Source: a virus (taxonomy: Duplodnaviria > Heunggongvirae > Uroviricota > Caudoviricetes). From it: a stretch of 64,000 nucleotides of DNA. Within the stretch, counting starts at the first letter, position 1. Each line of letters starts with the position of its first letter. This document shows, in pieces, positions 1 through 64,000 of this stretch. The position numbers and the translations under genes were made by a program. The stretch is from the IMG/VR virus record IMGVR_UViG_2609459800_000001; one strand, written 5' to 3'. The notes under the pieces were generated by a model. That model saw only the letters and a list, made by a program, of their open reading frames with translations. It ran no database searches and had not been told where the DNA came from.

Positions 1-11542: not shown

Positions 11543-11742
11543 CAATCGTAAAAACCCATACCGGTACCGTGATCACCAAAGATGGCCCGCAGGTAAAAAA
11601 ATTGCACCAAACAGAGCGGATGTGGGTCGTTGGCAAAAACGAGTTTTACCACAAAGAAACTGGACGCCGCCATTTTGCAGAAAATACGCGCCGCCGACTG
11701 CTGTTAGACACCATCAAGCCTATCGAGGTGAAGCATGTTTAA
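11539..11742 (+). CDS. Small hypothetical protein
   Basis: 67-aa ORF whose start overlaps the upstream stop (ATGA). Confidence 0.5.
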   Translation: MTIVKTHTGTVITKDGPQVKKLHQTERMWVVGKNEFYHKETGRRHFAENTRRRLLLDTIKPIEVKHV

Positions 11743-11974
11743 ACAGAACGAAAAAGCTATCGCTCAAATTGCTGATTATATCCCGCGTGCGTGCCGGGGT
11801 ATGCAGTTGCAGGAAGCCAAAGCGCGCCTGGAGAAAAAAATTGCGCTCTATATTGATGACGGCTGTGATGCCGCCGTTCTTAACGAGGCGTTCGCACCAG
11901 CTCTTAACAGTCATACTCGGGAGTCTTTTTTTTCGTGCATCGCAGCGCAACTCCACCAAGGAGGCAACCAGTGA
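11735..11974 (+). CDS. Small hypothetical protein
   Basis: 79-aa ORF in a tightly coupled gene string. Confidence 0.5.
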   Translation: MFKQNEKAIAQIADYIPRACRGMQLQEAKARLEKKIALYIDDGCDAAVLNEAFAPALNSHTRESFFSCIAAQLHQGGNQ

Positions 11975-12720
11975 GCAAGATTGACTATCAGGTACTGCGT
12001 GAGGCGGCAGAACGTGCAATTCCGGCAATGGAACGCCTGTTAATGTTGCCAGTTGATGATGATTTGTTAACTGAACAGGAACTTAAGGATTACGGTGTGG
12101 ATATTGATGCGCTCAACGCCTTCAAATTTCTGACCGGACCAGAAACCGTGCTGGCGCTGCTGGATGAACGGGAAAGAAACCAGCAATACATCAAAAGCCG
12201 TGATCAGGAGAACGAGGATATTGCGCTAACGGTAGGGAAGCTGAGAGTTGAGCTTGAGGAAGTAAAACAACACGCTGAAGAATTATCCGAAACCAAGGCT
12301 GTTCGTAACCAATGGCGGCCAGATATTTGCCCAATAACCGGACGTGCATTTTTCATGTGGATTGAGCATCCAACATTGGGAAATGTGCCGACATATGGTG
12401 GCCCATTAGATAGTTACACCATTCCAACAAAGGACGGTGACGGTGAGTTTTCATGTGAGCGTTACGATCATGATTTTGGCGGTTGGGTAGAAAGCGAATG
12501 TCTTGGGTTATATCTGATTGATGATAGAGAACAATGCAGGGTCTACGAACTGGAGGAGCGCGTTAAGGAACTGGATGCTCGGGAAATATCGCTCCCGGAA
12601 CGTAGCAGCATGCTTCATCGAACAGATTTTCACGATGATTACCAAACGGTAATGGCATACAAAGTTTCTGAAGTCATCGATGCAATCCGCGCTACTGGCA
12701 TTCGCATCAAAGGAGAGTGA
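11971..12720 (+). CDS. Ead/Ea22-like protein
   Basis: GTG 11971 follows AAGGAGG. The central coiled coil and overall pattern resemble lambdoid Ea22-family proteins. Confidence 0.55.
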   Translation: MSKIDYQVLREAAERAIPAMERLLMLPVDDDLLTEQELKDYGVDIDALNAFKFLTGPETVLALLDERERNQQYIKSRDQENEDIALTVGKLRVELEEVKQHAEELSETKAVRNQWRPDICPITGRAFFMWIEHPTLGNVPTYGGPLDSYTIPTKDGDGEFSCERYDHDFGGWVESECLGLYLIDDREQCRVYELEERVKELDAREISLPERSSMLHRTDFHDDYQTVMAYKVSEVIDAIRATGIRIKGE

Positions 12721-12721
12721 T

Positions 12722-13237
12722 ATGGCGTTAACACACCGCGAACTCTGTCAGATTGCGTACAAGTTCCTTAAGCGCAACGGGTTCAAGGTTTGTTTTCATG
12801 ACCGCTTTATAGCTGTAACCAGTACCGGAGAACAGCCAGATGCTATGGGATTCAGAAATTCAGCATCATGCCTGATAGAGGCGAAGTGTTCTCGTGCTGA
12901 CTTGTTAGCAGATAGAAAAAAGCGTTTCCGTAAAAATCCGTCTCTTGGAATGGGCGACTGGCGATTCTTTATTAGTGAGCCGGGAATTATTTCAATTGAG
13001 GATTTACCACCTGGCTGGGGATTACTTCACGTTGTTAACGGAAGAGTACGGAAAGTACATGGATGGCCCAAGGGGAATTGCTGTTGGGGTAACCCTGAAG
13101 ATAAACCTTTTATTGGGAATAAGCAGGTTGAATGCGATTACATGTTATCTGCATTAAGGCGCATGGAGTTGAGAGGGCACCTTAATGAAATATATGACGG
13201 TGTAATTGTTAATAAGAAAGAAGGAAACGCGGCATGA
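12722..13237 (+). CDS. PD-(D/E)xK (MmcB-like) nuclease-fold protein
   Basis: It has the pattern ...QPDAMGF...LIEAKCS (D...E-x-K). The start is an internal ATG of track ORF 12680..13237 after AAAGGAGAG. Confidence 0.5.
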   Translation: MALTHRELCQIAYKFLKRNGFKVCFHDRFIAVTSTGEQPDAMGFRNSASCLIEAKCSRADLLADRKKRFRKNPSLGMGDWRFFISEPGIISIEDLPPGWGLLHVVNGRVRKVHGWPKGNCCWGNPEDKPFIGNKQVECDYMLSALRRMELRGHLNEIYDGVIVNKKEGNAA

Positions 13238-13620
13238 TCACTATTACCAAAGAGCGACTGCTGACAATCAAGCAGTGGCGCGAAACATACGGACCTGGTA
13301 GCAACGTTGTACTGCCAGCAGAAGAAGCGGAAGAACTGGCACGAATTGCTCTGGCATCACTGGAAGCAAAACCAATAGGTGCATTCCACATTGCAGAACA
13401 GCAAGTTGACGGCACAAGTGACCACCTCAAGGATGGAGAATGGCCTATTGATAATGGAATTATTGAGGTCTACGCCACTCCCCCCGTTCCAGTAGTACCG
13501 GAAGAAAAACCAATGCCTAATCCTCTTAGCATGTACGCGGTCGATGCTGTTGCCGCTATTGCAGAGGTGAGAGGCTGGAACGCCTGCCGTGCCGCTATGC
13601 TTCAGGGGAAAGGAGAGTGA
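13234..13620 (+). CDS. Hypothetical protein sharing modules with 13830..15029
   Basis: 128 aa. It shares IALASLEAKP and GWNACRAAMLQ blocks with the downstream DUF551 protein. Confidence 0.55.
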   Translation: MITITKERLLTIKQWRETYGPGSNVVLPAEEAEELARIALASLEAKPIGAFHIAEQQVDGTSDHLKDGEWPIDNGIIEVYATPPVPVVPEEKPMPNPLSMYAVDAVAAIAEVRGWNACRAAMLQGKGE

Positions 13621-13621
13621 T

Positions 13622-13819
13622 ATGGACAAAAACACACCTGCTTACTGGAGTTTATCACTTGATACTGAATGCCCAAAATGCGGCCACAATTTCGATCTGC
13701 TTTGTGATGCTGATTTCTGGGAATTTTCTGGAGCAAAACAGGCATGTGAAGAAATAAAAGGTTACGAAACATGCTGCCCAGAATGTAACCATGAATTTAA
13801 AACAGATTTTGTGTATTGA
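13622..13819 (+). CDS. Small zinc-ribbon protein
   Basis: 65 aa with CPKC...CCPEC. The start is an internal ATG of track ORF 13589..13819. Confidence 0.5.
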   Translation: MDKNTPAYWSLSLDTECPKCGHNFDLLCDADFWEFSGAKQACEEIKGYETCCPECNHEFKTDFVY

Positions 13820-13829
13820 GGCATAACGA

Positions 13830-15029
13830 ATGACCACTTTTACTAAAGAACAATTAATAGAGATAATTAAGCGCAATATAACGGTTATGGATCGTTATCC
13901 TGATTTAGTAACTGCACAAATGGATCTGGAAGTATACAAAATCGCGCTGGCATCACTGGAAGCAGAACCAGTTGCTTATATTTTCAAACATCCGGCCGGG
14001 AAATTATTCTGGGCTTTAACGGATGAAAGCAATAAAGAGCAACCGGACGTTATTCCTGTTTATGCTGACTCACCTGCGCCGGTTGTGCCGGATGAAATAG
14101 ACGTAAACGATGTACCAAGGGCGGTGACATATTTCAAGACACACAGAGATTGTTACGCAGATGGCTGGAACGCCTGCCGCGCCGCCATGCTTCAGTCCGG
14201 AAACTTTCGGGAAAACAAGAATTCGTCAACCAATAATTTTCGGGAAATCGCGGAAACGTCAACCAACTATCCGGTAATTCCTAGTGAGGTGTTGTCCGCA
14301 ATCCTGAAGGTTGCCAAGATTCGTGCCGATTTCGATGATTTTGACGGTGACAGGCGAGGTATCGGTGATTGTCTGGATGAGGCTGAGCAAGAGCTTATCG
14401 TTACCATTAACAAATATGCCAGTCAGTTGGCAGCAGAACCGATAGCGACTAATGACGTTCGAGAGCAAACAGCCGTTCCGCCAGTTCCTGTAATACAGGC
14501 TGATGTCGCGCAGGCAATTGAAAAACTCAAACGGAAATTAGTGGAATGCAATCGCTATAACTACTGTGCAGATGCAGTTAAAGGCGTAGAGGATGCCTGC
14601 CGTGCTGTTAGCTATAGCCAAGCCGACAATCAGCCAGCATCTGGCAACCAGGCTGCCGAATCCAATCGCGATAATGAGTGGACTGGCAATCCTGATATTG
14701 ATAACGCCATCATCATGCTCGACCGCATAGATACGCTGGAAAATTGCGATGATGACCGTATTGAGGCTGTTAAGGCTGTTTTGCGTAGACTGGCTGGCAA
14801 CTATCCGGTAACTCCGGATGGTTGGATAAGCTGTAGTGAGCGAATGCCGGATACCAAAACAGCCGTTCTTGTTGCCGTGGAGTTTGACAGGAAAGGTGAC
14901 TGGCGAATGAAATGGGCGACTTACATCCCGGGGCATCCTGACGCTAATGATGGGTGGATAATTCCTGGTGCGTCGTGGAAACCGTCACACTGGATGCCGC
15001 TACCAGAACCGCCGCAGGAGGCAAAATGA
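13830..15029 (+). CDS. DUF551-domain protein
   Basis: The C-terminus GWISCSERMPD...WMPLPEPP is characteristic of DUF551. The N-terminal modules are duplicated from 13234..13620. Confidence 0.6.
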   Translation: MTTFTKEQLIEIIKRNITVMDRYPDLVTAQMDLEVYKIALASLEAEPVAYIFKHPAGKLFWALTDESNKEQPDVIPVYADSPAPVVPDEIDVNDVPRAVTYFKTHRDCYADGWNACRAAMLQSGNFRENKNSSTNNFREIAETSTNYPVIPSEVLSAILKVAKIRADFDDFDGDRRGIGDCLDEAEQELIVTINKYASQLAAEPIATNDVREQTAVPPVPVIQADVAQAIEKLKRKLVECNRYNYCADAVKGVEDACRAVSYSQADNQPASGNQAAESNRDNEWTGNPDIDNAIIMLDRIDTLENCDDDRIEAVKAVLRRLAGNYPVTPDGWISCSERMPDTKTAVLVAVEFDRKGDWRMKWATYIPGHPDANDGWIIPGASWKPSHWMPLPEPPQEAK

Positions 15030-15286
15030 TGGATGTCAAAGAGAAGATTTTGCAGGTGATGCGTTCCCGTGCAGCCCTGCAAGAGAAAGTTCTCGGCGGG
15101 GAATATCCATTCAGGATGGCAACCTGGAGTCTGCGGTTGGCAATGGAGAAGGAATTTCCTGATGAAGAATGGCGTTCGGCAGATTTGCGCAAAATTCTTA
15201 TGGAGATGGCTAAAGACGGAACAGTATCCAAAGATACCTATGCCAGCCGGATTGGTCAGGCGGTATGGAGACTGGAGGTGAGGTAA
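15026..15286 (+). CDS. Small hypothetical protein
   Basis: 86 aa from ATG 15026, which overlaps the upstream stop. It lies in the same frame as track ORF 14954..15286. Confidence 0.5.
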   Translation: MMDVKEKILQVMRSRAALQEKVLGGEYPFRMATWSLRLAMEKEFPDEEWRSADLRKILMEMAKDGTVSKDTYASRIGQAVWRLEVR

Positions 15287-15369
15287 TGAGCTGGCCTGAA
15301 GCATTCACCACGGTAGGAATCGCAATGGCGGTAGCACTGGTTTTGTATTCAATTTGTCGCTGGGGATAA
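15286..15369 (+). CDS. Possible 27-aa membrane peptide
   Basis: MSWPEAFTTVGIAMAVALVLYSICRWG. The ATG overlaps the upstream stop (TAATG). Confidence 0.35.
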   Translation: MSWPEAFTTVGIAMAVALVLYSICRWG

Positions 15370-15371
15370 CG

Positions 15372-15605
15372 ATGGGAAAAATAACTTTTGTAGTCGAATT
15401 TGAGGATGGCAAAGAGCCACCTGTTAGCGCCAATCTTGATGTTGCTGGTGGCAGGCTTGTTTCGGTTCTATTTGGTGACTACCGAGATGATTTCTTCCAA
15501 CCAGAAGAAGTTGATGTGGTGCGAGAGGCATTAAACGAGTTAAGTGTTGATAACGATGATGCTCATGCGGAAATCATCCAAAAAATGGAACTGCTAACTC
15601 ACTAA
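15372..15605 (+). CDS. Small acidic hypothetical protein
   Basis: 77 aa from an internal ATG of track ORF 15354..15605. Confidence 0.5.
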   Translation: MGKITFVVEFEDGKEPPVSANLDVAGGRLVSVLFGDYRDDFFQPEEVDVVREALNELSVDNDDAHAEIIQKMELLTH

Positions 15606-15653
15606 ATTATCAATTATGGTGCTATCACCTACGACACCGAGAGAAAATTTATA

Positions 15654-15776
15654 ATGTCAAAAGTAAATGTTTTGATTTTTTCAGCAATTGTTGGCTTTGG
15701 TTTTACTGCCGGAGTGCAGATTTATATTACGTGGGGAAAAATCATCAACTACGCATGGAGTTGTTTTATTAAGTGA
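15654..15776 (+). CDS. Possible 40-aa membrane peptide
   Basis: MSKVNVLIFSAIVGFGFTAGVQIYITWGKIINYAWSCFIK has a single predicted transmembrane helix. Confidence 0.35.
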   Translation: MSKVNVLIFSAIVGFGFTAGVQIYITWGKIINYAWSCFIK

Positions 15777-15783
15777 GGTAAGT

Positions 15784-16077
15784 ATGTGGAGAGGTAATAA
15801 TCATGGCAAAAGCCAGATGATACTTACCGAATATAAGCTAGACCACAAAACCAATAAATCACGCTCAGTATATTTGCTCCGGCACAATAGCCGTGTAAGA
15901 AATACCGTGTTGGAACAAAATCTGACAGTTGAAATGGATAATTACGGGGGATTCAAGCCAACAATTTCGCTTGATGATTTTCCTCGTGGTTTAAGCGAAA
16001 GAGAAGCAATGCTGAAATTAGCAGAATGGCTACAAAGATTAAGCATTGCTATTGAAGATAACTGGTCTGAACCTTAA
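15784..16077 (+). CDS. Small hypothetical protein
   Basis: 97 aa from an ATG after GAGGT, within track ORF 15688..16077. Confidence 0.5.
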   Translation: MWRGNNHGKSQMILTEYKLDHKTNKSRSVYLLRHNSRVRNTVLEQNLTVEMDNYGGFKPTISLDDFPRGLSEREAMLKLAEWLQRLSIAIEDNWSEP

Positions 16078-16083
16078 ATTAAT

Positions 16084-16458
16084 ATGATGACACTAAAACA
16101 TTTTCTTGACCGCCCATTATGGGCGGCAGCCGCAGGCTATGACTTTAATTATATGGATTGCATGTCTTATGCTGCCAATGCATACGACCATTCGTTCAGC
16201 CTGCTGTTTAATTCTTTAAGAATATTGCCGGAAACGGAAGTTGGAGAGCTTCATTTATGGATATTGGGCTTTATCGCGGCTGTCGTTGGTATTGCTGTAT
16301 GGCCTTTTATTTTCTGGCTGGTGGCTGTTGTAGTGTGGTTTAAGTGCAAGACATACCGGAGAAAGTATTTCTTAGGTGATGGAATGACTGATATTGCCAA
16401 AATGAACATTGAAAAATGGACTAAGGAATGTGAAAAGAAATGGCGCAAAAAGAAATGA
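16084..16458 (+). CDS. Membrane protein
   Basis: 124 aa with a long hydrophobic stretch (LHLWILGFIAAVVGIAVWPFIFWLVAVVVWF) and a basic C-terminus. Confidence 0.55.
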   Translation: MMTLKHFLDRPLWAAAAGYDFNYMDCMSYAANAYDHSFSLLFNSLRILPETEVGELHLWILGFIAAVVGIAVWPFIFWLVAVVVWFKCKTYRRKYFLGDGMTDIAKMNIEKWTKECEKKWRKKK

Positions 16459-17120
16459 CTACTCTAACGACAGCATACTTACAGCAATTGGTATTTTTTG
16501 CAGGGGAGGCTACTTGTCATCCTGACGCAAACTATTTATTGGAATTTGAGAGGTTAGCGTCACCCGGTATCGTTCTGGAACTGGCCCAACAGGTGCTGAC
16601 ATTGAGACAAAAAGAGCAACTTGGAAGTGATGCTTACAAGTTAGATTTTGAGCAATGGCTTGAACAGCAACGCGGGAAAATAGATGTGGACTGTGGTTGT
16701 GTGTCCACTGAAACATTCATGCACTGGCTGCGGGTAGCTTACGAGGCTGGCAACTATCCGGATATTCCGGATAGTTCGGTGCCAGCGCCAGGAAAGGGAG
16801 TCACCGGTGAACGTATCCGCATTAAGCCGCATGTTTATCGCGAACTGGTTAACCGCCTCCACGATACAGCGATCAAGTGTGCTGGCACCCAGCAATTACG
16901 AGAAAGAATTAGCCGTGTTTTGGGCGACGTTATTACGCCAGATCATCATAAACAAGCCGAGAAAAGTGACCTGGAAAGGTGTCACCTTGAGGCGGCATTA
17001 AACATTAAGCCGGGGCATACGCTTGGCATTATCGATGCTCTGTTGGTTCATAAGATGGCCAGGGCTTTATTGCCGCTGGTGGCTGATAAGCATGAGGCGG
17101 GCCATGCCAACGAAAGCTGA
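16440..17120 (+). CDS. Hypothetical protein
   Basis: 226-aa ORF in a coupled gene string. The start could be 16455. Confidence 0.55.
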   Translation: MAQKEMTTLTTAYLQQLVFFAGEATCHPDANYLLEFERLASPGIVLELAQQVLTLRQKEQLGSDAYKLDFEQWLEQQRGKIDVDCGCVSTETFMHWLRVAYEAGNYPDIPDSSVPAPGKGVTGERIRIKPHVYRELVNRLHDTAIKCAGTQQLRERISRVLGDVITPDHHKQAEKSDLERCHLEAALNIKPGHTLGIIDALLVHKMARALLPLVADKHEAGHANES

Positions 17121-17385
17121 GTTACAGGCGCGCATAGAGATTCTTGAAAAAGAGAATGCGAGTCTAAAAGGAATGCTGGCGCGGGCGGAAAGGGAATTAT
17201 CAGGCAAATTATTGCCAGAAGAACTGCCACCAGCAGATATACCAGATCGAGTGTCCCGGTGGATGAAGTCTTTTGGTTTGCCGTGGGAGGCTTTTTGGTG
17301 CTACGAGCATCGCAGATGGTGTGATGAACTTGATAGCAGTTTTCCCTACTTTGCGGAAGGGAATACTTGCCCTGAGTTGTATTAG
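17104..17385 (+). CDS. Small coiled-coil protein
   Basis: 93 aa from ATG 17104, within track ORF 17023..17385. Its stop lies inside the left inverted repeat of the AT-rich cassette. Confidence 0.5.
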   Translation: MPTKAELQARIEILEKENASLKGMLARAERELSGKLLPEELPPADIPDRVSRWMKSFGLPWEAFWCYEHRRWCDELDSSFPYFAEGNTCPELY

Positions 17386-17437
17386 CTCAGATTTAACCTG
17401 ACACAGCTACGGCACAGTTCTAAACCTAATCTGACAG
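17379..17437. repeat. Left 59-bp imperfect inverted repeat bounding the AT-rich cassette
   Basis: GTATTAGCTCAGATTTAACCTGACA-N24-AATCTGACAG pairs with the reverse complement of 19522..19582. The spacing is identical, the outer arm matches 22/25 and the inner arm 10/10. Confidence 0.75.
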
Positions 17438-17990
17438 GCCGCTTTGTGCCAAAAGCGGGCATTGGGCGTTGTGGTAAATGCCTGATAATTTCTTCTTTTA
17501 CTAGCACAAGCCGCTGGATAATTGCCATGTTTCCAGCTTAAGTAAATCAAGAACAACTCGCGTACTGGCTGTATAAAGTTTGCCGGACGCAAATTTATTG
17601 ATTTCAGAAAAACCTGTTGAAATAGAGGTATATCAGCGTTAGTTTGATGTGAGTAAAGATCAGGAAAGAAGGTAGAAAAATGTTCCACTTGCGGGCAAAA
17701 AATCCTTCTATTAAATTGTTAAGGCTTTATGAAGATCGTACATTACGAATCGAATTCACCATGGGTAGGGAACATGAAATGTCCAAACCCTAAGTGCAGG
17801 AGGAATGACTCCTGCTTGATTCGGGATAGGTTGTACTCGCATGAAGTATGTATTGGCTCTAAACCCAAATACTGGTGGCGTTTGGTCACAAATACCTTAA
17901 CAAGTTTAGGTATGGGACGCTCCTAACGTCGCGCCCCTGCTAAAAGCGTTAGCTGTTCTCTAGCCTTCAACCAGATAAGGAAATAATCGT

Positions 17991-19421
17991 ATGAGTTCAG
18001 AATTGATTGCAAAACCTGGAACAGGGGTACTTTCCACAGATACAACAAAATTTGAAGGATATTTATCCTATCTTGGTTTGCCGACCGAAAATATAATTGC
18101 CTCTCTCCCTGAGCGCCAAATTATTGAAAAAAACCTCCCCACATTCATAGATTCTTTACCTGTTGAGGTAAAAAGAGATGCTCGATATTTATCAAAGTTC
18201 GTTGCTGGTGCGGCTATAGGACTATTTGATGCATCGTTAAATTATGTTTGGAATGAAGTTGTACTGAATTTAAGGGAAAAAGTAGTAGTTTATGGCCTCG
18301 ATATGTTCTTTGATGCTGCAGTTGGAGGAGGACGTAGAGAGCTTTATTCTACCGAAGAAGATCTTTCTGGTTTAAAAGACAACACCCTTATTAATACTTG
18401 CCGAAAACTTGAATTAATATCTGACGTTGTTTACACCAAGCTCAATCATATATTGACTATGAGGAATGACATTGGTGCTTCGCACCCAAATTCATACTCC
18501 ATAAATGCTTTTGAACTTCTTGGCTGGCTCCAAACATGCGTTCAAGATATTTTGAACGACAAACCGTCCGCGTCTGCCATACAAATAAAATCATTCCTTG
18601 AGAATCTAAAAAGATCCACTGATGTTCTTGATGAAGCCACAATTCATAGCATGGAAAGACCTTTGAATGATCTGTCGCTTCAGAATACAGACAATCTACT
18701 CAATAGTATTTTCGGCATATATACAGCTGACTCAACAGGAAATGTTGTCAGAAAAAATATCGCTCTTTTTGCTCCGCATATCTGGAATAAAAGCAGTGAT
18801 AACGTAAAATACAAGCTCGGTGTGACGCTAGACGGATACAAGAACAATCTTCACAACGAGAAACATGCTTTAGGTATTGAGTTTTTTACGTTTTGTGATG
18901 GTAATCGTTATCAATCATTAGACTCTAGAATTATATCACTGGACGGCCATGCCGACGATCTCTTAGAGGCTAGGTATGCTTGGGATAACTTTTATAATGA
19001 ACCCCCTCATATGCGGAAGATTCTTTCGTATTTAAAGACTGAAAATGACATACCTTTAGAGAGGGTTCATAAGCTTATAAAAACAGTTTTGATTTGCCGT
19101 GTTGGTAAAGGAATACCATATAATACTGGTGTTTCTCCGGCGGGACGACCTTTGTATGATCAGTTTTTTGGCATGCTTGGCGATCAAAACATTATCAATA
19201 CAGTTATAGCAATGCACTCTAATGAAGTGCGAGTGAATTTAGACAACAAATACTGCCAGCAACATATGGTAAGCGTTTTGACTTTGTTAAGAGCCAATGC
19301 TCGTAGCGAAAGAATTCAAGAAATTATAGATTTTTTGATCGCCAACCAAACGATTCTCCATAAAGTACACAACGATAAGAGATATAGAGATCTAACTAAA
19401 AATCACATCAGTTTTGGCTAA
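17991..19421 (+). CDS. Candidate HEPN-like abortive-infection/defence protein (476 aa)
   Basis: It is the only long ORF in an AT-rich island, with RBS AAGGA. It carries an R-x6-H motif (LTMRNDIGASHP, R158/H165) in a predicted helical region. No other recognisable domain. Confidence 0.45.
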   Translation: MSSELIAKPGTGVLSTDTTKFEGYLSYLGLPTENIIASLPERQIIEKNLPTFIDSLPVEVKRDARYLSKFVAGAAIGLFDASLNYVWNEVVLNLREKVVVYGLDMFFDAAVGGGRRELYSTEEDLSGLKDNTLINTCRKLELISDVVYTKLNHILTMRNDIGASHPNSYSINAFELLGWLQTCVQDILNDKPSASAIQIKSFLENLKRSTDVLDEATIHSMERPLNDLSLQNTDNLLNSIFGIYTADSTGNVVRKNIALFAPHIWNKSSDNVKYKLGVTLDGYKNNLHNEKHALGIEFFTFCDGNRYQSLDSRIISLDGHADDLLEARYAWDNFYNEPPHMRKILSYLKTENDIPLERVHKLIKTVLICRVGKGIPYNTGVSPAGRPLYDQFFGMLGDQNIINTVIAMHSNEVRVNLDNKYCQQHMVSVLTLLRANARSERIQEIIDFLIANQTILHKVHNDKRYRDLTKNHISFG

Positions 19422-19521
19422 CAAAGCGCTGCACACGGACTAAATTAAGCTTCGCTCACTGGGGCGGGCGACAGCCCGTCCCTTAACCAAACGTTAATGT
19501 CCGCTTCTCGCTCAAAGCAGA

Positions 19522-19582
19522 CTGTCAGATTTGATTGTGTGCTGCCAGTGAAAACTGTCAGATCAAGTCTGAGCTAATACAC
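19522..19582. repeat. Right inverted repeat bounding the AT-rich cassette
   Basis: Reverse complement of the 17379..17437 architecture. It ends about 20 nt before the next gene's start. Confidence 0.75.
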
Positions 19583-19603
19583 CTGAGTGTAGGAGGTAGC
19601 GCG

Positions 19604-19864
19604 ATGTTTCGTCCTCGTCCAATACCGCCGAAACTAACTAATGGCTATCAGCCGAATACTCCAGAAATACAAGGGAGCGAGGGGCTTAAACCACCACCAG
19701 CACCACGTATTCCGCCTGTAGCAAGGAACGTATCATTACGACGAGAGTTAATATTAGCCTTGTCGCCCATTCTGGCTGCCCGCCAGGATTGGGTAAGTAA
19801 TGATGAACTGGCAGAAAAAATCACATCGCTGGTGGATAAAATTATGGATAAAGCTGATATCTGA
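19604..19864 (+). CDS. Small proline-rich hypothetical protein
   Basis: 86 aa from the ATG after GTAGGAGG, within track ORF 19535..19864. Confidence 0.5.
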   Translation: MFRPRPIPPKLTNGYQPNTPEIQGSEGLKPPPAPRIPPVARNVSLRRELILALSPILAARQDWVSNDELAEKITSLVDKIMDKADI

Positions 19865-19875
19865 TCACCATGCTA

Positions 19876-19905
19876 AAATCCCCTCAATTCACAGAGGGGA
19901 TTTTT
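19876..19905 (+). terminator. Rho-independent terminator
   Basis: AAATCCCCTC-loop-GAGGGGATTT followed by a T-run. Confidence 0.8.
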
Positions 19906-19909
19906 GTAT

Positions 19910-20176
19910 ATGTTGCATAGAGTTTTATGGAAATGCGGTATTGTCGGCGCGATGCTGGCTATATCTGGGTGTGCGATGGTGCAATACAATGACGGCGAAA
20001 AGGTAAGCATCCAGTCAGATGGCTGGTATGGACTGGATAGTCTGCAAAAAACCGCAGATAAAGCCTGTCAGCAATATGGGAAGTCTAAAGCTGTATATCA
20101 GCATAGCGCGAACGCTAACCCTCATCTTGCGCCCGGTTCGGGTGTTCAGAATACCATCTGGAAATGTGAGCCTTAA
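19910..20176 (+). CDS. Lipoprotein
   Basis: Signal peptide with a lipobox (MLAISGC). Confidence 0.65.
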
Positions 20177-20178
20177 AC

Positions 20179-20430
20179 ATGAGCGACTGGAATATTGCAG
20201 CTAAAAGTCAGGAAGAACGGGATAAGGTTAACGTTGATCTGGCTGCCAGCGGTGTGGCGTACAAAGAGCGATTGAACATACCTGTCATAGCGGAACAGGT
20301 GGTCCGCGAGCAACCGGAGAACCTGCGCACCTATTTCATGGAACGGCTACGGCACTACCGACAGTTAAGCCTCCAGTTGCCAAAAGGGAGCGATCCGGTG
20401 TATCAGAAAGAGGATGCGTCAAAAAAATAA
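20179..20430 (+). CDS. hot: Homologue of the DNA polymerase III theta subunit
   Basis: 83 aa. ...[27 protein letters not shown]...RLRHYRQLS matches HolE/theta and P1 Hot as I remember them. Confidence 0.8.
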
Positions 20431-20806
20431 CGGCAAGATGGGTAAGGTTTTAAACATGCTTAACTATCATGACAATACGCGTTCTATGCAGGCAATCCGC
20501 ACCAATACAGCAGTGGTCGATAGCTTTCCTGTGCATACTCAAGGCCGTGAAGATACCGTGGAAGTGCGACGCATGTTGTGTCGCCGGTCACCAGGCCACC
20601 AGCACTTCATCGTAACGTTTAAAAGCGATGTAGAGCGCGCCGAGAAAATCTCTAACTCCACATCTTTGGTTAAGCCGTTGGCGGAGGTTATTGTGCGCAA
20701 CAATAAGGCGCGCTTTGTCCTTGAGGAGCATCATTCTGATTTTAATGAAAAAATTGAGTCAAGCATTTTGCAATATATGAATGGCAAGTTCACGCCACCA
20801 ATGTGA
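20414..20806 (+). CDS. lxr: Hypothetical protein in the position of P1 lxr
   Basis: 130-aa ORF between hot and humD, as in the P1 map. The name is assigned by position only. Confidence 0.4.
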
Positions 20807-20867
20807 TTAGCCCCCAGCGTTGCGCGCCTACAAATCCCGCTTTCACAAACTATGCCTTTTCAATGTA

Positions 20868-20887
20868 TACTGTATGAATAAACAGTA
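20868..20887. promoter_or_regulatory. LexA (SOS) box
   Basis: TACTGTATGAATAAACAGTA is CTG-N10-CAG and matches the consensus TACTG(TA)5CAGTA. It lies 19 nt upstream of humD. Confidence 0.85.
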
Positions 20888-20905
20888 TCATTGAGGTAAA
20901 ACGCT

Positions 20906-21295
20906 ATGGGCTTCCCTTCTCCTGCGGCGGATTATGTTGAAAGCCGAATTTCTCTTGATCAGCAACTAATCAGGCATCCATCAGCAACCTACTTCATGCG
21001 GGCAGCTGATAGCCATCACCGTGAGGGAATATTGCAGGGTGCTTTGCTGGTGGTTGATTCCTCGCTTACTCCGGTTGATGATTCTCTGCTTGTGTGCGCT
21101 ATGGAGGGTGAATATCGCATAAAGAGATACCGAAAGTATCCGCGCCAGCACTTGGAGGATTTAAGCACCGGGAAGAAAGAGGCGTTACCAGTAGATGACG
21201 ATGGTTACACGGGTAGTAATGCTGTTTTTGGTGTGATCACTCATGTCATCAATGATGCCAGAAGTGGGGAGTTTGATGATTGTCCGGTTATTTAA
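20906..21295 (+). CDS. humD: UmuD'-like SOS mutagenesis protein
   Basis: 129 aa. GFPSPAADY... and the S24 peptidase core lacking the N-terminal cleavage segment match P1 HumD. Confidence 0.85.
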   Translation: MGFPSPAADYVESRISLDQQLIRHPSATYFMRAADSHHREGILQGALLVVDSSLTPVDDSLLVCAMEGEYRIKRYRKYPRQHLEDLSTGKKEALPVDDDGYTGSNAVFGVITHVINDARSGEFDDCPVI

Positions 21296-21336
21296 GCTGC
21301 AAAGGGCTGGTGCTTTATGCCTGTGAAGTTTATAAT

Positions 21337-21360
21337 TGTGTACACATAACGAGTACACGA
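21337..21360. promoter_or_regulatory. phd/doc operator palindromes
   Basis: Two adjacent GTGTACAC / GAGTACAC palindromic sites overlap a TATAAT-like -10, as in the known Phd-binding region. Confidence 0.6.
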
Positions 21361-21367
21361 GGTGTTT

Positions 21368-21589
21368 ATGCAATCCATTAACTTCCGTACCGCGCGTGGC
21401 AACCTTTCTGAAGTGCTCAACAATGTTGAAGCCGGGGAAGAGGTTGAAATCACCCGCAGAGGCCGTGAGCCAGCAGTAATTGTCAGCAAGGCTACTTTCG
21501 AAGCCTACAAAAAAGCGGCGCTGGATGCTGAATTTGCATCCCTGTTTGACACCCTGGACTCCACCAACAAGGAACTGGTTAACCGATAA
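21368..21589 (+). CDS. phd: Antitoxin Phd
   Basis: 73 aa. [40 protein letters not shown]... is recognisably P1 Phd. Confidence 0.95.
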
Positions 21590-21969
21590 TGAGGCATATA
21601 TCACCGGAAGAACTTATTGCGCTTCATGATGCGAATATAAACCGCTACGGCGGCCTGCCGGGAATGTCAGATCCGGGTAGGGCAGAGGCCATTATCGGGA
21701 GAGTTCAGGCCAGAGTTGCCTACGAAGAGATCACCGACCTTTTCGAAGTCTCCGCAACCTACCTGGTGGCTACTGCGAGAGGGCATATATTCAATGATGC
21801 CAATAAGCGTACCGCGCTAAACAGTGCGCTGTTATTTCTACGCCGTAACGGGGTGCAGGTATTTGATTCACCTGAACTGGCAGACCTTACCGTAGGGGCT
21901 GCGACCGGAGAGATATCTGTATCTTCTGTCGCCGACACGTTACGTAGATTGTATGGTTCCGCGGAGTAG
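21589..21969 (+). CDS. doc: Toxin Doc (Fic-fold kinase)
   Basis: 126 aa with an ATGA overlap with phd. It has the Fic-like motif [11 protein letters not shown]. Confidence 0.95.
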
Positions 21970-21973
21970 ATTA

Positions 21974-22153
21974 ATGGCACGTAAATACAACAAATTGTCC
22001 CGTGAAGCGTTAAAGATGCTTCTTGATGGCGTGAGTCGCCGCGAGGTAAAGCAATACCTGGTTGGTAAGCAAATTGGTGCCAGGACAGCTATTGCTGTGT
22101 TATGCCGTCAGGAAATGGTTGTGCTTAAACAGAGAATGCCGGGCAGCAGATAA
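21974..22153 (+). CDS. pdcA: Small post-doc protein
   Basis: 59 aa from ATG 21974, within track ORF 21953..22153. The name is by position downstream of doc. Confidence 0.45.
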   Translation: MARKYNKLSREALKMLLDGVSRREVKQYLVGKQIGARTAIAVLCRQEMVVLKQRMPGSR

Positions 22154-22180
22154 AGCCCAATCAGTGATTAAAGGTGTGAT

Positions 22181-23224
22181 GTGAAAGCCGTAATTACTCC
22201 CTTTGTACAGAAAGAGCTTGGCCTCGCCACGTTCAAAGTGGATCAGGAGGTCAGAAAGCTGGTGGAGGCTGGCCGTAAATTTATTATGGAGCCGGTGCCG
22301 CGTGAGTTAATCGAGCACATGGAAGACGGCCTCGTTGTTACCGAGCAAACCATGGCAACAAATGAGGCGTTGCAGCCGTTTTTTAACAGCGATGAACTGT
22401 TTCGCCGTATTGGTGGAATTGACGCGCTGGTGGCGTGGTTGCGTAGGAAAGAGGGTCAATGCCAGGCCGCAGATCGTAGTTGGTGTGACAACCATATTGT
22501 CCACGCTGAACGAGACAATAGCGCGGTGTTGTTGTGCTGGCATCACGATAACCATTACCGGATGCGTGGTTTTAATGAGCTGAAAGAAACGCTGCACAAT
22601 AATCGCGTTAACTGGATACTGGATGTCGCCCGTCAGGAAATGGGCCTTTCAAATAGCCATGATTTAAGTATTCAGGAGCTGTGCTGGTGGGCTTTCATGC
22701 GCAACATGATGCACCTGATGCCGGAAGAAGTCTGCCGCATATCAATAAATAAGATGAAGGCTACTCCGCAGGATAGCGGACCTCTGAAAGAGGCGGATAT
22801 TCGCCCGTATGACGATCGCGCTACAGCATATGTTCAGATGATGGAAGAACGCGCCGCGCCGATGCGTGCAAAAGTATGCCCTGTGGATGTTGACTCCGAC
22901 CCAGGTATGGCGCATTTCAAGATACCAAAACTTCAATCGCTAAAATTGCCCGAGTACATGGACTTTGTGGCTTCCCGTCCATGCTGTGGCTGTGGAGCTG
23001 CGGGAGCTGGCGCTCACATTACGCCTTATATCGTTCGTCATAGTCGATTATGCGCGCATGACATTTATGCTATTCCTCTGTGCCAGTCATGCCAGCGTGA
23101 TATTGAGCGTGACCGCGATAATTGGGAGAAGACGCACGGTAGGCTGGCGATGCATCAACGATTGTTCTTTGATTACGCGCTTGGAGTCGGCGCTATCACA
23201 AGTCATTCGTCGAGTGTTAGATAA
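22181..23224 (+). CDS. pdcB: Cys/His-rich post-doc protein (DUF968-like)
   Basis: 347 aa with a GTG start. It has Cys/His clusters (CWHHDNHY; CCGCG...CQSCQRD). The name is by position. Confidence 0.5.
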
Positions 23225-23225
23225 A

Positions 23226-23242
23226 ATTGCTCTAATGTATTG
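23226..23242 (+). promoter_or_regulatory. C1 operator upstream of lpa
   Basis: ATTGCTCTAATGTATTG has an exact core. lpa is C1-controlled in P1. Confidence 0.8.
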
Positions 23243-23312
23243 CTATTTCTTTAATCGAAGGTATTATATTCGACGTTGATTAGTTGACATGGGCTAATCA
23301 GTAGGTGACAGG

Positions 23313-23765
23313 ATGTTACTTAACTGGCAGGGACGCCACTTCATGGAAATAAATCACTCACGAATAACATCGTACGAGATTGCGGATTACATGATCCGCA
23401 CTAAATCTCTTCTATCAGCGAAAGAACTCGCAGCAATTCTTGAAAAGGAATACCCGCATCTGGATGTCGATAAGCGCGATGTTTATCTGCGCTTAAAGGC
23501 TATCGCTGTGTCTAAGTATTCGTCTGTTTTGATTGATGACAGTACACGCCCACGTAGATTTCAGATCCACTCTCTGAATCCTGAATTCTTTCGCCGCAGT
23601 CGCGCTCCGCGCCGGTTTGATGAAAAACTCCAGAACGAACTCTATATGACGCAGGACGAAAAGGAACGCCGGGAGCACCAGCCTTGGGTAATGGCGCGTC
23701 AACTTTTCAATAAGGTGGCCCGTCAGCACCGTCATTACGGTAATGCCACATCCGCACGTATCTGA
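23313..23765 (+). CDS. lpa: Late promoter activator
   Basis: 150-aa ORF between pdcB and pacA with a C1 operator upstream, matching P1 gene 10/lpa. The start may be 23343. Confidence 0.7.
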   Translation: MLLNWQGRHFMEINHSRITSYEIADYMIRTKSLLSAKELAAILEKEYPHLDVDKRDVYLRLKAIAVSKYSSVLIDDSTRPRRFQIHSLNPEFFRRSRAPRRFDEKLQNELYMTQDEKERREHQPWVMARQLFNKVARQHRHYGNATSARI

Positions 23766-23793
23766 TTGATTGCTTGCCCGTTCCGGGCCTTTT

Positions 23794-23815
23794 GACATGT
23801 GACTTTCGTTACCCT
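23794..23815 (+). promoter_or_regulatory. Candidate late promoter of pacAB (GACATGTGACT-N5-TACCCT)
   Basis: Shared motif architecture, about 35 nt upstream of the pacA GTG. Confidence 0.55.
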
Positions 23816-23850
23816 CGCGTCAAAAAGAGTTTTTACGAAAGGAAGCATAA

Positions 23851-25044
23851 GTGACCTGGGACGATCACAAGAAGAATTTTGCTCGCCTGGCGCGAGATGG
23901 TGGTTACACCATCGCACAGTATGCCGCCGAGTTTAATCTTAACCCTAATACCGCACGTCGTTATCTCCGTGCCTTCAAAGAAGACACCAGGACAGCGGAC
24001 AGCCGCAAGCCAAATAAGCCTGTCAGGAAACCACTAAAAAGCATGATCATTGATCACGCTAATGATCAACGTGCAGGTGATCACATTGTGGCTGAAATGG
24101 CTGAAAAACAAAGAGTTAATGCTGTTGTCAGTGCCGCACTCGAGAACGCGAAGCGCCAAAATAAGCGCATAAATGATCGTTCTGATGATCATGACGTGAT
24201 CACCCGCGCCCACCGGACCTTACGTGATCGCCTGGAACGCGACACCCTGGATGATGATGGTGAACGCTTTGAATTCGAAGTTGGCGATTACCTGATAGAT
24301 AACGTTGAAGCGCGGAAGGCCGCGCGCGCTATGTTGCGTCGGTCCGGGGCCGATGTTCTGGAAACCACTCTTCTGGAAAAGTCTCTTTCTCATCTCATTA
24401 TGCTGGAGAACGCCAGGGATACGTGTATTCGCCTGGTGCAGGAAATGCGCGATCAGCAAAAAGACGATGATGAAGGTACTCCGCCTGAATACCGTATCGC
24501 GAGCATGCTAAACAGCTGTTCCGCGCAGATAAGCAGTCTGATCAACACCATTTACAGCATCCGGAATAACTATCGAAAAGAAAGCCGGGAGGCGGAAAAG
24601 CACGCTTTATCTATGGGGCAAGCTGGCATTGTTAAGCTGGCATACGAACGAAAGCGTGAAAATAACTGGTCAGTGCTGGAAGCGGCTGAATTCATCGAGG
24701 CGCATGGAGGAAAAGTGCCTCCCCTGATGCTGGAGCAAATCAAAGCCGATCTGCGTGCTCCTAAGACCAATACCGATGATGAGGAAAACCAAACAGCATC
24801 TGGCGCTCCATCACTTGAAGATCTGGATAAAATCGCGCGAGAACGGGCCGCCAGCCGCCGCGCTGATGCCGCATTGTGGATTGAGCATCGTAGAGAAGAA
24901 ATTGCCGATATCGTCGATACAGGTGGTTATGGTGATGTCGATGCGGAAGGCATATCAAACGAAGCATGGCTTGAACAGGATCTGGACGAAGACGAGGAGG
25001 AAGACGAAGAAGTTACCCGCAAACTGTACGGGGATGATGATTAA
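23851..25044 (+). CDS. pacA: Terminase (pacase) subunit PacA
   Basis: 397 aa. [39 protein letters not shown]... matches P1 PacA, and the gene contains the pac site. Confidence 0.95.
24044..24202. other. pac: pac packaging site
   Basis: Four TGATCA hexamers (24044, 24051, 24063, 24078) and three TGATC(A/G) (24174, 24186, 24197) flank a ~90-bp core, the classic P1 pac layout with Dam sites. Confidence 0.9.
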
Positions 25045-26528
25045 TGGCCAGAAGTTGCGTAACGGACCCACGTTGGCGCGAGCTGGTGGCGCTATATCGT
25101 TATGACTGGATTGCGGCCGCTGATGTGTTGTTTGGGAAGACACCAACCTGGCAGCAGGATGAGATCATTGAGTCCACGCAGCAGGACGGCAGTTGGACAA
25201 GTGTGACCTCCGGCCATGGTACTGGTAAATCGGATATGACGAGTATCATTGCAATACTCTTCATCATGTTTTTCCCCGGCGCTCGCGTCATTCTGGTCGC
25301 TAACAAAAGACAGCAAGTCCTTGATGGTATTTTCAAATACATAAAGAGCAATTGGGCTACTGCTGTTAGCAGATTCCCGTGGTTGTCGAAGTATTTCATT
25401 CTTACAGAAACGTCTTTTTTTGAGGTGACTGGCAAGGGTGTTTGGACAATATTGATAAAGTCCTGTCGCCCCGGGAATGAGGAGGCGTTGGCTGGTGAAC
25501 ACGCCGATCATCTCTTGTATATCATCGACGAAGCGTCGGGTGTGAGTGATAAAGCATTCAGTGTGATAACAGGTGCGCTGACCGGTAAGGATAACCGTAT
25601 TCTGCTTCTTTCCCAGCCTACGCGACCTTCAGGCTATTTCTACGATTCACACCACAGACTAGCTATTCGCCCGGGAAATCCTGATGGATTGTTTACTGCG
25701 ATAATACTGAATAGTGAAGAATCTCCGCTTGTAGATGCAAAATTTATACGAGCAAAACTTGCGGAGTATGGCGGTCGTGATAACCCCATGTACATGATCA
25801 AAGTACGTGGTGAATTTCCCAAATCTCAAGATGGCTTTCTTCTTGGTCGTGATGAGGTTGAGCGGGCGACGCGGCGAAAGGTCAAGATTGCCAAAGGATG
25901 GGGCTGGGTTGCATGTGTTGACGTTGCTGGTGGCACAGGACGAGATAAGTCCGTTATTAATATCATGATGGTGTCCGGCCAGCGAAATAAACGCCGTGTA
26001 ATCAACTATCGTATGCTGGAATACACAGACGTTACAGAAACGCAGTTAGCCGCCAAGATTTTCGCAGAATGTAACCCAGAACGGTTCCCGAACATAACCA
26101 TAGCTATTGATGGCGATGGCTTGGGGAAATCGACGGCTGATCTAATGTACGAACGCTATGGCATTACCGTCCAGCGTATCCGCTGGGGTAAAAAGATGCA
26201 CAGCCGTGAAGATAAAAGCCTTTATTTCGATATGCGCGCTTTCGCGAATATTCAGGCGGCAGAAGCTGTAAAATCAGGGCGTATGAGGCTTGATAAGGGG
26301 GCTGCGACTATAGAGGAAGCATCAAAGATACCGGTAGGGATAAATTCCGCAGGTCAATGGAAGGTGATGTCAAAGGAAGATATGAAGAAAAAACTCAACC
26401 TGCACTCACCGGACCATTGGGATACATATTGTTTCGCTATGTTGGCGAACTATGTTCCCCAGGATGAAGTGCTTAGCGTCGAAGACGAAGCGCAGGTTGA
26501 TGAAGCTCTGTCATGGCTTAATGAATGA
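25044..26528 (+). CDS. pacB: Terminase large subunit PacB
   Basis: 494 aa with an ATGA overlap with pacA. It has Walker A-like SGHGTGKS and DEAS motifs. Confidence 0.9.
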
Positions 26529-26531
26529 ACA

Positions 26532-26548
26532 TTTGCTCTAATGAATTG
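26532..26548 (+). promoter_or_regulatory. C1 operator (variant) at the head of the immI-like module
   Basis: TTTGCTCTAATGAATTG has 1 mismatch in the core. Confidence 0.65.
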
Positions 26549-26679
26549 TGTTTTTTAACTACCGATGTTACATTGAACCTGACCTCTTGCGCCTTGAGGC
26601 ATTTTCGGTTTATGCTTATCAGGCACCTCATTAAAACGGGTGCCGGGATTGAGACCCCGGATAATGCAAAAGGCGACAC

Positions 26680-26702
26680 AGACGCCAAAAGCGTCTTTTT
26701 TT
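26680..26702 (+). terminator. Rho-independent terminator
   Basis: AGACGC-caaaa-GCGTCT plus T7. The outer GACACA/TGTGTC can extend the stem. Confidence 0.7.
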
Positions 26703-26744
26703 GTGTCATGCCATCGCACAGCCATACGTAGCGTTTAGCTCAGA

Positions 26745-26860
26745 GATCAATGGTAGTGCTGGCTGGGCTGCCGAAAGGCAGGCCGGTTCCCTTTTGCGCC
26801 GGTAGTCTCAACCCAGTCAGTGCTACCGCCATTGAGATTGAGACCTCACGCGGTAGCTCC
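26745..26860 (+). ncRNA. c4: c4-like structured antisense/regulatory RNA (boundaries approximate)
   Basis: A long interrupted helix (26747-26761 with 26818-26835) encloses a GAAA-tetraloop hairpin. An internal GTCTCAA is complementary to TTGAGAC copies at 26649 and 26838. It lies directly upstream of icd/ant, as in P1 immI. Confidence 0.45.
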
Positions 26861-26887
26861 TTAAATTAGCAAAAGGAGGCTGCCATT

Positions 26888-27109
26888 GTGGCTACTATCC
26901 CTACCCCAACTCATCCTGAATTTATCTGGCGCTTTTACTCCTGCCAGAAACGTCACTATCACTTCGTTATTGCACCGACAGAAGATGAGGCTCGCTCTCA
27001 GCTTCCGGATGCACCCTGTATTTTCTCTGCCCGCTTTTCTACCGATTCGCGCAATTCTCTCAGTTACTGGAGCCTCCCTGTTAACGCTTCTGCTCAGGAG
27101 GGACTATGA
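26888..27109 (+). CDS. icd: Icd-like cell-division inhibitor
   Basis: 73 aa with a GTG start after AAAAGGAGG. It has the ...FIWRFY...EDEARSQLP... pattern of Icd-like proteins and is translationally coupled (ATGA) to ant. Confidence 0.65.
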   Translation: MATIPTPTHPEFIWRFYSCQKRHYHFVIAPTEDEARSQLPDAPCIFSARFSTDSRNSLSYWSLPVNASAQEGL

Positions 27110-28218
27110 GAACGTCATTAGTCACCCGTGAAGAGATGATCGAGGCAATTGAACAGCACACTGCCTGTATCAGTACCAGGGATATACCGGGCGTTATTGC
27201 CAACTACTTCATGATCACCAAACAACTTTACCGGAGAAAGGACAAGAACTCGGTTCACCGCATTCTGCTAACCGATATCCGTGAATACCTGCTCGAACAG
27301 GGTCATCTGAATTACGCAACCGTCGCAGCCGAAGCACGCAAGGAGGCACACAGAATGAAAGCAACTAACGTTAAATCAGAAAAAATTTATGCACCTTCAG
27401 TTCAGGAATCGGAACTGGTGGTTGTTCAGAATCAGCCGGATGAAATTCCCGTTCTGGAATGGCAGGGAGTACGTGTCGTGACAACCGAAACTCTTGCTAG
27501 AGGGTATGGGGTCGATGAAGCCAATATTCGCAACAATTTGTCTCGCAACCTTGACCGCTTTGAAGAAGGTAAGCATTACTTTCTTCTAACTGGTTTAAAA
27601 TTAAGAGAATTTAAGAACAGAGTAACCGGAAGTTACTCTGTTGGTAAGAACGCCAGAAGCCTTACACTCTGGACAGAGCGCGGCGCTGCACGCATGTCTA
27701 AGATCGTGGACACAAATGAAGCATGGGCATTCTTTGAAAAACTGGAAGACAGCTACTTCCGGCAAAAAGAACAGCAACCGGTTGCAATCCCCCAAACATT
27801 ACCAGAAGCCCTACGCCTGGCTGCCGAACTGGCTGAACAAAAGCAGCTTCTGGAACAGAAAGCCCACCAGCTAAATCAGCAGCTGGTGGCCGCCGCTCCT
27901 AAGGTCGATTTTGCCGACCGGGTATCAGTAGCTAAAGGGATCCTGATTGGGAATTTTGCAAAGGTTGTTGGACTTAAGCAAAATGCGCTGTTTGCCTGGT
28001 TACGGGAGAACGGCATCCTGATAGCGTCCGGTGGACGTAAAAATGTGCCGTTCCAGCAGTACATTAACGCCGGGTATTTCACGGTGAAAGAAGTGGTGCT
28101 GGATGATGAAGATGGCTACCAGATACGGTTGACGCCTCAATTAACGGGTAAAGGCCAGCAGTGGTTGACGCGTAAACTGCTCGATGCTGGCTTGTTAAAA
28201 CCGGTGGCAGCTGAATAA
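27106..28218 (+). CDS. ant: Antirepressor (ORF6N + KilA-C/ANT domains)
   Basis: 370 aa. The central segment VLEWQGVRVVTTETLARGYG...HYFLLTG...LWTERGAARM is ORF6N-like. The C-terminal APKVDFADRV...FAKVVG...LFAWLRENGIL...GYF is an ANT/KilAC domain. Confidence 0.75.
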   Translation: MRTSLVTREEMIEAIEQHTACISTRDIPGVIANYFMITKQLYRRKDKNSVHRILLTDIREYLLEQGHLNYATVAAEARKEAHRMKATNVKSEKIYAPSVQESELVVVQNQPDEIPVLEWQGVRVVTTETLARGYGVDEANIRNNLSRNLDRFEEGKHYFLLTGLKLREFKNRVTGSYSVGKNARSLTLWTERGAARMSKIVDTNEAWAFFEKLEDSYFRQKEQQPVAIPQTLPEALRLAAELAEQKQLLEQKAHQLNQQLVAAAPKVDFADRVSVAKGILIGNFAKVVGLKQNALFAWLRENGILIASGGRKNVPFQQYINAGYFTVKEVVLDDEDGYQIRLTPQLTGKGQQWLTRKLLDAGLLKPVAAE

Positions 28219-28225
28219 TGGAAGA

Positions 28226-28247
28226 ATGCCCGGTTGATGCCGGGCAT
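28226..28247. terminator. Bidirectional terminator between the convergent ant and c1 genes
   Basis: ATGCCCGG-ttgatg-CCGGGCAT hairpin. Confidence 0.7.
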
Positions 28248-28250
28248 AAT

Positions 28251-29102
28251 TTATTGCGCGCTTTCGGGGTTGTCGTTTACTGGCTGCCCCTTCTTGGTTT
28301 TACGGCTGCGCGTAACTGATGCGGCTGACTTAACCTTTTTCTCTTCGCGAGTGATGGCAATTTGTTTTTTTACATTTTCAATATCTGCCAGGCGATATAT
28401 TTTTGCTTGCGGCCAGCGGTCGCAGATGATCGGTTCTATGGAGTCATAAAGGCTAAATTTTGCTTTTTCGAATTCACCGTTGATGATAATTCCATCACGG
28501 AGAGTTTCATCGCAGATAAACACGCCACACAGTGGCACATGGTAACTAACTGATTTACCATCATTGTAGTTAGGGCTACTGGAAATGTAGTGGACGCGCA
28601 GCATTGTTTCGCTAAAGCCGTGTACGCGCATACGGAATTTTTCATCCTCCGGGTACTGCCTCATTAGCTCTTTTGTTGCTTCCAGGTTCTCTATGTATTT
28701 CGCACTGTGCTCATTGATCCCCGCGCTTTTTTGGATGCGAATGTCCTTATCAATCAGATGAATAATGCGGCCAGCGGTCATGTTGACGCTGTTCACAGCT
28801 TCTGTCTGATAAGTTGTAACCTTGCGCACACCGCGAAGGATGTTAGGCACTGGATATAAAATAGTCTTTGGGATATTGAGGTCTGGGTACTGTTCCAGTT
28901 CCCGCGCCATTAAAGTCCATTTATCAATTTCAGCCTGAATGCTGTCAGTTTCTTTGAACGGTAGAACGACAACCGGGCGTACAGGACGACCGTCGCTGGC
29001 TGTATCAACGTGTTGGGCGCGTGCAACAGCTTTTTTTAGAAAGAGATCCCTGAAGCTGACGAACTCCTGGTACAGTTGTTCGCCGTAGACATAATTTATC
29101 AT
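28251..29102 (-). CDS. c1: Primary immunity repressor C1
   Basis: 283 aa. MINYVYGEQLYQEFVSFRDLFLKKAVARAQ... is recognisably P1 C1. Confidence 0.95.
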   Translation of the reverse strand: MINYVYGEQLYQEFVSFRDLFLKKAVARAQHVDTASDGRPVRPVVVLPFKETDSIQAEIDKWTLMARELEQYPDLNIPKTILYPVPNILRGVRKVTTYQTEAVNSVNMTAGRIIHLIDKDIRIQKSAGINEHSAKYIENLEATKELMRQYPEDEKFRMRVHGFSETMLRVHYISSSPNYNDGKSVSYHVPLCGVFICDETLRDGIIINGEFEKAKFSLYDSIEPIICDRWPQAKIYRLADIENVKKQIAITREEKKVKSAASVTRSRKTKKGQPVNDNPESAQ

Positions 29103-29196
29103 TGATCCTCCTCCAGAATTGACATGGTCAATAACGCCCGGCTGAGAAAACCGGTCATTACTGACCTATATTATAGAGGGATCAAACAAAAATAAT

Positions 29197-29213
29197 AGAT
29201 TTATTAGTGCATT
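29197..29213 (-). promoter_or_regulatory. C1 operator (variant) between coi and c1
   Basis: The reverse complement AATGCACTAATAAATCT has 3 mismatches to the consensus. Confidence 0.55.
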
Positions 29214-29422
29214 TATTGTGAGTCTAACTGGTTAGTTGCCATGAGATATTCGATTGTGTCAGTGAGGTCATCCAGGTCGTCTTGGGTGATGCGGTACTCC
29301 TGATTGGATATCTTTGAGTAGTGTTCAGCAATGGCGCGGGCAGCGTCGGTTTCGGCAGGGTCTACAGATAAAGCGTTAGAGCAATGTCTAACGTCGTCGA
29401 TGGTTGGTTGAATGAAAGCCAT
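29213..29422 (-). CDS. coi: C1 inactivator Coi
   Basis: 69-aa ORF immediately upstream of c1, as in P1 immC. Confidence 0.8.
   Translation of the reverse strand: MAFIQPTIDDVRHCSNALSVDPAETDAARAIAEHYSKISNQEYRITQDDLDDLTDTIEYLMATNQLDSQ
29369..29385 (-). promoter_or_regulatory. Possible C1 operator inside coi
   Basis: In the reverse complement ATTGCTCTAACGCTTTA the first 10 nt are exact and the distal half diverges. Confidence 0.45.
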
Positions 29423-29660
29423 AATTATGCCTCACTGTATTGACAACACAGAGCCTGAAGCTCTGACCTACTGTTTCACCCATGATCCATGCTGGGGTAA
29501 TCTAACAACATTGCGCTGTGTGTAAGATGAGCAATGCATAGCTGTAATGCCGTTGTATAAGGTTTCCCTGTTTGCCCATTTCCTTCTGAGCCGCTCTACA
29601 ACGCTGAAGACACATTAAATAGTGAATCCAAAGTCGTATTACGTAACGGCGGCAAAACTA

Positions 29661-29677
29661 TAATTTATTAGAGCAAT
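29661..29677 (-). promoter_or_regulatory. C1 operator
   Basis: TAATTTATTAGAGCAAT is the reverse complement of ATTGCTCTAATAAATTA, a near-perfect match. Confidence 0.85.
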
Positions 29678-29743
29678 TGTCAAACAACTATGAAAAACAA
29701 TCCAGTTTTTGGCTGGTGGAGTGGGATTTTTCTCTCAAAATTT

Positions 29744-29760
29744 ATTGCTCTAATATTTCT
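29744..29760 (+). promoter_or_regulatory. C1 operator
   Basis: ATTGCTCTAATATTTCT has an exact core. Confidence 0.8.
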
Positions 29761-29803
29761 TGATTTTTATGCGCAGCTGGACGTAAACTCCTCTTCGGAC
29801 CTA

Positions 29804-29837
29804 ATAACTTCGTATAGCATACATTATACGAAGTTAT
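29804..29837. other. loxP: loxP recombination site
   Basis: Exact 34-bp ATAACTTCGTATAGCATACATTATACGAAGTTAT. Confidence 0.99.
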
Positions 29838-30026
29838 CTTAAGGGTTATTGAATATGATCAATTTACCTGTAAATCCATACAGTTCAATACCTTATCAGG
29901 TCAAATAGTGATCACTTGATCATTTGATCAAGGTTGCGCTACGTAAAATCTGCGAAATGTTGGCAGTGTTAGTGCTCCAGATTTCGCGTAGCGCACTTAG
30001 CACCACCAATCAATCAGAGGTGAAAA

Positions 30027-30248
30027 ATGGGATATTCAGCTGCTAAAGTGTCCACTCATCTTGAGTTTGAGAAAAACCGTGGTTACTGGCGGGCAAAAGG
30101 GTTTGATCGTGATAGTTGCCAACTGTCATTATCGCGCGGTGAAGAGAAAATAGAACGCACGCGCGGTCGCTGGCGTTTCTATGACGAGAACCATAAACAG
30201 GTAAAGGCAGAGCCGATCCTGTACACTTTACTTAAAACCATTATCTGA
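30027..30248 (+). CDS. Possible small ORF between loxP and cre
   Basis: 73-aa ORF with RBS GAGGTG. I do not recall an annotated P1 gene here, so it may be non-coding (the cre promoter region). Confidence 0.3.
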   Translation: MGYSAAKVSTHLEFEKNRGYWRAKGFDRDSCQLSLSRGEEKIERTRGRWRFYDENHKQVKAEPILYTLLKTII

Positions 30249-30255
30249 GTGTTAA

Positions 30256-31287
30256 ATGTCTAATTTACTGACCGTACACCAAAATTTGCCTGCATTACCG
30301 GTCGATGCAACGAGTGATGAGGTTCGCAAGAACCTGATGGACATGTTCAGGGATCGCCAGGCGTTTTCTGAGCATACCTGGAAAATGCTTCTGTCCGTTT
30401 GCCGGTCGTGGGCGGCATGGTGCAAGTTGAATAACCGGAAGTGGTTTCCCGCAGAACCTGAAGATGTTCGCGATTATCTTCTATATCTTCAGGCGCGCGG
30501 TCTGGCAGTGAAAACTATCCAGCAACATTTGGGCCAGCTAAATATGCTTCATCGTCGGTCCGGGCTGCCACGACCAAGTGACAGCAATGCTGTTTCACTG
30601 GTCATGCGACGGATCCGAAAAGAAAACGTTGATGCCGGTGAGCGTGCAAAACAGGCGCTGGCGTTCGAACGCACTGATTTCGACCAGGTTCGTTCACTCA
30701 TGGAAAATAGCGATCGCTGCCAGGATATACGTAATCTGGCATTTCTGGGGATTGCTTATAACACCCTGTTACGTATAGCCGAAATTTCTAGGATCAGAGT
30801 TAAAGATATCTCACGTACTGACGGTGGGAGAATGTTAATCCATATTGGCAGAACGAAAACGCTGGTTAGCACCGCTGGTGTAGAGAAGGCACTTAGTCTG
30901 GGGGTAACTAAACTGGTTGAGCGATGGATTTCTGTCTCTGGTGTGGCTGATGATCCGAATAACTTCTTGTTTTGCCGTGTCAGAAAAAATGGTGTTGCCG
31001 CGCCATCTGCCACCAGCCAGCTATCAACTCGCGCCCTGGAAGGGATTTTTGAAGCAACTCACCGATTGATTTACGGGGCTAAGGATGACTCTGGCCAGAG
31101 GTACCTGGCCTGGTCTGGACACAGTGCCCGTGTCGGAGCCGCGCGAGATATGGCCCGTGCCGGAGTTTCAATACCGGAGATCATGCAAGCTGGTGGCTGG
31201 ACCAACGTAAATATTGTCATGAACTATATCCGTAACCTGGATAGTGAAACAGGGGCAATGGTGCGCCTGCTGGAAGATGGCGATTAG
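30256..31287 (+). CDS. cre: Cre tyrosine recombinase
   Basis: 343 aa. MSNLLTVHQNLPALPVDATSDEVRKNLMDMFRDRQAFSEHTWK... is essentially P1 Cre, with a few substitutions such as AEISRIR and NNFLF. Confidence 0.99.
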   Translation: MSNLLTVHQNLPALPVDATSDEVRKNLMDMFRDRQAFSEHTWKMLLSVCRSWAAWCKLNNRKWFPAEPEDVRDYLLYLQARGLAVKTIQQHLGQLNMLHRRSGLPRPSDSNAVSLVMRRIRKENVDAGERAKQALAFERTDFDQVRSLMENSDRCQDIRNLAFLGIAYNTLLRIAEISRIRVKDISRTDGGRMLIHIGRTKTLVSTAGVEKALSLGVTKLVERWISVSGVADDPNNFLFCRVRKNGVAAPSATSQLSTRALEGIFEATHRLIYGAKDDSGQRYLAWSGHSARVGAARDMARAGVSIPEIMQAGGWTNVNIVMNYIRNLDSETGAMVRLLEDGD

Positions 31288-31304
31288 CCATTAACGCGTA
31301 AATG

Positions 31305-31321
31305 ATTGCTCTAATTCTTTG
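31305..31321 (+). promoter_or_regulatory. C1 operator
   Basis: ATTGCTCTAATTCTTTG has an exact core. Confidence 0.8.
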
Positions 31322-31337
31322 ATATTTATGGTGACAT

Positions 31338-31649
31338 ATGAGAAAGGATTTCAACATCGACGGAAAATATGTAGTGCTGTCTGTGAGCACTAATATTCAG
31401 TCGCCAGCCGTCATTGTCACTGTAAAGCTGAGCGATAGAATGCCTGATATTGACTCAATATCCGTTGCGTTCCCTGTCAGAAGTATGCGTAGTGCTGAAC
31501 ATTTCGTGATGAATGCCACCGAGGAAGAAGCACGGCGCGGTTTTGCTAAAGTAGTGTCTGACTTTGGCGAACTCTTGGATAAGGTTAACAATGTCCTTTC
31601 AATCAGTTCAGCAAGGTCCAAAGCGTTAACAGCTTCCATGATGAAATAA
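31338..31649 (+). CDS. cra: Cre-associated small protein
   Basis: 103-aa ORF directly downstream of cre and its operator. The name is by position. Confidence 0.45.
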   Translation: MRKDFNIDGKYVVLSVSTNIQSPAVIVTVKLSDRMPDIDSISVAFPVRSMRSAEHFVMNATEEEARRGFAKVVSDFGELLDKVNNVLSISSARSKALTASMMK

Positions 31650-31776
31650 AAAAAGCCTGGCAAGGAGCCAGGCTGCACTAAAGACCGGGTTTGTGTTCCG
31701 CATCCAATCAATCAGAAAGGAGTATAGCACATAGATACTAAAGTGAAAAAATGTGACTGAAGATAAACAATATAAC

Positions 31777-31793
31777 ATTGCTCTAATTGATTG
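31777..31793 (+). promoter_or_regulatory. C1 operator overlapping the TTATAAT -10 (former ref promoter)
   Basis: ATTGCTCTAATTGATTG is followed by TTATAAT. Confidence 0.8.
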
Positions 31794-31997
31794 TTATAAT
31801 TGAGCCGTGGCGTTAGTCAACTACGAAGACGTGGCCATTACCTACTTAACCAGTTCCGCCAGGGCAGCAGAGTAGGTTTCATCTCGGATGTACCATGCCT
31901 GCATGTTTTCCAGAGAAGCCCGCGAGGTTCCCGGACAGGACTCTGCCATTGCGATAGATTAAATGCAATAACCTAAAAGCGATAACGTGGTGGAAAA

Positions 31998-32635
31998 ATG
32001 TTCATCAGAGCTTATTTAAGGGCATCAACGGAAGATCAGTTTGCCGATCGGGCAAAAGAGATGCTGGGGCAGTTTGTTCAGGAGCGGGGACATAAAATAG
32101 CCAGTTACTACCGGGAGAACATAAGCGGTACAAAACTCGACCGCCCGGAACTGGGACGCTTACTGATGGACAGCCACCGCAATGATATTTTACTGGTCGA
32201 GCAAATTGACCGCCTGACCCGTCTGAGTAACAGTGACTGGATTACGCTGAAAAAGCAGATAGAACAACACGAACTGCGGATTGTCGCCTGGATGTATCCA
32301 CCTCATGGCAGGCGCTGTCAGATAAAGACCCTTCGCAGGCTGACCCAATCACCCGCGCCGTGATAACCGCCATCAATAACATGCTTATCGACCTGATGGC
32401 CGCGATGTCGCATAAGGACTGGCTGAGCCGTCGCCAACGGCAACAACAGGGAATTGAACGGGCTCATACGCTGGGTAAATACCGGGGATAACAGGCCGAT
32501 CAGGAACGGCATCAGAAAGTCCTGTACTACCGGCAGGTCAAGAAACTAAGTATCCATGAAACGGTAGATGCGACAGGGTACAGTCCTTCACAGATATGCC
32601 GCATTCAAGAGAGCCTGAATCGGAATAAAAAGTAG
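31998..32635 (+). pseudogene. Serine recombinase/resolvase (tnpR-like), disrupted
   Basis: The N-terminus MFIRAYLRASTEDQ... has the catalytic Ser motif. There is a -1 frameshift near 32288 (GTCGCC|CTGGAT) and an in-frame TAA at 32489..32491. The C-terminal HTH can be read through to 32635. Confidence 0.75.
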
Positions 32636-32734
32636 CCCTGGCGTTAATGGATTACCTTTCCAGGCTAAGCTCATTGCTCCTGTCAGATACGCAGCCCTGC
32701 CTGTAATAATACAGACTGGGCAATGTGTTGCCAC

Positions 32735-33148
32735 TCAGGCTGACAACTGTCGGAGGATATCCGCTGTATTATAATGAGCCCGTTTTTCTATATATTTCCC
32801 GTCCTTCAGAGTGATCATAAATATCAGAGAAAAGCGCACTTTCCTGCCGCTGGCAGGATGCCCAAGGAATTCACGGGTCTGCACGCCTTCAAAGATAAGA
32901 TAGCAGGCGACTTTATCGTCTCTGGCAAAGATTTCGTGGATACGCATTGTAAATCCCGGAAAAGCATCCATATGGCCTTTTTCCTGTACGATAAACTGCT
33001 CACTGTTCAGCGGTGTATCCACCTGAGAATAGAATTTAAAATCCGGATGGCAGAGGTTTTTCACCTCATCATATTTATTTTCTTCAATCAGACGATAAAA
33101 CTTTTTAACCGTTTTGATATTTTCTTCAACAGACATATTGCACCTCAT
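32735..33148 (-). CDS. SnoaL-like / ester cyclase family protein
   Basis: 137 aa with the NTF2-like pattern (...KKFYRLIEENKYDEV...DFKFY...HMDAFPGF...). Confidence 0.55.
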   Translation of the reverse strand: MRCNMSVEENIKTVKKFYRLIEENKYDEVKNLCHPDFKFYSQVDTPLNSEQFIVQEKGHMDAFPGFTMRIHEIFARDDKVACYLIFEGVQTREFLGHPASGRKVRFSLIFMITLKDGKYIEKRAHYNTADILRQLSA

Positions 33149-34134
33149 TTTTCAGTTTCTTTACCTGCCGGAATATTGCCTGCCGGCGTTCCGTTAAATG
33201 TTTTTCGCCATTCACTGGGACTGACTCCCATCCGCTGCCGGAATATCTGCCGGAAAGTAATGGTGGACTGAAAGCCTGCCAGTTCGGCAACCCGCTCCAC
33301 TGCAATATCTGTACTTTCCAGCAGTTCCTGACTCCGCCGGAGACGCTCTGTGGTGATCCACTCCCAGACCGTCATTCCTGTGGCCGAATGAAAATGGCGT
33401 GTAAGCGTTCTTCGGCTCATGGAGGCTAAATGGGCCAGAGTGTCAATATCATGTGGTAATCCCAGATTTGCGGACAGGTATTCCAGCAGCTGGTTTATGC
33501 GGTTATCGGACGTACTTTTGGGAATAAGCAGTTGCCGGTACTGTGCCTGTCCGCCTTCCCGGTAAGGAGGAGCAACCATCCGGCGGGCTATTTGATTAGC
33601 CGTATATCTGCCCAGGCGTTGCCGGATCACATGGAGACAACAGTCCAGTGCTGCGGCTGTACCGGCTGAGGTGATAATCCGCTCGTCCTCAACATAAAGC
33701 ACGTTCACGTCCAGATGAACCGCCGGGAAAAGCATCTGGAAATCCCGTTCAGCCTCCCAGTGCGTGGCCGCCCGTTTACCATCCAGCAGACCGGTGTAAG
33801 CCAGAACAAAACTCCCCAGGCACAGGCCCACCACCTGAGCTCCATTTTTCCAGGCTGCAACCAGGGCACTGAGCAGAGTTTCAGAAGGCCTTTCATGGAT
33901 GTGTTTCCAGAAAGGAATAATAACGATATCGGCCTCTGCCAGTGCATCAAGCCCGTATTCTGCCCTCATCGCCGTACCTTCAGCAGACCAGATAAGCCCG
34001 GGCTCTTCCGCACATACCCGGCGGCTGAAGAGAGCCTTCCCTTCCAGTATCTCCCCGAACAGGATTAGTGGAACGGAGACATGAAATGTACTGAACCCTT
34101 CGGTGATCACTATAGCGACAGTGATGGTGGACAT
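33145..34134 (-). CDS. GlxA-family transcriptional regulator (DJ-1/PfpI domain + AraC HTH)
   Basis: 329 aa. The N-terminal DJ-1-like domain has GLCLGSFVLA and the C-terminus has an AraC-type double HTH. Confidence 0.75.
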   Translation of the reverse strand: MSTITVAIVITEGFSTFHVSVPLILFGEILEGKALFSRRVCAEEPGLIWSAEGTAMRAEYGLDALAEADIVIIPFWKHIHERPSETLLSALVAAWKNGAQVVGLCLGSFVLAYTGLLDGKRAATHWEAERDFQMLFPAVHLDVNVLYVEDERIITSAGTAAALDCCLHVIRQRLGRYTANQIARRMVAPPYREGGQAQYRQLLIPKSTSDNRINQLLEYLSANLGLPHDIDTLAHLASMSRRTLTRHFHSATGMTVWEWITTERLRRSQELLESTDIAVERVAELAGFQSTITFRQIFRQRMGVSPSEWRKTFNGTPAGNIPAGKETEK

Positions 34135-34149
34135 GCCATGGCCTCCGGG

Positions 34150-34926
34150 TTAAATCGTAACTGATTCACCATCAGCAGGAACGGCAACTGACGCCTGGAT
34201 CTGGTTATCGCGGGCATATTCCAGCAGTTCCTGACGGGTCAGCAGACAGTGGTTTACGGCCTCCATGTGCGTTGCCACAATCAGTGCCTCTGGTACGATA
34301 CGATGGGCTTTCAGGACATCTTCCCTGCCGAAAATAATGGGGCCGAATCCGAGAACATGCGCCCAGCCCGTATTCATAATAACGACGCCAGGATTGAACC
34401 GACGTAAATTATCCTCTACAGCCTTGATCCAGATGGTATCCCCGACCAGATAGAGCGTTTTTTCGGACGGATGCTGGAAGACCACCCCACAGGCATCCCC
34501 AAGGATTGCTGCGAGTTGCGGGTTAGCATAGGCTTCGTCCGAACCATGCTGACAAACGGTTTTAATAAGTGAAATTTCGCCAAATGTGCTTTTGTCAGAC
34601 AGAATAACAAGGTTGCTGAAGCCCTGGGAACGCAGGATCTTTTCATCATGTTCATTCTGAACATAAATCAGTTTATCTTTCGGGATGTGCGCAACAGCCG
34701 CTTCATCCCAGTGGTCAGGGTGTGTGTGGGTGACAATAATGGCATCCACATCCAGCAGTACATCAAGGTCAAAAGGCAGCTCAGTCATCGGGATGCGGAT
34801 ATCTGACCGGGCCGTTCCTTCGAATCCCGGATAGGCTTCTTTTTTCGCAAGCATCGGATCGACAAGAAATTTTTTACCAGCGTAAGAAATGAGTTGTGTG
34901 GCGTTACGTACCTGGATGATCTTCAT
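34150..34926 (-). CDS. MBL-fold metallo-hydrolase
   Basis: 258 aa with the HxHxDH motif (VTHTHPDHW). Confidence 0.75.
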   Translation of the reverse strand: MKIIQVRNATQLISYAGKKFLVDPMLAKKEAYPGFEGTARSDIRIPMTELPFDLDVLLDVDAIIVTHTHPDHWDEAAVAHIPKDKLIYVQNEHDEKILRSQGFSNLVILSDKSTFGEISLIKTVCQHGSDEAYANPQLAAILGDACGVVFQHPSEKTLYLVGDTIWIKAVEDNLRRFNPGVVIMNTGWAHVLGFGPIIFGREDVLKAHRIVPEALIVATHMEAVNHCLLTRQELLEYARDNQIQASVAVPADGESVTI

Positions 34927-35168
34927 TTTAGCAAGTCCTGTATTGGTTAATAACCATCAGAGCCATATCATGATGGCCTAATGTGATAATTATGATTAAA
35001 TCAGGCCTGCCTGCCACTGAAATAATGCCATATTTGGATGATATCAGGCCATTCTTCTGGCTCTCAGGTTTCAGGAATATGTCTGCTGAAAGCGGGTACA
35101 GATCTGACGCATTGAAGGGAAGTATCGTCCTTTAAGGCTTATTGATGTCAGCCAGTACAAAAAATCAT

Positions 35169-35206
35169 CTTAACGTACAATATCTTCCGTTTCCCAAACG
35201 GAGCCC
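35169..35206. repeat. Tn3-family 38-bp terminal inverted repeat
   Basis: The reverse complement is GGGCTCCGTTTGGGAAACGGAAGATATTGTACGTTAAG (GGG...ACGTTAAG). It matches the inner IRs of the 235-bp elements at ~33/38 positions. Confidence 0.8.
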
Positions 35207-35531
35207 ACCAACGACGGAGGAACGGCGCGTCGCCAATGCTCTTGGCGCTCTCCCCTGCATTGCCTGCTATATGCATGGAGTAATATCTAATGAGGTGTCT
35301 CTGCACCATATCGCCGGTCGTACCGCGCCGGGTTGTCATAAAAAGCAATTGCCACTTTGTAGATGGCACCACCAGCATGCAGCTCCGGCGGAAGTAAGAG
35401 AAAAATACCCATGGCTGGTCCCTGTTCATGCCGATGGTGTGGTTGGAGGCAAGAAAGAATTCACCTTGCTGAACAAGTCAGAGATGGAGTTACTGGCTGA
35501 CGCCTATGAGATGGCAAATATCATGCACTAA
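35207..35531 (+). pseudogene. ref: ref (HNH recombination enhancement endonuclease), 5'-truncated by the Tn3-type element
   Basis: HNH-like CIAC...HHIAGRTAPGCH...CRWHH. The first ~20 codons of the ORF are read out of the transposon IR, and the native promoter/operator is left at 31777. Confidence 0.65.
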
Positions 35532-35538
35532 TAAATAT
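35522..35538 (+). promoter_or_regulatory. Possible degenerate C1 operator
   Basis: CATGCACTAATAAATAT has 4 mismatches. Confidence 0.4.
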
Positions 35539-35568
35539 ATTATTTTTAATGATAAATGATTGACAACT

Positions 35569-35590
35569 GACAAGTGACTTCAGTCAGAAT
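35569..35590 (+). promoter_or_regulatory. Candidate late promoter of mat (GACAAGTGACT-N5-CAGAAT)
   Basis: Shared late-motif architecture upstream of mat. Confidence 0.5.
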
Positions 35591-35719
35591 CATCACACGC
35601 CCGGTACGGATGGATCCCTTTTCAAATATTCCATGGACGGCACAGTCTGAGTACCGGGCGCTACCTTCAGTTGTATTGCTAAGCCGCCGCTGGTGGCTTT
35701 TCTTTTTTGTAGGGGCGCT

Positions 35720-36361
35720 ATGGATAAGAAAATATGCGTTGTTTCAATGAGCGTCGGCAAACCGGCGTCAATGACTGCTGCATGGATCAACAATGAGCTG
35801 ATAATGGCTGAGCGGACCAGCTACCCTGAACGCCGCCGCGATATGGAACTCCAGCTGCTGCGCGAATTGCGAGAAAAAGAGGAAAAGGGTTTTATCGTGC
35901 TGGTGGAAGAGGAAAACAGCTTTATTACCGGTCAAGTTGGCCAGCGTGTAAGGTTGCGTGATCCCTTCATGAACGGCAGACCGGTACTGATTGAAGCAAT
36001 GCAGATTTACAAGGAATTGGAACGCCAGAAAGCGATCAAGTTACCGCGCAAGGAATCCGGCAAATACATCCTTCACCAAAGCATCTTCGATTCCGAACAC
36101 GATAAAAAAGGCGATGAATTTTTCAACATCAACTGGAGCGAAATAACGACAGAGCATGTTCTGACGTTACTATGTTGCTTTGCGACGGAATACAACAACG
36201 TTGCCAGCGCCGACTACATCAGGGCAATGGCTGGAGAAGTTGAAGCCCGCCAGGAACCATCGTTACTAAGTCCACTTATTAACATAATTCTGGGTACCCA
36301 GACACTGGAACAAAAAAAAGTGCCGAAAGGGGTATTAACAGGCAAGCATAATTATTTCTAA
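35720..36361 (+). CDS. mat: Particle maturation protein
   Basis: ORF following ref as in P1. The start is chosen at ATG 35720 within track ORF 35693..36361. Confidence 0.6.
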   Translation: MDKKICVVSMSVGKPASMTAAWINNELIMAERTSYPERRRDMELQLLRELREKEEKGFIVLVEEENSFITGQVGQRVRLRDPFMNGRPVLIEAMQIYKELERQKAIKLPRKESGKYILHQSIFDSEHDKKGDEFFNINWSEITTEHVLTLLCCFATEYNNVASADYIRAMAGEVEARQEPSLLSPLINIILGTQTLEQKKVPKGVLTGKHNYF

Positions 36362-36559
36362 TAATTTATAGTGGGGACTTTTGATGGTGTAAAACCCCAT
36401 GAATTATTATTTTTTAGTTTTTTGATTCTATTTTTTTTGCATTACCCGTCATAAAAATGAGCTTGCTTACATAATAGAAAATTATTTTATCAACACTATT
36501 ACAACAAACGATTATCACTGATAACATGAGTCCTTTGAAAACAAAGGACTCACCATACT

Positions 36560-37168
36560 ATGTCTAATACCTCGGCAAATGAAATTGTACCGCACTTACC
36601 GCTAATTTTCGAAAATGAAGCTAATGGGATTCTTCAGGATCTGGCCTATACTCCATCGCTTATGGGGTTGATGATGTTCCCGACAGAAGAGGAGCTGAAA
36701 GCAGCGAGAAGCTACATAATTAACGTTTTTGAAGAGTGTTACCGAGCCGGTCATTTGCGCATTATGGGCTTTACTAATGAAGAAAACTTGTTCGGATACG
36801 CCTTAATCTTCGGACATCCATCGGGAAATTTTCCGTTGTACTGTCATAAAATATATGTATATGAGCAATATCGTGGTAATGGACTTGGAAGTAATATACT
36901 GGCAGAAATACTTGCATTTCCAAATGAGGTCGCTTTGATTTGCCAGTCTGATTTGGTTCCTTTTTATGAATCAGCCGGAATGCACTTTAAAGGAAATTAC
37001 ACCACTCCATCAGTCGCCAATTTCAAAAAAACTCGCGGCATGTATGAGGGGCTTTGTTTGATGAGCACTGAAAAAAATGCAAACTCTAATGGTGTACCTA
37101 TATTCATGCTGAACGATAACGATATTGATAACATCATACAGGCTATCGCATCATCGGCACCACGATAA
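36560..37168 (+). CDS. GNAT-family N-acetyltransferase
   Basis: 202 aa with acetyl-CoA motif A YRGNGLGSNIL. It is preceded by a ~200-bp very AT-rich spacer and a 9-bp-stem hairpin (36527..36551). Confidence 0.7.
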   Translation: MSNTSANEIVPHLPLIFENEANGILQDLAYTPSLMGLMMFPTEEELKAARSYIINVFEECYRAGHLRIMGFTNEENLFGYALIFGHPSGNFPLYCHKIYVYEQYRGNGLGSNILAEILAFPNEVALICQSDLVPFYESAGMHFKGNYTTPSVANFKKTRGMYEGLCLMSTEKNANSNGVPIFMLNDNDIDNIIQAIASSAPR

Positions 37169-37250
37169 TATTAATAATTCATCTCGCCGCAGGAACTACA
37201 AACCAGTTGATTGTTTGTGAAACGCCCGGTGCAAACCGGGCCAACAAAAC

Positions 37251-37499
37251 TCAATCAGCATTTAGTAGCAGAGCATTATCTATGATGATCTGCTCCCATT
37301 CTTCGAATGCCCGGTCGCGGACGCCCTGGGGAACGCTGTTTGTTTTGAAATCGACGACCGTCCGCCATTTTCCGTCAGGACGGTACATGCGCAGAGCTTT
37401 ACTTCCCCCTTCCCTGCGCACCTCAACGTTATGCTTGTCAGCAAACTCTTGTAATGCTCGTAGCGTCCCATGCTTTACTGTGTAGTATCGCTTTTTCAA
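37251..37499 (-). CDS. lxc: C1 co-repressor Lxc
   Basis: 82 aa. MKKRYYTVKHGTLRALQEFADKHNVEV... The size and position match P1 Lxc. Confidence 0.8.
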   Translation of the reverse strand: MKKRYYTVKHGTLRALQEFADKHNVEVRREGGSKALRMYRPDGKWRTVVDFKTNSVPQGVRDRAFEEWEQIIIDNALLLNAD

Positions 37500-37936
37500 G
37501 TTTTATCTCCAGCCTGTGCTAAGGCTTCAACTTCCAAATCGTAAGACTCAAACTCATAGTCCTGGTCGTCAACTTCTTCAGGCACTGGCAGTAAATGCCA
37601 GGCTGAGTATATCTGACCATTATCAAAACGCTCCTGGCTGTAGAGCGTCGCGGCTATGAGTGTTAGCGCCGGGCGGTCATAACGGTAAATTTTGCGAACG
37701 TCACGGTCAACGAGACGACCGAAATTACCATAACCGCGCTCCAGTAATAATTTTTTAATTTCCGGCCAGTATGGACCATAGCTGCGGTACAGGCGGGGAT
37801 TTTTCAGTAATCGCCCGCGTAGCCCTGACAGGAAGAAATCAACGTATTCGTCTTCTGTTTTTCCTAACAACGCTGTACGGAGTACCGCCTCAAGATATGT
37901 TTTATTCGGTTTTATTGTATCAGATAGTGTGACCAT
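37496..37936 (-). CDS. ulx: Ulx (needed for DarB packaging in P1)
   Basis: 146-aa ORF immediately upstream of lxc and downstream of darB, the position of P1 ulx. Confidence 0.6.
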   Translation of the reverse strand: MVTLSDTIKPNKTYLEAVLRTALLGKTEDEYVDFFLSGLRGRLLKNPRLYRSYGPYWPEIKKLLLERGYGNFGRLVDRDVRKIYRYDRPALTLIAATLYSQERFDNGQIYSAWHLLPVPEEVDDQDYEFESYDLEVEALAQAGDKT

Positions 37937-37969
37937 ATTATGCGACGCCCGGCGAACCGGGCGCTCCTG

Positions 37970-40095
37970 TTATGCGTATTGTTGGATGACGGCCAGAACG
38001 TCCGACACGTTGTGTTTTGTCTCGATAATCCACCAGTTGCCCGGGAAATCGCTGTTCTTCGCCTTCGCTGGCACCCAGCGAGCGCCGAATTTTTCCTTGA
38101 TTGCGTCTTTAGCACGGAAAAGAACGCCTTTCATGCCGGACGCCTCCTGAAGCCCAAATACCTCGCCAGCGGCGAATTTTGGTGCGTACATCATCTTCAG
38201 GTCGGCGGTGGATACGCGATAATTCAGACCAAGAGACTGAGCTATGCTGGTGGCATCACCCTGTATTGATGATAACTCTTCTTGTTTCTCGTTTCTGGCG
38301 GCAATTTCTTCCTCCGTGATGTTGCCAAGGGCCAGGTTTATCCGATCAGCGTCGGCCTGTTTCTCTTCATCGGTGCGCCCGGCAAGAACCGTGTTAATTC
38401 TCTGCAATATCTCCACATGATTCTTGCGCATGCTGAGCAATTCCGGCGTAACATCGTTAAGATCCACCAGCCCAAGGATGGCAAGGTCGGAAAACATTGA
38501 TACCAGGTTGTAGGTCATGCGATAGCTGAGTTGGCTATAGGCTGATGGCAACTGCACCGCATCCATTTGATAGGCATCCATAAATTTAGAGCCGTCGTTT
38601 ACGACATCCGCAATTGCCGGTGTGATTTTCCCTGTGGTGGCGGCCTCCCTGATTGCTGTTACCCACGATTGAGTCAGCGCGGCGACTGCATGATTCAGAT
38701 TGGCTTTCCGTTCTGCTGCAATGCGCGCGCTTGCTGCGTCCATTGCCTGCTTGATCTCGTCTTTATTGCTGTAAATGCCAATGGGACCAAACTGTGTTGT
38801 GGTGATCTCATAATCTGACGCCCGGAACTCATTGGTACCGAAAATGGCATTGGTGACCTCAAGTTCAGAATCCCCGTTACGAGTAGCCCCCTGACTTGTT
38901 TTCTCCGGCATTTTTGCGATCGCATCCGCTATTTTCTCCTGAATTGCTTCAGGGGATAGCGTATCTCCGTATGACGCGATTACATCGCTATAATTGGATC
39001 CAAACAGTTCAGTCAGGAATACTTCTGCCAAACGGACCTGGCGGTTATTCCCTTCCGACATCATACCAAGCACCCATTTAGCAATTGACGACTTCAGCGC
39101 GCCGTCACGGCGATCCGGGTAAACCGCATGCTTCAGTGGGTCCGTATAGGTACCAACAAAATCAATGCTATAGCCTGACTCTGTAGTCTGAACGCCGTAT
39201 GAGTCAGTGATTTTGATCATGCCGCGCTGCTGGAAACGGTAGAAATCGTCACAGGAAATGATGTCGTTAATCCCGGCGATGGAGACGCCACCACTGATTT
39301 TCTGCATAACAGCATCTTCATCGGGAGTTACATCCACCTGTTATCCAGCGTCTTCACATCCCAGTTACCCGATTTGGTGCCTTTGAAGGTAAAGATGATC
39401 TCCACGTCTGCGCGCTGGCTGTCGAAGTCCAGCGACTTAATGCGAACGATATCACCGGCACAATCGTAGTATTGGCCTACACGCCATGAGCGATCGCCGA
39501 TAACAAGGAACTCACTCGCATGGTTAACCAGGTCAGGATCAACATCCAGAATGCCTTTATTTATTGCATCCTCCACCAGTGGGCGCAGGCGTTTGATATC
39601 CGTCGCGGCCTTCTGAGTACGGTTCAATAATTTCTCATAGCGGGAGATGGCTTGAGAGATATTAGCCTTGCGCTGAATGGCGCTTTTCAACGACGCGCGA
39701 TACTGTGCTAACAACATACGGTCTGTGTGATGGACACTCCCCCAGCGGGCCTTCCAGTCTGCGTTATCAGCTGCTTTGGCCATTACCGCCTGTTTGAATT
39801 TAGCTACCTCGGCGGTGGTCTTTTCAAATTCCGCTTTGCTTCGCTCTAATTCAGCGGTAAGTACCTCCACATCCTCACCAGCTGCGTGCTGCGCCTTGAT
39901 GTAGTTCTGAAGGTCGATAGTAGCCTGTTCTTTCTGGCGAGCGCGTTGCGCGGCTTTCGCCTTATCCATTTGAACCTGCATCATTGCCAGACGTTCACCG
40001 TCATCCTTCGCGGTATACATCTGCATTTCGATCATATCATTGGCGTCGGCGTTCTCCATTTCTGACTTATCTGAACGGAGGATATCGGAGATCCT
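37970..40095 (-). pseudogene. darB: darB, 3' portion (two overlapping reading frames)
   Basis: ORFs 37970..39337 and 39328..40119 are co-linear and overlap by 10 nt. The upstream one runs into the TIME-like element, so its apparent start lies in transposon DNA. Confidence 0.6.
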
Positions 40096-40330
40096 GGGCT
40101 TCGTTTGGGAAACGTACAATATTGTACGGTTGCGCTATTGCGGTAGGGTGTACTCCAACGCTATACGGTCTTTGGCAGACCTTTAGGGAAATGAGATAAG
40201 CTAAATGCGATAAGAGAAAAGCAATAACTTAAAGGCAATAGCTGATTACGATAAATCAATCAGTTACTTATCAGTATCGATTAAAAAATGCTCCTAACGT
40301 ACAATAATTTCCGTTTCCCAAACCGACCCC
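40096..40330. mobile_element. TIME-like 235-bp non-autonomous Tn3-family element, copy A
   Basis: The 38-bp ends are GGGCTTCGTTTGGGAAACGTACAATATTGTACGGTTGC (outer) and, in inverse orientation, GGGGTCGGTTTGGGAAACGGAAATTATTGTACGTTAGG (inner). There is no coding capacity. Confidence 0.8.
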
Positions 40331-40520
40331 TAATAGCCGGACTACGGACGCGCAATAATTCGCCCCTGACTTTCCAGCAGTTGGTAAGCATGTCCGACGG
40401 TCATGAAGCTCATGCCGCTGCTGGCGACCTGTTCGCGCAGTGACGGCAGACGATCGCCGGGTCGCCAGACGCCAGAGGCGATCTGTTCGCAAAGTTGTTC
40501 AGCCAGACGCTGGTATTTTT
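40331..40520 (-). pseudogene. GntR/MocR-family regulator (YdcR-like), N-terminal wHTH fragment
   Basis: The minus strand reads ...YQRLAEQLCEQIASGVWRPGDRLPSLREQVASSGMSFMTVGHAYQLLESQGRIIARP, then TAG, and is cut by copy A. Confidence 0.65.
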
Positions 40521-40691
40521 TATTCTGGTTTCTCGTCGGTCAATGCAGGTGAGCCTCGCAGTGTATAACAGTGAATAAAATTCACAACGATTTGCAAACT
40601 GTTATGGTTAAATATGTCTGTTCTGTTTCTGCCCCTCATTGCCTCACACGCTTAGAATTGCGCTGAATCAATTTTTAATGCGGAGTCAGGC

Positions 40692-42092
40692 ATGTTTGGT
40701 CTTGATGCGTATCACCTGGCAAGGATCCAGTTCGCCTTTACAGTTTCATTTCACATTATCTTTCCGGCGATCACCATTGGGCTTGCCAGTTATCTGGCGG
40801 TGCTGGAAGGCCTTTGGCTAAAAAGCAAAAATCCGGTCTGGCGCTCGTTGTACCACTTCTGGTCAAAAATATTCGCCGTAAATTTCGGCATGGGCGTGGT
40901 TTCCGGTCTGGTGATGGCCTATCAGTTCGGCACCAACTGGAGCGGTTTTTCGGAATTCGCAGGCAGTATTACCGGGCCGTTGCTTACCTATGAGGTGCTG
41001 ACCGCTTTCTTCCTTGAAGCCGGATTCCTCGGGGTGATGCTGTTTGGCTGGAATAAAGTCGGTCCGGGTTTGCATTTCTTCTCAACCTGCATGGTGGCGC
41101 TTGGCACCCTCATTTCCACCTTCTGGATCCTGGCGTCTAACAGTTGGATGCAAACGCCGCAGGGGTTTGAGATCGTCAACGGCCAGGTTGTGCCCGTGGA
41201 CTGGTTCGCCGTTATCTTCAATCCTTCGTTCCCTTATCGGCTGCTGCATATGTCCGTCGCCGCATTTCTCAGTAGCGCGCTGTTTGTCGGCGCTTCGGCA
41301 GCCTGGCATCTGCTGCGCGGCAACGCAACGCCAGCCATTCGCACGATGTTTTCCATGGCGTTGTGGATGACGCTTATTGTCGCGCCGGTGCAGGCGTTAA
41401 TCGGCGATATGCATGGGCTGAACACCCTGAAACATCAGCCAGCCAAAATCGCCGCGATTGAAGGTCACTGGGAAAACCCGCCGGGTGAGCCCACGCCGCT
41501 GCTGCTGTTTGGCTGGCCGGATATGGAACAGGAACGCACCCGCTATGGACTGGCGATCCCGGCGCTGGGAAGCCTGATCCTGACGCACAGTCTGGATAAA
41601 CAGGTTCCGGCGCTAAAAGAATTCGCCAAAGAGGATCGCCCTCACTCGACGATCGTGTTCTGGTCGTTTCGCATCATGGCCGGCCTGGGCATGTTAATGA
41701 TCCTGCTAGGGCTCTGTGCGCTCTGGCTGCGCTACAGGCAGCGCCTCTACACCTCGCGCCCGTTCCTGCGCTTTGCGCTATGGATGGGACCCTCGGGGCT
41801 CATCGCCATTCTCGCGGGCTGGGTGACCACTGAGGTCGGACGCCAGCCGTGGGTGGTGTACGGTTTACAGCGTACTGCCGACGCGGTGTCGGCCCACGGC
41901 GATTTACATATGAGCATTTCGTTGCTCGCTTTCTTTGTTGTCTACAGCTCAGTCTTTGGCGTCGGCTACAGCTATATGATTCGCCTGATCCGCAAAGGCC
42001 CGCTGGAAGATGATTCCGCGCCGCCGCCGGGCACACCCGCCAGGCCGCTTTCCGCCGCCGTCCTCGATTCTCAACATAAGGCACATCGCTAA
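40692..42092 (+). CDS. cydA: Cytochrome bd-type ubiquinol oxidase subunit I (short-Q-loop, CioA-like)
   Basis: 466 aa. ...ARIQFAFTVSFHIIFPAITIGLA...GWVTTEVGRQPWVVYG... are hallmark CydA motifs. It is shorter than E. coli CydA/AppC. Confidence 0.9.
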   Translation: MFGLDAYHLARIQFAFTVSFHIIFPAITIGLASYLAVLEGLWLKSKNPVWRSLYHFWSKIFAVNFGMGVVSGLVMAYQFGTNWSGFSEFAGSITGPLLTYEVLTAFFLEAGFLGVMLFGWNKVGPGLHFFSTCMVALGTLISTFWILASNSWMQTPQGFEIVNGQVVPVDWFAVIFNPSFPYRLLHMSVAAFLSSALFVGASAAWHLLRGNATPAIRTMFSMALWMTLIVAPVQALIGDMHGLNTLKHQPAKIAAIEGHWENPPGEPTPLLLFGWPDMEQERTRYGLAIPALGSLILTHSLDKQVPALKEFAKEDRPHSTIVFWSFRIMAGLGMLMILLGLCALWLRYRQRLYTSRPFLRFALWMGPSGLIAILAGWVTTEVGRQPWVVYGLQRTADAVSAHGDLHMSISLLAFFVVYSSVFGVGYSYMIRLIRKGPLEDDSAPPPGTPARPLSAAVLDSQHKAHR

Positions 42093-43102
42093 TGGGTATT
42101 GATTTATCGGTTATCTGGTTTGTGATCATCGTTTTCGCCACGCTAATGTATATCGTGATGGATGGATTCGATTTGGGTATTGGCATTCTGTTTCCTGTCA
42201 CACGAAACGCAGAGGATCGTGATGTGATGGTCAATAGCGTCGCGCCGGTGTGGGACGGTAATGAAACCTGGCTGGTGCTGGGCGGCGCGGGGCTGTTTGG
42301 GGCTTTCCCGATGGCCTATGCGGTTATTATCGATGCGCTGACCATTCCGTTGACGCTGATGCTGATCGGACTGATTTTTCGCGGCGTGGCCTTCGAGTTT
42401 CGCTTCAAGGCCACGCCAGCCCACCGCCCATTTTGGGACCATGCTTTTCTCGGCGGGTCGATTCTGGCTACCTTCGCCCAAGGGATCGTGGTTGGCGCAG
42501 TGATCAACGGTTTCCCGGTGACCGGTCGCAGCTACAGCGGCGGGCCGTTCGACTGGTTAACCCCCTTCACTCTGTTCTGTGGCGTCGGACTGGTCGTTGC
42601 CTATGCGCTCTTAGGCGCAACCTGGCTGGTGATGAAAAGCGAAAATCCGCTTCAGGATAAAATGCGCAGCGTCGCGAAAAAACTGCTGCTGGCCCTGCTG
42701 TTGTCAATTGCGATAATCAGCCTCTGGACACCGTTAGCGCATCCGGCGATCGCCGACCGTTGGTTTACGCTTCCCAACCTGGGCTATCTGCTGCCGGTTC
42801 CGGTGCTGGTGATCGCGTTCAGCGTCTGGTTATGGCGCACACTGGGTCGTCCGGAAAACCACACGTTTCCGTTTGTGCTGACGCTCGGGCTAATCTTCCT
42901 TGGTTTCAGCGGCCTGGGCATCAGTATCTGGCCGCACATTATTCCGCCTTCGGTTACCCTCTGGCAGGCAGCCGCCCCCGCCCAGAGTCAGGGGTTTATG
43001 CTGGTCGGTGCGCTGCTCATCATTCCGGTGATTTTGGTGTACACCTTCTGGAGTTACTATGTGTTTCGCGGCAAAGTGCAACATGGCGAGGGGTATCACT
43101 GA
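42092..43102 (+). CDS. cydB: Cytochrome bd-type ubiquinol oxidase subunit II (CioB-like)
   Basis: 336 aa with a TAATG overlap with subunit I. It has the MDGFDLGIGIL...WDGNETWLV motif. Confidence 0.9.
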   Translation: MGIDLSVIWFVIIVFATLMYIVMDGFDLGIGILFPVTRNAEDRDVMVNSVAPVWDGNETWLVLGGAGLFGAFPMAYAVIIDALTIPLTLMLIGLIFRGVAFEFRFKATPAHRPFWDHAFLGGSILATFAQGIVVGAVINGFPVTGRSYSGGPFDWLTPFTLFCGVGLVVAYALLGATWLVMKSENPLQDKMRSVAKKLLLALLLSIAIISLWTPLAHPAIADRWFTLPNLGYLLPVPVLVIAFSVWLWRTLGRPENHTFPFVLTLGLIFLGFSGLGISIWPHIIPPSVTLWQAAAPAQSQGFMLVGALLIIPVILVYTFWSYYVFRGKVQHGEGYH

Positions 43103-43230
43103 TGCAACATTCTCTCTGGAAACGCCTGATGTGGCTGGTCATCCTTTGGGGCGGCAGCGTGTTGGCGCTGGCGGCGGTGGGCATGTTTTTTCGCCTGCTC
43201 ATGACTGCGGCGGGGTTTAAAGCGCATTAA
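43102..43230 (+). CDS. Small membrane protein (DUF2474-like) downstream of cydB
   Basis: MQHSLWKRLMWLVILWGGSVLALAAVGMFFRLLMTAAGFKAH (42 aa). The ATG overlaps the cydB stop. It corresponds to the last 42 codons of track ORF 42760..43230. Confidence 0.55.
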   Translation: MQHSLWKRLMWLVILWGGSVLALAAVGMFFRLLMTAAGFKAH

Positions 43231-43334
43231 GCGGACACCTCGCCGGATGTCGGCTTTGGGCCAGGCGTTAACCGGCGGAAATAAATACCAACACAAAGGC
43301 CCGGTAAACGCCACCGGGCTGATGTCGCAAAGGA

Positions 43335-43748
43335 TTAAGGTTTACGCTTCGGCAGCGTTTTCATCAGATCTTCCGGACTGACGGAACCCACCACGCTGCC
43401 CGGCAGCGGCATTTTAAGAATGTGATCTTCAATCTTGCCGATAACGTGCATTTCACACGGGCGACAGCCAAATTTCAGCGTCAGCACCTCATCACCGTTG
43501 ACCAGTTGCATTGGCGTCGCTTTCCAGCTTTTGATGTTACCTTTCGCCTGTTTCGGGCAAAGATTAAAGGCAAAACGCAGGCAATGCTTGGTGATCATCA
43601 CAGGCACATCGCCCTTTTCTTGATGCGCTTCATACGCCGCGTCGATCAACTGTACGCCATAACAATGGTAGAACTCACGCGCCTTCTGGTTATAGACGTT
43701 TGCCAGAAAACTCAGATGCGTCTGCGGGTAGACCGGCGCGGGATCGGA
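43335..43748 (-). pseudogene. U32-family peptidase (YdcP-like), C-terminal fragment
   Basis: The minus strand reads ...LSFLANVYNQKAREFYHCYGVQLIDAAYEAHQEKGDVPVMITKHCLR...KRKP. The 5' part is cut off by copy B. Confidence 0.6.
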
Positions 43749-43983
43749 GGGGTCGGTTTGGGAAACGGAAATTATTGTACGTTAGGAGCATTTTTTAATC
43801 GATACTGATAAGTAACTGATTGATTTATCGTAATCAGCTATTGCCTTTAAGTTATTGCTTTTCTCTTATCGCATTTAGCTTATCTCATTTCCCTAAAGGT
43901 CTGCCAAAGACCGTATAGCGTTGGAGTACACCCTACCGCAATAGCGCAACCGTACAATATTGTACGTTTCCCAAACGCAGCCC
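43749..43983. mobile_element. TIME-like 235-bp element, copy B (inverted relative to copy A)
   Basis: By eye, its reverse complement is identical to copy A except for one base (6th position, G vs T). Confidence 0.8.
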
Positions 43984-44991
43984 AGGTACGCGTTTTTAAT
44001 TGCCATATCCCGCGCCGATTGCGCCACCGCGCTGGTGGGCAGATAGGCCAGTTGTGACGCTTCGCGACCATTTTTATAGCTATTGCGGTAGTTGTGACCT
44101 TCGTCGGCGATCACACTATCGAAGCCCATATCCTCAAAGTACGGATACTTCTCTGCTTTTTCGGTGCCGGTATCTGAATACTCCGACAATACCCGGCGAC
44201 GCGCGGCCTCTTTGCGGTGGGAGTCGGAGTCCATTGCGCTGGCTACGCGCCCGGCAGCAACGAAGTCATAAAGCATATCCTGTGCATGCTCATCTACGGT
44301 GTCATCACGTAGCGGAATGCGGGCGTATTGTTCTTTGGTAAACACGACTGCACGGTAATTTGAGTGCGGGATTGCATTCATACGTGCCGTGATAGTGGCT
44401 TCATCTGCCAGTTTAAGGGCATCGCGCATAACTGGAGTGCCATCAGTACCAAGAACAGGTTTACCGTTCTCATCGAGCACCGGCACCTGGCGAATCTGAT
44501 CGCCATCCATCAGCACATCAAGACCGACAAACAGGTAGTTACTGAATGCCTCTTCACTCAGGAACTCTTTTGCTTCGTAATACCAGTTTTCCAGCACTGA
44601 TTTATATTGTCTCATTAAAAACGCCGGTGCCCGCCGATGGTTCCAGAGTGTTACCTACGTCCGCGCCATAGAGGTTCATGATCTCCCAGACGCCTTCAGC
44701 GATAGGCTTTGGTGTGTAATATTCGGAGACGGACCCGCCAATGCCGCCTTCGCCGGTGTACCCAGCCAGGATCTGGCGCTGTTCATCTGTCAGTGTCGCG
44801 CCATCCACCAGCGAATTAAGCAAATCTATCGCCTTCTGATTCGCCTCCCGGCGCAGCCGGTCATAGCTTTTGCCTTCCACCTTTTCCACGCCGTATCTAA
44901 TCGGCGCTCGATGAGATGTTATTGCCCTAATGTATTTCAATATTTCGCTGACACTTGAACAGCGAAACACCCCCATAGATAGCTTGTTCAT
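43984..44991 (-). pseudogene. darB: darB, 5' portion (methyltransferase and start of helicase region), frameshifted
   Basis: 44602..44991 ends with the SAM-MTase motif I LEPSAGTGVF. 43893..44615 carries the helicase motif DEGHNYRN. The two frames overlap by 14 nt, and the reading frame runs into copy B. Confidence 0.7.
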
Positions 44992-45001
44992 TGGTAATCC
45001 T

Positions 45002-45023
45002 TAACAAGTGATTAGTGTTAAAT
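45002..45023 (+). promoter_or_regulatory. Candidate late promoter of prt-pro (AACAAGTGATT-N5-TAAATT)
   Basis: Shared late-motif architecture, about 45 nt upstream of the prt start. Confidence 0.55.
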
Positions 45024-45053
45024 TCCGTTCAAACACGATGCGAATTATTCTAA

Positions 45054-47787
<2,734 letters not shown>

Positions 47788-47798
47788 CCACGAAAAAT

Positions 47799-47820
47799 AA
47801 CCCCGGCGGATGCCGGGGTT
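47799..47820. terminator. Bidirectional terminator
   Basis: AACCCCGGC-ggat-GCCGGGGTT lies between the convergent pro and lyz-side genes. Confidence 0.8.
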
Positions 47821-47831
47821 CTCGTTAACTA

Positions 47832-48086
47832 TTATCGCCTTCGCCTGCGTGCCATATATTTGCGCACCGCGCGGCGTGGACAATCTGAAGCGGTTTCTTT
47901 CTGCTGCATCAATCTTGCAGCCATGCTCAAAAATGTCAGGCACAGCCGAAGCCCGGCATACAATAGCGGTTCCAGTGGCCACGTCTCATTGAGCACATAT
48001 ACCGCCATGAAAATCGAGTCGAAAACTATCGCCGCCAGCGATAACTTCATTGTCGAAAGTCGGCGGAGCTGCCGGAGTTTATTCAT
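47832..48086 (-). CDS. Small membrane protein downstream of lyz
   Basis: 84 aa with two hydrophobic segments and a basic tail (RRRRR). Its start overlaps the lyz stop. Confidence 0.5.
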   Translation of the reverse strand: MNKLRQLRRLSTMKLSLAAIVFDSIFMAVYVLNETWPLEPLLYAGLRLCLTFLSMAARLMQQKETASDCPRRAVRKYMARRRRR

Positions 48087-48636
48087 TGACCAGTCCCGTC
48101 AGGCAAAGCTGGCGTTCTTTTTCACGGCGAATCTTTAAACCTCGCAGGGGCACGCCGTTACTGTTCACGAAATCAGGGAGATGGTTACACATATTCACCC
48201 ATTCCCCTTTCTGCGCCCACTTGTGGATGGACGTTTCTACTCGCATGCCTCGCGCTTTGCTGTAGTAGGTCCGTAAGCTATTACATCCCATATTGAATGC
48301 CGCGCTTGTCATTGCACTGAAGGCATTATCGGGCATGTCTTTGCCCCGGAAGTGCTGATTAATACAGCGTTCAGCGATCAGGATATTCTTTTCCCAATCA
48401 GCGGCGATTTGCTGGTCGGTTTTTCGCACACCCGGCGTTACCCCGTGTGTATTACCGATCCCGTCAGTCCATACCCCCGCCGGGCACATGTATGGATCAC
48501 GTCGGCAACCTTCAGCGTTACCAATCAGCTCAAGCCCTGCCTGGTTGGTTCGCACATTGCCATTACCCATCACGATGGTAATCATCACCGCGATAGCGCA
48601 AATTGCACCGCCTCCTGCGGCTGTTTTTCCCTTCAT
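48079..48636 (-). CDS. lyz: SAR endolysin (T4-lysozyme family)
   Basis: 185 aa from MKGKTAAGGGAICAIAVMITIVMG (signal-arrest-release segment), then ...ELIGNAEGCRRDPY...DGIGNTHG. This matches P1 Lyz. Confidence 0.9.
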   Translation of the reverse strand: MKGKTAAGGGAICAIAVMITIVMGNGNVRTNQAGLELIGNAEGCRRDPYMCPAGVWTDGIGNTHGVTPGVRKTDQQIAADWEKNILIAERCINQHFRGKDMPDNAFSAMTSAAFNMGCNSLRTYYSKARGMRVETSIHKWAQKGEWVNMCNHLPDFVNSNGVPLRGLKIRREKERQLCLTGLVNE

Positions 48637-48723
48637 AAAGACCTCATAAGCGAATTTTTTACGCTCCAGGACAAACACTCATTCACAGCCAATACCGACT
48701 GACTCGATCCCTTTAGAAGGCAC

Positions 48724-48745
48724 AGGATAATGCAAATCACTTGTT
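48724..48745 (-). promoter_or_regulatory. Candidate late promoter of lyz (AACAAGTGATT-N5-TATCCT on the minus strand)
   Basis: Shared late-motif architecture, about 90 nt upstream of lyz. Confidence 0.55.
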
Positions 48746-48769
48746 AGCTACGTTTCAAAGATATACATT

Positions 48770-48786
48770 ATTGCTCTAATTAATTT
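48770..48786 (+). promoter_or_regulatory. C1 operator upstream of ssb
   Basis: ATTGCTCTAATTAATTT is near-consensus. Confidence 0.85.
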
Positions 48787-48805
48787 ATTTTATTAGGTAA
48801 GATAA

Positions 48806-49294
48806 GTGGCACAACGCGGTGTAAACAAAGTCATCCTGATTGGTACCCTGGGGCAAGACCCGGAGATCAGGTATATACCAAATGGCGGCGCGGTCGGAAG
48901 ACTCAGCATCGCAACGAATGAATCATGGCGCGACAAGCAAACGGGCCAACAGAAAGAGCAAACAGAATGGCATAAAGTCGTTTTGTTCGGAAAACTTGCT
49001 GAAATTGCGAGTGAGTATTTACGAAAAGGTTCTCAGGTCTACATCGAAGGGAAACTTAAAACCCGTAAGTGGACAGATGACGCCGGTGTAGAACGTTACA
49101 CGACGGAAATTATCGTCAGCCAGGGCGGCACCATGCAAATGATCGGCGCTCGCCGTGACGATTCACAGTCCTCAAATGGCTGGGGGCAATCAAACCAACC
49201 TCAAAACCACCAGCAATACAGTGGTGGCGGTAAACCTCAGAGCAACGCCAATAACGAACCTCCAATGGACTTTGACGACGATATTCCGTTTTGA
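48806..49294 (+). CDS. ssb: Single-stranded DNA-binding protein
   Basis: 162 aa. [17 protein letters not shown]...[12 protein letters not shown]... OB fold and the acidic tail DFDDDIPF. Confidence 0.95.
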
Positions 49295-49491
49295 ATGTGT
49301 AAAAAACGACTGAAAGAAAAGCGGTGGTCCAGACGCCGACAAAAGCACGAACTCGCAAACAAACGCCAAAGTTGGCAATGGCACGCGCTTTTCACGAAAA
49401 GAACACCCCGAGATATTGCTTTCGCTGGTGGGAAAACATTCCTGACCCACCTGAAGGCGCAATACATCAGGTTTTAAGCAGAGGAAAGACT

Positions 49492-50169
49492 ATGAATAAC
49501 ATGACAACGAAAGAGCTTTTGACGGCACTTCCAAAATACAAAAGCCATAAAACAGTTCGCGCCTCAAAAATCAAAGATATCGAAATTATCGCCCTAATGG
49601 ATGTGGTCCTTTTTTGCAACATCGAAGTCGTTGAGCCAGAAGGGGTAAAAGTCCATGTTGATAAAATGTTTTTGCAAAAACACCGACCAGAAATTGGCGG
49701 ATATCTGGTCGCTTATGAGGACGGATCTCTGTCCTATTCACCAGAAAAAACATTTGAAGAAGGCTTTAGTCGGACTAACGACTTCTTCGAAAATGGGGTA
49801 TCGCTCAGTATTGAAGGTCACAATGGGGTGACATTCATTACAGCCAGGGACGTAACTATTGCTGCCAGTGGCATCATTACCACACAAGAAGAAATCGACC
49901 TTGAAGCAGCCGACTTTTCTGACGCGCTGATGTGGCTGAAGGATGGCAAGAAAGTTGCTCGACGCGGGTGGAACGGCGAAAACCAATTCTGCTGGCTGGT
50001 TCCTGAAGGACAGTACCCGGCACGAATGGAAGCCATTAAGGGATATTTCCCCGGCGACCTCGTTCCGTATGGTGCTTATTTCGCCTTAAAAAATGCACAA
50101 GGTGTAGTTGTTCCGTGGGTGCCTTCTGTATGCGACTTACTGGCATGTGACTGGTTTGTAGTGGAGTGA
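49492..50169 (+). CDS. Two-domain protein with a C-terminal DUF2829 (Tad2-like) domain
   Basis: 225 aa from ATG 49492 (RBS AGAGGAAAG). The C-terminal ~85 aa FSDALMWLKDGKKVARRGWNGENQF...VVPWVPSVCDLLACDWFVV fit the DUF2829 pattern. Confidence 0.65.
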   Translation: MNNMTTKELLTALPKYKSHKTVRASKIKDIEIIALMDVVLFCNIEVVEPEGVKVHVDKMFLQKHRPEIGGYLVAYEDGSLSYSPEKTFEEGFSRTNDFFENGVSLSIEGHNGVTFITARDVTIAASGIITTQEEIDLEAADFSDALMWLKDGKKVARRGWNGENQFCWLVPEGQYPARMEAIKGYFPGDLVPYGAYFALKNAQGVVVPWVPSVCDLLACDWFVVE

Positions 50170-50175
50170 TTTAAC

Positions 50176-50964
50176 GTGGAAAATACTAAAGCAATTCAAT
50201 ACCGCCTGCGTAATGGCCAGAGTGTCGAAGTGACCATCAATAATGATGGTGTACCTGGCGAAAAGGTTTCTATCTCTGATCTGGCTATCGAAAAAACCAT
50301 CATGTGCCACCTTGGCTTTACTGAAGAAGTGAGCAAAAAGCATGGTGTAGCTATCTGGCGCACAATGGATACTGGCATGCGCAGATTCATTACTGCTCGT
50401 ACCCCTGGTATGACCATGATGGACCTCATGCAGATTGCGCCGCTGTTTGAGTGTGAACCTTTGGATGTATTCAGCAATCCAGCCATCTGCCAGCAGTTAT
50501 ATGGTGAGATGAAACTCGCGGTTACCCCCATTGTGCTGCATGAAGGATCGCTTGCTGGCGTATGGAAAGTAGAGCGAATTTCAAGCTACATGCCTTTCCA
50601 CATCCATGTCAACGGCGTAATCACAGGTGAAAATCAACCTGTTTCAGTTACAAAGTCAGACCTCAAGCGCGCAATTCTTGAAGCAAGTTGTCGAGTTATC
50701 GGCCTGGGCAAACAGTCTTATGTTTCCTTCCCGGCTGGCCCTGAAGGCCCGGCAGAAATTCTGATTATGGATGCCGATCTGCTCTGGCAAATACAGTTTC
50801 TGATTGGCAAAAGCATCATCCGCGCTGAAGAACTCGATCAGTACATTACCTGCACGATGACGGATGAAGTCAAAAGTGTGGCTATAGCCAATGCCCGGAA
50901 CCTATGTCGTGCTGCATTAACAGAACTGCAAGAAAACACCACGGAAGAAGTGGAAAGCGATTAA
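50176..50964 (+). CDS. Hypothetical protein
   Basis: 262-aa ORF with a GTG start, 6 nt after the preceding stop. No motif recognised. Confidence 0.55.
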   Translation: MENTKAIQYRLRNGQSVEVTINNDGVPGEKVSISDLAIEKTIMCHLGFTEEVSKKHGVAIWRTMDTGMRRFITARTPGMTMMDLMQIAPLFECEPLDVFSNPAICQQLYGEMKLAVTPIVLHEGSLAGVWKVERISSYMPFHIHVNGVITGENQPVSVTKSDLKRAILEASCRVIGLGKQSYVSFPAGPEGPAEILIMDADLLWQIQFLIGKSIIRAEELDQYITCTMTDEVKSVAIANARNLCRAALTELQENTTEEVESD

Positions 50965-50967
50965 AAA

Positions 50968-50991
50968 AAATCCCGCCGATTGGCGGGATTT
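50968..50991. terminator. Bidirectional terminator
   Basis: AAATCCCGCC-gatt-GGCGGGATTT has an A8 run before it and T-rich sequence after it. Confidence 0.85.
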
Positions 50992-50993
50992 CT

Positions 50994-51311
50994 TCAATAT
51001 ACGATCTGGTCTACATGATCCCCAAAATCATCGTCGTCATCGTCGTCGTCCTCATCGCCACCCTCTACTGCTGGCCAATCAACAAACCAGCCAGCGTAAA
51101 GATGCAGCGTTCGGAGAACATCACTTGCGGGAGCATCAAGGGTGTTAACGAATCCCATATAGCTATTGGGATTTGCCCCAGCTATGGCTTCAGCGATCAT
51201 GTCCTCGGTAATGTCACCGGAGATAATGCTTAAACGCCCGGAAACTTCTTCATTATCATCAAATTCGATAATGGCATCTCCGCCTAATGGCGCTGCGATT
51301 TTAATCTGCAT
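50994..51311 (-). CDS. Small highly acidic protein with a poly-Asp tract (last gene of the dar operon)
   Basis: 105 aa ending ...GGDEDDDDDDDDFGDHVDQIVY. Its start overlaps the ddrB stop by 11 nt. Confidence 0.6.
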   Translation of the reverse strand: MQIKIAAPLGGDAIIEFDDNEEVSGRLSIISGDITEDMIAEAIAGANPNSYMGFVNTLDAPASDVLRTLHLYAGWFVDWPAVEGGDEDDDDDDDDFGDHVDQIVY

Positions 51312-54288
51312 TATTTAGCTCCTTTGCCACACCTAATAACAGTTCCAGCAATCCGTCACCATTCATCAGTGATGCGGCAGCGGCCTCTTTGTCATGATAC
51401 AACTGAAGAGCCATAGAGAATACTTCCGTTGCTGACGTTTTGGAAATAGTCGGGGATTTCTGCCGAATTTTCCCAGTGTTACTTACTGAGGCTGGCGGGG
51501 ATACCTTCGCCATATAAATATTACTCAATCGAGATCTGAAGCACCATTCAGGCTTGCCACGCCCACCGATATTAACGAAAGATGGCTTATCCCCTTCAAC
51601 ATTGGCCTTCAGGAATGACCGGGCTTTCTCTAACAAACCAGGGTTACTGTACTCAAGATGATGACCCAGCTCGTGCCACAGTGCACTTGCATTTTCATCG
51701 TTCAAATTGACAGCAACAACACCATTAAGATTTGCATATGCCCTTCCCTTGTGGTGAACCACCTTTGATAAGGTCGAAATTTTACCGCCGGTCAGGCGAT
51801 AAATATCAGCAAGTTCCTTGCGCAGGTCTATCCCACCATTCTGTCCAGCGCGGGCTTCTTCCACTTCTTCCGTGATAAAAGAGTCGGCCCACTCAAGAGC
51901 TTTTTCTTCAGATACGGATGAGTTTGCGATCGCACTGTTCATGGCAGATAACACTTTCTCGTGGACCGAACCCATACTTCGCTGATTCATTTGCCAGCGT
52001 GTCTGCGGGTTATATGAGAATCGCTTAAGTAGTTGGTCAAGATGCTCAAGTTCTTCTTCACTGACATACTTTTTAGCCTCACCAATAATGCCAGGGAGAA
52101 TATTGCCGTTAGGATTAAACGCTCGCGAAAGGAAGAGTTTCAGCGCCCCCATGCCCTCCGATGCTTCAATATCACCAATAACCCGGTTAACAATGGCCGC
52201 ACTCTTCGGATTAGCATCCGCCAACGCTCTGGCTACAATTTGCAGGGACGATACGACCTCACGCTGCATATCCGTCCTGATCTCATCAATAAACTCTGGC
52301 GTTATGCCGTGCTCTTTAAGGATATCCCTGCCTTCCGCCGTTACCCCATCGATATCACCGACATGTTTATTAACCCGACTTTGCAATGCCTTAAATGCCT
52401 TCAGAATTCCACGGGCATCATCAGCTTTACTAACGGCCTTCCTGAATGCTGGCAAGAAGTCAGAGTTAACCTCATTTTGTTGATCGGCCCACTGAATGGA
52501 GGCTTCTTTCATCTCGTCCAGAGTCAGATCACCCAACGCGGTATGGTCTGTGAATATGAGCGACAACCTCTGAACCATTTCTGCCAATGGTGATGCCGAA
52601 TGCGCCGCGCTAAGGAATGCTTTCACCCTGGTTGGGCGAATGGAAAACCAGTCAATAGCTGGTGGCATATCTCCGTTTTTTATCGCCTGCGCTATCTCGT
52701 CAAAGCCATCGCGCCCAAGGGAGGATGCGTGATTTAACAAGCCGCGAAGTAACGAATTGCTGATACCGAATAATCGGCACCATTTTTTCACGTCGGCAAC
52801 AGGCATTCGAACAAAATGCGCAAGCACTTGTACAAGCTGTTCATCCTGGGGATCTGTGCGGGAAAGCAGCCTGATCAGATGAATAATGTCTTTGATGCCG
52901 GATGCCCGATGTAATAGCAAACTGGTATACGGAGCAACACCGTTGTAACTACCGCCGGAAACGGACTCGAAAAGACCGCCGGATATCCCTTGCATGCCTT
53001 CGTATTCCAGTTCCTGAGACACCTGGCGAAGGATATCCTGTAACGACACATCGCCGCCGCCAAACATATCCCCGAGCGCCTGGCCCTGGTGCTGTAACTC
53101 ATCATTGATACGTTGCGCCATCAACTTAAAGGCGGTGGCCATACGCTTCGCGCTACGGTTATTCGCGACGATGAACAACGCGAGTGCTTTCACTTCCGGG
53201 GCCGTTTCGCTGAACATATCCCCCTGAGCAATAACATCGGTAATATGCTGGCCTGACTCCTTCGATTGCCTTACCAGGTCTACCGCATCTTTCAATGCCG
53301 CCAGCGCCTTTTTATCGAGGCTATCCGCTGTCTCAATGCCATCAACAATAGTTGTCACAGCCTGCTTGTGCGCTTCTCCTGATAAAGCCTGCATCTGGAC
53401 AAAATCATTGGCTGCCGCATTAAGCGCCGTCAGAACATTACGCATATCCGGATCAGGTTCTTCTGCAACCATCCTTACCAGGCGCGCATCCTTATATGCC
53501 TTGGCAAAGATCGCGTTTTGTATACGGTCAACAAGTTGCCGTGTTGGTCGCCCATCTTCAGTTACAAGGCCAGCCGCCTGTGTGGCACCAACTTGCGTCA
53601 TGAATCCGCGAATAAACGCGTCATTACTGCGGCTAAGCAGATCTCCGCTTTCTGACGGGTTAAACAACGCCATCATCGCCGGTGTTATGCTGTCGGCATC
53701 AACAAAAGCCTTTTCACTGGCTGCCATTTCCTGGAGATCAGAAATATTTGAGTCCTTGGCAAACTGAACACGGTCAACCTTCGTTAACCGGCGGCGCACC
53801 AGTACCGGAGCCGTCATTGATTCAACCTTTTCAGGCCGTATGCCGAATTCGGTCGCATGTTCAATCAGGTACTCCCGATACCGATCCGCATTACCGTCCT
53901 GATAGGCTTTGATGATCCCCATGGTCCGTCCATTACCTGACTCAACGGCATTGTCCTCACCAATTATCGGCGCGCCATGGCTGGATAAACCGGAATCAGT
54001 AAGCTGAGCAGGCCGCAAATCTTTGGATATCTGGTTAACCTGAAGAAGGCTGGATGCGCGGGTCCGGTCGCGCGGCTGAAGTTCCTGGGGATAGTCAGGA
54101 TTAATTTTCCCATCCAGAGTATTGGATACCAAAAGAGCTGAGGCATCGACGATATCAAACGCTGTTTTTACCTCGTCTCCCTTCGCTGTCACCACATACG
54201 AAACCCGCCCATAATCGGGCAGGTTCTTTAGCAGCTCGATCAGCGTTTCTATGCTGGTGGCCATTACCACCTGATCGCTTAAGCTCAT
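51301..54288 (-). CDS. ddrB: Large dar-operon protein DdrB
   Basis: 995-aa ORF downstream of darA/ddrA as in P1. It contains an HELGH (HExxH) motif encoded at 51661..51675. Confidence 0.7.
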   Translation of the reverse strand: MSLSDQVVMATSIETLIELLKNLPDYGRVSYVVTAKGDEVKTAFDIVDASALLVSNTLDGKINPDYPQELQPRDRTRASSLLQVNQISKDLRPAQLTDSGLSSHGAPIIGEDNAVESGNGRTMGIIKAYQDGNADRYREYLIEHATEFGIRPEKVESMTAPVLVRRRLTKVDRVQFAKDSNISDLQEMAASEKAFVDADSITPAMMALFNPSESGDLLSRSNDAFIRGFMTQVGATQAAGLVTEDGRPTRQLVDRIQNAIFAKAYKDARLVRMVAEEPDPDMRNVLTALNAAANDFVQMQALSGEAHKQAVTTIVDGIETADSLDKKALAALKDAVDLVRQSKESGQHITDVIAQGDMFSETAPEVKALALFIVANNRSAKRMATAFKLMAQRINDELQHQGQALGDMFGGGDVSLQDILRQVSQELEYEGMQGISGGLFESVSGGSYNGVAPYTSLLLHRASGIKDIIHLIRLLSRTDPQDEQLVQVLAHFVRMPVADVKKWCRLFGISNSLLRGLLNHASSLGRDGFDEIAQAIKNGDMPPAIDWFSIRPTRVKAFLSAAHSASPLAEMVQRLSLIFTDHTALGDLTLDEMKEASIQWADQQNEVNSDFLPAFRKAVSKADDARGILKAFKALQSRVNKHVGDIDGVTAEGRDILKEHGITPEFIDEIRTDMQREVVSSLQIVARALADANPKSAAIVNRVIGDIEASEGMGALKLFLSRAFNPNGNILPGIIGEAKKYVSEEELEHLDQLLKRFSYNPQTRWQMNQRSMGSVHEKVLSAMNSAIANSSVSEEKALEWADSFITEEVEEARAGQNGGIDLRKELADIYRLTGGKISTLSKVVHHKGRAYANLNGVVAVNLNDENASALWHELGHHLEYSNPGLLEKARSFLKANVEGDKPSFVNIGGRGKPEWCFRSRLSNIYMAKVSPPASVSNTGKIRQKSPTISKTSATEVFSMALQLYHDKEAAAASLMNGDGLLELLLGVAKELNNAD

Positions 54289-54300
54289 CCCTGTTACGCC

Positions 54301-54666
54301 TTATGCTGCCTCTTTAATGTTGGCGGCTATCCATGCCGCCGTGTGCTGTTTAACCTGGTCCAGGTCGATGTATGTGCCAACATATTGACTCAAGTCTTGC
54401 AAGGTACCGATAAATGCATCTGTGCTCTGATCGACGAATTTATCAGCCAGGAAATCAGCAACCAGTTTTGGCACACCATCATGTTCCGAAGGTTGTTTTT
54501 CATCGCCACTACCACCGCCGGACGCGCCGTACCCCATCTGTTGCATGATCTGGTCAATTTCATCGCTGATATCCAGCAACTCCATGCCACTCGCGGTGGC
54601 CGCTTTGGACATCAGAGCATCCAACTTATCGCTGAGATCCATTAACTCAATAGCTGATAGTGTCAT
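54301..54666 (-). CDS. ddrA: Small acidic dar-operon protein DdrA
   Basis: 121-aa ORF whose start overlaps the darA stop. The position is as in P1. Confidence 0.6.
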   Translation of the reverse strand: MTLSAIELMDLSDKLDALMSKAATASGMELLDISDEIDQIMQQMGYGASGGGSGDEKQPSEHDGVPKLVADFLADKFVDQSTDAFIGTLQDLSQYVGTYIDLDQVKQHTAAWIAANIKEAA

Positions 54667-56582
54667 GCCGCTACCCCCGCTTTCTGGATTGCTACCAACA
54701 GATCAGCCAGGTGGCGAGCTGCGCCGTTAACCAGCTCTTCGTTTTCCTCAAAACGTCCGGCAGCCTGAAGGGCTGCAATCGCTTCCCGGACATTGCCCCG
54801 GGCGTTACGGATCTCCGCCATGTCAGTGCTTTGCATATCCATTACGTTATTGAGATATTCAATGGCTTTATTAGCCTCTGCATCTGCTTCGCTAACCGTT
54901 TCATCTGGCTGTGCCGGGGCCGGTTCTGGCTGAGTAATCTCACCGACTTCGGCCTGCAATGCATTGATCATGCTCTGCACCATTTTCTCGGTGCCAGCGC
55001 CCCCAGGAAACGCAATATTGGGGAAAGTTTTTTGAAACTGAGTTTTCAGCATTACGCGGAACTCGTCTGGTGAGCTGGTGGCCAGCTCCAGAGCTTTTTG
55101 TGCATATTTGCCAAACGGACCATTAGTAAGTGTCTTCGCCAGGAAGTCGAAAGAATCCTCGCGAGGCAATAACTTCAGGTCGTACTCACTCATTTGCTGA
55201 TCAGAAAGCGGGGTATCGTAAGTAGCAATGCCGTAGCGTGCATATTCATAATACGGGTCACCTTCATCAGGGCGCGGCAGAATCGCTTTGTTACCTTCAG
55301 GTATTGCGCCAGGGGCCGCCGGACGCATTTGCAGGGCATATCGATATGCACCTACAGAGACTTCTGGTTCAGGCGAAGAGCTACCGGTATCCTCCGCTGG
55401 TTCAGGTTCGACGTTTTCCGGTTTATGTTCTTCTGGTTGGACCAGATATTCCGATACATTACCCGCTTTATAGGCTTTAAACAGCTTGCCGATCGCATCT
55501 GCCATGTCCACACCCTGTATGGATTTAGCCTTGATCATGTATACGCTGCCATCCGGATCGGTTAACTGGATATACCCTTCGCCATCCCCAATGAATTGCT
55601 TCATTGATGCACCATTACTGAGCGTCGCTTCCCCGTCCATATGCATACGATTTTTGATACTGGCAAGGCGATCCGTCAGCGCGCGAGAGTGCCCACCAGT
55701 CATCCCCGCGGGAGCAATGGTATCGCGCCCACCAGTGCGATTGAGCTGATCAATCTCCGTCTGCAAACGCTCATTCTCTTCATAAAGAGAATCCGCTTCC
55801 GATGCAACAGCGTTAATTTTCTGCTCCAGATCTGCCTTCTGCCCTTCTACCGCTGCCACCTGATCCGCGAGGTCGCTCATGGCATCCTCTTTCTGGTCAC
55901 TGTCAGCCTGTAGTTGGGTTATTTCATCAACAAGGGCTTTTTTCTTCTTCTGCGCACGCTGGAATTTTGCCGAGTTTTTCTCTGCAAGGTTGGCAAGTTT
56001 CATGGTGACCTGCGCCAGCGTCATATCACGTCCACTCATCGGAGCAACGGTGTGAGTAACGTCTTTTTTATTCAGTAAGAACTGGAAAGCAACCAGCGTA
56101 TCGCTATTGGTGATCCGGTTTTCCGCTGTCGGGCTATGAAACAGAATGCTGATAGTCTGACCATCACTGAGCGGAATAATGGCTGGCAAGACCGGCAGCC
56201 CGTTAACGTTACGTGCCCGGCCAATTTCAGCGCCGCCGATCGCGCGCGCGCCGCTCTGGGCCACATCCCCCGTTTTATCACTCCCCGCAGAGATTCCGGT
56301 ACCATTCAGCTTCTGGTTCAATGCCCGGACAAATGCCTGCATGGTCCGGTGTAACTGCAAACGAGTAGAACTAATCGCCTCCAGTAAATCCGTAGCACAC
56401 CAGTGGATCGGCGTGTCATAGAAGAACGTAGCCTCGATTTCCTCCAGGGTGTTGGATTCCGTCATCAGATAGCGGTCCTCACCGGCCATTAATGCGCGAT
56501 ATTCATCATCAGTCACTGGCGGGGGAAGCACGTCAAGCCCAGGCTTGAGCGTCACCCCTTTATTGATATTGAACTGTTCCAT
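54663..56582 (-). CDS. darA: Antirestriction (defence against restriction) protein DarA
   Basis: 639-aa ORF following hdf. The size and position match P1 DarA. Confidence 0.8.
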   Translation of the reverse strand: MEQFNINKGVTLKPGLDVLPPPVTDDEYRALMAGEDRYLMTESNTLEEIEATFFYDTPIHWCATDLLEAISSTRLQLHRTMQAFVRALNQKLNGTGISAGSDKTGDVAQSGARAIGGAEIGRARNVNGLPVLPAIIPLSDGQTISILFHSPTAENRITNSDTLVAFQFLLNKKDVTHTVAPMSGRDMTLAQVTMKLANLAEKNSAKFQRAQKKKKALVDEITQLQADSDQKEDAMSDLADQVAAVEGQKADLEQKINAVASEADSLYEENERLQTEIDQLNRTGGRDTIAPAGMTGGHSRALTDRLASIKNRMHMDGEATLSNGASMKQFIGDGEGYIQLTDPDGSVYMIKAKSIQGVDMADAIGKLFKAYKAGNVSEYLVQPEEHKPENVEPEPAEDTGSSSPEPEVSVGAYRYALQMRPAAPGAIPEGNKAILPRPDEGDPYYEYARYGIATYDTPLSDQQMSEYDLKLLPREDSFDFLAKTLTNGPFGKYAQKALELATSSPDEFRVMLKTQFQKTFPNIAFPGGAGTEKMVQSMINALQAEVGEITQPEPAPAQPDETVSEADAEANKAIEYLNNVMDMQSTDMAEIRNARGNVREAIAALQAAGRFEENEELVNGAARHLADLLVAIQKAGVAA

Positions 56583-56583
56583 G

Positions 56584-57195
56584 TTAATTTCCTGCTTTCA
56601 GTTGCTTAAGACGACGTTTGAGTTCGCCATTCCGTGCCTTTTCGTTATTGAGTCGGCCCGTCTCCTTATCCAGCTTCGCCCGCAAATCAGTGATCTGCTG
56701 TTGATTGAAAGACACCGAATTCTGCGCGGACTTATAAGCGGCAACCACCTGAGCATTCCGCTGTTTTGCTTCTTGCAGGCGCTGAAAGTTGGATTTAACT
56801 GCCGGTTTCTTGTCTACCGGATTGGCAACACGCTTCGCTTTGGCGATCAGTGATTTCTGGAATTTTGCGGAGTTTTTGCGGGCCGCCTGTCCCATGACGG
56901 TACCAAGCGTCTTGATATCCGGCGACTGAGCGTTAGGAATAGCTTTTCCATTCAGTTTCACAGACGATATATCGCCAGTATCGTTTACCTGTATGGCAAG
57001 AATTTGTCCGTCGTTAAGAACCAGCTTTGCGGTTTTAACTTTAACGCCATCTTTCGTTGTTGCGCGGTTGCTGGAGTCAACCTCAATTACCGTAACCCCG
57101 GTTTTATTGATCGCCGCGATAAGGGATTTCAGCCCCTTTTCATTAACCTGGTCAAAATCGACCGTTGCATTCTTATTTTTCGTCATCTGACACAT
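56584..57195 (-). CDS. hdf: Hdf (homologue of a DarA fragment)
   Basis: 203 aa. It shares the ...AKFQ(K/R)...KK motif region with DarA (NSAKFQKSLIAKAKR vs NSAKFQRAQKKKKAL). Confidence 0.7.
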   Translation of the reverse strand: MCQMTKNKNATVDFDQVNEKGLKSLIAAINKTGVTVIEVDSSNRATTKDGVKVKTAKLVLNDGQILAIQVNDTGDISSVKLNGKAIPNAQSPDIKTLGTVMGQAARKNSAKFQKSLIAKAKRVANPVDKKPAVKSNFQRLQEAKQRNAQVVAAYKSAQNSVSFNQQQITDLRAKLDKETGRLNNEKARNGELKRRLKQLKAGN

Positions 57196-57616
57196 CCTGT
57201 GCGAGATTTATTACGTAACTTCTGCGGATTTGCTGAGTAACAGGGAAAATCCGATACAACGGGTTAATGAACGAGTCGCCATGCGTAACCATGACGTTGA
57301 AATGCCACAGTCGCTCTCCTTTACCCATATATTCAGTGGGTATGTACAACCATTCACTGTTTTCGCCCTGTTCAGCCGACGTCAGACAACGTTGTTCGCC
57401 TTCAATCACTGTCGTCGGCTTCTGAACATCGCGGATCCAATATCTGACCGTTGCGCCGCGCAAAAACGGGAATTTAGACCGGTATTTGAACGGCACCCGG
57501 ATGAAACCCGGTTTAATTTCCACATCACCAAGTTCTAAGTGCGTGATGTCCTTGCGTTTTAGCAAATAGCGATCGGCTAAGGCTAACGCAAGAACGCATA
57601 CACCCCAGCCAATCAT
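57173..57616 (-). CDS. lydB: LydB (holin antagonist)
   Basis: 147-aa ORF downstream of the holin-like gene and overlapping both neighbours. The P1 assignment is from memory. Confidence 0.55.
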   Translation of the reverse strand: MIGWGVCVLALALADRYLLKRKDITHLELGDVEIKPGFIRVPFKYRSKFPFLRGATVRYWIRDVQKPTTVIEGEQRCLTSAEQGENSEWLYIPTEYMGKGERLWHFNVMVTHGDSFINPLYRIFPVTQQIRRSYVINLAQDVSDDEK

Positions 57617-57942
57617 TTCCCGCCTCCCTTTTTCACCAAACTTGTAAGAACATTCAGAATGCTATCGATATTCACTCGTTTCATCCCTGAAATCACCTCA
57701 TGACCGTTATTGCTGGCTATCGTTACCATTAAGTACGTAATTGATAACTCCCAGCCCTCGTGTTGCCCCAATAGGTACGCCACCGCGCCAGCTGTCACTG
57801 CAACAAAGATCTCCGTAACCAATCCTAACAAATTGCCAGACTGGCGACCGTCTCGGACATCCATCAGGAACGTGCCTATCCCACCAATTACTGAAAGCAG
57901 GAGCGCAATAGCAACTGGAGCTAATTCCTGTGTGTCAAGCAC
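57613..57942 (-). CDS. lydA: Holin LydA
   Basis: 109 aa with three hydrophobic segments and a charged C-terminus (KKGGGK). Confidence 0.6.
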   Translation of the reverse strand: MLDTQELAPVAIALLLSVIGGIGTFLMDVRDGRQSGNLLGLVTEIFVAVTAGAVAYLLGQHEGWELSITYLMVTIASNNGHEVISGMKRVNIDSILNVLTSLVKKGGGK

Positions 57943-58009
57943 AAGTTCCCTCCTACGTTGTCAGGAGGTAATGGTATGCAAAGTAACTTCTCAACCGGTC
58001 ATTTGTTGC

Positions 58010-58291
58010 TTAAGAGGCATTTCTATTGAGGTGCGAATCGATAATCCTTTGTAACTTTTCAAGAATGAGCCTGTTATTGATGCTGCAAATAATAGTCACG
58101 CAATTCTGAAGACTTTCATCCATACCCTTATATTCCGCGAAATACATGCCTATAAAGCCTGCAAGTACGGCAGCAATACACTCGGCCATCAATTGCCTGC
58201 ATGACGCTTCGTAACGTTTTTCACGAACCCCATTCAGAAACGAATGCACCCCGCCAAGGATGGAGAGGAGCATTATTGTGAAATCACACAT
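58010..58291 (-). CDS. Holin-like small membrane protein (first gene of the operon)
   Basis: 93 aa with 2-3 hydrophobic helices. This may be P1 lydC, but I am not sure of the name. Confidence 0.5.
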   Translation of the reverse strand: MCDFTIMLLSILGGVHSFLNGVREKRYEASCRQLMAECIAAVLAGFIGMYFAEYKGMDESLQNCVTIICSINNRLILEKLQRIIDSHLNRNAS

Positions 58292-58418
58292 AACTATTTC
58301 CTTAATAGTGAATTAAATATCATTGGGAAACGGTATGTACTTTGTGATTTCCACACATACTGGTTTTTGTTAATTAAAATCCGCAGCTTGCTATAAATAA
58401 CGATAGTGAGCAGAAAAT

Positions 58419-58979
58419 ATGCTAATAGGCTATGTACGCGTATCAACAAATGAACAAAACACTGCTTTACAACGAAATGCCCTTGAAAGCGCAGGATGTG
58501 AGCTAATTTTTGAGGATAAGGCGAGCGGCAAAAAGGCTGAACGCCCTGGGCTAAGAAAGGTTTTGCGTATGCTTTCCAGAGGTGACACCCTGGTCGTATG
58601 GAAGTTAGATCGTCTTGGGCGCAGCATGCGTCACTTGGTTGTGCTGGTGGAGGAGCTGCGTGACAGAGGAATTAACTTCCGGAGTCTCACTGACTCCATC
58701 GACACCAGTACACCAATGGGGCGCTTTTTCTTTCACGTAATGGGGGCGCTGGCAGAAATGGAACGTGAGCTTATCGTTGAACGTACACGCGCTGGACTTG
58801 ATGCAGCTCGCGCAGAAGGTCGAATAGGAGGCCGTCGGCCTAAATACCAAGAAGAAACATGGCAGCAAATGCGTCGATTGCTGGAGAATGGCATCCCCCG
58901 TAAGCAGGTTGCAATCATCTATGATGTTGCTGTTTCCACGCTTTATAAAAAGTTTCCTGCGTCATCATTTCAATCCTAA
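58419..58979 (+). CDS. cin: Cin DNA invertase (serine recombinase)
   Basis: 186 aa. MLIGYVRVSTNEQNTALQRNALESAGCELIFEDKASG... is Hin/Gin/Cin family, recognisably P1 Cin. Confidence 0.95.
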   Translation: MLIGYVRVSTNEQNTALQRNALESAGCELIFEDKASGKKAERPGLRKVLRMLSRGDTLVVWKLDRLGRSMRHLVVLVEELRDRGINFRSLTDSIDTSTPMGRFFFHVMGALAEMERELIVERTRAGLDAARAEGRIGGRRPKYQEETWQQMRRLLENGIPRKQVAIIYDVAVSTLYKKFPASSFQS

Positions 58980-58996
58980 ACCTTGGTTTAAGAGAA
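58971..58996. other. cix crossover site (cin-proximal)
   Basis: CAATCCTAAACCTTGGTTTAAGAGAA. Its inner half is the exact inverted copy of the site at 63521..63546. Confidence 0.85.
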
Positions 58997-59171
58997 CTCG
59001 GTACCAGCGGTGAAAAGATCCCCCTGTTGAGCACGGCTAACACATGGAGTGCGCGCCAGACTTTCAACGGCGGGATCACCGGGGCGCTGACAGGGAACGC
59101 CGACACCGCGACGAAATTAAAAACAGCCATAAACATTAATGGCGTCAGGTTCGATGGTTCGGCTGACATTA
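58985..59171. repeat. C-segment inverted repeat, left copy
   Basis: It matches the reverse complement of 63346..63532 with a handful of mismatches and encodes the shared ...[59 protein letters not shown]. Confidence 0.9.
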
Positions 59172-60880
59172 CGTTGACTCCTAAAGATCTGGACGTTTAC
59201 AGCAAAAGCGAAATAGACAATAAAAAAGGGATGCGAAAATACACTTTTTCAGCGCCTGCAAATGCAGTAAGCGGTAAGTGGTATCCTATAGTCTTTCGCC
59301 GATCTGGAGGCAGTACCGATGAATTAGCCTCACGAGTTGTGATAACTACTTATTCCTCAGCTGGCGGATACGCCATGAATAATTGTGAATTTAATGGGTT
59401 TGTTATGCCTGGCGGTTGGTCTGATCGCGGTTCATATGCGGCTGGTTTTTTCTCAATATATTCTACTGCTGAGCGAGCTATACACTCGATTATTTCAAGT
59501 GTGAAAGATGACGATTTGTGTAGTGTATTTTACGTTGAAGCCAGAGCATTTCCTATCAAGATATTTGCTGAGGAGGGCTTGAACGTAATTGTTCCAACTA
59601 CTGACTATACCGTTGGTCAAGCCACCTATAAGTGGGGGGCCACAGATCCAGTAGCAGAAAGTACAAATACTCAAACCATTCTGGATTTTAAAAATGGACG
59701 TGGTTATTACTGCTCACATCAGTTTGTTTCAAGCCTTTCAGGAAATGCAGCAACAGCAACGAAATTAGCAAGTTCAATAAACATAGGTGGTGTATCCTTT
59801 GATGGTTCAGCCGATATAGATTTGCCTGGTGTGAATACAAAAGGTAATCAAGACACTACCGGTAATGCAGCGACAGCGACCAAGTTGCAGACAGCATGTA
59901 CTATCAACGGCGTCTCGTTTGATGGTTCTAAAGATATTGAACTTAACCCACGGTCTATAGGCACGATCAACTCCACAACAATGTCTTTTAGTGGTGGTGC
60001 TGGATGGTTCAAGCTGGCAACTGTAACAATGCCACAAGCCAGTTCCGTGGTTTACATAAACCTGATTGGTGGCGCAGGGTATAACGTTGGCTCCCCGCAG
60101 CAAGCAGGCATCTCTGAGCTGGTTCTGCGTGCAGGAAATGGAAATCCAAAAGGTATTACTGGTGCATTATGGCGACGGACCTCGGTTGGATTTACTAATT
60201 TTGCATGGGTGAATACATCCGGTGATACCTATGACATTTATGTAGAAATAGGTAATTACGCCACAGGTGTTAATATCCAGTGGGATTATACAAAGGATGC
60301 AACTGTACAAATTCATACATCACCAACTTATACAGCGAATAAACCAACAGGCCTGACAGATGGAACTGTATATGTAATTTACAGTTCGCACATTAAACCG
60401 ACTGCTGCTGAGGTTGGGGCATTGTCATTATCTGGCGGTCAATTGAATGGTGCATTGGGTATCGGAACATCCAGTGCTCTTGGCGGTAACTCGATTGTTT
60501 TGGGTGATAATGACACGGGCTTTAAACAAAATGGCGACGGTAATCTGGACGTTTATGCTAATAACGTTCATGTTATGCGCTTTGTCTCCGGCAGCATTCA
60601 AAGTAATAAAACCATAAATATTACAGGGCGTGTTAACCCCTCGGATTACGGTAACTTTGATTCTCGTTATGTAAGAGACATGCGACTTGGTGGAGCATCT
60701 ACATATAAACCAGCAAATAACACCTCGACATGGACGCATCAGGCACCATCAGGCTGCGTTTATACTGGCATTATAGTCCAGGATACCGGCTCGAATTCTG
60801 CCGATAATATTGGAGGTGTATATTACAGGCCGGTTCAGAAACAGATTAATGGAACATGGTATAACGTGGCACAGGTTTAA
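58985..60880 (+). CDS. Alternative tail-fibre variable part Sv' (5'-less cassette, silent in this orientation)
   Basis: The frame is open from the cix site and joins Sc only after inversion. The track ORF 59027..60880 is its internal part. Confidence 0.8.
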
Positions 60881-60884
60881 ATTT

Positions 60885-61412
60885 ATGCAGCATTTGATCA
60901 ATATAACAGCGGGTAATCCAAAAACAGTTGAGCAATACCAGCTGACGAAACATTTTGATGTCATCTGGTTTTTTACAGAAGACGGTAAAAACTGGTATGA
61001 GGAACAAAAGAACTTCCAGGATGACACGATAAAATTAGCGTATGACAAAGATAACATCATCCGCTATGTGGAAAAGGATGTAACAGCTATCAGACCGGAT
61101 GGATTAAGTGTTGTTGAAGTGCCGGATATTACTGCTAACCGACGTGCCGACATTTCTGGTAACTGGATGTTTAAGGATGGCGCAGTTATTAAACGTATTT
61201 ATACGGCAGAGGAATTACAGCAGCAGGTAGAAAATCAGAAAGCCAGACTTCTTGCTGATGCTGAATCAGTCATTCAACTACTAGAGCGTGCAGTAAGGCT
61301 GAATATGGCAACGGATGAGGACCACAGCCGACTGGAAGCATGGGAACGCTACAGCGTTCTTGTAAGCCGCGTGGATACGGCAAAGCCAGAATGGCCACAA
61401 AAACCTGAGTAA
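60885..61412 (+). CDS. Alternative tail-fibre assembly/chaperone protein U'
   Basis: 175 aa. [21 protein letters not shown]... is paralogous to U ([21 protein letters not shown]...). Confidence 0.85.
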
Positions 61413-61416
61413 AAAT

Positions 61417-61436
61417 AAGGCCCGATAACGGGCCTT
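61417..61436. terminator. Bidirectional terminator between U' and U
   Basis: AAGGCCCG-ataa-CGGGCCTT is flanked by an A-run and a T-run. Confidence 0.85.
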
Positions 61437-61439
61437 TTC

Positions 61440-61973
61440 TCATTCTGGTTGTTCGGGAAACGTTACTGGCAGGATGGAGGTATCTGTAGATTCTACTTTC
61501 TGCGCATATAGCATCCACGCGGTTAATTTCTGTTTATTCTCATCGGAAATGATGCCCAGCCGTAGCTGTGAGTCCCACAGTTGGGTTTTATCCCTGACAA
61601 GTTGCAATAGGCTTTGCTTTTCATTTTCAGCTTGTTGCCTCTGTTCTTCCTCGGTATAAGTTCGCTTTATCACTACGCCATCTTTGAACATCCATTTACC
61701 AGAAATGTCAGCACGGCGATTTGCAGTAATGTCAGCAACCTCAACCACACTTAAACCTTCTGGATTTATTGTAGATACGTCTTTATTTATAGCCACAATA
61801 ACTCCATCTGATGTGTAAGCAATTTTTATAGTGTCATCCTGGAAGTTCTTTTGTTCCTCATACCAGTTTTTACCGTCTTCAGAATACAACCAGACAACAC
61901 CAAATTGTCGCGTCAATTCATATTGTTCAACAGTTTTTGGATTACCTGATCTGATGTTTTTTAAATGCTGCAT
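61440..61973 (-). CDS. U: Tail-fibre assembly/chaperone protein U
   Basis: 177 aa, immediately downstream of S on the minus strand. Confidence 0.85.
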
Positions 61974-61975
61974 AA

Positions 61976-64000
61976 TTAAATACTTCCCGCGTTATACCAT
62001 GTACCATTGATACAATACTGCACCGGCCTTGCCTGAGTTGTATCAATAAGTTCGTCCTTATTTGAGTTAATTGAGGCAGTAACAACATAACCAGATTTAT
62101 CGTTCCATCCAGGACCATTCCATGTTTGCACAGACGATTTTGTACCTAATCGAATACCTGTAATAAATCGTGAATTACATTCTGCTTTGGTATATGCCCC
62201 AACATCTCCCGCAGATGGTTTACGTGTTGTAGTATAAAATTCCGACCAGTCGGCTTCAAAACCATAACCGTCACGCGCAGAACGATAATAAATACCGCCG
62301 TTCTTATAATTCACGCGGAACTGAACAGCCGGACAACTACCAGCTCCCATATAAAAATGGAGAATCAACGTAGATGCTCCACCAATATTAGCGTTATAAA
62401 CCCCGCTAATCGAGTTCCATCCAACAGCTTTGTCATTTCCAACTGTGCTTCCTGTCTGCCCTAAAGCAAATGCAGGTTGCTGGTTTTTTGTGCTGTAGTC
62501 GCGCCGCCAGCCTGGGGCGTAATCTGCACCATGGTTTATATAAGTAAATTGCGCATTAGTGGTGCCACCTCCGGTGGAAGTGCTTGGTGTTGTTACACGG
62601 ATGGTCATGGCACCTTTATTACCCATAACCTCAATAACGCAACCTGCAAGATGAATAGTTCCACAGCCAGTATCGGTTATAATTTTATTATTGCCGTACG
62701 ACCATGAACATTTGCACATCCAGTATGGGTGATTGAATGCCCCTTGAGAATCCAGCCATTCAATCAATTGTGCCGTTGTCCAGTTCCCTGCACCTGTACT
62801 AATAGAACTGTGAAAAGCGCGACATGCACCAATATTTTTAGTGAAGGTATCTTTTCCAGGAATATCCGCGCCATTCTGGTTTTTCTGCAATGATCCAGCG
62901 GCTAGTTCTACGGTTTGCTCAAGATTTAAATTTTCAGCCGTTAGCTCAATATTTTTAGAACCATCAAACGAAACACCGTTAATAGTGCGCGCCGTCTGCA
63001 ATCTGGTCGCCGTAGCAGCATTGCCGGAGGTATCCTGATCCCCTTTGGCATTGACGCCGGGAATTGAATCTTTTGACGTATAGACCTGCGCCCATTCAGA
63101 CCAGTTGGCAGAATCAGTATCCCGCCGCGAACGGATATGTACGGGCGCATGGGCACCGCTCGTGCCACTCCAGCCAATGAATAACTCACCTTCGCCAGCA
63201 GCGGTGGCACCTTTAAGGTGAAGCACATTGCCATAGGGGGAAGGGTAGCCATTGTTGTATGCCTCATACAGCTGAATCCCAGATGTTCCCTGTGCATTCG
63301 CCTCCAAGGCCGTTACGCGACCGCGCGATACCAGAGTATTGATATTAATGTCACCAGAACCATCGAACCTGACGCCATTAATGTTTATGGCTGTTTTCAA
63401 TTTCGTCGCGGTGTCGGCGTTCCCTGTCAGTGCCCCGGTGATCCCGCCGTTGAAAGTCTGGCGCGCACTCCATGTGTTAGCCGTGCTCAACAGGGGGATC
63501 TTTTCACCGCTGGTACCGAGTTCTCTTAAACCAAGGTATTGGATAACGGCCAGTGTGCTTGTTTTAGCCAGAATATCGCGACCGACTGACGTTAAATCAG
63601 TCTGAGCTACCGTATCCTTACCAGTGAAATAAGGCAGTTTGTTTGCACCAGTCGCAAGGGCAGCGAGAGCGGTTAAAGTTGCATCCAGAGGCTGTTTGCC
63701 TGCCAGCGCATTTGTCATTGTTGTCGCAAAGTTCGGGTCATTGCCAAGTGCTGCGGCAAGCTCATTCAGGGTATCAAGAGCTTCTGGTGATGAACCAACC
63801 AATGCGGATATGGCAGCTCTTACATAAGCGGTCGTAGCAATCTGCGTGTTATTCGTACCCTGTGCAGCGGTAGGCGCAGTAGGGACACCCGTTAATGCAG
63901 GGCTTGCCAAAGGCGCTTTGAGAGCCAAGGCATTGTTGATAGTTGTGCTGTAATTCGGGTCGTTATTGATCGCAGCAGCTATTTCTTTAAGCGTATCCAG
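61976..64000 (-). CDS. S: Tail fibre protein S (Sv plus part of Sc), 5' end outside the window
   Basis: The minus-strand frame is open beyond track ORF 61976..63928 to the window edge (...[31 protein letters not shown]...). The cix site lies inside at 63521. Confidence 0.9.
63346..63532. repeat. C-segment inverted repeat, right copy
   Basis: Partner of 58985..59171. Confidence 0.9.
63521..63546. other. cix crossover site (within S)
   Basis: TTCTCTTAAACCAAGGTATTGGATAA. The inner 12 nt are identical to the reverse complement of the other cix site. Confidence 0.85.

Follow-up and report, generated by a model that had tools for sequence, protein, structure and literature searches.

How does an AT-rich module framed by inverted repeats come to lie in the backbone of a phage genome? 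This question is raised by a 64-kb stretch of viral DNA (64,000 nt, IMG/VR record IMGVR_UViG_2609459800_000001; hereafter, the window), in which the 2,204 bp at positions 17378-19581 run from TGTA to TACA between two inverted arms. A first-pass annotation, made from the letters alone, had considered these repeats as the termini of a non-autonomous mobile cassette, as recombinase sites allowing inversion or exchange of the module, or as duplicated regulatory sites. The first of these readings is favoured by a 7-bp target-site duplication, an empty site, and termini of the IS481-family type. In effect, the segment is very probably a transposase-less element derived from the IS481 family, which carries a passenger gene and belongs to the class of mobile insertion cassettes.

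The element, its ends and its insertion site

The arms were recovered by a repeat search as two inverted pairs, one of 32 nt at 84% identity (17372-17403 / 19556-19587) and the other of 41 nt at 80% (17423-17463 / 19496-19536). The letters CTGAG / CTCAG outside the arms mimic a longer inverted repeat and are really a 7-bp direct repeat, CCTGAGT. Within the arms, the outer part GTATTAGCTCAGATTTAACCTGACA (17379-17403) is identical to the reverse complement of 19556-19580 at 22 of 25 positions, the inner box AATCTGACAG is identical at 10 of 10 positions between 17428-17437 and minus-strand 19531-19522, and 24 nt separate the terminal repeat from the box on the left and on the right alike, all of which reproduces the values first reported. 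Paired inverted repeats are present as described at that time, but not with a length of 59 bp: the similarity runs on through a palindrome, to 17460/17463 on the left and 19499/19496 on the right, and each arm has about 93 nt (17378-17470 and 19489-19581). The right-arm coordinates were also 1-2 nt off, as the element ends at 19581. From 100 shuffles of the window that preserved its dinucleotides, 0.00 occurrences were expected of the outer-arm pattern and 0.01 of that formed by the inner box and palindrome, against two observed in each case, which places the similarity underlying the first-pass annotation above chance. The arm pattern is restricted to these two places in the window.

Table 1. 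Features of the element and of its immediate flanks (nhmmer E values were obtained with an arm profile seeded in part from P2-EC30 arms)
Feature	Position	Strand	Remarks
pmgV homologue, target gene	17023..17385	+	match to P1 pmgV; empty-site alignment
Target-site duplication, left copy, CCTGAGT	17371..17377	.	single copy in CP027223 empty site
Whole left arm, type A	17378..17463	+	terminal repeat, 24-nt spacer, inner box, palindromic site; nhmmer E=2e-25; 124-arm alignment
Left terminal inverted repeat TGTATTAGCTCAGATTTAACCTGACA	17378..17403	+	IS IRL-like, 'A' arm; aligned to IS481-family IS ends
Small ORF in leader	17407-17688	-	
Inner box AATCTGACAG, left	17428..17437	+	echoes inner part of terminal repeat; one of the arm family's most conserved stretches
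A-type 24-bp palindromic site GGCCGCTTT-GTGCCA-AAAGCGGGC	17437..17460	+	left boundary of transferable cargo block
Cargo leader, 530 nt	17461..17990	+	99% conserved together with cargo gene in hundreds of plasmids
Small ORF in leader	17729-17926	+	
Cargo gene, 476 aa	17991..19421	+	conserved uncharacterised family; all-alpha
Whole right arm, type B	19496..19581	-	nhmmer E=1e-25; 124-arm alignment
B-type 24-bp palindromic site, minus strand GTCTGCTTT-GAGCGA-GAAGCGGAC	19499..19522	-	right boundary of transferable cargo block
Inner box AATCTGACAG, right arm	19522..19531	-	
Right terminal inverted repeat, minus strand TGTATTAGCTCAGACTTGATCTGACA	19556..19581	-	25/26 against IS IRR
Target-site duplication, right copy, CCTGAGT	19582..19588	.	
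Downstream backbone ORF, 86 aa	19604..19864	+	own ribosome-binding site intact just outside element

The element lies in a P1-like backbone, with pmgV on one side and, on the other, an 86-aa ORF located upstream of hot, and is flanked at each end by a perfect (7/7) duplication of CCTGAGT. The insertion point is 8 nt ahead of the original stop codon of the pmgV homologue. Consequently, the last two codons and the TAG of this gene are now derived from the element (...CPE-LY* in place of the former ...CPE-CRR*), and the TAG, at 17383-17385, falls inside the left arm, in agreement with the overlap of repeat and stop codon that had been remarked upon earlier. At the other end, the distance to the ribosome-binding site of the next gene, first put at about 20 nt, is about 10 nt when measured to GGAGG.

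A query in which the two flanks were joined by one CCTGAGT matched 14 P1-like plasmids at a coverage of at least 80%, 11 of them over the full length and each as a single uninterrupted piece among the matches listed. When the junction was compared base by base, plasmid CP027223 was found to read ...TGCCCTGAGTGTAGGAGGTAGCGCGATG, an arm-free empty site of the kind that was to be looked for in related phage-plasmids; the arm is also absent at this locus from P1 and RCS47. Two further assemblies have this very insertion, duplication included. A second copy of the exact element at another site was not found, and the mobility of the element itself is shown by a single event. In all likelihood, that event was the entry of the element into a P1-like phage-plasmid at the 3′ end of pmgV by transposition of the DDE type.

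Between the arms, the cargo has a GC content of 0.37-0.40, against about 0.50 in the flanks, in keeping with the AT-richness first noticed. The 476-aa cargo protein contains an R-x6-H motif (RNDIGASH) at residues 158-165, has no match in Pfam, PADLOC or NCBIfam, and shows no similarity by BLASTP to the P2-EC30 cargo. Its leader has no tandem repeats and, therefore, no ToxI-like array. Judged by its context, the cargo is possibly an anti-phage or competition gene. A HEPN-type abortive-infection protein, for which an R-x4-6-H motif within a HEPN fold and anti-phage activity would be expected, is one candidate identity.

An IS481-family partner and the sister elements

An autonomous IS of 1,201 bp is found in phage RCS47 and in plasmids and chromosomes of Enterobacterales. 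The RCS47 copy encodes a 346-aa transposase with the Pfam domains rve, rve_3 and HTH, which scores 289 bits against the NCBIfam IS481 model (NF033577; cut-off, 224); the ORF, p0027, is labelled 'ISSod13 family transposase' and, in RefSeq, 'IS481 family transposase'. In E. coli the full-length IS is rare: of 5,426 complete genomes, 77 (1.4%) have it, with as many as 9 places in one genome that match it fully or in part. It also occurs in 121 plasmids.

The ends of this IS are TGTATTAGTCGCGACTTGATCTGACA and TGTATTAGCTCAGACCTGATCTGACA, and the right end of the element agrees with the second (IRR) at 25 of 26 positions. Its left terminal repeat is 22/26 identical to IRR (4/26 differ) and differs from IRL at 8 of 26 positions; it does have the IRL-specific CTGACAC, and TAGTCGCGAC, specific to IRL as well, is present in the sister elements L106 and L078. 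The distinction between A and B arms parallels that between IRL and IRR. In addition, the IS and the element share terminal repeats of the form TGTATTAG...CTGACA, a subterminal ATCTGWCAG box, set 24 nt in from the right end, and duplications of 7 bp in which the third letter is T and the fifth is A (TTTAATC and ATTAAGG at the two IS copies examined). By contrast, the IS has a transposase gene and no 24-bp palindromic sites, while the element has such sites and a passenger gene but no transposase. The inner 65 nt of the arms (spacer, box and palindrome) have no counterpart in the left end of the IS, and its right end shares with them just the box. Thus, the arms are not simply IS ends.

The only long ORF of the element has no transposase domain, and tblastn with the IS transposase gave no match in the 64-kb window, in 124 phage and plasmid loci, or in 120 bacterial genome loci. 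Since it encodes no transposase, the element is a non-autonomous "mobile insertion cassette", and the non-autonomous reading of the first-pass annotation gains further ground from this absence and from the other cargos that occur between the same repeats (see below). Mobilisation in trans is inferred rather than seen, given that the window lacks a transposase, and the enzyme presumably came from a full-length IS elsewhere in the host cell; an IS481-family transposase of the RCS47 type would be the one responsible. This transposase would act on the two IS-type terminal repeats, probably through the copy-out/paste-in pathway by analogy with the related IS3 family, and the element would then have inserted in the 3′ end of pmgV, with duplication of the 7-bp target. 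Mobilisation in trans is indirectly supported by 15 independent insertion sites of arm pairs with perfect duplications and by the occurrence of the full IS in 77 E. coli genomes.

Mobile insertion cassettes (MICs), for instance MIC231 of Bacillus cereus, are mobilised in trans, in this case by IS231A. Like the element, they have IS-type terminal inverted repeats, passenger gene(s) and a target-site duplication but no transposase, and an autonomous IS with matching ends occurs in the same hosts. The element differs from MIC231 in its parent family, which is IS481 and not IS4/IS231, and from MICs in its arms, which have an extra conserved inner segment of 65 nt that is absent from the parent IS. 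Its family also stands apart from MICs by a very large cargo diversity and precise cargo boundaries. MITEs are likewise non-autonomous, with IS-derived ends and a target duplication, and one relative of 616 bp in phage mEp460 comes near to MITE size. Nevertheless, MITEs are free of genes, whereas the element has an ORF of 476 aa, preceded by a 530-nt leader that belongs to it.

Homologous arms number in the hundreds and are found in unrelated backbones, namely P2-like, lambdoid and Stx phages and bacterial chromosomes. Among 80 arm pairs from phage and bacterial contigs there are 57 unrelated cargo clusters, all AT-rich, with a GC content of 0.32-0.47, which answers in the affirmative the earlier suggestion that other cargos might sit between the same repeats. 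Perfect 7-bp duplications flank 15 distinct insertion sites of arm pairs, and several further sites agree at 6/7. The target consensus is nnTnAnn, with T at position 3 in 16 of 17 duplications and A at position 5 in all 17, the two IS copies being counted in.

The arms are, moreover, homologous over about 93 nt, including the box AATCTGACAG and the palindrome, to the repeats that flank the Z/fun slot of P2-like phages, and blastn with the arms returned records annotated 'left/right inverted repeat' (GenBank AJ512676-AJ512685; Nilsson, Karlsson and Haggard-Ljungquist, Mol Biol Evol 2004). On the strength of this homology, the arm family is that of the repeats bracketing the Z/fun moron slot. 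These repeats, too, are of A and B types and enclose AT-rich, highly variable cargos of a single gene or a few genes, which include the known defence gene PD-T7-3, and the arms of the element fall within the length of about 90-110 nt of those annotated. In contrast, the P2 pair occupies one fixed place between the tail genes G and FI, and the element, at pmgV and the 86-aa ORF, does not share this position. The terminal 26 nt of the P2 repeats are degenerate and the flanking 7-mers of P2-like loci agree at only 4-5 of 7 positions (AATAAGT / AATCAGG), while the element has terminal repeats close to the IS ends and a perfect duplication. The Z/fun slot has the look of a site where an element of this kind inserted long ago and has since degenerated.

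The GenBank records annotate the inverted repeats only, giving neither a duplication nor a relation to an IS. In the literature searched on the arms, ISSod13, and IS481 with cassettes or defence, which does not extend to Nilsson 2004 and Odegrip 2006, no description of these elements was found, and the sources read give no mechanism for the Z/fun repeats. The target-site duplication, the IS link and the Z/fun homology were also absent from the first-pass annotation.

Inner palindromes and the alternatives to transposition

The 24-bp palindromic site in each arm consists of 9-bp half-sites around a 6-bp centre; this centre reads GTGCCA in A arms and GAGCGA in B arms. For cargo476, orf269 and int200, the three cassettes to which the comparison across contexts is confined, the blocks of identity start and stop inside these sites in otherwise unrelated surroundings, and the orientation of each cargo relative to the A and B sites is constant. 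Likewise, for 11 pairs of arms with a cargo in common, the mismatches cease at the palindrome. The PD-T7-3 cassette occurs in the P2-like context only (13 genomes) and is therefore uninformative on this pattern. Where the arms were typed, 52 of 60 distinct pairs are strictly A+B and none of the 60 is cleanly A+A or B+B, a strict pairing that could be inherited from one ancestor. Plasmid L004 has a tandem array of alternating A/B cassettes. A 200-aa tyrosine recombinase found in other loci (WP_001752951.1) itself forms a cassette, with a B site on one side and an A site on the other; it has the catalytic domain only and scores far below the cut-offs for XerC/XerD/XerA and integron integrases.

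The breaks of identity at the 24-bp sites suggest a site-specific exchange of cassettes. Perhaps the arms are a two-part device, in which IS481-type ends would serve in transposition and paired, heterospecific 24-bp sites in the swapping of cargo, a tentative reading that we regard as possible rather than probable. Blocks of cargo would then be exchanged among elements, plasmids and chromosomes by site-specific recombination of A with A and B with B, as a natural form of recombinase-mediated cassette exchange. The 200-aa tyrosine recombinase would be a candidate for the enzyme. The module exchange first envisaged is plausible in this form, with the inner palindromes as the putative sites in place of the CTGACAG boxes.

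A comparison with integrons is instructive here, as integron gene cassettes are also promoter-independent single-gene modules of very diverse content that form tandem arrays, and their attC sites are imperfectly palindromic and placed exactly at cassette boundaries. The arm cassettes, by contrast, are without IntI, attI or the GTTRRRY core (attC has R''/L''/L'/R' boxes); each has two sites, which are 24-bp duplex-type palindromes of two kinds, where an integron cassette has one attC, and the whole unit is also transposable.

If recombination may exchange the cargo, could it also have inserted the module? A tyrosine or serine recombinase might have acted on the repeats, much as integron cassettes or small integrative elements are inserted, and site-specific recombination is what the literature on the P2 repeats invokes in the portion of PMC8987985 that cites Nilsson 2004. 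The cassette boundaries within the palindromes in other contexts and the tyrosine recombinase that travels with the same sites also agree with this explanation. Nevertheless, the junctions with the backbone are at TGTA.../...TACA termini of the IS481-family type and away from the palindromes, the 7-bp duplication that flanks the element is of ordinary backbone sequence, and the empty site holds neither a palindrome nor an att-like sequence. Moreover, the 15 other sites have unrelated 7-bp duplications with the weak nnTnAnn specificity that is typical of transposition. Insertion by a site-specific recombinase is thus quite improbable.

Inversion, another option of the first-pass annotation, is less probable still. 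Inverted repeats with near-palindromic boxes might serve a DNA invertase as its sites, which would make the module an invertible switch such as cin/cix of P1 or fimS; P1-like phages do have an invertase system elsewhere in the genome. However, the arm pattern is found nowhere else in the window, and neither the element nor its immediate neighbourhood, made up of pmgV and the 86-aa ORF, contains a recombinase gene. In all 68 P2-like loci the A arm is toward gene G and the B arm toward FI, so that the same arm type always faces the same flank. Orientation relative to the A/B sites varies between different cargos but is constant for the three cargos followed across contexts. Tyrosine recombinases usually need identical spacers, and as the central hexamers differ between the arms, recombination of A with B is not expected under this rule.

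A third explanation, that the arms regulate the phage genes beside them, as terminators or operators, and were duplicated in inverted orientation by chance, has about as little to recommend it. Each arm does have a palindrome capable of forming a stem, with 87% of alignment cells paired in 124 arms, and the left arm overlaps a stop codon. A backbone origin is refuted, however, by the empty-site P1-like plasmids, which lack both arms, and the same arms stand in unrelated phages and in chromosomes. Neither palindrome was called by a terminator scan, and the annotated terminator of the upstream operon in P2 lies elsewhere. The stem shows no compensatory changes, its covariation in the 124 arms being equal to that of shuffles, and thus RNA or DNA structure is neither supported nor excluded. 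An Rfam scan of 17000-20000 gave no match at E<=1, and a promoter scan found promoter-like sites at shuffle level only. Both orientations of the cargo relative to the arms occur (32 versus 21, with a crude A/B typing), so the arms are not a directional promoter/terminator pair. In general, nothing was found in favour of duplicated regulatory sites.

Finally, neither chance nor low complexity in AT-rich sequence can account for the similar ends: the AT-richness of the module is all that speaks for such an origin, against the shuffles, the hundreds of homologous arms, and nhmmer values of about 1e-25 for both arms (with the partly P2-EC30-seeded profile). Several known repeats were also considered and dropped: ERIC/IRU, which the P2 arm resembles over a 12-mer only; the hairpin ends of IS200/IS605, which are not inverted; XerCD/dif; Tn3-type inverted repeats; and a composite transposon.

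Implications for gene flow among phages

Phage genomes seldom carry transposases (PMC10879196), and because of this rarity transposition is usually discounted as a route of gene flow into phages. When a transposase-less cassette is mobilised in trans, no transposase stays behind with it, and surveys based on transposases would overlook it. The element illustrates how a single gene can enter P1-like, P2-like or lambdoid phages, or a chromosome, with no need for homology, and it provides a concrete mechanism for the transfer of genes between unlike phages. In addition, the inverted repeats of the Z/fun defence hotspot of P2, known since 2004, can now be connected with a particular IS family, which makes the origin of this hotspot testable.

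The arms also offer a handle with which to search for uncharacterised candidate defence genes, the 476-aa cargo included. If cassette exchange does occur, it would explain why 57 unrelated cargos end at identical base positions, why the Z/fun slot is hypervariable despite its decayed transposon ends, and how arrays of alternating A/B cassettes arise on plasmids. Should the inner palindromes be recombination sites, the arm family would be an integron-like exchange system for anti-phage genes.

Insertion at the pmgV locus

The window is a P1-like phage-plasmid: on either side of the element it matches P1, P7, D6, SJ46 and RCS47, with the pmgT-pmgU-pmgV block on the left flank and hot, humD and phd/doc on the right. 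The first-pass annotation had counted 22/25 matches in the outer arm and 10/10 in the inner box, and had measured the spacer of each arm at 24 nt. These counts are correct, and shuffling gives an expectation of 0.00 and 0.01 matches for the outer-arm and inner-box motifs, of which no further copy exists elsewhere in the 64 kb. GC is about 0.50 outside the arms and 0.37-0.40 between them.

The heptamer CCTGAGT lies directly outside both ends of the element. A 600-nt query in which the two flanks were fused via a single CCTGAGT matches 14 P1-like plasmids at at least 80% coverage, 11 of them end to end; the matches listed are each one unbroken piece, at 94-98% identity. For instance, the junction in plasmid CP027223 reads ...ACCTGCCCTGAGTGTAGGAGGTAGCGCGATG..., with a single heptamer and no arm, and neither P1 nor RCS47 carries arm-like sequence at the pmgV locus. 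Thus, the paired heptamer and the single-copy empty sites define the bounds of the element (TGTA...TACA, 2,204 bp), which is an insertion made by transposition. It has replaced the last three pmgV codons and left the ribosome-binding site of the following ORF untouched. The pmgV/arm junction was not found in 50,697 phage records, 72,556 plasmids and 5,426 complete E. coli genomes; in a larger protein-indexed collection, two other assemblies carry the identical insertion with the same duplication. This particular insertion is recent and rare.

The gap between the element and hot contains one 86-aa and one ~88-90-aa ORF in the window, upfM/upfN/upfO in P1 and a different minus-strand gene in RCS47; consequently, the pmgV-hot interval is itself variable among P1-like genomes.

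Coordinates of the features in the window and in the loci (L-numbers) fetched around arms
Record	Feature	Position	Detail
Window	element	17378-19581
Window	CCTGAGT, left	17371-17377
Window	CCTGAGT, right	19582-19588
Window	inverted pair 1	17372-17403 / 19556-19587	in register; repeat search
Window	inverted pair 2	17423-17463 / 19496-19536	in register; repeat search
Window	65-aa ORF	17729-17926	within 17407-17990
Window	93-aa ORF	within 17407-17990	opposite strand
Window	element-to-hot gap	19604-20176
L004 (NZ_CP025845.1 16822-26899)	alternating array of 24-bp sites	324-7800	A(324) - betT - DUF2254 - A(3997) - cargo476 - B(6082) - 200-aa tyrosine recombinase - A(6743) - orf269 - B(7774)
L260	CTGACAG and A-type site	4532-4580
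L127 (phage mEp460_ev081)	miniature family member	3465-4080
L126 (Stx2c phage PV98-693)	arm-bounded element	4003-5971
L106 (P2-like viral contig)	arm-bounded element	6893-9448
L026 (P2-like viral contig)	three arms	2325-4888

Relationship to an IS481-family insertion sequence

A weak match of the right arm elsewhere in RCS47 led to a 1,201-bp insertion sequence (IS). Its 346-aa product, with rve and HTH domains and a score of 289 bits for NF033577 (cut-off 224), is an IS481-family transposase. The ends of this IS are TGTATTAGTCGCGACTTGATCTGACA on the left and, read inward, TGTATTAGCTCAGACCTGATCTGACA on the right. The right end of the window element is identical to the latter at 25 of 26 positions, with identity running on to ...CTGACAGTT, and a ATCTGTCAGAT box lies 24 nt inside the right terminus of the IS, the same distance as in the arms. 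The left-end signature of the IS, ...CTGACAC, is also present in the left end of the window element, and the left-specific TAGTCGCGAC is additionally found in some sister elements. Each of the two IS copies examined has a 7-bp duplication at its ends: TTTAATC for the one in RCS47, ATTAAGG for the one in an E. coli chromosome. No transposase homologue was found within the window. This combination of IS-type ends, a duplication and no enzyme makes the element a non-autonomous relative of the IS. It has every sequence-level feature of a non-autonomous IS481-family derivative; its mobilisation in trans is putative. Among its possible readings, the first-pass annotation had put first the termini of a non-autonomous mobile cassette; its observation is real and that reading was the right one. 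An invertible segment was rejected, as the element does not behave as one, and so was an integron cassette (no attC core, no IntI, two sites per cassette).

The full-length IS occurs in 121 plasmids from Serratia, Erwinia, Salmonella, Klebsiella, Pantoea and others, and in 77 of the 5,426 complete E. coli genomes, with at most nine matching places, full or partial, per genome. Partial matches at 80-90% identity, mostly chromosomal, occur in 3,427 of the 5,426; with the intact IS in only 77, this suggests a widespread fixed relic.

The arm family and its target preference

The inner part of the right arm matches P2-like phages where they are annotated as 'repeat_region / left or right inverted repeat'. 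Nilsson et al. 2004 is the source of these Z-region records, and the P2-EC30 arms can be aligned to those of the window across their entire length. The element and the P2 Z/fun repeats are members of one large family; arm homology and cargo type are common to both, whereas the genomic position differs. In the GenBank records of the P2-like Z region, the arms are annotated only as inverted repeats, and a literature search, outside which the text of Nilsson et al. 2004 lay, found no publication tying the arms to the IS or reporting the duplication.

Searching phage contigs with an arm profile recovered 205 arms from 125 loci; almost every arm belongs to a convergent pair whose members lie 0.9-6 kb apart. 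Among 80 pairs there are 57 unrelated cargo clusters (GC 0.32-0.47), and P2-EC30 carries a known defence gene, PD-T7-3, as its cargo. The P2 G/FI site hosts most pairs; about 38 other flank clusters adjoin integrases, tail-fibre genes, a portal gene or a helicase, and the settings include Stx1a/Stx2c phages and, in mEp460, the stretch from Q to the lysis genes. In bacteria, searched with one genome per species, arms were present in 91 of 120 fetched loci, mostly from Enterobacterales. At no locus, phage/plasmid or bacterial, does an arm pair enclose the IS transposase.

Perfect 7-bp duplications flank 15 distinct insertion sites, the window's included, and several more agree at 6/7. With the two IS copies counted in, position 3 is T in 16 of 17 duplications and position 5 is A in all 17, so that the target is symmetric, nnTnAnn. 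At the P2 site, the heptamers on either side agree at only 4-5 of 7 positions (AATAAGT / AATCAGG); with its degenerate terminal repeats, the site looks like a single old insertion, since fixed.

Several individual loci add to this picture. In L106, an element with a perfect duplication, CCTAAAT, lies directly beside the portal gene. The neighbourhood of that gene, close to cos, is the second classical variable region of P2-like phages; thus, the family is not limited to the Z/fun slot in P2-like genomes. The ~616-bp miniature member in L127, whose sole ORF is of 131 aa, occupies the place where Stx phages have stx, with the Q antiterminator on one side and the lysis genes on the other. The L126 element encodes a 517-aa ORF, adjoins the phage integrase and is flanked by AGTAATA / AGTAACA (6/7), and its match recurs across 24 Stx1a/Stx2c phage records. 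In L026, as in L054 and L121, the P2 Z/fun slot contains three arms: a solo, well-preserved IS-type end (TGTATTAGCTCAGACCTTATCTGACAGG) without palindrome stands 88 nt inward of a normal A arm and is followed by a 200-aa recombinase gene and a normal B arm. This extra end may point to a second element, either nested or truncated.

Inner palindromes and proposed cassette exchange

In an alignment of 124 distinct arms, conservation peaks not at the terminus but at AATCTGACAG and the palindrome that follows it. As a duplex, the palindrome comprises 9+6+9 bp: GTCCGCTYT-GTGCCA-RAAGCGGAC in A arms and GTCTGCTTT-GAGCGA-GAAGCGGAC in B arms. Strictly one A and one B are paired in 52 of 60 distinct pairs, the remainder being degenerate forms of A+B, with no clean A+A or B+B pair among the 60; this strict pairing could simply be inherited. 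No compensatory change was seen in the palindrome stem.

Hundreds of plasmids and chromosomes that lack the IS-type ends carry the 476-aa gene of the element (cargo476) and its 530-nt leader, 99-100% identical. The comparison covered six unrelated contexts: the P1-like window, an IncF plasmid, a lambdoid prophage, one E. coli chromosome, and sites beside a large helicase and beside an int-alpA pair. Each time, the block of identity starts at the central hexamer of the A site and ends just past that of the B site, and the outer half-sites are always present with a sequence that varies by context. In the IncF plasmid, L004, the order is A - cargo476 - B - int200 - A - orf269 - B. A second cassette, orf269, makes up (at 99.5% identity) the whole cargo of the P2-type elements on three viral contigs, and its breakpoints also fall within A and B sites. 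The third, int200, encodes a 200-aa tyrosine recombinase with the catalytic domain only; it is found again in other arm-bounded elements, always with a B-type centre 39 nt upstream of the start codon. In 11 arm pairs with the same cargo and at least six differing alignment columns, mismatches extend across the outer arm and cease at the palindrome.

Homologous recombination inside the 93-nt arms could also have produced these breakpoints, but explains them less well, as three contexts have nothing but the palindrome in common with the arms. The pattern in the three cassettes fits instead site-specific exchange at a core-type site, which would make the inner palindromes putative cassette-exchange sites. 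Each unit of the L004 array also exists on its own as a cassette at other loci, and the layout is repeated in two E. coli chromosomes (L130, L131). In L260, an island with int and alpA, CTGACAG and an A-type site (GTCCGTTTCGTGCCAGAC) come right after the B site closing cargo476, in what looks like the start of the next cassette.

The cargo476 product has no match in Pfam, PADLOC or NCBIfam. Its family (1,197 matches, all unnamed) is tightly conserved, constant in length and distributed over Gammaproteobacteria and beyond. R158-N159...H165 (RNDIGASH) is invariant in 37 homologues, an R-x6-H pattern that resembles that of HEPN nucleases. The predicted structure is all-helical (pLDDT 75), poorly defined near this motif, and has only generic helical repeats as neighbours. 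By context, namely AT-rich moron slots and PD-T7-3 in a sister cassette, the protein may act against phages or in competition between elements. The leader is ~99% conserved wherever the gene occurs. Its 65-aa ORF also has a gene call in a second assembly, and the leader may specify a regulator or a partner of antitoxin type.

The element is of a known kind in a new backbone. What goes beyond the known kind is that its parent IS family and 7-bp duplication are now defined, together with evidence for the inner palindromes as putative sites of cassette exchange.

Follow-up and report, generated by a model that had tools for sequence, protein, structure and literature searches.

A phage DNA stretch of 64,000 nt (hereafter the window) carries a 476-aa protein gene that is not native to its P1-type backbone but is the only cargo of a non-autonomous mobile cassette. 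The protein belongs to a previously unrecognized HEPN family with a new C-terminal domain, missed by current family and defense libraries. On balance we favor the reading that it is a self-contained, single-protein toxic HEPN effector of the abortive-infection type, directed against phages and carried on a transposed cassette. The coordinates of the features discussed below are collected in the table.

Table. Features of the inserted cassette and of the protein that it encodes (positions within the window)
Feature	Position	Strand	Details
Target-site duplication, left copy	17371..17377	.	7 bp, CCTGAGT; single in the uninterrupted site of NZ_AP027163.1
Left terminal inverted repeat (arm)	17378..17463	+	terminal block TGTATTAGCTCAGATTTAACCTGACA at 17378-17403; inner block at 17423-17463
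Leader 5' of the ORF	17464..17990	+	no conserved gene; RBS AAGGA at 17977-17981
476-aa ORF	17991..19421	+	ATG start; sole cargo gene of the cassette
HEPN-fold domain, ~aa 61-195	18171..18575	+	predicted model
Catalytic-type motif R158-N159-D-I-G-A-S-H165	18462..18485	+	Rx6H with N after R; conserved in homologues
C-terminal all-alpha domain, ~aa 196-476	18576..19418	+	alpha-solenoid-like
Motif W-D/N-N-F-Y/H-N-E-P, aa 331-338	18981..19004	+	most conserved C-terminal motif
G+C-rich hairpin	19461..19482	+	9-bp stem, 4-nt loop, no U-tract; 40 nt 3' of the stop codon
Right terminal inverted repeat (arm)	19496..19581	-	end ...TCTGAGCTAATACA; from repeat search
Target-site duplication, right copy	19582..19588	.	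7 bp, CCTGAGT

A cassette inserted upstream of hot

The backbone is recognizable as P1-type from phd/doc, humD, a hot homologue and then lpa and pacA, all arranged as in P1; the flanks share 96-98% identity with P1, P7, RCS47 and SJ46. An earlier reading of the letters alone (hereafter the sequence-only reading) had located the ORF exactly as it is present here, in an AT-rich island with its own RBS, upstream of hot in a P1-type genome; all of this was borne out. GC content is 0.37-0.40 across ~17450-19400 versus ~0.50 on both flanks, and amounts to 37.5% for the ORF, 39.6% for the inserted element and 48.1% for the whole window. The same reading placed the gene in a variable slot of P1. P1-type genomes do differ in what lies between the pmgV-like genes and hot, with upfM, upfN and upfO in P1, one minus-strand ORF in RCS47 and two small ORFs in the window, but the gene itself is the cargo of a transposon-like cassette inserted into the backbone.

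The ends of the cassette were recovered as two inverted repeats, I1 (41 nt, 80%) and I2 (32 nt, 84%). The terminal 14 nt, TGTATTAGCTCAGA, are identical in both arms, which match at 63 of 93 positions in an ungapped comparison and each contain two copies of an (A/T)(C/T)CTGACA sub-repeat. The arm pattern matched twice in the window and not at all in 100 shuffles, and no further arms or cassettes were found elsewhere in the window. Additional evidence came from the P1-type plasmid NZ_AP027163.1, where the site is uninterrupted (...GCCCTGAGTGTAGGAGG...) and CCTGAGT occurs once. At that site the window carries an insertion of 2,204 bp (17378-19581) with CCTGAGT on either side; the insertion changes the final codons of the P1 ORF upstream of it, and the ATG of the next gene follows after 17 bp. 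Together, the repeats, the duplication and the empty site are a classic transposition footprint. The mechanism, whether DDE transposition or the action of another recombinase, is deduced from this footprint alone, and a trans-acting transposase for the cassette presumably exists. An integron gene cassette was considered and rejected, given the two inverted arms, the target-site duplication and the absence of an integron integrase from this region of the window; the truncated integrase found beside plasmid copies of the gene lies outside the arms.

Mobile insertion cassettes (MICs) and other non-autonomous transposon derivatives that carry cargo are alike in having terminal inverted repeats and a target-site duplication, passenger genes, no internal transposase and several copies at different targets. 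The ~86-bp ends, with their repeated sub-sites and TGT...ACA termini, presumably resemble those of Tn7, Mu and Tn552 and not those of simple IS elements. Duplications of 7 bp are uncommon in the Tn7, Mu and Tn552 families, with 6-7 bp reported for Tn552.

Copies of the gene occur in 49 plasmid records and in 48 of 5,426 E. coli genomes (at least 80% coverage). These plasmid and chromosomal copies share only 17441-19517 with the window, at 99% identity; their arms are truncated and a truncated integrase follows. Among the collections searched, the complete HEPN-carrying element is seemingly unique to the window. Since distant homologues and a homologue in a P2-like prophage have no arms, the gene family must be far older than its capture by the cassette.

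Within the cassette, the AAGGA lies 9 nt 5' of the ATG. A promoter scan of the plus strand of the leader found nothing exceeding background, and an Rfam search of the leader matched no family. The ~610 bp 5' of the ORF hold two short ORFs, one of 65 aa (17729-17926, plus strand) and one of 93 aa (17407-17688, minus strand). They were rejected as accessory genes, having no significant Pfam match and no counterpart beside any homologue, in agreement with the sequence-only reading, which saw no convincing gene in this region. Downstream of the ORF, the RNA of 19422-19500 folds with -27.6 kcal/mol (z = -2.98 versus shuffles), and the hairpin listed in the table is a possible terminator or RNA-stabilizing element.

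Cassettes with homologous ends

Both arms are homologous to the annotated repeats flanking ORF1 in the Z-region of P2-EC30 (AJ512676.1), the left arm corresponding to the one labeled "left inverted repeat" there. In the right arm, 19496-19535 shares 97-100% identity with the right Z-region repeat of P2-like phages. Z-region repeats have been annotated in GenBank since the early 2000s. Arm sequence was found in 1,989 of 5,426 complete E. coli genomes, mostly on the chromosome, and often abuts a P2 tail-fiber-assembly gene, where the P2 Z/fun hotspot is located. The window itself is not an instance of Z/fun occupancy at the G-FI location; its backbone, with phd/doc, humD, hot, lpa and pacA, is P1-type.

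Independent insertions with the same ends are bordered by duplications of their own: TATCATT (7 bp) and GATAGC (6 bp) at two loci (L097 and L098, respectively), CTATATC (7 bp) in four viral contigs with elements of three different lengths, and CATAAAT and ATTAAAT (7 bp) in other viral contigs. Eighteen elements with homologous ends carry 17 unrelated cargo sets and have no protein in common, and a search for transposase domains among these 18 cassettes found none. Their cargo includes PD-T7-3 (ORF1 of P2-EC30, E=3.5e-168), PD-T7-1, PD-T7-5, a CBASS cyclase with a 4TM effector and the candidate system PDC-S31. ORF1 of P2-EC30 was rejected as a homologue of the 476-aa protein (BLASTP E=2.4), being PD-T7-3. 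Another cargo protein, the SEC-C protein WP_086048485, stands near the label "Predicted novel defense gene" in the part of the DefensePredictor tables that was available.

Anti-phage systems in P2 hotspots have been demonstrated experimentally (Rousset et al. 2022, PMC9122126), and the 476-aa protein is not among the cargo reported in the P2 Z/fun literature covered. A 2026 analysis of P2 and P4 hotspots left the exchange with other mobile elements unexplained and found no significant numbers of transposable elements in them (PMC13586616).

A widespread protein family with a predicted HEPN domain

The label of orphan that the sequence-only reading gave to the protein is incorrect, since its family numbers more than 1,000 members and spans many phyla. 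A search of 5.8 billion proteins returned 1,197 matches. An exhaustive search with a profile recovered 739 representatives after clustering at 50%, and 188 of these had E<=1e-30. Size varies very little among full-length members, at ~470-495 aa. In a scan of one genome per species, 300 relatives were confirmed; the bacterial ones come from Proteobacteria, Campylobacterota, Planctomycetota, Cyanobacteria, Firmicutes, Actinobacteria, Bacteroidota, Chloroflexi, Verrucomicrobia, Acidobacteria and Myxococcota, and the archaeal ones from three MAGs (Thermoplasmata, Bathyarchaeia and Nitrosotalea). Members from Planctomycetes and Clostridia retain ~50% identity to the window protein. Such a distribution and conservation are typical of an accessory gene that spreads horizontally while strong purifying selection acts on it.

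Annotation of the family is uniformly uninformative, with every member named "hypothetical protein" in its source. The sole library match of the window protein was PHROG 27609, of unknown function (E=1e-121). Scans against Pfam, NCBIfam and PADLOC yielded only chance-level matches (CoV_NSP7, a beta-helix repeat); none of the 5,027 defense protein models of PADLOC-DB v2.0.0 matched the window protein at E<=10, and across 69 homologues PADLOC gave only scattered single weak matches. Sequence searches of the PDB with a full-length profile and with an N-terminal profile returned no match at E<=10 in either case. No homologue was found in sequenced phages, the protein was not found in the portion of the DefensePredictor tables that was available, and its accession was not found in full-text literature.

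The sequence-only reading had proposed a HEPN domain on the strength of an R-x6-H motif, with the caveat that so short a motif could occur by chance. The protein does contain LTMRNDIGASHP, and the codon for R158 starts at 18462. For the motif taken by itself the caveat was right, in that a strict R[NDH]x3-5H pattern matched in 31% of shuffles of the window protein, and the protein holds a second, non-conserved match at R466. The R158 motif nevertheless stands above chance because it is conserved in homologues and suitably positioned in the predicted fold. Across 69 homologues with 21-51% identity, R158, N159 and H165 are each kept in 68, the single exception having lost all three, and the consensus reads I-R-x-M-R-N-x-A-S-A-A-H-P-N. 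In the same alignment, aa 61-195 are the most conserved part of the protein.

The predicted model of this region has helices at 65-75 and 79-101, inserted short helices at 103-139, helix 3 at 145-161 and helix 4 at 173-188. R158 and N159 close helix 145-161, and H165 lies in the loop 162-172 ahead of helix 173-188. The HEPN superfamily has been defined by Anantharaman et al. 2013 (PMC3710099). Its core up-down four-helix bundle is found in the predicted model, the polar residue (N, D or H) directly after R is N159 (68 of 69), and the motif lies at a helix end and loop with a spacing of 6. The short helices at 103-139 fit the HEPN insert; D80, E89, R95 and D130 are conserved, and a clean Ex3[KR] is absent. 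The bundle for which the sequence-only reading had looked to structure prediction is thus present, and this outcome favors HEPN.

Structure comparison related the predicted domain to a range of HEPN proteins, with scores of 12.0 for AF0298 (2hsb), 10.7 for TTHA0636 (1wwp), 10.4 for the SO_3166 HEPN toxin (5yep), 10.0 for the sacsin HEPN (3o10), 9.6 for MtlR (3brj), 9.3 for HI0074 (1jog), 9.2 and 8.7 for the HEPN toxins 8xdj and 7ae2, 8.6 for AbiA (8oz7), 8.1 for Csm6 (6tug), 7.4 for HepS (9oik), 6.9 and 6.8 for LsoA and RnlA (5hy3 and 6y2r) and 6.3 for Cas13b (8wf8). With predicted fold and motif conservation in agreement, the proposed domain with its R-x6-H is supported; on the model, it is very probably a genuine HEPN fold with a functional motif, and it is likely, with rather less assurance, to be an RNase.

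Assignment to a known family fared differently. The window protein matched DUF4145 (PF13643) at 13.5 bits (E=0.076), below the gathering threshold of 23.1 bits, over fragment residues 146-167, which do not include the motif. Among homologue fragments, 10 of 63 gave weak DUF4145 matches (best E=0.0018), and hhalign against a 4-sequence DUF4145 alignment, a thin template from a seed family with just 3 homologues, gave 1.7% probability. Membership in DUF4145 was therefore rejected, the matches being weak and below threshold and the hhalign probability, for that thin template, low. Abi_C (PF14355) matched 2 of 69 full-length proteins (E>=0.1) and 4 of 63 fragments (E>=0.046). These two were the commonest weak family matches, all of them far below the curated thresholds, and the Pfam scans of homologues listed no other Abi HEPN family (Abi_2, AbiV and others). 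Judged by sequence, the protein is in no curated HEPN family, and the named Abi families suggested earlier (AbiD/F, AbiV and AbiJ) do not include it.

The C-terminal ~280 aa have no specific match, just as the sequence-only reading found nothing it recognized in the rest of the protein. Only three residues of the family are fully invariant, and two of these, N333 and E337, lie in the C-terminal domain, where they are invariant in all 69 sequences of alignment A2. By analogy with one-protein HEPN systems of other kinds, the domain is presumed to be a sensor or regulatory module.

Gene neighborhoods were compared for any conserved partner. At 78 diverse loci, 521 neighboring ORFs of at least 80 aa fell into 473 clusters, the most recurrent of which was present in 7 loci. 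Nearby ORFs of 30-160 aa (up to 800 bp upstream or 600 bp downstream) recurred in at most 3 of 83 loci, and the short ORFs of the window had no match among them. The adjacent, co-oriented MNT antitoxin that marks MNT-HEPN (type II/VII) toxin-antitoxin pairs was not conserved in these 78-83 loci. With no conserved neighbor, there is therefore no antitoxin, MNT or other partner, and the claim that the gene acts singly is supported because no partner of any size is conserved across the 78-83 loci.

The surroundings themselves are varied. Some loci have defense genes nearby, namely DNA methyltransferases/mad2, two pAgo, PDC-M52B, Fic, HNH and an Eco57I-type RM protein; at other loci the neighbors are housekeeping genes (ribosomal protein S2, EF-Ts, Hsp70, LpxB). 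Some closer relatives are carried by conjugative plasmids, where an IS-flanked island also holds a helicase, DUF4145 and the Hxs system, and others adjoin integrases. A homologue with 53% identity lies in a P2-like prophage between ogr and gpD.

Proposed function and comparison with known systems

The protein is a strong candidate for a defense or abortive-infection function, a case strengthened by the defense cargo of the sister cassettes. We infer RNase activity, oligomerization, a sensor role for the C-terminal domain and an anti-phage phenotype, as parts of the following model. The cassette would have been inserted by transposition, leaving its ~86-bp inverted-repeat ends and the 7-bp target-site duplication. 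The HEPN domain would most likely be a metal-independent endoribonuclease and, to judge from other HEPN enzymes, would work as a dimer or higher oligomer in which two motifs are brought together. By similar analogies, the C-terminal ~280-aa alpha-solenoid with N333 and E337 would most likely keep the nuclease silent until a phage-derived trigger binds this domain and releases it. Cleavage of tRNA, rRNA or mRNA would then stop phage production. Precedents for one-protein HEPN systems are available: HepS, a single HEPN protein of the Gifsy-1 prophage, cuts the anticodon loops of tRNAs once phage tail-tip proteins have activated it (PMC13043305), and DS-11 (CBS plus HEPN) is a validated one-protein system (PMC13092281).

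A toxic HEPN protein could instead serve the mobile element that carries it, through addiction, post-segregational killing or competition between elements (for example, by keeping out rival plasmids or prophages), without acting against lytic phages. We consider this unlikely, given that no antitoxin or other partner, large or small, is conserved and no MNT nucleotidyltransferase lies nearby, that many homologues are chromosomal and sit beside housekeeping genes, and that sister cassettes carry bona fide anti-phage systems. Slightly less likely again is a non-catalytic or housekeeping HEPN that binds nucleotides, RNA or protein, in the manner of MtlR, sacsin or the substrate-binding domains of nucleotidyltransferases, and that regulates or processes RNA without toxicity. 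Such families typically lose the Rx4-6H (PMC3710099), whereas R, N and H are near-invariant here, and the patchy, cross-phylum, mobile-element-associated distribution, with its high identities, is that of an accessory, horizontally transferred gene rather than of a housekeeping gene.

The location of the gene in a phage-plasmid, among small accessory genes upstream of hot, would suit a moron that benefits the phage, for example in counter-defense or in takeover of host RNA during P1 lytic growth. This is improbable: sequenced phages hold no homologue, copies are mostly on conjugative plasmids and chromosomes, and the cassette type is linked with defense cargo. As the sole gene between the inverted repeats, the protein might also be imagined as the recombinase or transposase that moves the cassette. 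That reading is effectively excluded because 17 other cargo sets lie between homologous ends without a homologue of the protein, and because homologues outside enterobacteria have no arms; in addition, neither signatures nor fold matches pointed to a DDE, tyrosine or serine recombinase. An anti-phage HEPN effector is thus the reading that we retain.

Should the protein prove to be a defense effector, Pfam and PADLOC would be blind to a single-gene system that is both very widespread and strongly conserved and that has a new sensor domain whose trigger could be identified. A lone HEPN abortive-infection protein is an already known kind of system, and the effector class will not surprise a specialist. 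The cassette is the more surprising element, and its route of arrival matters at least equally. The clean transposition footprint makes the hopping of defense genes between phage hotspots, phage-plasmids and plasmids directly testable, and the cassette ends provide a sequence handle for mining defense cargo between paired arms.

A broader proposal combines both aspects, and we offer it only tentatively, as a possibility that falls short of even chances. The ~90-bp arms bordering Z/fun, present in about a third of E. coli genomes, may be the ends of a family of non-autonomous transposable cassettes with 7-bp duplications that shuttle single defense systems between P2 prophages, P1-type phage-plasmids and other mobile elements, cargo being swapped between fixed ends. 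At the same time, the cargo described here would found a new defense family, spread over many bacterial phyla and archaea, with an N-terminal Rx6H HEPN nuclease and a novel alpha-solenoid sensor bearing an invariant N...E site. If true, the cassette family would supply a mechanism for the exchange between hotspots and other elements that the 2026 study left unexplained.

Among known effectors, the closest worked example is HepS (PDB 9oik), a single prophage HEPN protein of the abortive-infection type. HepS has 218 aa and shows no detectable similarity in sequence to the window protein, which is 476 aa long, includes an additional alpha-solenoid of ~280 aa and has Rx6H as its motif spacing. The MNT-HEPN and minimal HEPN toxins (2hsb, 1wwp, 5yep, 8xdj and 7ae2) differ in being ~120-140 aa long, with an MNT antitoxin gene and motifs of the RX4HXY type. 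The HEPN domain is N-terminal in the window protein, while it is C-terminal in AbiA and AbiJ.

For the cassette, the comparison is with the elements of the P2 Z/fun hotspot. These share homologous inverted arms of ~90 bp, carry one or few cargo genes, and their known cargo is anti-phage. They sit between P2 G (tail-fiber assembly) and FI (sheath), whereas the cassette of the window sits in a P1-type phage-plasmid, flanked by a perfect target-site duplication of 7 bp and matched by an empty site.

Ends of the cassette and a suggested exchange of cargo

The cassette arms, the ~86-bp terminal inverted repeats found in the window and also in other records compared (L014, L097, L098 and L099-L132), are the conserved sequences that border the P2 Z/fun hotspot. 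In their behaviour these arms resemble the termini of a non-autonomous transposon: 7-bp target-site duplications accompany them at a minimum of six different targets. One target, CTATATC, is occupied by elements that come in three different lengths, and this points to an exchange of cargo between fixed ends. No transposase for the cassette family was found among 18 elements with such ends. In one sister cassette, which has the same ends and is hosted by an integrated element bearing RepL/H-NS, the sole cargo is a SEC-C-domain protein, WP_086048485 (L098, 6199-7404). One passage of the DefensePredictor supplementary tables has this accession beside the label “Predicted novel defense gene”.

Coordinates of features in the window
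Feature	Position	Remark
AT-rich stretch	15500-16500	P1-type backbone, 1-2 kb upstream of cassette
Upstream P1-type ORF	17023-17385	last codons changed by insertion
Left arm	17378-17463	
Motif W-D/N-N-F-Y/H-N-E-P	18981-19004	aa 331-338, C-terminal domain
Right arm	19496-19581	
Next gene downstream of cassette	19606-19864	ATG 19606; RBS GGAGG kept
90-aa ORF	19904-20176	just upstream of hot

Flanking genes and the conserved C-terminal motif

The insertion changes the C-terminus of the upstream P1-type ORF from ...CPECRR, as read in the uninterrupted site of the P1-type plasmid NZ_AP027163.1, to ...CPELY. It also moves the next gene away from whichever promoter it had before, since 2.2 kb of DNA and, within it, a strong hairpin now intervene; this may affect how hot and the small genes downstream are expressed. 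The 90-aa ORF begins with a lipoprotein-like signal (…GAMLAISGC…), and reference P1 carries upfM, upfN and upfO at the corresponding position instead. A second AT-rich stretch (GC 0.37-0.43) spans several small ORFs and contains no cassette arms.

Within the 476-aa protein itself, a 69-sequence alignment of the family shows three fully invariant residues, P31, N333 and E337. The latter two lie in the C-terminal domain rather than the HEPN domain, and the motif that includes them is a second conserved site of the family.

Copies of the gene on other carriers

Plasmid and chromosomal copies are 99% identical across window 17441-19517. Because their arms are truncated, and the same truncated 200-aa “site-specific integrase” (L002/L003, 9122-9724; L016, 8149-8751) and an 810-bp minus-strand ORF always follow, these copies appear to stem from another, older carrier, which may have been a genomic island. 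Their onward spread seems to have been with IS26-bounded plasmid segments. On the Klebsiella IncF plasmid CP067827.1 (1-16074), IS elements flank the island that holds the gene. Its neighbours there are a DNA helicase of 1,209 aa, a protein of the HEPN family DUF4145 and the His-Xaa-Ser (HxsABCD) radical-SAM system, and the whole has the look of a defence-type island.

A more distant homologue (53% identity), adjoined by a hok-like gene, is found between ogr and gpD in an E. coli P2-like prophage remnant (L006/L007). Since this homologue lacks the cassette arms and lies outside both the Z/fun and the tin/old hotspots, the ogr-gpD interval may be a third variable position of P2-like elements.

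Follow-up and report, generated by a model that had tools for sequence, protein, structure and literature searches.

A complete immI-type antirepressor operon in the pacB-c1 spacer of a P1-like genome, most likely additional to canonical immI

We are fairly confident that the DNA between pacB and c1 in the 64,000-nucleotide stretch of viral sequence analysed here (the window; IMG/VR record IMGVR_UViG_2609459800_000001) is a complete immI-type operon, most likely one additional to the canonical immI. Between positions 26532 and 28218, a C1-operator-like site comes first, followed by a leader RNA of the isrK family, the antisense RNA C4, icd and an antirepressor of 370 aa with ORF6N and ANT domains (Table 1). 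A sequence-only reading of this DNA had listed an operator variant, a terminator, a structured RNA region, icd and ant, and every one of them was found where that reading had placed it. What it had described as a structured RNA region with a c4-like RNA is C4 antisense RNA of Rfam family RF01695.

Table 1. Features of the pacB-c1 module and its surroundings (window coordinates)
Feature	Position	Strand	Details
Complete immI-type antirepressor operon (probable)	26529-28250	+	within pacB-c1 spacer
Putative C1 operator, Op51-like, TTTGCTCTAATGAATTG	26532-26548	+	4 nt past pacB stop codon
Candidate promoter at the position of P1 P51a (P2c4)	-35 TTGTGT 26546-26551; -10 TACATT 26569-26574	+	-35 overlaps operator
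Candidate promoter at the position of P1 P51b (P1c4)	-35 TTGCGC 26587-26592; -10 TATGCT 26611-26616	+	predicted start ~26623
isrK-family leader RNA with intrinsic terminator	26623-26701	+	Rfam RF01394, 59 bits (gathering score 50)
C4 antisense RNA	26746-26833	+	Rfam RF01695, 75 bits (gathering score 45), full length
C4 targets on icd-ant mRNA	a2 TTGAGAC 26838-26844; b2 GCAAAAGG 26869-26876	+	
icd homologue, 73 aa	26888-27109	+	GTG start; 80% identity to P1 Icd, E 6e-42
ant, 370 aa, Ant1-like	27106-28218	+	Pfam ORF6N + ANT/KilAC
9-bp GC-rich hairpin	28226-28247	.	between ant stop and convergent c1 stop (28251)
c1 repressor, 283 aa	28251-29102	-	convergent with ant; context, outside insert; NCBIfam phage_rep_C1, 612 bits

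The module is physically linked to immC, in an arrangement unlike that of the P1 and P7 references, as the sequence-only reading had proposed. Its account of the P1 map, with immI distant from c1 and pacB followed directly by c1, agrees with the P1 reference, where pacB ends at 93206, c1 ends at 93231, and immI (48140-49731) has simA and kilA on either side. The P1 equivalent of the insertion point is a 24-bp pacB-c1 spacer. The insert replaces a 27-nt stretch of P1 (the spacer plus adjoining bases), of which only ATGCCGG is common to the right end of the insert, and from 28252 on the c1 side is 96% identical to P1 at the nucleotide level. The module does not occupy the P1-type map position by sim and kilA-repL; pacB and c1 flank it instead. 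A blastn search with the P1 immI region found no sim, kilA or repL within the window, and the canonical immI site falls outside it.

The pairing elements of C4 fit their targets exactly. The second hairpin loop of C4 contains b′ (CCTTTTGC, 26790-26797), with a′ (GTCTCAA, 26805-26811) coming after it and ACCGCCA in the 3′ end of the RNA. Complementarity of a′ and b′ to a2 and b2 is exact over 7 and 8 nt and spans the icd ribosome-binding site, with b2 overlapping the icd Shine-Dalgarno sequence AAGGAGG (26873-26879). A 39-aa open reading frame runs over C4 (26750-26869; 'ash family protein' in RefSeq relatives). It has no NCBIfam match and was treated as the translation of an RNA gene.

The leader upstream of C4 matches the isrK family over its full length (model positions 1-77 of 77, terminator included). 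A terminator scan placed the hairpin AGACGC-CAAAA-GCGTCT at 26680-26696, followed by a T-run. The terminator that had been reported at 26680 is thus present, with its further identity being the 3′ end of the isrK-family RNA. The leader carries its own copies of the C4 targets, a1 (TTGAGAC, 26649-26655) and b1 (GCAAAAGG, 26666-26673), both exactly complementary to C4, and all four targets (a1, b1, a2 and b2) are placed structurally as they are in P1. Folding of 26623-26900 gives a z-score of -5.6. The Rfam family c4-a1b1 (RF03163), which the P1 leader matches at 51 bits, has no match in the window.

The putative C1 operator has three mismatches to the P1 consensus ATTGCTCTAATAAATTT; the window holds 13 matches of that quality, compared with 0.29 expected by chance. 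It aligns column for column with P1 Op51/Oc4, and aligns also with the canonical operator of phage JL22. Its overlap with the upstream candidate promoter is the C1-operator arrangement of a P1-type immI. Both promoters are proposed from positional homology to the annotated P1 hexamers, and both fell below threshold in a consensus promoter scan. The P51b-like hexamers align with P1 TTGACC/TATAGT, and the isrK match begins at the start predicted from them. The lone plus-strand match of the promoter scan in the leader region (26838-26867) is at chance level and was rejected.

At the other end of the module, the hairpin between ant and c1 had been called a bidirectional terminator. The hairpin is there and gives a terminator-like match on the plus strand; T-runs are weak on both strands, which leaves termination in both directions plausible. 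It is specific to the insert-bearing junction, being absent from the P1 spacer and unlike the terminator after canonical ant.

The protein-coding part of the module would be translated as in P1. The icd product matches the NCBIfam Icd-like family NF033153 (49.8 bits), and the ATGA overlap of icd stop and ant start noted by the sequence-only reading is present at 27106-27109. An in-frame, Ant2-like internal ATG start lies at 27355 (codon 84) with AAGGAGG (27340-27346) ahead of it; P1 Ant2 likewise begins at ant1 codon 84. By its sequence, then, the module appears to have both the icd-ant coupling and the Ant1/Ant2 dual start of a P1-type immI. Ant itself contains an ORF6N domain (PF10543, 66.6 bits, cut-off 27.8, E 2.5e-18) and an ANT/KilAC domain (PF03374, 109.4 bits, cut-off 25.3, E 1.5e-31). 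Over its full length it shares 57% identity with P1 Ant1, and the N- and C-terminal thirds are conserved. The middle third is the ORF6N domain, which P1 Ant1 does not have.

This central domain is one reason to ask whether the Ant-like protein is aimed at P1 C1 at all. It could act on the repressors of co-resident prophages, or have another regulatory or anti-defence role, the cassette then being C1-regulated cargo. In D6 and in Stx phages, what this same isrK-C4 leader drives is an unrelated regulator of the Rha type, so the RNA control unit can be carried over from one effector to another. We nevertheless regard a different target as unlikely. Homology to P1 Ant1 is clear over the first 85 residues and the last ~145, the dual start for Ant1 and Ant2 is kept, a C1-operator-like site stands at the Op51 position, and the ORF6N+ANT type of protein is also found at the canonical immI site of the plasmid pEC2_5. 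From its homology to P1 Ant1, the Ant of the pacB-c1 module is a putative inactivator of C1.

The same insert is found at the same junction in sequenced relatives. In JL22 it is covered completely at 98.8% identity with pacB and c1 flanks collinear, in RCS47 (FO818745) 92% is covered at 95.6% identity with both flanks spanned, and in vB_EcoM-673R5 the insert at the pacB-c1 junction is 88.7% identical. These inserts, and that of pTZ20_1P, show only allelic differences from the window. Among PLSDB plasmids, 307 have the insert and 314 have a P1-type pacB-c1 junction; the insert also occurs in 315 of 5,426 complete E. coli genomes. More than 300 plasmids have the module conserved, with identities of 87-99%. 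The sequence-only reading had treated the architecture as unusual, and this view does not survive a comparison in which about half of the P1-like PLSDB plasmids carry the insert. The pacB-ant-c1 layout is already known: it is deposited, annotated and in print. The RCS47 record annotates an ant gene at this junction, and Venturini et al. 2019 (PMC6906374) report for pTZ20_1P, 'as in RCS47', an insertion of ant and two short ORFs between pacB and c1. Where the published descriptions speak of 'two short hypothetical orfs', we resolve the region into isrK and C4 RNAs.

A second immI copy, which the sequence-only reading had suggested looking for in this genome, is present in relatives. RCS47, JL22 and 673R5, all three of the sequenced phages with the insert, keep a canonical c4-icd-ant1/2, 95-98% identical to P1, beside kilA-repL. 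In a sample of 14 plasmids with the insert, 13 have query matches in at least two places in the record, which we read as a second ant-like region. Canonical immI is retained in these relatives, and the pacB-c1 module is therefore an additional module in them; for the present genome, the extra copy is inferred from the relatives. A search of PLSDB gave no record identical to this genome; the best one covers 82% of its first 25 kb at 97.6% identity. The relocation of immI that had been implied thus does not hold among the relatives. It would instead require a genome without canonical immI, in which a lone c4-icd-ant beside c1 forms one compact immunity block. The window, in which sim, kilA and repL are lacking and the canonical site is out of view, would fit such a genome, as would the few insert-bearing plasmids with a single match place in the record (such as H63) and the existence of P1-like plasmids with one isrK-type module (pEC2_5). 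Given the three phages and 13 plasmids above, and given that the single module of pEC2_5 is at the canonical site and not beside c1, we think it quite improbable that the pacB-c1 module is the sole immI.

The plasmid pEC2_5 (NZ_CP041960) is informative in another way. Its isrK-type module lies upstream of kilA-repL and its pacB-c1 junction is P1-type, so the operator-to-ant unit moves as a block. This module likewise consists of isrK, C4, icd and an ORF6N+ANT Ant (363 aa), and is 87.6% identical to the window from the operator through 9 nt short of the ant stop. It differs in its a key, TTGGAAC.

That the cassette is a functionless, decaying remnant of recombination is very hard to believe: truncated ant 3′-end remnants do lie beside c1 in some plasmids, but those plasmids are degraded and IS1 or IS5 flanks the remnants, and in the window no reading frame is broken, the RNA elements exceed Rfam gathering thresholds, the target sites co-vary, and hundreds of plasmids have conserved the unit. 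The same remnants were considered as a sign that P1 is a deletion derivative and set aside as uninformative, being IS1/IS5-bounded deletions.

Compared with the immI of P1 and P7, the pacB-c1 module has the same order of parts, a homologous operator/promoter region, a C4 of the same Rfam family whose a′/b′ loops cover the icd ribosome site by pairing with a2/b2, the ATGA coupling, an icd product 80% identical, the codon-84 dual start and the common ANT C-terminal domain. It differs in lying in the pacB-c1 spacer and not between sim and kilA, in its a/b keys, in the ORF6N middle of Ant, and in a leader that is of the Rfam isrK type, having a clear terminator and an additional hairpin at its 5′ end, and not of the c4-a1b1 type.

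The recognition keys of these modules vary in concert. The a/b keys are TTGAGAC / GCAAAAGG in the present module, TTGACAG / GTTAGTGA in P1 and TTGACAG / GATTGTGA in the canonical module of JL22. The RCS47 insert has b = GTCAAAGG, differing from the window by a concerted change of b1, b′ and b2, and the 673R5 insert has a = TTGGCC and b = GTCTAAGG. Across a set of 11 modules, 99-100% of cells were paired, compared with at most 52% when the alignment was slid. For a1:a′ and b1:b′, 99.4% of cells were paired (score 0.625 vs at most 0.139 when slid), and for a′:a2 and b′:b2, 100% (0.636 vs at most 0.103). The outcome for the a sites was the same after loci from Salmonella, Shigella and E. albertii were added. 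A genome-collection scan with an 18-mer pattern returned mostly chance matches in unrelated phyla, and the enterobacterial loci alone were used. The a1/b1 sites of the leader thus co-vary with C4 and with the targets at the icd ribosome site across at least eight specificities. Its different keys make the pacB-c1 module heterospecific relative to the canonical one, and the two should be under independent control.

These features suggest how the module would work. Transcription would start from two weak promoters at the positions of P1 P51a, where the C1 operator overlaps, and P51b. The transcript would open with the isrK-family leader and either end at its terminator (26701) or read through it, the partition between the two being proposed from the terminator structure. 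C4 would lie within the read-through RNA and presumably be excised as in P1. Its a′/b′ elements, by complementarity and covariation, would pair with a2/b2 and mask the icd ribosome-binding site. Blocking icd translation would, through the ATGA coupling, prevent translation of ant, and repression by C1 would not be released. The leader carries a1/b1 copies of the icd targets and therefore should compete for C4, perhaps acting as a decoy or anti-antisense RNA.

There are two further systems in which an isrK-family RNA precedes a similar unit. First, D6 orf83-orf82 also has an isrK-C4-icd unit (identity ~90% over isrK, C4 and the greater part of icd), with an RNA leader 96% identical to that of the window and identical a/b keys; D6-like elements also have two c4-icd regions. 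D6 differs in having no C1-operator-like sequence upstream and in its effector, which is Rha-type and not ORF6N+ANT. Second, Salmonella Gifsy-1 encodes an isrK-family RNA with a leaky terminator and a small upstream ORF that is AUGA-coupled to an antirepressor (Hershko-Shalev et al. 2016, PMC4825925). In that system the short IsrK RNA acts in trans to switch on translation of the read-through mRNA, and the antirepressor AnrP controls antQ; neither C4 nor P1 is mentioned in that paper. The architecture of the pacB-c1 module (leaky terminator, upstream ORF, AUGA coupling, antirepressor) matches this switch, and by analogy its leader may also activate in trans. Gifsy-1 differs in that the coupled orf45 overlaps a C4-like region and there is no icd.

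In the Salmonella, Shigella, E. albertii and E. coli loci that we examined, a C4 RNA follows every isrK by ~25-35 nt. The a1/b1 copies in the isrK-family leader, co-varying with C4 and the icd targets, therefore link the Salmonella IsrK system to P1 immI. Comparison of the mutationally validated Gifsy-1 pairs G28:C162 and G31:C159 with a1:a′/b1:b′ in the available Salmonella locus gave a mismatch in residues and register; either the allele or the helix differs. It is tempting to speculate, and we put this forward tentatively, that isrK is the 'a1b1' partner of C4, a trans decoy that titrates C4 and switches on icd-ant. The IsrK switch and P1 immI would then be one RNA circuit with many orthogonal keys, of which P1-like phages stack two, one of them convergent against c1. 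In the literature library that was searched, no paper joins Salmonella IsrK to P1 immI, and the isrK-C4 covariation link may be unreported. It would offer a simple, testable explanation of the activation of antirepressor translation by IsrK and of why P1 has its a1/b1 sites, which have long gone unexplained.

At the pacB-c1 junction, the P1 and P7 references stand for only about half of natural P1-like elements. If the two modules are independently controlled, a lysogen with both would have immunity against superinfecting phages of either key, and a two-key phage, as the superinfector, would escape a resident with a single key. If the single-circuit model is also true, two stacked circuits would widen a phage's own immunity and break that of its single-key relatives. 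That natural P1-like elements commonly carry what should be two orthogonal antirepressor circuits bears on immunity typing. Many P1-like plasmids carry resistance genes, and for these it would also matter when heteroimmunity, co-residence and induction are to be predicted.

The window comes from a P1-like phage-plasmid. Its genes run in the order pdcB, lpa, pacA, pacB, a 1.72-kb segment, c1, coi and cre, with 99% identity to P1 up to position 26526 and 96% from 28252 on (blastn). Between these points, 1,725 nt replace a 27-nt P1 stretch, the 24-bp pacB-c1 spacer plus adjoining bases. The sequence-only reading gave the P1 map correctly: in the reference (NC_005856) pacB, ending at 93206, stands next to c1, ending at 93231, and Oc4-c4-icd-ant1/2 lies at 48140-49731, between simA and kilA. 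All the elements of an immI-type module that it had named are found in 26532-28218, and its terminator at 26680 is that of an isrK-family RNA.

Features of the pacB-c1 insert and its surroundings (window positions)
Feature	Position	Strand	Remark
pdcB	22181-23224		
pacA	23851-25044		
pacB	25044-26528		
C1-operator-like 17-mer TTTGCTCTAATGAATTG	26532-26548		consensus match, at most 3 mismatches
Candidate promoter TTGTGT/TACATT			aligned with P1 P51a
Candidate promoter TTGCGC/TATGCT			aligned with P1 P51b
isrK-family RNA	26623-26701		Rfam, 59 bits
a1	26649		within isrK-like RNA
b1	26666		within isrK-like RNA
C4 antisense RNA	26746-26833		Rfam, full-length, 75 bits
a2 TTGAGAC	26838		
b2 GCAAAAGG	26869		overlaps icd Shine-Dalgarno sequence
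GC-rich hairpin	28226-28247		between convergent ant and c1 stops
c1	28251-29102	minus	
cre	30256-31287		
AraC/DJ-1-type regulator	33145-34134	minus	
MBL-fold protein	34150-34926	minus	
Cytochrome bd oxidase subunits I and II	40692-43102		
ddrB-like	51301-54288		after cargo
darA	54663-56582		after ddrB-like

The regulatory region of the insert aligns with that of P1 immI, placing the operator-like 17-mer opposite Op51. Across the window, 13 sites match the C1 operator consensus with at most three mismatches (0.29 expected). This 17-mer is one of them, and some of the others fall at known operator positions, such as that upstream of lpa. The P51a- and P51b-like hexamers of the insert are weak and were not picked up by a promoter consensus scan; their alignment with P1 suggests that they are used. 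The predicted transcript start, near 26623, falls where the isrK match begins. The 73-aa ORF shares 80% identity with P1 Icd and is joined by an ATGA overlap to a 370-aa ORF with ORF6N and ANT domains and 57% identity with P1 Ant1. An internal in-frame ATG, preceded by AAGGAGG, occurs at codon 84 of this ant, which is also where P1 Ant2 starts.

The RNA from 26623 to 26900 folds much more strongly than shuffled controls (z = -5.6). In P1 C4, b′ is the loop of the second hairpin and a′ the single strand after it, and they pair with b2 and a2 over the icd ribosome site; P1 immI carries further copies, a1 and b1, upstream. The C4 of the insert has the same design in other sequences, with a′ = GTCTCAA and b′ = CCTTTTGC. 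The canonical P1 a1b1 leader (locus L004, 2780-2815) likewise closes with a hairpin, CCGCA...TGCGG, and TATTTTTGTG comes after it. Given the likeness of this end to the isrK terminator, a short a1b1 RNA might be made in P1 too. RefSeq relatives carry a 39-aa "ash family protein" ORF annotated over the C4 RNA gene (pEC2_5 locus L009, 3712-3831). Its counterpart in the window (26750-26869, plus strand) has no NCBIfam match, and the ORF is probably the RNA gene read as protein, as with Gifsy-1 "orf45".

The keys of the insert, a = TTGAGAC and b = GCAAAAGG, differ from the canonical keys of P1 (TTGACAG and GTTAGTGA) and of JL22 (TTGACAG and GATTGTGA). Relative to the window, RCS47 shows a concerted change of b1, b′ and b2, to GTCAAAGG, CCTTTGAC and GTCAAAGG. 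The heteroimmunity of P1 and P7 is due to far smaller c4 differences, as is well established (summaries in PMC6906374 and PMC12197685). Judging by this precedent, two modules with such different keys should be under independent control within one genome.

We consider it likely that the insert works as a second immI operon, heterospecific to the canonical one. C1 would repress it at the operator, and the module's own C4, presumably processed from its transcript, would repress it at the icd ribosome site, with Rho-dependent polarity as in P1. The isrK-type leader would compete for C4 as a decoy, and Ant would bind C1.

The sequence-only reading took the arrangement for a different immunity architecture. 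The arrangement is real and unlike that of P1 and P7, but it most likely reflects an additional module, which about half of P1-like plasmids carry and which has already been deposited and described. The order pacB-insert-c1 recurs in JL22 (98.8%), RCS47 (95.6%) and vB_EcoM-673R5 (88.7%). All three phages have the canonical c4-icd-ant1/2-kilA-repL block besides, 95-98% identical to that of P1 (at 43.3-46.0 kb in JL22). The RCS47 record annotates ant at this position, Venturini et al. 2019 (PMC6906374) described ant inserted between pacB and c1 as in RCS47, and a second c4-icd region has been reported for D6-like plasmid prophages. The canonical site of the present genome lies outside the window and PLSDB has no complete record identical to this element, so here we infer that the insert is additional, not the sole immI. 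In PLSDB, 307 plasmids have the insert-bearing junction and 314 the contiguous P1-type junction. At least 80% of the insert is present in 315 of 5,426 complete E. coli genomes, nearly always plasmid-borne. Among 1,134 places matching the module in these genomes, 27 lie on chromosomes, and some plasmids show as many as six (e.g. NZ_AP042542).

Plasmid pEC2_5 (NZ_CP041960, 3501-5159 of L009) has an isrK-C4-icd-ant (ORF6N+ANT) unit, 87.6% identical, upstream of kilA-repL, and a P1-type pacB-c1 junction. Its homology with the window begins in the operator (26533) and reaches 28209, 9 nt short of the ant stop, which defines the moving unit as exactly operator-to-ant; its occurrence at the canonical site in plasmids with a P1-type junction argues that this unit is exchangeable between that site and the pacB-c1 junction. 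The phage D6 leader is about 90% identical to the insert over isrK, C4 and the greater part of icd, and 96% identical when only the RNA part is compared; unlike the insert, it lacks a C1 operator and precedes a Rha-type regulator. Where some plasmids have a truncated ant beside c1, it results from deletions bounded by IS elements. In NZ_CP070923 and NZ_CP010243 (L007 and L008; IncF/IncHI plasmids), degraded P1-derived segments keep c1-coi, but of the second ant just the 3′ end is left, truncated by IS1 or IS5, so the ancestors of these plasmids carried the insert.

Downstream of cre, non-P1 cargo (33145-43102) occupies the P1 res/mod/darB position. A 121-aa ORF (31998-32363, plus strand) looks like the catalytic N-terminal portion of a serine recombinase/resolvase and appears truncated; a transposon that inserted near cre may have left it behind.

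The leader belongs to the Rfam family c4-a1b1 in P1, and to isrK in second modules and D6. In a set of 11 modules, taken from P1-like plasmids, D6 and Stx-converting phages, 99.4% of cells are paired for a1:a′ and b1:b′ (covariation score 0.625, against at most 0.139 with slid partners) and 100% for a′:a2 and b′:b2 (0.636 against at most 0.103). The sites a1, a′ and a2 covary three ways, as do b1, b′ and b2 (window 26623-26701 with 26746-26876; loci L010, L054, L019, L034 and L079). Adding Salmonella, Shigella and E. albertii chromosomal loci gave the same outcome for the a sites and raised the number of different a keys to eight. Every isrK in five enterobacterial genomes has a C4 RNA after it within about 25-35 nt, and many Stx phages carry the tandem too.

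In Gifsy-1, short IsrK activates translation of the read-through orf45-anrP mRNA via pairing with "orf45", and an ~80-nt RNA, STnc1160, is processed from the orf45 region (PMC4825925). That paper does not mention C4, icd or P1, later papers treat isrK and C4 RNAs separately or merely side by side, and our literature search found none connecting the two. Since, in the Salmonella allele examined, the residues mutated in Gifsy-1 could be matched neither to a1:a′ nor to b1:b′, we can only infer that the IsrK-"orf45" interaction is the same as that between leader and C4. It is mainly this link between isrK and C4 that gives the insert its interest.

Follow-up and report, generated by a model that had tools for sequence, protein, structure and literature searches.

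The region between pacB and the c1 repressor gene of the P1-like phage-plasmid analysed here (positions 26529-28250 of a 64 kb stretch of viral DNA, hereafter the window) is very probably a complete second immI-type immunity operon, in which an antisense RNA of the C4 family would, by analogy with phage P1, most likely block translation of an icd-antirepressor operon. Repression in trans by C4-type RNAs, and immunity specificity, are known from P1 and P7 (PMC12197685, PMC5320573), and the element is an ordinary, complete member of the phage c4 antisense-RNA family, of already known kind, architecture and mechanism. It is rated as such because Rfam detects this copy outright, because precedents exist in Stx phages, APSE phages and D6, and because D6 carries the same antisense segments a' and b'. 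The original prediction, made from the letters of the DNA, was a c4-type antisense RNA with duplicated targets ahead of icd and ant, and it is borne out by a 75-bit Rfam match, a P1 immI layout, homologues of Icd and Ant, and covariation. Family membership, fold, complementarities and their co-evolution were each established by computation, and the features concerned are collected in Table 1.

Table 1. Features of the pacB-c1 region and its neighbours, in window coordinates.
Feature	Position	Strand	Details
pacA	23851-25044		
pacB	25044-26528		
P1 C1-operator-like site TTTGCTCTAATGAATTG	26532-26548	+	14/17 vs consensus ATTGCTCTAATAAATTT; putative function
Predicted promoter	26587-26616	+	-35 TTGCGC (26587-92), 18-nt spacer, -10 TATGCT (26611-16)
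IsrK-family leader RNA	26623-26701	+	Rfam RF01394, 59 bits, cut-off 50, model positions 1-77 of 77
a1, upstream target/decoy heptamer UUGAGAC	26649-26655	+	8-nt loop of hairpin CCGGG/CCCGG
b1, upstream target/decoy octamer GCAAAAGG	26666-26673	+	single-stranded linker
Leader intrinsic terminator	26680-26703	+	AGACGC-CAAAA-GCGTCT plus T run
Predicted mature C4 antisense RNA	26752-26830	+	about 79 nt; Rfam match 26746-26833; 3' tail GCC
C4 outer stem	26752-67 with 26812-27	+	16 contiguous pairs
C4 GAAA hairpin	26768-81	+	5 bp, 26768-72 / 26777-81
C4 hairpin 2	26782-86 with 26799-803	+	12-nt loop
b' CCUUUUGC	26790-26797	+	within 12-nt loop of hairpin 2
C4 single-stranded junction	26804-11	+	8 nt, between hairpin 2 and outer stem
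a' GUCUCAA	26805-26811	+	in the 8-nt single-stranded junction
a2, downstream target heptamer UUGAGAC	26838-26844	+	7 nt after predicted C4 3' end
b2 GCAAAAGG	26869-26876	+	overlaps Shine-Dalgarno AAGGAGG (26873-79) of icd-like gene
icd-like gene	26888-27109	+	73 aa, GTG start; 80% identical to P1 Icd; NCBIfam NF033153 phage_ICD_like, 49.8 bits
Antirepressor gene	27106-28218	+	370 aa; Pfam ANT/KilAC 109 bits, ORF6N 67 bits
Terminator-like hairpin closing the cassette	28226-28247	+	just before c1 3' end
C1 repressor gene	28251-29102	-	283 aa

The match to the Rfam C4 antisense RNA family (RF01695; cut-off 45 bits, E = 8e-13) covers the full model, positions 1-87 of 87, and at curated thresholds Rfam reports exactly two RNAs in the 64 kb, the C4 RNA and the IsrK-family (isrK) leader. 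The 88-nt C4 core has a minimum free energy (MFE) of -46.4 kcal/mol (z = -5.6; 0 of 200 shuffles fold as well), and its MFE structure is the structure of the Rfam model. Among 49 sequences, 15 of the 22 predicted helix pairs show compensatory changes; the hairpin-2 stem is uninformative in this respect because it was fixed by the search pattern. The folding and covariation analysis that had been suggested for this region favours the predicted RNA, and the target sites co-vary as well. The helices first drawn by eye stood in part. The 8-bp portion of the proposed outer helix (26754-61 / 26818-25) lies inside the 16-bp stem, whereas its 7-bp portion (26747-53 / 26829-35), seen in the long-precursor fold, competes for G26752-53 and is conserved in the closest relatives only. 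Likewise, only the five central pairs of the 8 bp claimed for the GAAA hairpin are real; of the flanking triplets, GGG is part of the outer stem and GCC of hairpin 2. The ends of the mature RNA are predicted from the annotated 77-nt c4 of P1, which is presented as an RNase P substrate where PMC5320573 cites Hartmann 1995. A conserved AU|GGU 5' junction, the long stem and a 3' GCC(A) tail may plausibly serve RNase P here too.

Two sets of short complementary segments connect the C4 RNA with its flanks. All motifs originally listed are found where they had been placed (GTCTCAA at 26805-11, ATTGAGACC at 26648-56 and 26837-45, GGGCTGCCGAAAGGCAGGCC at 26765-84). The sequence ATTGAGACC has only two copies in the 64 kb window, and these flank the RNA; TTGAGAC has three copies in the whole window, as does GCAAAAGG, two of the latter being b1 and b2, and b' as DNA (CCTTTTGC, 26790-97) is unique. 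The b'/b1/b2 set, the one that covers the ribosome-binding site, was missed in the first reading. The downstream heptamer does precede the icd ribosome-binding site, but at 27 nt from the Shine-Dalgarno sequence and 42 nt from the GTG codon rather than at about 40 nt from the ribosome-binding site; the Shine-Dalgarno sequence itself stands 8 nt ahead of the GTG start. The order a1-b1, b'-a', a2-b2 is what antiparallel pairing requires, and a hand estimate gives a probability of about 1e-6 that the flanks would acquire the two triple complementarities by chance. Cognate b' duplexes are more stable by ~6 kcal/mol than mixed pairs of the window with RCS47 or with P1. Compared with 1000 mononucleotide shuffles, the duplex energy of a' with its targets was reached by 10 and that of b' by 22, and since this advantage is moderate the case was rested on covariation. 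The suspicion that the immunity specificity would differ from that of P1 and P7 is supported by the recognition sequences: where the window has GUCUCAA as a' and CCUUUUGC as b', P1 has CUGUCAA and UCACUAAC.

Selection on the pairing is evident along three independent lines, namely close relatives, distant relatives and the helices. Between the window and phage RCS47 there are 15 differences in 381 nt. Six of them are concentrated in b1, b' and b2, which together make up 24 nt (hypergeometric P = 1e-4, considering no more than the clustering), and these six are mutually compensatory. They amount to a 2-nt switch at each of the three sites, from GCAAAAGG/CCUUUUGC to GUCAAAGG/CCUUUGAC, a triple switch that fits selection for specificity. 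At the same locus, phage vB_EcoM-673R5 has other a and b sequences, in which pairing is kept through G-U pairs. An identical 39-nt C4 scaffold was found with four a'/b' combinations, each accompanied by matching a1, a2, b1 and b2. Farther afield, a loose pattern scan of IMG/VR gave 69 distinct loop/junction variants, with 15 a' heptamers and 22 loops. Exact complements of a' occur on both sides (a1 and a2) in 65% of these variants, and matches to b' of at least 7 nt on both sides (b1 and b2) in 43%, compared with 0% and 0.5%, respectively, in cross-locus controls combining antisense and flanks from different loci (n = 4392).

Upstream of the C4 RNA lies the leader, made up of a first hairpin, a second hairpin with a1 in its loop, a linker with b1 and an intrinsic terminator; its fold has a z of only -1.95. 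The gap from leader to C4 RNA is 45 nt in the window and 25 nt in Gifsy-1, and nine further loci have gaps of 23-45 nt. The Rfam c4-a1b1 model (RF03163) scores 22.3 bits on the window leader, below its gathering score of 46.7, a threshold passed by P1, Gifsy-1 and the loci L042 and L058. The matches of RF03163 and of the isrK model overlap in L058 and Gifsy-1, and the two models therefore partly describe one element. The leader of the window is of the IsrK flavour rather than of the P1 c4-a1b1 type. Its predicted start near 26623 (TTGCGC-18-TATGCT-6-G26623) is placed by homology: D6 has an identical geometry (TTGCGC-18-TATATT-6-G), as does the mapped IsrK promoter of Gifsy-1 (TTGACA-18-TATATT-6-A; PMC4825925), and the Rfam model begins at the nucleotide that the Gifsy-1 paper numbers as IsrK +1. 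The predicted promoter at 26587-26616 matches the consensus weakly and was not reported by a consensus promoter scan. The sole plus-strand match of the scanner near the RNA (26838-67, between a2 and b2) was left unused, the total of 2 matches comparing with 1.9 expected.

In P1, pacB and c1 are separated by 24 bp, against 1722 bp in the window; the cassette inserted between the two genes measures some 1.7 kb. The same insert is present in phages JL22 (97.7% identity over 611 bp, 100% in the RNA region), RCS47 (95-96%) and 673R5 (83%), and the cassette occurs in 317 plasmid records, mostly from E. coli, at a coverage of at least 80%. JL22, RCS47 and 673R5 also hold a canonical P1/P7 c4-icd-ant1/2 operon elsewhere, which is why the pacB-c1 insert is considered a second immI. 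The canonical immI site lies outside the 64 kb window, inside which Rfam finds a single C4 match. An insert at this position is mentioned in a paper on P1-like plasmids (PMC6906374), and the JL22 paper holds no text on immunity genes. Thirteen sites resembling the P1 C1 operator (up to 3 mismatches) were found in the window, compared with 0.29 expected by chance. The one at 26532-48 ends 39 nt before the predicted -35 element, which equals the spacing between Oc4 and the -35 element of P1c4 in P1, and operator-like sites at the equivalent place in RCS47 and 673R5 match at 15 of 17 positions. The C1 protein gave no match in Pfam. On the minus strand, an open reading frame at 26518-26709 has no family match; a comparable one is annotated in the D6 record (orf84) and is probably spurious.

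The 73-aa product of the first gene downstream had no match in Pfam, whereas NCBIfam recognised it as Icd (Table 1). The start of the antirepressor gene overlaps the icd stop codon (ATGA), and the gene is translationally coupled to icd. Its product is 57% identical overall to P1 Ant1, with conserved ends and a replaced middle.

A mechanism can be proposed in which expression, processing, repression and the decoy role are modelled on P1 and Gifsy-1. Transcription would start at the promoter just upstream of 26623, and the first 79 nt of the transcript would constitute the IsrK-type leader, displaying a1 in a loop and b1 in the linker before stopping at the intrinsic terminator. Transcripts reading through would extend into the C4 RNA, icd and ant. 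From these the C4 RNA (about 26752-26830) would be excised, with RNase P cutting its 5' end before GGU, as homology with P1 suggests. With b' presented by a hairpin loop and a' by the junction strand, it would then pair with a2 and b2 on the mRNA, and the ribosome-binding site of icd would be occluded. As the C4-bound b2 overlaps the icd Shine-Dalgarno sequence, icd would remain untranslated; as ant is translationally coupled to icd (and in P1 also subject to transcriptional polarity), no antirepressor would be made and lysogeny would be kept. Whether within the same transcript or on the short RNA released at the terminator, a1 and b1 would most likely compete for C4, by analogy with the known systems, and may so tune or relieve repression.

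Three other explanations of the locus were weighed. Following the original prediction, the motif TAGCTCAG could be the D-loop of a tRNA-like or degenerate tRNA element that serves as a processing signal. This motif does resemble the D-arm consensus, and the founding family member is the RNase P substrate referred to above. Neither ARAGORN nor the Rfam tRNA model, even at E <= 1, found a tRNA at the locus, however, and the motif (26736-43) belongs to the discarded 5' spacer outside the C4 model, where its counterpart is TAGCTCCG in RCS47 and TAGCTCCA in D6 and is deleted in 673R5. On these grounds the tRNA-like element was rejected, and we give it almost no chance. There is somewhat more to be said for a small protein of the Ash or "orf45" kind, encoded by an open reading frame of 39 aa (26750-26869), with the RNA structure being incidental. 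This frame has a marginal match to Pfam PF10554 (Phage_ASH, 29.1 bits, cut-off 26), PGAP labels this place "ash family protein" in plasmid records, many lambdoid variants have more than 80 open codons from the conserved AUGG onwards, and in Gifsy-1 mutation of the orf45 start codons lowers anrP activation. Against this, the length of the frame counted from that AUG varies between 14 codons (the value read by hand for P1 as well) and more than 80, AUGG is missing from the searched stretch of several variants, and the window frame has neither an NCBIfam match nor a convincing Shine-Dalgarno sequence before 26750. For orf45, a review describes a conserved nucleotide sequence with a varying amino-acid sequence (PMC12197685). 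Moreover, substitutions are compensatory across helices, an RNA pattern, and coding cannot explain the variation, because the variable segments co-vary with non-coding flanks. We consider this protein reading very unlikely.

The third explanation deserves more weight, though we still consider it unlikely. It holds that the leader is a switch acting purely in cis, a1/b1 pairing with a'/b' inside the read-through transcript to give a translationally silent fold, with no processed, trans-acting C4 RNA, as in the "structure A/B" model of Gifsy-1. Alternative structures are documented in Gifsy-1, together with compensatory mutants at a1:a' (PMC4825925), and the window shares the leader-C4 arrangement of that phage. 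In the numbering of Hershko-Shalev et al. 2016, a1 of Gifsy-1 occupies nt 26-32, C4 nt 103-186 and a' nt 158-164, coordinates onto which the published mutants G28A/C162U and G31A/C159U map exactly, so that they are a1:a' pairs. Yet conservation and covariation are as tight for a2 and b2 as for a1 and b1, with b2 always on the Shine-Dalgarno sequence; a switch confined to a1:a' does not explain this conservation, because it needs neither site. The P1 c4 RNA is annotated as 77 nt long, and PMC5320573 and PMC12197685 have it processed from a longer transcript and acting on ant mRNA. In Gifsy-1, too, a stable processed species, STnc1160, has been seen, which the authors of the Gifsy-1 study note to be complementary to IsrK. 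Finally, the MFE structure of the whole precursor keeps the leader fold and the C4 fold apart. A processed C4 RNA, acting on a2 and b2, therefore remains the preferred reading.

The layout of the window follows that of P1 closely. P1/P7 c4 (RF01695) shares the three-helix fold, its b' being exposed by the loop of hairpin 2 and its a' by the junction. P1 immI, too, has a1/b1 ahead of this RNA and a2/b2 after it, b2 lying at the ribosome-binding site of icd, and its icd is of identical length (73 aa) and overlaps ant. Spacings differ slightly between P1 and the window, being 14 and 17 nt, respectively, from the start of a1 to that of b1, 3 and 7 nt between the C4 end and a2, 29 and 31 nt from the start of a2 to that of b2, and 10 and 11 nt between the b2 end and the start codon. 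Larger differences concern the leader, which is of IsrK type with a clear terminator in the window and matches RF03163 in P1; the antirepressor, which unlike P1 Ant1 has an ORF6N middle domain; and the position, the pacB-c1 spacer instead of the P1 immI site, relatives holding both. By blastn, P1 immI does not reach the RNA part of the cassette, nor does the cassette reach that of P1, so that the relation to the P1 RNA is visible only by covariance model and through the proteins.

A similar locus is found in the Salmonella prophage Gifsy-1 (RF01394). There, an isrK leader that has an intrinsic terminator, and a hairpin whose loop contains a1, is followed after 25 nt by a C4 RNA (69 bits; both RNAs according to Rfam) and then by anrP; a2 and b2 precede anrP, but unlike in the window there is no icd gene, and the recognition sequence is UUGGCGU. 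The AUG codons of Gifsy-1 "orf45" fall in the 5' strand of the C4 outer stem. IsrK of Gifsy-1 is described as a short, Hfq-binding RNA that activates downstream genes in trans, and in trans the short form raises translation of the antirepressor anrP more than 100-fold (PMC4825925). By analogy, this trans activation favours the view that the a1/b1 leader acts as a decoy or anti-antisense RNA. The authors of that study explained their data by alternative mRNA structures and coupling to the orf45 frame, not by a processed antisense RNA, and saw no counteraction of IsrK when the downstream region was expressed constitutively (PMC4825925). From the sequences compared, we infer that Gifsy-1 has a module of this type too, with IsrK as its a1/b1 leader and "orf45" as its C4 RNA. 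A 2025 review lists IsrK and c4 separately.

We put forward, tentatively and as something short of probable, a wider proposal: that the IsrK-type leader is a built-in anti-antisense device whose terminated a1/b1 transcripts titrate C4 and switch on icd and ant, that plasmids of the RCS47 type run two orthogonal c4 circuits, that a' and b' are reshuffled, and that IsrK and "orf45" correspond to the a1b1 leader and C4. If true, the anti-antisense leader would give a function to a1/b1, still called "putative" in the P1 record; the reshuffling of a' and b' (four combinations on one scaffold) would generate new immunity types; and the IsrK and c4 literatures would merge.

Beyond what was already known, the analysis makes four modest additions: the b'/b1/b2 set, the identification of the pacB-c1 insert of RCS47-type plasmids as a complete, c4-regulated second immI that has a specificity of its own, the a'/b' combinations occurring in nature, and the equivalence of IsrK with the a1/b1 leader. 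Some records of Stx phages already annotate the isrK and C4 pair, and all APSE phages are reported to have both (PMC7313666). In the RCS47 and JL22 records, by contrast, the C4 RNA and the leader are unannotated, and they are absent among the gene names given for plasmids in PLSDB, whose gene tables list no RNA genes; the labels at this place read "hypothetical protein" or "ash family protein". The practical value is one of annotation; the finding itself amounts to the correct recognition of a textbook phage antisense regulator from sequence alone. P1-like phage-plasmids spread ESBL genes, such as blaSHV-2 on RCS47. JL22 carries blaCTX-M-55 (PMC9603915). A second, orthogonal antirepressor circuit in such elements would bear on induction and on superinfection immunity, and the natural a'/b' variants offer ready allele swaps for asking how few bases define an immunity type.

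A close counterpart outside the pacB-c1 spacer is that of D6 (NC_050154; PMC6799933), 96% identical over leader, C4 RNA and targets, with the same a' and b' and again followed by icd-like and ant genes. Its antirepressor differs, and it lies in another genomic neighbourhood, without an upstream C1-operator-like site; homologues of c4 and icd in D6-like plasmids, including a second copy, have already been noted (PMC6799933). To judge from its description, the CI RNA of satellite phage P4 is similar as well, being a processed antisense RNA with seqA and seqC targets up- and downstream in the same transcript, whose pairing maintains immunity (PMC4825925). The outcome in P4 is premature transcription termination of the replication genes, not occlusion of a ribosome-binding site.

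The predicted antisense RNA C4 of the window would recognise its targets through two segments, a′ in the junction and b′ in the loop of hairpin 2. When the window stretch 26749-26840 was compared with related loci (L001, L092, L029, L068, L107, L119, L002, L011), an identical 39-nt C4 scaffold was found with four a′/b′ combinations, built from GTCTCAA or GTTCCAA as a′ and CCTTTTGC or CCTTTGAC as b′. The upstream target copies (a1, b1) and the downstream ones preceding the icd-like gene (a2, b2) match a′ and b′ in each of the four. Such a pattern resembles a reassortment of immunity specificity by modules. On some IMG/VR prophage contigs, two C4 modules lie 0.65-1.3 kb apart; in L006 an isrK match is present upstream of each, and in L032 the a′/b′ sequences differ between the two copies.

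Just 5′ of a2, a tandem repeat reads ATTGAG-ATTGAGACC. Its first copy is unchanged where a2 differs (ATTGAGATTGGAACC in L029 and L068), and pairs with TCAAT at 26747-26751, yielding in the precursor the helix extension (26747-26753 with 26829-26835) of the original prediction.

The inserted cassette carrying this second immI-type operon contains a C1-operator-like site that is missing at the pacB-c1 junction of P1 and in the related phage D6. The end of this site and the predicted −35 are separated by 39 nt, the same spacing as between Oc4 and the c4 promoter in P1. These features suggest that the C1 regulon includes the second immI. With up to 3 mismatches allowed, the operator consensus of P1 C1 is matched at 13 places across the whole window, versus 0.29 expected, consistent with a P1-type C1 regulon spanning the window.

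Coordinates of features in the window and in related loci
Feature	Locus	Position	Strand	Remarks
C1-operator-like site	window	26532-26548		within inserted cassette
C1 operator consensus matches	window	9887, 29661, 48770		examples
Tandem ATTGAG repeat	window	26832-26845		just 5′ of a2
39-aa ORF	window	26750-26869	+	overlaps C4 RNA; Phage_ASH (PF10554)
Double C4 modules	L006	6535-7379
Double C4 modules	L032	about 9706-11072
Gifsy-1 IsrK and C4-family RNA	L126 (NC_010392)	34131-34316	minus	C4 69 bits

In the accessible literature, IsrK and c4 are handled as separate, unrelated systems. In prophage Gifsy-1, a C4-family RNA lies 25 nt downstream of IsrK, in the same place as the published 'orf45'/STnc1160 region, and the published compensatory mutants G28A/C162U and G31A/C159U (PMC4825925) map exactly to a1:a′.

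The ORF overlapping C4 scores 29.1 bits against Phage_ASH (Pfam threshold 26), and plasmid records carry the PGAP label 'ash family protein' at the C4 position. The reading frame from the conserved AUGG ranges from 14 to >80 codons across relatives. Translated C4 RNA genes may be the main content of this protein family.

The antirepressor of the window (27106-28218) is a mosaic protein, similar to P1 Ant1 over its N-terminal 85 and C-terminal 145 residues (the C-terminus at about 90%), with an ORF6N domain replacing the Ant1 counterpart in the middle. The start codon of the icd-like gene at 26888 is GTG in the window, and ATG at the same position in the related phages RCS47, D6 and 673R5.

Follow-up and report, generated by a model that had tools for sequence, protein, structure and literature searches.

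An insertion between c8 and mat in pJIE250-3 is the closest described counterpart of the segment considered here; it adds five ORFs, two of them putatively encoding a regulator and a resolvase, and three records (CP032890.1, CP019262.1, and MG825383.1) match it at >99.5% (Venturini et al. 2019, PMC6906374). Its site was given as an AT-rich junction near ATTG repeats (P1 1957-1982), and no Tn3-family relic was described (PMC6906374). The neighbouring gene product, Ref, renders lysogens more sensitive to ciprofloxacin (PMC4713147); it cannot bind DNA without its N-terminal 76 residues, and the deltaN74 variant shows a strong deficiency (PMC4330346). For the cargo, the closest system is SaxA of Pseudomonas and Pectobacterium, which converts isothiocyanates to amines, an activity reportedly preserved across five SaxA phylogenetic clusters, non-pathogens included (PMC7036374). 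The saxA gene is often carried by mobile elements (PMC7036374; PMC12903958), and sax gene sets include a transcriptional regulator (PMC12903958).

The window, i.e., the whole stretch of 64,000 nucleotides analysed here, is a P1-like phage-plasmid that carries the same segment as pJIE250-3; the three published matches also appear among its own database matches. However, the boundaries placed here differ from the published site: the right one, at P1 2313, is a transposition junction, and the left one, at P1 2026, marks the edge of a deletion. In addition, the parent transposon could be identified and the hydrolase tied to SaxA.

Boundaries of the foreign segment

In a BLAST comparison with P1, positions 30000-31841 of the window correspond to P1 180-2026 at 96.6% identity, and homology picks up again at 35207 (P1 2313), at the outer end of a terminal inverted repeat (IR). 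Between these points, approx. 3.36 kb of foreign DNA (31842-35206) stands in for P1 2027-2312, and with the latter the -10 element of P1ref, the ribosome binding site (RBS), and ref codons 1-79 have been lost. When the P1 annotation (Oref, 1962-1978; P2ref -10, 1980-1985) was carried across an ungapped local alignment, the P2ref promoter, kept from P1, fell at 31772-31800 on the plus strand; within it, Oref, the C1 operator, spans 31777-31793 and the -10 spans 31795-31800. A promoter scan found the same site. The survival of this operator and -10 had already been proposed in a reading of the DNA made from its sequence only (hereafter, the sequence-only reading). That reading let the foreign DNA begin straight after 31800, whereas both BLAST and alignment with P1 show that a homologous ref leader continues on the plus strand from 31801 to 31841 (P1 1986-2026) and includes the P1ref -35 at 31832-31837. 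The left junction lies at P1 2026/window 31841, and foreign DNA starts at 31842-31846, 41-45 bp further right than supposed. Immediately at this deletion junction lie four nucleotides of filler, CTAC (31842-31845), which in a three-way comparison of P1, the window, and plasmid pEA7_1 (see below) resemble neither P1 nor the parent transposon.

On the right, ref resumes directly after the IR without its N-terminus, as had been read. The remnant (35207-35531, plus strand) covers Ref residues 80-186, with two differences from P1 Ref, and represents a complete nuclease core (Pfam RecA_dep_nuc, PF16786, model positions 1-102 of 103, E=1.3e-50). The insertion point, at Ref codons 79-81, coincides with the boundary between the disordered N-terminal DNA-binding region and this core. 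A reading frame is open from an ATG at 35145 through the IR into ref, and neither the basic N-terminal region (~76 aa) nor the gene's own promoter and RBS accompanies the core. Since the P1ref -10, the RBS, and the N-terminal DNA-binding segment are lost, ref would be expected to be inactive; RefSeq describes it as 'incomplete; missing N-terminus'.

The parent transposon and its right end

The full-length parent was found on the E. albertii plasmid pEA7_1 (record L090, 2863-11404). This element, 96-99% identical to the window, has the order IR-tnpA(-)-res-tnpR(+)-SnoaL(-)-GlxA-type regulator(-)-MBL hydrolase(-)-IR. It has a 38-bp IR at each end and codes for an intact TnpA of 995 aa and a resolvase of 213 aa; the cargo is present too, with its regulator gene split by IS21. 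Comparison of its flanks revealed no target duplication, so this copy need not have moved recently. The window is collinear with it in three blocks: 31846-31950 (L090 3902-4006, 96.2%), the directly adjoining 31950-33637 (L090 6003-7701, 98.5%), and 33634-35206 (L090 9832-11404, 97.2%); two deletions correspond to the gaps between blocks. Judged by these alignments, the foreign segment is the right-hand part of a pEA7_1-type element, whose IR meets the target sequence in ref precisely.

The parent follows the Tn3-like layout of Tn3-family unit transposons, i.e., a DDE TnpA of ~1,000 aa whose 3' end reaches into the IR, divergent tnpA and tnpR genes around res, a serine resolvase, and passengers between tnpR and the far IR, where Tn3 has bla. 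The 38-bp terminal IR, ending ...TTGTACGTTAAG, is likewise typical, but its first bases are GGGC instead of GGGG, the terminal inverted repeats of the element reach ~94 bp, and the passenger is a sax-like operon in place of a resistance gene. The relic in the window departs further from this layout: it retains one IR and 35 codons of tnpA, its tnpR is dead, and res is gone. The element may be related to the cryptic Tn5403.

Because the pEA7_1 element ends in 94-bp inverted repeats, positions 35113-35206 (minus strand), which are contiguous with the cargo in pEA7_1 and 91.5% identical to the inverted left end of that element, represent the natural right end, an imperfect repeat. Its outer 38 bp (35169-35206, outer end at 35206) constitute the Tn3-type IR recognised earlier, and they match the right and left IRs of pEA7_1 at 38/38 and 37/38 positions, respectively. 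IMI-2 plasmids and K. pneumoniae pVIR3594 have the same IR and tnpA tail. The corresponding IR in the IncF plasmid p89_MLI108-3 contains IS5075, an element that targets Tn21-type IRs. The pentamer ACCAA (35207-35211; P1 2313-2317) adjoins the IR and is taken as the target from alignment to P1 and comparison with pHFQ1.

Whereas the parent has two IRs, the window has the right one alone: a fuzzy search of the whole window, allowing up to 10 mismatches, found no partner left of 35169, and no further tnpA was found within the window to the left of the relic. The left end has been deleted together with its flank, and the right flank is ACCAA. The view of a one-ended, fixed Tn3-family remnant therefore stands, as a single IR and no functional transposase leave no means of self-driven transposition.

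Decay of the transposition genes

What remains of tnpA, apart from tail-like sequence in the terminal repeat, is an internal fragment of 105 bp (31846-31950, minus strand) whose 35 codons correspond to residues 627-660 of the 995-aa parent protein (NCBIfam transpos_Tn3, positions 611-644 of 954; Pfam DDE_Tnp_Tn3; tblastn 94%); it is labelled a partial pseudogene in RefSeq. The sequence-only reading, which saw no transposase, overlooked this fragment but was right that a functional one is lacking; as 35 codons do not make a functional transposase, its picture of the element is in substance unchanged. The adjoining 48 bp (31950-31997, plus strand), identified from the alignment to pEA7_1 and the junction sequences, are the last part of the 167-bp intergenic (res) region between tnpA and tnpR. 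Relative to pEA7_1, an internal deletion of 1,996 bp has cost the element tnpA codons 1-626 as well as the other 119 bp of this region, a loss of res that had escaped notice; res subsites in this region are putative.

The serine resolvase gene (31998-32628, plus strand) is a pseudogene with three lesions, recognised by the Pfam Resolvase N-terminal domain (PF00239) and by alignment with intact alleles. Its catalytic domain is recognisable (residues 5-96), and no single frame runs through to the C-terminal helix-turn-helix (HTH). Compared with the intact 213-aa allele of p89_MLI108-3, one base pair is missing between 32285 and 32286, and AAA has become TAA at 32489-32491. These are the frameshift (placed at ~32288) and in-frame stop reported previously, and RefSeq likewise remarks 'frameshifted; internal stop'. 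Both are common to the lineage, whereas the third lesion, a 10-bp deletion between 32607 and 32608 near the 3' end of the gene, is specific to the window; it had been overlooked.

The cargo operon

The three co-directional minus-strand genes that follow are intact, and Pfam and NCBIfam searches confirmed the identities first assigned to them. The first gene of the operon (34150-34926) encodes an MBL-fold hydrolase, recognised as a SaxA homologue by its metal motifs and its match to the SaxA structure (PDB 6BRM). The second (33145-34134) encodes a regulator with the GlxA/FtrA-type architecture: DJ-1_PfpI at residues 6-171, HTH_18 at 233-311, and two matches to HTH_AraC. It scores 311.7 bits against NCBIfam FtrA (NF006902), below the equivalog cutoff of 425, and on this profile evidence it is a member of the GlxA/FtrA family, not FtrA itself; RefSeq calls it a 'GlxA family transcriptional regulator'. 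The last gene (32735-33148) encodes a SnoaL-like (NTF2-fold) protein (Pfam SnoaL, 8.8e-24; distant PDB matches SnoL and AclR), and this protein, WP_001541954.1, is identical among P1-like, IncF, and pEA7_1 copies. Between P1 and IncF alleles, dN/dS is 0.09 for the hydrolase and 0.10 for the regulator. The non-coding leader of the operon (34927-35112, minus strand) is contiguous with the parent transposon and contains promoter-like sites at 35067-35038 and 35017-34989; these come from a consensus scan alone, and the operon promoter is only a candidate on that basis.

The cargo had been described as a small catabolic or detoxification unit of unknown substrate; the structure search adds a close relative with a known one, the isothiocyanate hydrolase SaxA. 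The hydrolase aligns with 6BRM over residues 1-256 vs. 1-257 (53% identity, E=1.2e-92), and the HxHxDH, QHGS, GDT.W, and HME..NH motifs are identical. The next PDB relative, 3RPC (47%), is uncharacterised and bears the label 'possible metal-dependent hydrolase'. Of 80 chromosomal loci in Enterobacterales and Vibrionales, 73 have the MBL gene next to a regulator of this type; six further loci hold a SnoaL gene as well, with the genes in another order. Across the species-representative genomes, no locus exceeded 79% identity to the MBL protein of the window or 68% to 6BRM. The resemblance to the sax genes of Pseudomonas and Pectobacterium is one of fold, protein length, conserved metal ligands, an accompanying regulator, and carriage on mobile DNA (PMC7036374; PMC12903958). 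On the other hand, the regulator in the window is a DJ-1/AraC (GlxA-type) protein, which may or may not correspond to SaxC of Pseudomonas, and the operon includes a SnoaL-like gene and resides on a phage-plasmid in enteric E. coli.

Taken together, these similarities suggest that the three-gene unit most likely detoxifies plant isothiocyanates. The operon would supply the lysogen with a SaxA-type isothiocyanate hydrolase, which converts R-NCS to a non-toxic amine. This enzyme is probably under the control of the GlxA-type regulator encoded next to it, and the SnoaL-like protein might have an accessory role. Alternatively, the enzyme might act on a different small electrophile or an ester, to which the regulator would respond, and its likeness to SaxA would then reflect family membership. 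This possibility deserves serious consideration, although it appears the less probable one. In its favour, identity of 53% to the solved SaxA falls short of orthologue level, the second structural relative is uncharacterised, the hosts are poultry and human gut E. coli rather than plant pathogens, and the SnoaL-like partner has no known part in isothiocyanate metabolism. However, the alignment to SaxA is full-length with identical metal-binding motifs, the activity is reportedly conserved in five divergent clusters that include non-pathogens, with saxA borne on mobile elements (PMC7036374), and a regulator belongs to sax gene sets (PMC12903958).

Origin of the relic

The whole locus is best explained by insertion of a Tn3-family element in ref and subsequent decay that left the cargo intact, a reading to which we assign a probability of roughly 0.8. 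A unit transposon of ~6.4 kb would have entered ref of an ancestral P1-like phage-plasmid at ACCAA. A deletion with a 4-nt filler would then have taken the left 1,039 bp of the element (the left IR and tnpA codons 661-995) plus P1 2027-2317, and the internal 1,996-bp deletion would have taken tnpA codons 1-626 and most of the res region (119/167 bp). The resolvase gene would have gained its frameshift and nonsense codon in the lineage, and the 10-bp deletion in the window only. With one IR and no transposase, res, or resolvase, the relic would be immobile by itself and inherited with the phage-plasmid. We infer, and have not observed, that insertion preceded deletion: no P1-like record with a complete element in ref was found, and a search for chimeric junctions returned only another transposon at the site.

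One-ended transposition is documented for Tn3-family elements, and the segment could have arrived directly in this way from a donor that had the right IR only and lacked most of tnpA, with a cognate transposase acting in trans and the left junction as the variable end. The single IR with its precise target junction and the arbitrary left end point within tnpA, with its 4-nt filler, would fit such an event. Nevertheless, we consider it improbable: one-ended insertion alone would not delete any of the target, and P1 has lost 286-291 bp here. In-situ deletions account more simply for the fact that the tnpA fragment, tnpR, and cargo are ordered and oriented as in the parent; the 1,996-bp internal deletion requires a separate event in either model. 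Recombination with an IncF-type plasmid already bearing the resolvase-cargo-IR block, without transposition into ref, is very improbable even though p89_MLI108-3, pCFS3292-2 (IncF), and a Providencia plasmid bear the same resolvase and/or cargo by the same IR, given that the P1 junction coincides with the very end of the IR and with a pentamer truly targeted by another Tn3-family element, the IncF versions differ by an 85-bp sequence inside the IR and have MBL and regulator genes of only 81-90% identity, identity of the window to the pEA7_1 transposon stays at 97-98.5% up to and including the terminus, and no IncF backbone flanks the segment in the window.

Insertion site, occurrence and significance

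The proposed insertion of a Tn3-family element followed by decay places the right junction at a site that a second transposon of this family also occupies in ref of pHFQ1 and of E. coli S30 plasmid C. There, the element abuts the identical pentamer ACCAA (P1 2313-2317) in the same orientation, with tnpA leftward, and has a related IR, GGGGTCAGTTTGGATATCGAAAATTATTGTACGTTAAG. It differs in its cargo (a permease and ArsR), in its tnpA region (only 74% identical), and in the ref allele that it occupies; in pHFQ1 it is complete (7.17 kb) and flanked on both sides by ACCAA, a 5-bp target duplication. Two different transposons at one base pair hint at target-site specificity, and their identical site and orientation suggest a hot spot in ref, as elements with tnpA regions of 74% identity and different IRs have reached the same base pair of different ref alleles. 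A bolder combined proposal would be that ACCAA is a site- and orientation-specific hot spot for a subgroup of the Tn3 family and that P1-like plasmids spread a functional isothiocyanate-detoxification operon in gut E. coli; as a whole, this is speculative and rather unlikely. If the former part were true, target recognition would involve more than the regional preference for AT that is classically attributed to Tn3. If the latter were true, dietary glucosinolates would select the operon in poultry and human gut E. coli, and the loss of ref would also end the sensitising of the host to DNA-damaging antibiotics by the phage.

Anatomically the case is routine: the phage gene that was hit is non-essential, and the Tn3-family transposon in it has decayed. 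The modest gain is that the parent transposon and exact junctions are defined, the published placement of the insertion is corrected, and the cargo receives a putative, testable function, isothiocyanate hydrolysis by a SaxA-type enzyme that a transducing phage-plasmid carries; no paper tying saxA or isothiocyanates to P1-like elements was found in the literature searched. Because Ref raises the ciprofloxacin sensitivity of lysogens (PMC4713147), plasmids without it may burden their hosts less under fluoroquinolone exposure. Ref is lost in approx. one-tenth of P1-like plasmids with this region, and the segment is present in approx. 70 E. coli genomes sequenced to completion and in at least 60 plasmids of PLSDB, the hosts being gut E. 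coli of poultry and humans, many of them from poultry. Parts of the relic are already annotated as pseudogenes by PGAP/RefSeq.

Limits of the foreign DNA in ref

The window, which encodes Cre (30256-31287), is collinear with phage P1 and many P1-like plasmids. BLAST against P1 (NC_005856) aligned window 30000-31841 with P1 180-2026 (96.6% identity) and window 35200-36306 with P1 2306-3413 (96.9%), although, on inspection of the right junction, seven bases at the transposon-side end of the second match proved coincidental. Because P1 matches end at 31841 and resume unambiguously at 35207 (P1 2313), 3,365 bp (31842-35206) stand in place of the absent P1 2027-2312, a stretch that in the P1 annotation contains the P1ref -10, the ribosome-binding site and ref codons 1-79. 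When the P1 annotation was mapped by alignment and a promoter scan was run, the C1 operator Oref (31777-31793) and the -10 of P2ref (31795-31800) proved to be present, as the sequence-only reading had claimed. That reading, however, took everything after 31800 to be foreign, whereas BLAST and the alignment shift the boundary, with P1 continuing to 31841 and the P1ref -35 included. Four unassignable bases, CTAC (31842-31845), follow at this junction. Direct reading shows that the surviving C1-controlled P2ref now faces the resolvase pseudogene, in antisense orientation to the cargo operon. To the right, P1 homology stops at 36306 (P1 3413), close to the end of mat, and the P1 res/mod (EcoPI) region was not found in the window beyond this point. 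A GNAT-like ORF (36560-37168) lies past the end of homology, where related plasmids hold YaaC-family and other genes.

Parent transposon and relic anatomy

The pieces of the relic were traced one by one, and a chimeric query combining tnpA, resolvase and SnoaL genes was then used, which returned a single record with all parts, Escherichia albertii plasmid pEA7_1. The full-length parent sought in this search occupies positions 2863-11404 of the extracted locus L090 (NZ_CP117563.1 ~8810-17351). Its left half consists of a 38-bp IR, a leftward tnpA (995 aa), a 167-bp intergenic region and a rightward tnpR (213 aa), followed in the right half by the SnoaL gene, the regulator gene with an IS21 inside, the MBL gene and a 38-bp IR. 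Without IS21 the parent measures ~6.4 kb, and its termini are imperfect inverted repeats of ~94 bp. Three blocks of the window are collinear with it: 31846-31950 with L090 3902-4006 (96.2%), 31950-33637 with 6003-7701 (98.5%) and 33634-35206 with 9832-11404 (97.2%). Since nothing but the IS21 insertion of pEA7_1 separates the second and third blocks, two stretches are missing from the window, namely L090 2863-3901 (the left IR and tnpA codons 661-995) and L090 4007-6002 (tnpA codons 1-626 and 119 bp of the intergenic res region). The internal deletion junction shows 1 bp of microhomology.

Every feature listed in the sequence-only reading was found where it had been placed, and its interpretation was essentially right except for the left boundary, a missed tnpA fragment and the missed internal deletion. 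The serine resolvase ORF (tnpR, Pfam PF00239) starts at 31998. IncF plasmid p89_MLI108-3 has an intact allele (213 aa), against which this ORF shows the two predicted lesions, i.e., one base missing between 32285 and 32286 and an in-frame AAA to TAA change at 32489. Both are also present in pTET-GZEC065, the other P1-like plasmid examined, and a further 10-bp deletion (32607/32608) occurs in the window alone among the sequences aligned. The three minus-strand genes (SnoaL-like, DJ-1/PfpI-AraC regulator and MBL-fold hydrolase) are intact, and the 38-bp IR at 35169-35206 is base-exact. The statement that there is no transposase overlooked a 105-bp internal Tn3-family tnpA fragment on the minus strand (31846-31950; NCBIfam transpos_Tn3 positions 611-644 of 954), which PGAP annotates as a partial pseudogene, but it holds for the remainder of the 64-kb window, where no other tnpA segment is present. 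A search of the window likewise found no partner IR to the left of the relic. In consequence, the relic is unable to transpose by itself. A single Tn3-family IR can, nonetheless, support one-ended transposition when cognate transposase is supplied in trans, and thus the earlier description of the element as fixed is valid in the sense of non-autonomous and not of absolutely immobile.

The resolvase is present on more than 1,000 plasmids, and it was considered as an unrelated plasmid resolvase. This was rejected, as in both pEA7_1 and Klebsiella pneumoniae pVIR3594 it is the divergent partner of the same tnpA. The relic's tnpA fragment, its resolvase and its IR end all find their match in a single element of pVIR3594, where an IR and a tnpA with one internal stop are separated by an intergenic region from a divergent resolvase. 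In p89_MLI108-3, the resolvase-cargo block (window 31950-35115) is collinear at 89.9%; the intact resolvase there follows a res region and the start (~14 codons) of a divergent tnpA. The idea of an additional junction at 35113, through inversion or a second transposon copy, was also dropped. Window 35113-35168 at first seemed to be a wrong-way tnpA tail, matching the tnpA 3' end in IMI-2 plasmids and pVIR3594, but the pEA7_1 cargo is contiguous into this sequence, and it is because the parent termini are ~94-bp inverted repeats that the sequence just inside the IR of the window resembles the end of tnpA. In p89_MLI108-3 (L006 ~7560-8924), IS5075 lies inside the 38-bp IR, with the inner 17 bp on one side and the remainder on the other; IS5075 prefers Tn21-type IRs, and this insertion fits that preference.

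Probable insertion and decay, and a second transposon at the same site

At the right junction, the IR terminus is joined to ACCAA, and this is a true transposition junction. The parent would have inserted normally at this pentamer (P1 2313-2317), after which two deletions and point decay of tnpR would have produced the present relic. We infer this order of events, since a chimeric query (P1 2100-2317 plus the transposon left end), seeking the ancestral left junction in which P1 ...ACCAA is followed by GGGCTCCG, found no P1-like record with a complete insertion in ref. Scans of IMG/VR for two junctions returned 0 and 1 contigs, with nothing new.

The chimeric-junction search did, however, reveal four P1-like plasmids whose ref reads intact as far as ACCAA before giving way to a different Tn3-family IR, GGGGTCAGTTTGGATATCGAAAATTATTGTACGTTAAG. 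This other transposon is found in pHFQ1 (L093 12219-19388) and in E. coli S30 plasmid C (L091, from 9219). In pHFQ1 it is complete (7.17 kb) and flanked on both sides by ACCAA as a 5-bp duplication. It uses the same pentamer in the same orientation as the relic. The tnpA regions of this element and of the relic's parent share only 74% identity, and the cargo differs. The ref allele flanking it is P1-like, whereas that of the window differs at 2 of the first 25 bases. That two distinct elements share both pentamer and orientation suggests that ACCAA in ref is a preferred target, and possibly a hot spot, rather than a chance site, with two events being too few to establish this; no sequence rule for the preference was found. 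In S30 plasmid C (NZ_CP010234.1), the other transposon sits in a ref whose 5' part is intact, and the relic of the window is present as well, after a duplicated c8-Oref segment (P1 1686-2026). Either two P1-like lineages recombined to give this plasmid, or the arrangement is an artefact of assembly at the origin of the record.

Cargo operon

The MBL protein matches the solved PDB structure 6BRM ("putative metal-dependent isothiocyanate hydrolase SaxA") over its full length (E=1.2e-92, 53% identity), and the two sequences agree in HxHxDH and in the remaining metal-ligand motifs of the alignment. SaxA breaks isothiocyanates down to non-toxic amines, an activity reportedly conserved in all five phylogenetic clusters of SaxA, and its gene is often located on mobile elements (PMC7036374; PMC12903958). 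Judged from homology, the cargo would most likely serve isothiocyanate detoxification, a reading to which we assign a probability of about 0.6. The SaxA match supports the original guess of a catabolic or detoxification unit and leaves the substrate no longer wholly open; the SnoaL-like protein may play some accessory part. A literature search on SaxB, SaxC or SnoaL found no sequence-level information.

In 73 of 80 chromosomal loci with relatives of the MBL protein (Enterobacterales, Vibrionales and others; 52-79% identity), the hydrolase gene is directly followed by that of the DJ-1/AraC regulator, and six of the 80 have a SnoaL-like gene, placed between hydrolase and regulator and not after them as in the relic. 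Thus, the hydrolase-regulator pair is an old, conserved module with which SnoaL association recurs. Among species-representative genomes, the closest match reaches only 79% (Photorhabdus kayaii), so no chromosomal donor species can be named. Between the P1 and IncF alleles, dN/dS is 0.09 for the hydrolase and 0.10 for the regulator, and nucleotide identity of the P1-type cargo (32735-34926) to the IncF-type copies (L006, from p89_MLI108-3, and L007) falls from 99.5% in SnoaL to 89.7% in the regulator and 81.2% in the hydrolase; the 85 bp inside the IR are unrelated. These low ratios, and identities from 81% to 99.5% across genes, indicate purifying selection together with allele mosaicism, i.e., recombination between divergent alleles of the same transposon cargo.

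The ref remnant

As first described, ref coding resumes directly after the IR, at 35207, and the gene lacks its N-terminus, codons 1-79 lying in the absent P1 stretch. What remains is Ref residues 80-186, which coincide exactly with the Pfam RecA_dep_nuc core (model positions 1-102 of 103) and carry two substitutions when compared with the P1 protein. The N-terminal 76 residues of Ref are needed for DNA binding, and Ref deltaN74 is strongly deficient except at ten-fold concentration (PMC4330346). On its sequence, ref is regarded as inactivated, because the DNA-binding N-terminus, the P1ref -10 and the ribosome-binding site are all lost. An ORF (35145-35531) with an ATG at 35145 and AAGG 7 nt upstream nevertheless runs through the terminal repeat and IR into the ref frame, its predicted product being a 128-aa hybrid with the Ref nuclease core; no promoter evidence was found for it. 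The end of the parent transposon has the same outward-open frame. Since Ref raises ciprofloxacin killing of P1 lysogens (PMC4713147), its loss might favour the host under drugs of this kind.

Distribution and prior description

At least 60 PLSDB plasmids contain the entire 3.4-kb region at ≥99% identity; most are from E. coli, several from E. fergusonii and one from Cronobacter, and poultry is the source of many. It is present in 70 of 5,426 complete E. coli genomes; an uninterrupted ref region is found in ~508 PLSDB records. The relic and its cre-c8 flank also appear in records labelled as chromosomes, NZ_CP097001.1 (E. coli NCCP 15734) and CP007393.1 (cited in PMC6906374), which implies integrated P1-like elements or plasmid-merging assemblies. 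In RefSeq, the resolvase carries the note "frameshifted; internal stop" and ref the note "missing N-terminus". Venturini et al. 2019 (PMC6906374), whose cited accessions are among the top matches of the window, had already recorded this segment in pJIE250-3, as five additional ORFs lying between c8 and mat; the insertion was put near P1 1957-1982, and neither a Tn3-family relic nor SaxA was described there. The literature searched yielded no paper joining isothiocyanate or saxA with P1-like or phage-plasmid terms. The relic is, then, a decayed member of a well-known transposon class, sequenced many times and partly described. What is added here is the identification of its parent, a probable cargo function and a possible insertion hot spot, which make it mildly rather than highly interesting.

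Miniature elements in the darB region

Two 235-bp miniature elements (40096-40330 and 43749-43983), inverted to each other and identical at 234 of 235 positions, are each bounded by Tn3-family-type 38-bp IRs that differ from the relic IR at 5-8 positions. Between them (40331-43748) lies a cytochrome bd oxidase-like pair (ORFs 40692-42092 and 42092-43102), assigned by eye from translations. This 3.9-kb unit takes the place of ~3.6 kb of P1 darB, with no target duplication, and looks like a composite of Tn3-derived miniature elements of the TIME/IMU type.

Follow-up and report, generated by a model that had tools for sequence, protein, structure and literature searches.

Discrete structural lesions probably made darB a pseudogene in a P1-like phage-plasmid that carries a putative cytochrome bd operon

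Introduction

The P1 protein DarB inhibits EcoK/EcoB, and its loading is assisted by Ulx and DdrB (PMC9024508, PMC12810830). The first 30 aa of DarB constitute a capsid-targeting signal (PMC9024508), its methyltransferase (MTase) and SNF2 helicase have been proposed to act jointly (PMC5512222), and the only published role of Ulx is as an aid to DarB loading (PMC9024508, PMC10695390). The darB gene is nonessential and dispensable for growth (PMC10695390). Laboratory darB deletion mutants of P1 (Iida 1987; Piya 2017) are cited in PMC9024508 and PMC12810830; in these accounts, the mutants lose DarB and retain darA, hdf, ddrA, ddrB, and ulx, with EcoK/EcoB sensitivity as the expected phenotype.

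A second described system concerns composites of Tn3-type miniature elements (TIME-COMPs), in which two short non-coding elements with ~38-nt GGGG-type ends bracket captured DNA in inverted orientation; the described composites carry resistance genes, and inversion of their cargo has been reported (PMC13367494). Here, we describe a P1-like phage-plasmid in which the two systems come together at darB.

Results

The window, that is, the whole stretch of viral DNA analysed (64,000 nt), contains a darB locus at 37970-44991 on the minus strand, where the initial annotation had reported a decayed antirestriction gene, and that observation holds. The locus occupies the same site, with the same promoter region, as darB of P1 (P1_gp011, NC_005856 10469-17236), which encodes an MTase-SNF2 helicase polyvalent protein. 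The P1 protein is 2,255 aa in the reference, as the initial annotation had it, and is encoded by a single ORF, whereas the window retains 1,041 of the 2,255 codons (46%, tblastn against P1) over three frames and lacks the MTase catalytic region, Walker A, and Helicase_C, in agreement with the claimed loss of roughly half the gene. The claimed decay into four frames is right as to the four collinear fragments and wrong as to the frames, of which there are three (-2, -3, -2, and -1, in order). The features of the locus are:

45047..45076, minus strand: PdarB-like sigma-70 promoter (TTGTCT, 18 nt, TAGAAT), from a promoter scan; PdarB is annotated in P1
44602..44991, minus strand: N-terminal darB stub, 129 aa long, in which DarB aa 1-128 are followed by a single new residue and a stop; tblastn 44991-44608, frame -2
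44604..44607, no strand: internal deletion junction with 2 nt of filler (TA, 44605-44606); frame shifted
43984..44603, minus strand: darB fragment aa 886-1092, part of the SNF2 N-lobe, DEGH motif II present and Walker A absent; tblastn 44603-43983, frame -3, 100% aa identity
39343..40092, minus strand: darB fragment aa 1549-1798, the upstream 1,366 bp missing; tblastn 40092-39343, frame -2
39340..39341, no strand: 1-nt deletion (TTT to TT, P1 position 11840), frame shift at ~aa 1799
37970..39340, minus strand: darB fragment aa 1800-2255 and the original stop codon (tblastn, ORF calls); tblastn 39340-37973, frame -1

The stub differs from P1 DarB at two residues (K32R and K106N) and is identical to it over aa 1-30, and it retains both the capsid-targeting segment and MTase motif I (LEPSAGTGVF, aa 116); the helicase motif DEGHNYRN corresponds to aa 1052. 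The stub ORF overlaps the next ORF (43893..44615, 240 aa) by 14 nt, a 10-nt overlap joins the ORFs at 37970..39337 and 39328..40119, and two remnant ORFs begin or finish within a mobile element. Without the insert, the locus comprises 7,022 - 3,888 = 3,134 nt, which bears out the earlier figure of ~3.1 kb of non-transposon DNA, and 3,123 nt are codon-aligned to P1. Given that the remnants match P1 darB at 97-98% nucleotide identity, a chance match is not an issue; collinear with P1 and flanked by ulx and prt, they are, judged from the alignment, descended from darB and in the orthologous position. The promoter spacer carries a 1-nt deletion at ~45055 that is private to the window in comparison with P1 and relatives, including the two plasmids pEcoUTI1e and pMB06172 introduced below. 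An Rfam scan of 37000-46000 gave no match.

Alignment with P1 darB, which had been proposed as a check, recovered the four pieces together with defined lesions. A 2,269-bp internal deletion (P1 NC_005856 14583-16851) removes DarB aa 129-885; the MTase and helicase frames are discordant, with the reported overlap at 44602..44615, yet the cause is this deletion junction with its 2-nt filler and not a simple frameshift. Consistent with the report of a helicase frame interrupted by a composite element, 3,888 bp of inserted DNA stand in place of 1,366 bp of darB (P1 12595-13960, aa 1093-1548). The split of the distal part noted at 39328..39337 coincides with the 10-nt ORF overlap and the 1-nt deletion, which puts the last 456 codons out of frame. 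Relative to P1, the net change in length is +254 nt (+3,888 -1,366 -2,267 -1).

In P1 DarB, Pfam places N6_Mtase (PF02384) at aa 145-290, ResIII/SNF2 at 833-911, and Helicase_C at 1455-1517. The N6-adenine MTase domain falls inside the 2,269-bp deletion, leaving motif I as the sole MTase motif, and of the helicase core, Walker A (GKT at 859) and Helicase_C are deleted and DEGH alone is retained. Pfam and NCBIfam profile searches found no domain in any of the four remnants. Measured against this layout, the lesions together delete or cut every recognisable catalytic domain of DarB; the distal 456-706 codons, in which no known domain was recognised, could conceivably have a residual independent function. 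The remnants differ from P1 at 51 synonymous and 17 non-synonymous codons and contain no internal stops, and the predominance of synonymous differences indicates that the loss of darB is recent. These counts served as our gauge of selection; a formal dN/dS analysis was rejected as underpowered, because the lesion-bearing alleles differ from one another by just 1-2 substitutions in the best-conserved remnant.

The insert within the helicase region consists of two short repeats and the DNA between them:

40096..40330, no strand: left 235-bp TIME copy, terminal inverted repeats GGGCTTCGTTTGGGAAACG... and GGGGTCGGTTTGGGAAACGG...ACGTTAGG
40331..40506, minus strand: remnant of a truncated GntR/MocR-type regulator (PLP-dependent aminotransferase family), compared with pEC213_1-OXA-181 and pMB06172
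40692..42092, plus strand: cytochrome bd subunit I (466 aa, cioA-like), intact, spanning the whole PF01654 profile (positions 1-418 of 418)
42092..43102, plus strand: cytochrome bd subunit II, cioB-like, 336 aa, intact (PF02322 profile positions 1-302 of 302)
43102..43230, plus strand: DUF2474 small protein, 42 aa, located where a small oxidase subunit would be encoded (PF10617, E=3e-15)
43335..43748, minus strand: remnant of a truncated U32 peptidase/collagenase-like gene, a PGAP pseudogene in pMB06172, with a longer copy in pEC213_1-OXA-181
43749..43983, no strand: right 235-bp TIME copy, inverted relative to the left copy

Two 235-bp miniature elements of Tn3 type, inverted relative to each other, delimit the insert and make it a composite. 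The composite arms are 239 nt with one mismatch between them, and each copy has its own inverted repeats of 33-38 nt, starting with GGGG/GGGC and ending with ACGTTAGG; the 235-bp element thus falls within the definition of a TIME (non-coding, 50-500 bp, with Tn3-family-type terminal inverted repeats). Its repeats match those of Tn21/Tn3 at 27 of 38 positions, a similarity that we treat as a lead only. Target duplications of 5 bp accompany two insertions elsewhere, AATAA for a solo copy in pRHB06-C11_3 and TTAAA for a 2.4-kb F-plasmid element whose ends are the same. In the window, by contrast, no 5-bp direct repeats surround the whole composite; GATCC(T) borders it on one side and AGGTA on the other, and the 1,366 bp of darB expected between these flanks are absent. 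Neither a third copy of the miniature element within the 64-kb window nor another site with both copies around the same cargo was found. The architecture is that of the described TIME-COMPs, down to the occurrence of solo copies with 5-bp duplications, and the cargo is inverted in a relative, as reported for TIME244 composites; however, 235 bp differs from the described sizes of 209, 244, 256, and 288 bp, and here the cargo is a respiratory oxidase on a phage-plasmid, with no flanking 5-bp duplication (PMC13367494). In length, the element differs from IS101, MITESen1, TIME244, and IMU.

The captured DNA (3,418 bp) is contiguous in pEC213_1-OXA-181, where it lies in a longer, TIME-free context at 99.65% identity. 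The subunit I and II genes overlap by one base, an operon arrangement, and Pfam and NCBIfam gave no match for the two truncated cargo genes. The oxidase scores far below the cut-offs of the NCBIfam models for E. coli CydA and AppC. Subunit I aligns in two stretches with the E. coli bd-I and bd-II proteins (514-522 aa) and in one stretch with short-Q-loop structures (448-487 aa), a difference judged at the level of aligned stretches; one plasmid copy is annotated "cyanide insensitive". With full-length subunit I and II domains, the cargo is putatively a CioAB-type short-Q-loop oxidase. Its nearest chromosomal relatives in the species-representative set are from Citrobacter, at 96% aa and only 83% nucleotide identity, which places the true donor outside that set. 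Our literature search found no account of a cytochrome bd operon on a P1-like phage-plasmid, nor of this darB allele.

The rest of the Dar system is present:

37496..37936, minus strand: ulx, 146 aa, intact, full-length ungapped tblastn match
51304..57186, minus strand: darA operon, intact (ddrB 51304-54288, ddrA 54304-54666, darA 54666-56582, hdf 56587-57186)

Hdf, DarA, DdrA, DdrB, and Ulx are encoded in P1 order, and each aligns with its P1 counterpart over the entire length without gaps (tblastn, 97.5-98.9% aa identity), in line with the initial annotation, to which these genes looked intact. Elsewhere in the window, ~45 further P1 genes likewise have their full length. A Tad2-like ORF is present near ssb.

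Among 807 plasmids with darB-like DNA, 441 hold at least 80% of darB in one piece, annotated as one gene, which answers the earlier question of whether relatives have a full-length darB. Several other P1-derived plasmids have darB truncated by different lesions, and in some plasmids, darB-like DNA takes the form of a divergent "SNF2-related" version or of a 3' "helicase-related protein" of 3,969 nt. Two E. coli plasmids, pEcoUTI1e (NZ_CP049847.1) and pMB06172 (contig 2, NZ_JBRNIL010000002.1), share with the window the composite insert, the 1,366-bp loss, and the 2,269-bp deletion junction, at 99.2-99.4% identity overall with mosaic differences in the flanks; the 1-nt deletion is present in pMB06172, whereas pEcoUTI1e retains the T. 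In pMB06172, PGAP calls two helicase-region remnants pseudogenes, one labelled "frameshifted". The junction and insert are identical in two independent assemblies (Mexico and Galapagos); the junction occurs in only 2 of the 465 E. coli genomes matching window DNA, and a 33-mer across it had no match in IMG/VR. The 1-nt deletion also occurs in the Salmonella IncHI1B plasmid pZ1322HSL0022-2 (South Korea), which has the left junction of the window, the cargo inverted, and a P1-derived fragment that stops inside darB. Plasmids of this kind number approximately 17 or more, compared with two phage-plasmids. The window keeps both TIME copies as well as darB sequence at 43983-44190 and 44460-44604 that is absent from the IncHI1B form, which makes the window form structurally more ancestral. 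Around the insert, the sequences differ in a mosaic pattern that has a breakpoint near 38500.

Discussion

We put the probability at about 90% that darB of this phage-plasmid is a recent pseudogene produced by discrete structural events and not by slow point-mutational decay. The collinear remnants, the absence of Pfam domains, and the PGAP pseudogene calls in pMB06172 agree with the original assertion that the gene is inactivated, and such a loss is ordinary; automatic annotation has already marked the pseudogene in a database relative. A TIME-COMP with 3.4 kb of foreign DNA (a cioAB-like operon, DUF2474, and two truncated genes) would have entered the helicase region, followed by an adjacent deletion of 1,366 bp of darB mediated by a transposon end, a route that fits the missing target duplication. 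A separate illegitimate deletion of 2,269 bp removed the MTase catalytic region and Walker A and shifted the frame.

Could the lesions be sequencing or assembly artefacts hiding an intact darB? The 1-nt deletion does sit in a short T run, and pEcoUTI1e, with the same insert and large deletion, retains the T. However, the run is merely 3 nt, the deletion recurs in pMB06172 and the South Korean Salmonella plasmid, and the large lesions, identical in the Mexican and Galapagos assemblies, destroy darB by themselves; lesions common to independent assemblies exclude sequencing errors, and we give this explanation almost no credence. It is also very improbable that the pieces are natural, separately functional genes of a modular darB variant, as the initial annotation had allowed. 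The polymorphism of darB-like genes among P1-like elements would suit such a variant, as would a stub ORF that retains promoter and capsid-targeting signal, but the fragments end where comparison with 97-98% identical DNA reveals a deletion junction, the insertion of a mobile element, or a 1-nt indel, none of the four remnants holds a complete domain, and two of their ORFs run into or out of the mobile element. The single-piece gene in 441 of 807 plasmids and the PGAP calls speak likewise against it.

Selection for the loss seems unlikely to us, whether the advantage lay in deletions that made room for the cargo in a headful-packaged genome or in shedding a DarB that is costly or useless in a mostly plasmid life. 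The net change of just +254 nt, the different truncating lesions elsewhere, and the dispensability of darB for growth (PMC10695390) speak in its favour, yet such near-compensation can arise by chance, the allele is rare, P1-like elements span 115-126 kb, so that size limits are loose, and the intactness of all other examined phage genes argues against general domestication. The broken allele may instead have come from a non-phage plasmid of the IncHI1B/IncFIB type that carries a P1 fragment and in which darB was already useless, with homologous recombination as the means of import; we consider this less likely than not. The left junction and 1-nt deletion shared with pZ1322HSL0022-2, the excess of non-phage carriers, and the mosaic differences around the insert favour it, but the window retains TIME copies and darB segments that the IncHI1B form lacks, and transfer in the reverse direction is equally possible. 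A more elaborate reading, in which the locus is a converted slot with a stub peptide that is still loaded, darB is a recurrent "cargo bay", and the allele is traded with non-phage plasmids by homologous recombination, strikes us as improbable. A 14-kDa peptide could then be head-loaded and injected, because neither the stub promoter nor the capsid-targeting signal is lost and both loading helpers, Ulx and DdrB, are intact; the gain of a Citrobacter-type bd oxidase through the TIME-COMP would be offset by darB deletion.

Under the preferred reading, a recent pseudogene, the 129-aa stub would be the only product of the darB promoter, so virions presumably lack functional DarB. On the published roles of DarB (PMC9024508, PMC12810830, PMC5512222), infecting or transduced DNA should then meet EcoK/EcoB-type type I restriction; the phage is predicted to have lost this protection while keeping the Dar packaging genes, and capsid morphogenesis, Dar loading, and EcoA protection, which depend on DarA, Hdf, and DdrA, should continue. 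This predicted state resembles that of the laboratory deletion mutants; unlike them, the allele is natural and combines a stub bearing a capsid-targeting signal with 3.9 kb of foreign DNA. Since the one published role of Ulx is DarB loading, ulx would now be an orphan helper. Selection probably acted on the cargo operon, with darB as a large, dispensable landing site; any link between the loss of darB and the anti-defence genes near ssb is speculation.

The importance of the locus is modest, knowledge of DarB itself is unchanged, and the mobile element and its cargo are more interesting than the pseudogene. The predicted cost is one of host range, in that the phage and the DNA it transduces would be restricted by EcoK/EcoB-type hosts, and the locus offers a clean natural case of an anti-defence gene given up where a phage-plasmid gained metabolic cargo. 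The locus also extends the range of cargo delimited by Tn3-derived miniature elements, so far treated chiefly in connection with resistance genes, to an operon for a respiratory oxidase on a phage-plasmid, and the same allele in phage-plasmids and in IncHI1B plasmids with a P1 fragment represents a small, well-resolved instance of gene flow between phages and plasmids.

Structure of the darB locus

The window region is part of a P1-like phage-plasmid: P1, P7, and approximately 17 other P1-type phages matched 37000-46000 at 97-98% identity, over only 54% of the query (megablast). The initial annotation had described darB, lying between ulx and prt on the minus strand (37970-44991), as decayed into four frames with roughly half of its length lost. 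We compared this locus with P1 darB (NC_005856 10469-17236, minus strand; 2,255 aa), and tblastn with P1 DarB returned four collinear, ungapped pieces.

Pieces of P1 DarB in the window (tblastn)
44991-44608, minus strand (frame -2), aa 1-128
44603-43983, minus strand (frame -3), aa 886-1092
40092-39343, minus strand (frame -2), aa 1549-1798
39340-37973, minus strand (frame -1), aa 1800-2255

The pieces are thus four, as described, and their reading frames are three, the wording "four frames" being an error. Together they retain 1,041 darB codons (46%; 3,123 nt), and the insert accounts for 3,888 of the 7,022 nt of the locus, in agreement with the earlier estimates of a loss of about half the gene and of ~3.1 kb of remaining non-transposon sequence. 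The two motifs quoted in the initial annotation, LEPSAGTGVF and DEGHNYRN, were located at aa 116 and aa 1052, respectively.

Nucleotide alignment revealed that P1 14583-16851 (2,269 bp, aa 129-885) is absent between window positions 44604 and 44607 and is replaced by 2 nt (TA); because the junction has only trivial microhomology, we interpret the loss as an illegitimate deletion. It underlies the change of frame between the methyltransferase (MTase) and helicase parts, which had been correctly recognized from the 14-nt overlap of ORFs 44602..44991 and 43893..44615, while the deletion itself had been missed. The helicase frame is interrupted by a composite element, as proposed: alignment to P1 placed an insert of 3,888 bp (40095-43982) in the position of P1 12595-13960 (1,366 bp, aa 1093-1548). 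A TTT run (P1 11840) is one T short at window 39340/39341, and the distal part is split as reported, into ORFs 37970..39337 and 39328..40119 that overlap by 10 nt. Overall, the locus has grown by a net 254 nt, a near-balance that may be due to chance. P1 DarB has Pfam matches to N6_Mtase (aa 145-290), ResIII/SNF2 (aa 833-911), and Helicase_C (aa 1455-1517), and a GKT motif at aa 859 reads as the helicase Walker A; all four lie within the parts missing here, and none of the four remnants matched a Pfam domain.

The insert is a TIME composite carrying a cytochrome bd oxidase

The insert is bounded by two inversely oriented, non-coding copies of a Tn3-type miniature element (TIME), which differ from each other at one position.

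40096-40330, left TIME copy, 235 bp
43749-43983, right TIME copy, 235 bp, inverted relative to the left copy

Each copy has its own 33-38-nt terminal inverted repeats starting GGGG/GGGC, one of which ends ACGTTAGG. Two TIME copies around captured DNA constitute a TIME-COMP (PMC4133298; PMC13367494); compared by length only, the 235-bp element fits none of the named enterobacterial TIMEs (209, 244, 256, and 288 bp; PMC13367494). Solo copies in other E. coli plasmids have 5-bp duplications at their flanks, as in pRHB06-C11_3 (AATAA). The composite in darB has no such flanking duplication and 1,366 bp of darB is missing, which fits insertion of the composite, after which one transposon end would have generated an adjacent deletion. 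Many F-type plasmids also contain a 2.4-kb element with TIME-related end repeats of 76-89% identity (NZ_CP024856.1, locus positions 1001-3420); it encodes an IS110-family transposase and a hypothetical protein, adjoins repA, and has a 5-bp duplication (TTAAA) at its flanks.

In pEC213_1-OXA-181, one stretch matches the 3,418-bp cargo at 99.65% identity; there, genes for a PLP-dependent aminotransferase family protein (MocR/GntR-type) and a U32 peptidase continue past the limits of the cargo, and TIMEs are absent. It encodes intact cytochrome bd subunits I (466 aa) and II (336 aa) and a DUF2474 peptide. The oxidase scored far under the thresholds that NCBIfam sets for E. coli CydAB and AppCB, and its subunit I aligned in a pattern resembling short-Q-loop oxidases; on chromosomes, its closest relatives occur in Citrobacter (identity 96% at the aa and 83% at the nt level).

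The lesions are real and heritable

Frameshifts of this kind could reflect sequencing errors, or related phages might naturally encode darB as separate functional genes. Two E. coli plasmids with the same insert, pEcoUTI1e (NZ_CP049847.1; bladder isolate, Mexico) and pMB06172 contig 2 (NZ_JBRNIL010000002.1; Galapagos seawater), each aligned without a break across 37253-46000 (99.2% and 99.4% identity, respectively), insert and 2,269-bp deletion junction included. A 131-nt probe of this junction was fully covered in 2 of 465 matching E. coli genomes, these same two; a 33-mer of the junction had no match in IMG/VR. The 1-nt deletion recurs in pMB06172 and in the Salmonella IncHI1B plasmid pZ1322HSL0022-2; neither pEcoUTI1e nor insert-free relatives have it. 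In pMB06172, PGAP calls the two helicase-region remnants pseudogenes, one "frameshifted". The recurrence of each lesion in two or more of these three plasmids, together with the pseudogene calls, excludes sequencing error as its cause. A naturally split darB is ruled out as well: in 441 of the 807 plasmids with darB-like DNA, at least 80% of that DNA is uninterrupted and annotated as a single N-6 DNA methylase gene, and the nearest insert-free backbone relatives of the window have darB whole.

Other darB truncations occur, with different lesions and in other contexts. Some IncHI1B/IncFIB plasmids (pZ1322HSL0022-2, locus positions 8124-11656; also those designated L004 and L092) contain a P1-derived fragment that breaks off within darB, at P1 14437, where a Phd/YefM-RelE module adjoins it; the fragment comprises lxc-ulx-darB' and upstream P1 genes, reaching cre-ref in L004. 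In some plasmids of this group, darB harbours the same cytochrome bd cargo in inverted orientation, accompanied by only one TIME. In the P1-like IncY plasmid pTetA_020022 (locus positions 7001-9331), a deletion that extends from 5' darB across prt, pro, and lyz as far as ssb leaves only 1,512 nt of darB, a loss that points to a defective prophage; ssb is followed there by an "anti-phage deoxyguanosine triphosphatase" gene.

History of the broken allele

pZ1322HSL0022-2 has the same left junction and 1-nt deletion as the window, with the cargo inverted, one TIME only, and one further deletion; inversion between inversely oriented TIMEs is known from other TIME-COMPs (PMC13367494). The window differs from its relatives in a mosaic pattern. 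From ~38500 to the insert, the window is nearly identical to pMB06172 and pZ1322HSL0022-2, whereas from ~37250 to 38500 it differs from them by ~2%; it differs from pEcoUTI1e by ~2% over the whole 3' arm. The insert is 99.9% identical in all four, and roughly 25-31 replicons carry it. Mosaic flanks around such an insert argue that the broken allele has been passed around by homologous recombination through the darB flanks; between phage-plasmids and IncHI1B plasmids, transfer may have run either way. The remnants differ from P1 by 51 synonymous and 17 non-synonymous codons, with zero internal stops; this divergence was gained while darB was under selection, so its inactivation is recent.

State of the other phage genes

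P1 gene order is kept across the whole window, with several non-P1 segments interspersed. As claimed initially, ulx, hdf, darA, ddrA, and ddrB are intact, each ungapped and full length, and so are all other P1 genes tested, including cre, c1, coi, phd/doc, pacA/pacB, prt, pro, lyz, ssb, and the lyd, baseplate, and tail genes. The phage as a whole is apparently not decaying. P1 res/mod (type III EcoP1I) had no match at its usual mat-lxc position (36230-37246) in a comparison with a phage that is itself a res/mod deletion isolate, and an ORF for a GNAT acetyltransferase occupies this place. With res/mod unmatched and darB broken, the phage appears to have neither a restriction system of its own nor DarB.

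Several further differences from P1 were observed. Just after ssb, a 281-aa ORF (49324-50169, plus strand) has a C-terminal Tad2-like domain (Thoeris anti-defence 2-like, formerly DUF2829; PF11195, E=6e-23); it sits in a 684-nt P1-unmatched stretch (49496-50179) directly upstream of an isaA homologue and is probably the anti-defence candidate near ssb of the initial annotation. Most of pmgT is replaced by an 11-kb non-P1 segment (10138-21144), whose ORFs encode, among others, a PAPS-reductase-domain protein, an Ead/Ea22-like protein, and a DUF551 protein. A non-P1 stretch between pacB and c1 (26531-28251) includes 343 nt that match part of P1 ant1 at 85% identity. A 3.4-kb non-P1 segment (31842-35199) separates c8 from ref, the N-terminal third of which has no P1 match; its regulator and hydrolase genes are also present in pMB06172 and pTetA_020022. 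The invertible tail-fibre segment (S/U/U'/S'; 58973-64000) is oriented opposite to the reference and has diverged further than the remaining window (identity 84-93% for nt and 74-95% for aa).

ORFs in non-P1 positions
36560-37168, GNAT acetyltransferase, 202 aa, in place of res/mod between mat and lxc
33145-34134, minus strand, AraC-type/DJ-1 regulator, in the 3.4-kb segment
34150-34926, minus strand, MBL-fold hydrolase, in the 3.4-kb segment

Expected consequences

A PdarB-like promoter predicted by scanning is retained upstream of darB, and a 129-aa stub is the only product expected from it. Stub residues 1-30 are identical to P1 DarB, and the published capsid-targeting signal is retained (PMC9024508). 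The predicted spacer measures 18 nt instead of 19 nt owing to a private 1-nt deletion at ~45055, which P1, pEcoUTI1e, and pMB06172 do not share.

DarB inhibits EcoK and EcoB, its loading is helped by Ulx and DdrB, EcoA is countered by DdrA, and DarA and Hdf function in determining head size and in Dar incorporation (PMC9024508; PMC12810830). The MTase and SNF2 ATPase have been proposed to act jointly (PMC5512222), and darB is nonessential for P1 growth (PMC10695390). Because every catalytic domain of DarB is removed or cut, EcoK/EcoB-type hosts should restrict this phage; capsid morphogenesis and DarA-dependent functions should be kept, and ulx has lost its known client. The initial observation and its main interpretation therefore stand. 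Here darB is a recent pseudogene of an ordinary sort, and the automatic annotation of a relative already labels it so. Its breakage was caused by a TIME-COMP with a third, Citrobacter-like cytochrome bd oxidase, shared with non-phage plasmids, and this cause is more noteworthy than the pseudogene itself, yet of a known kind.
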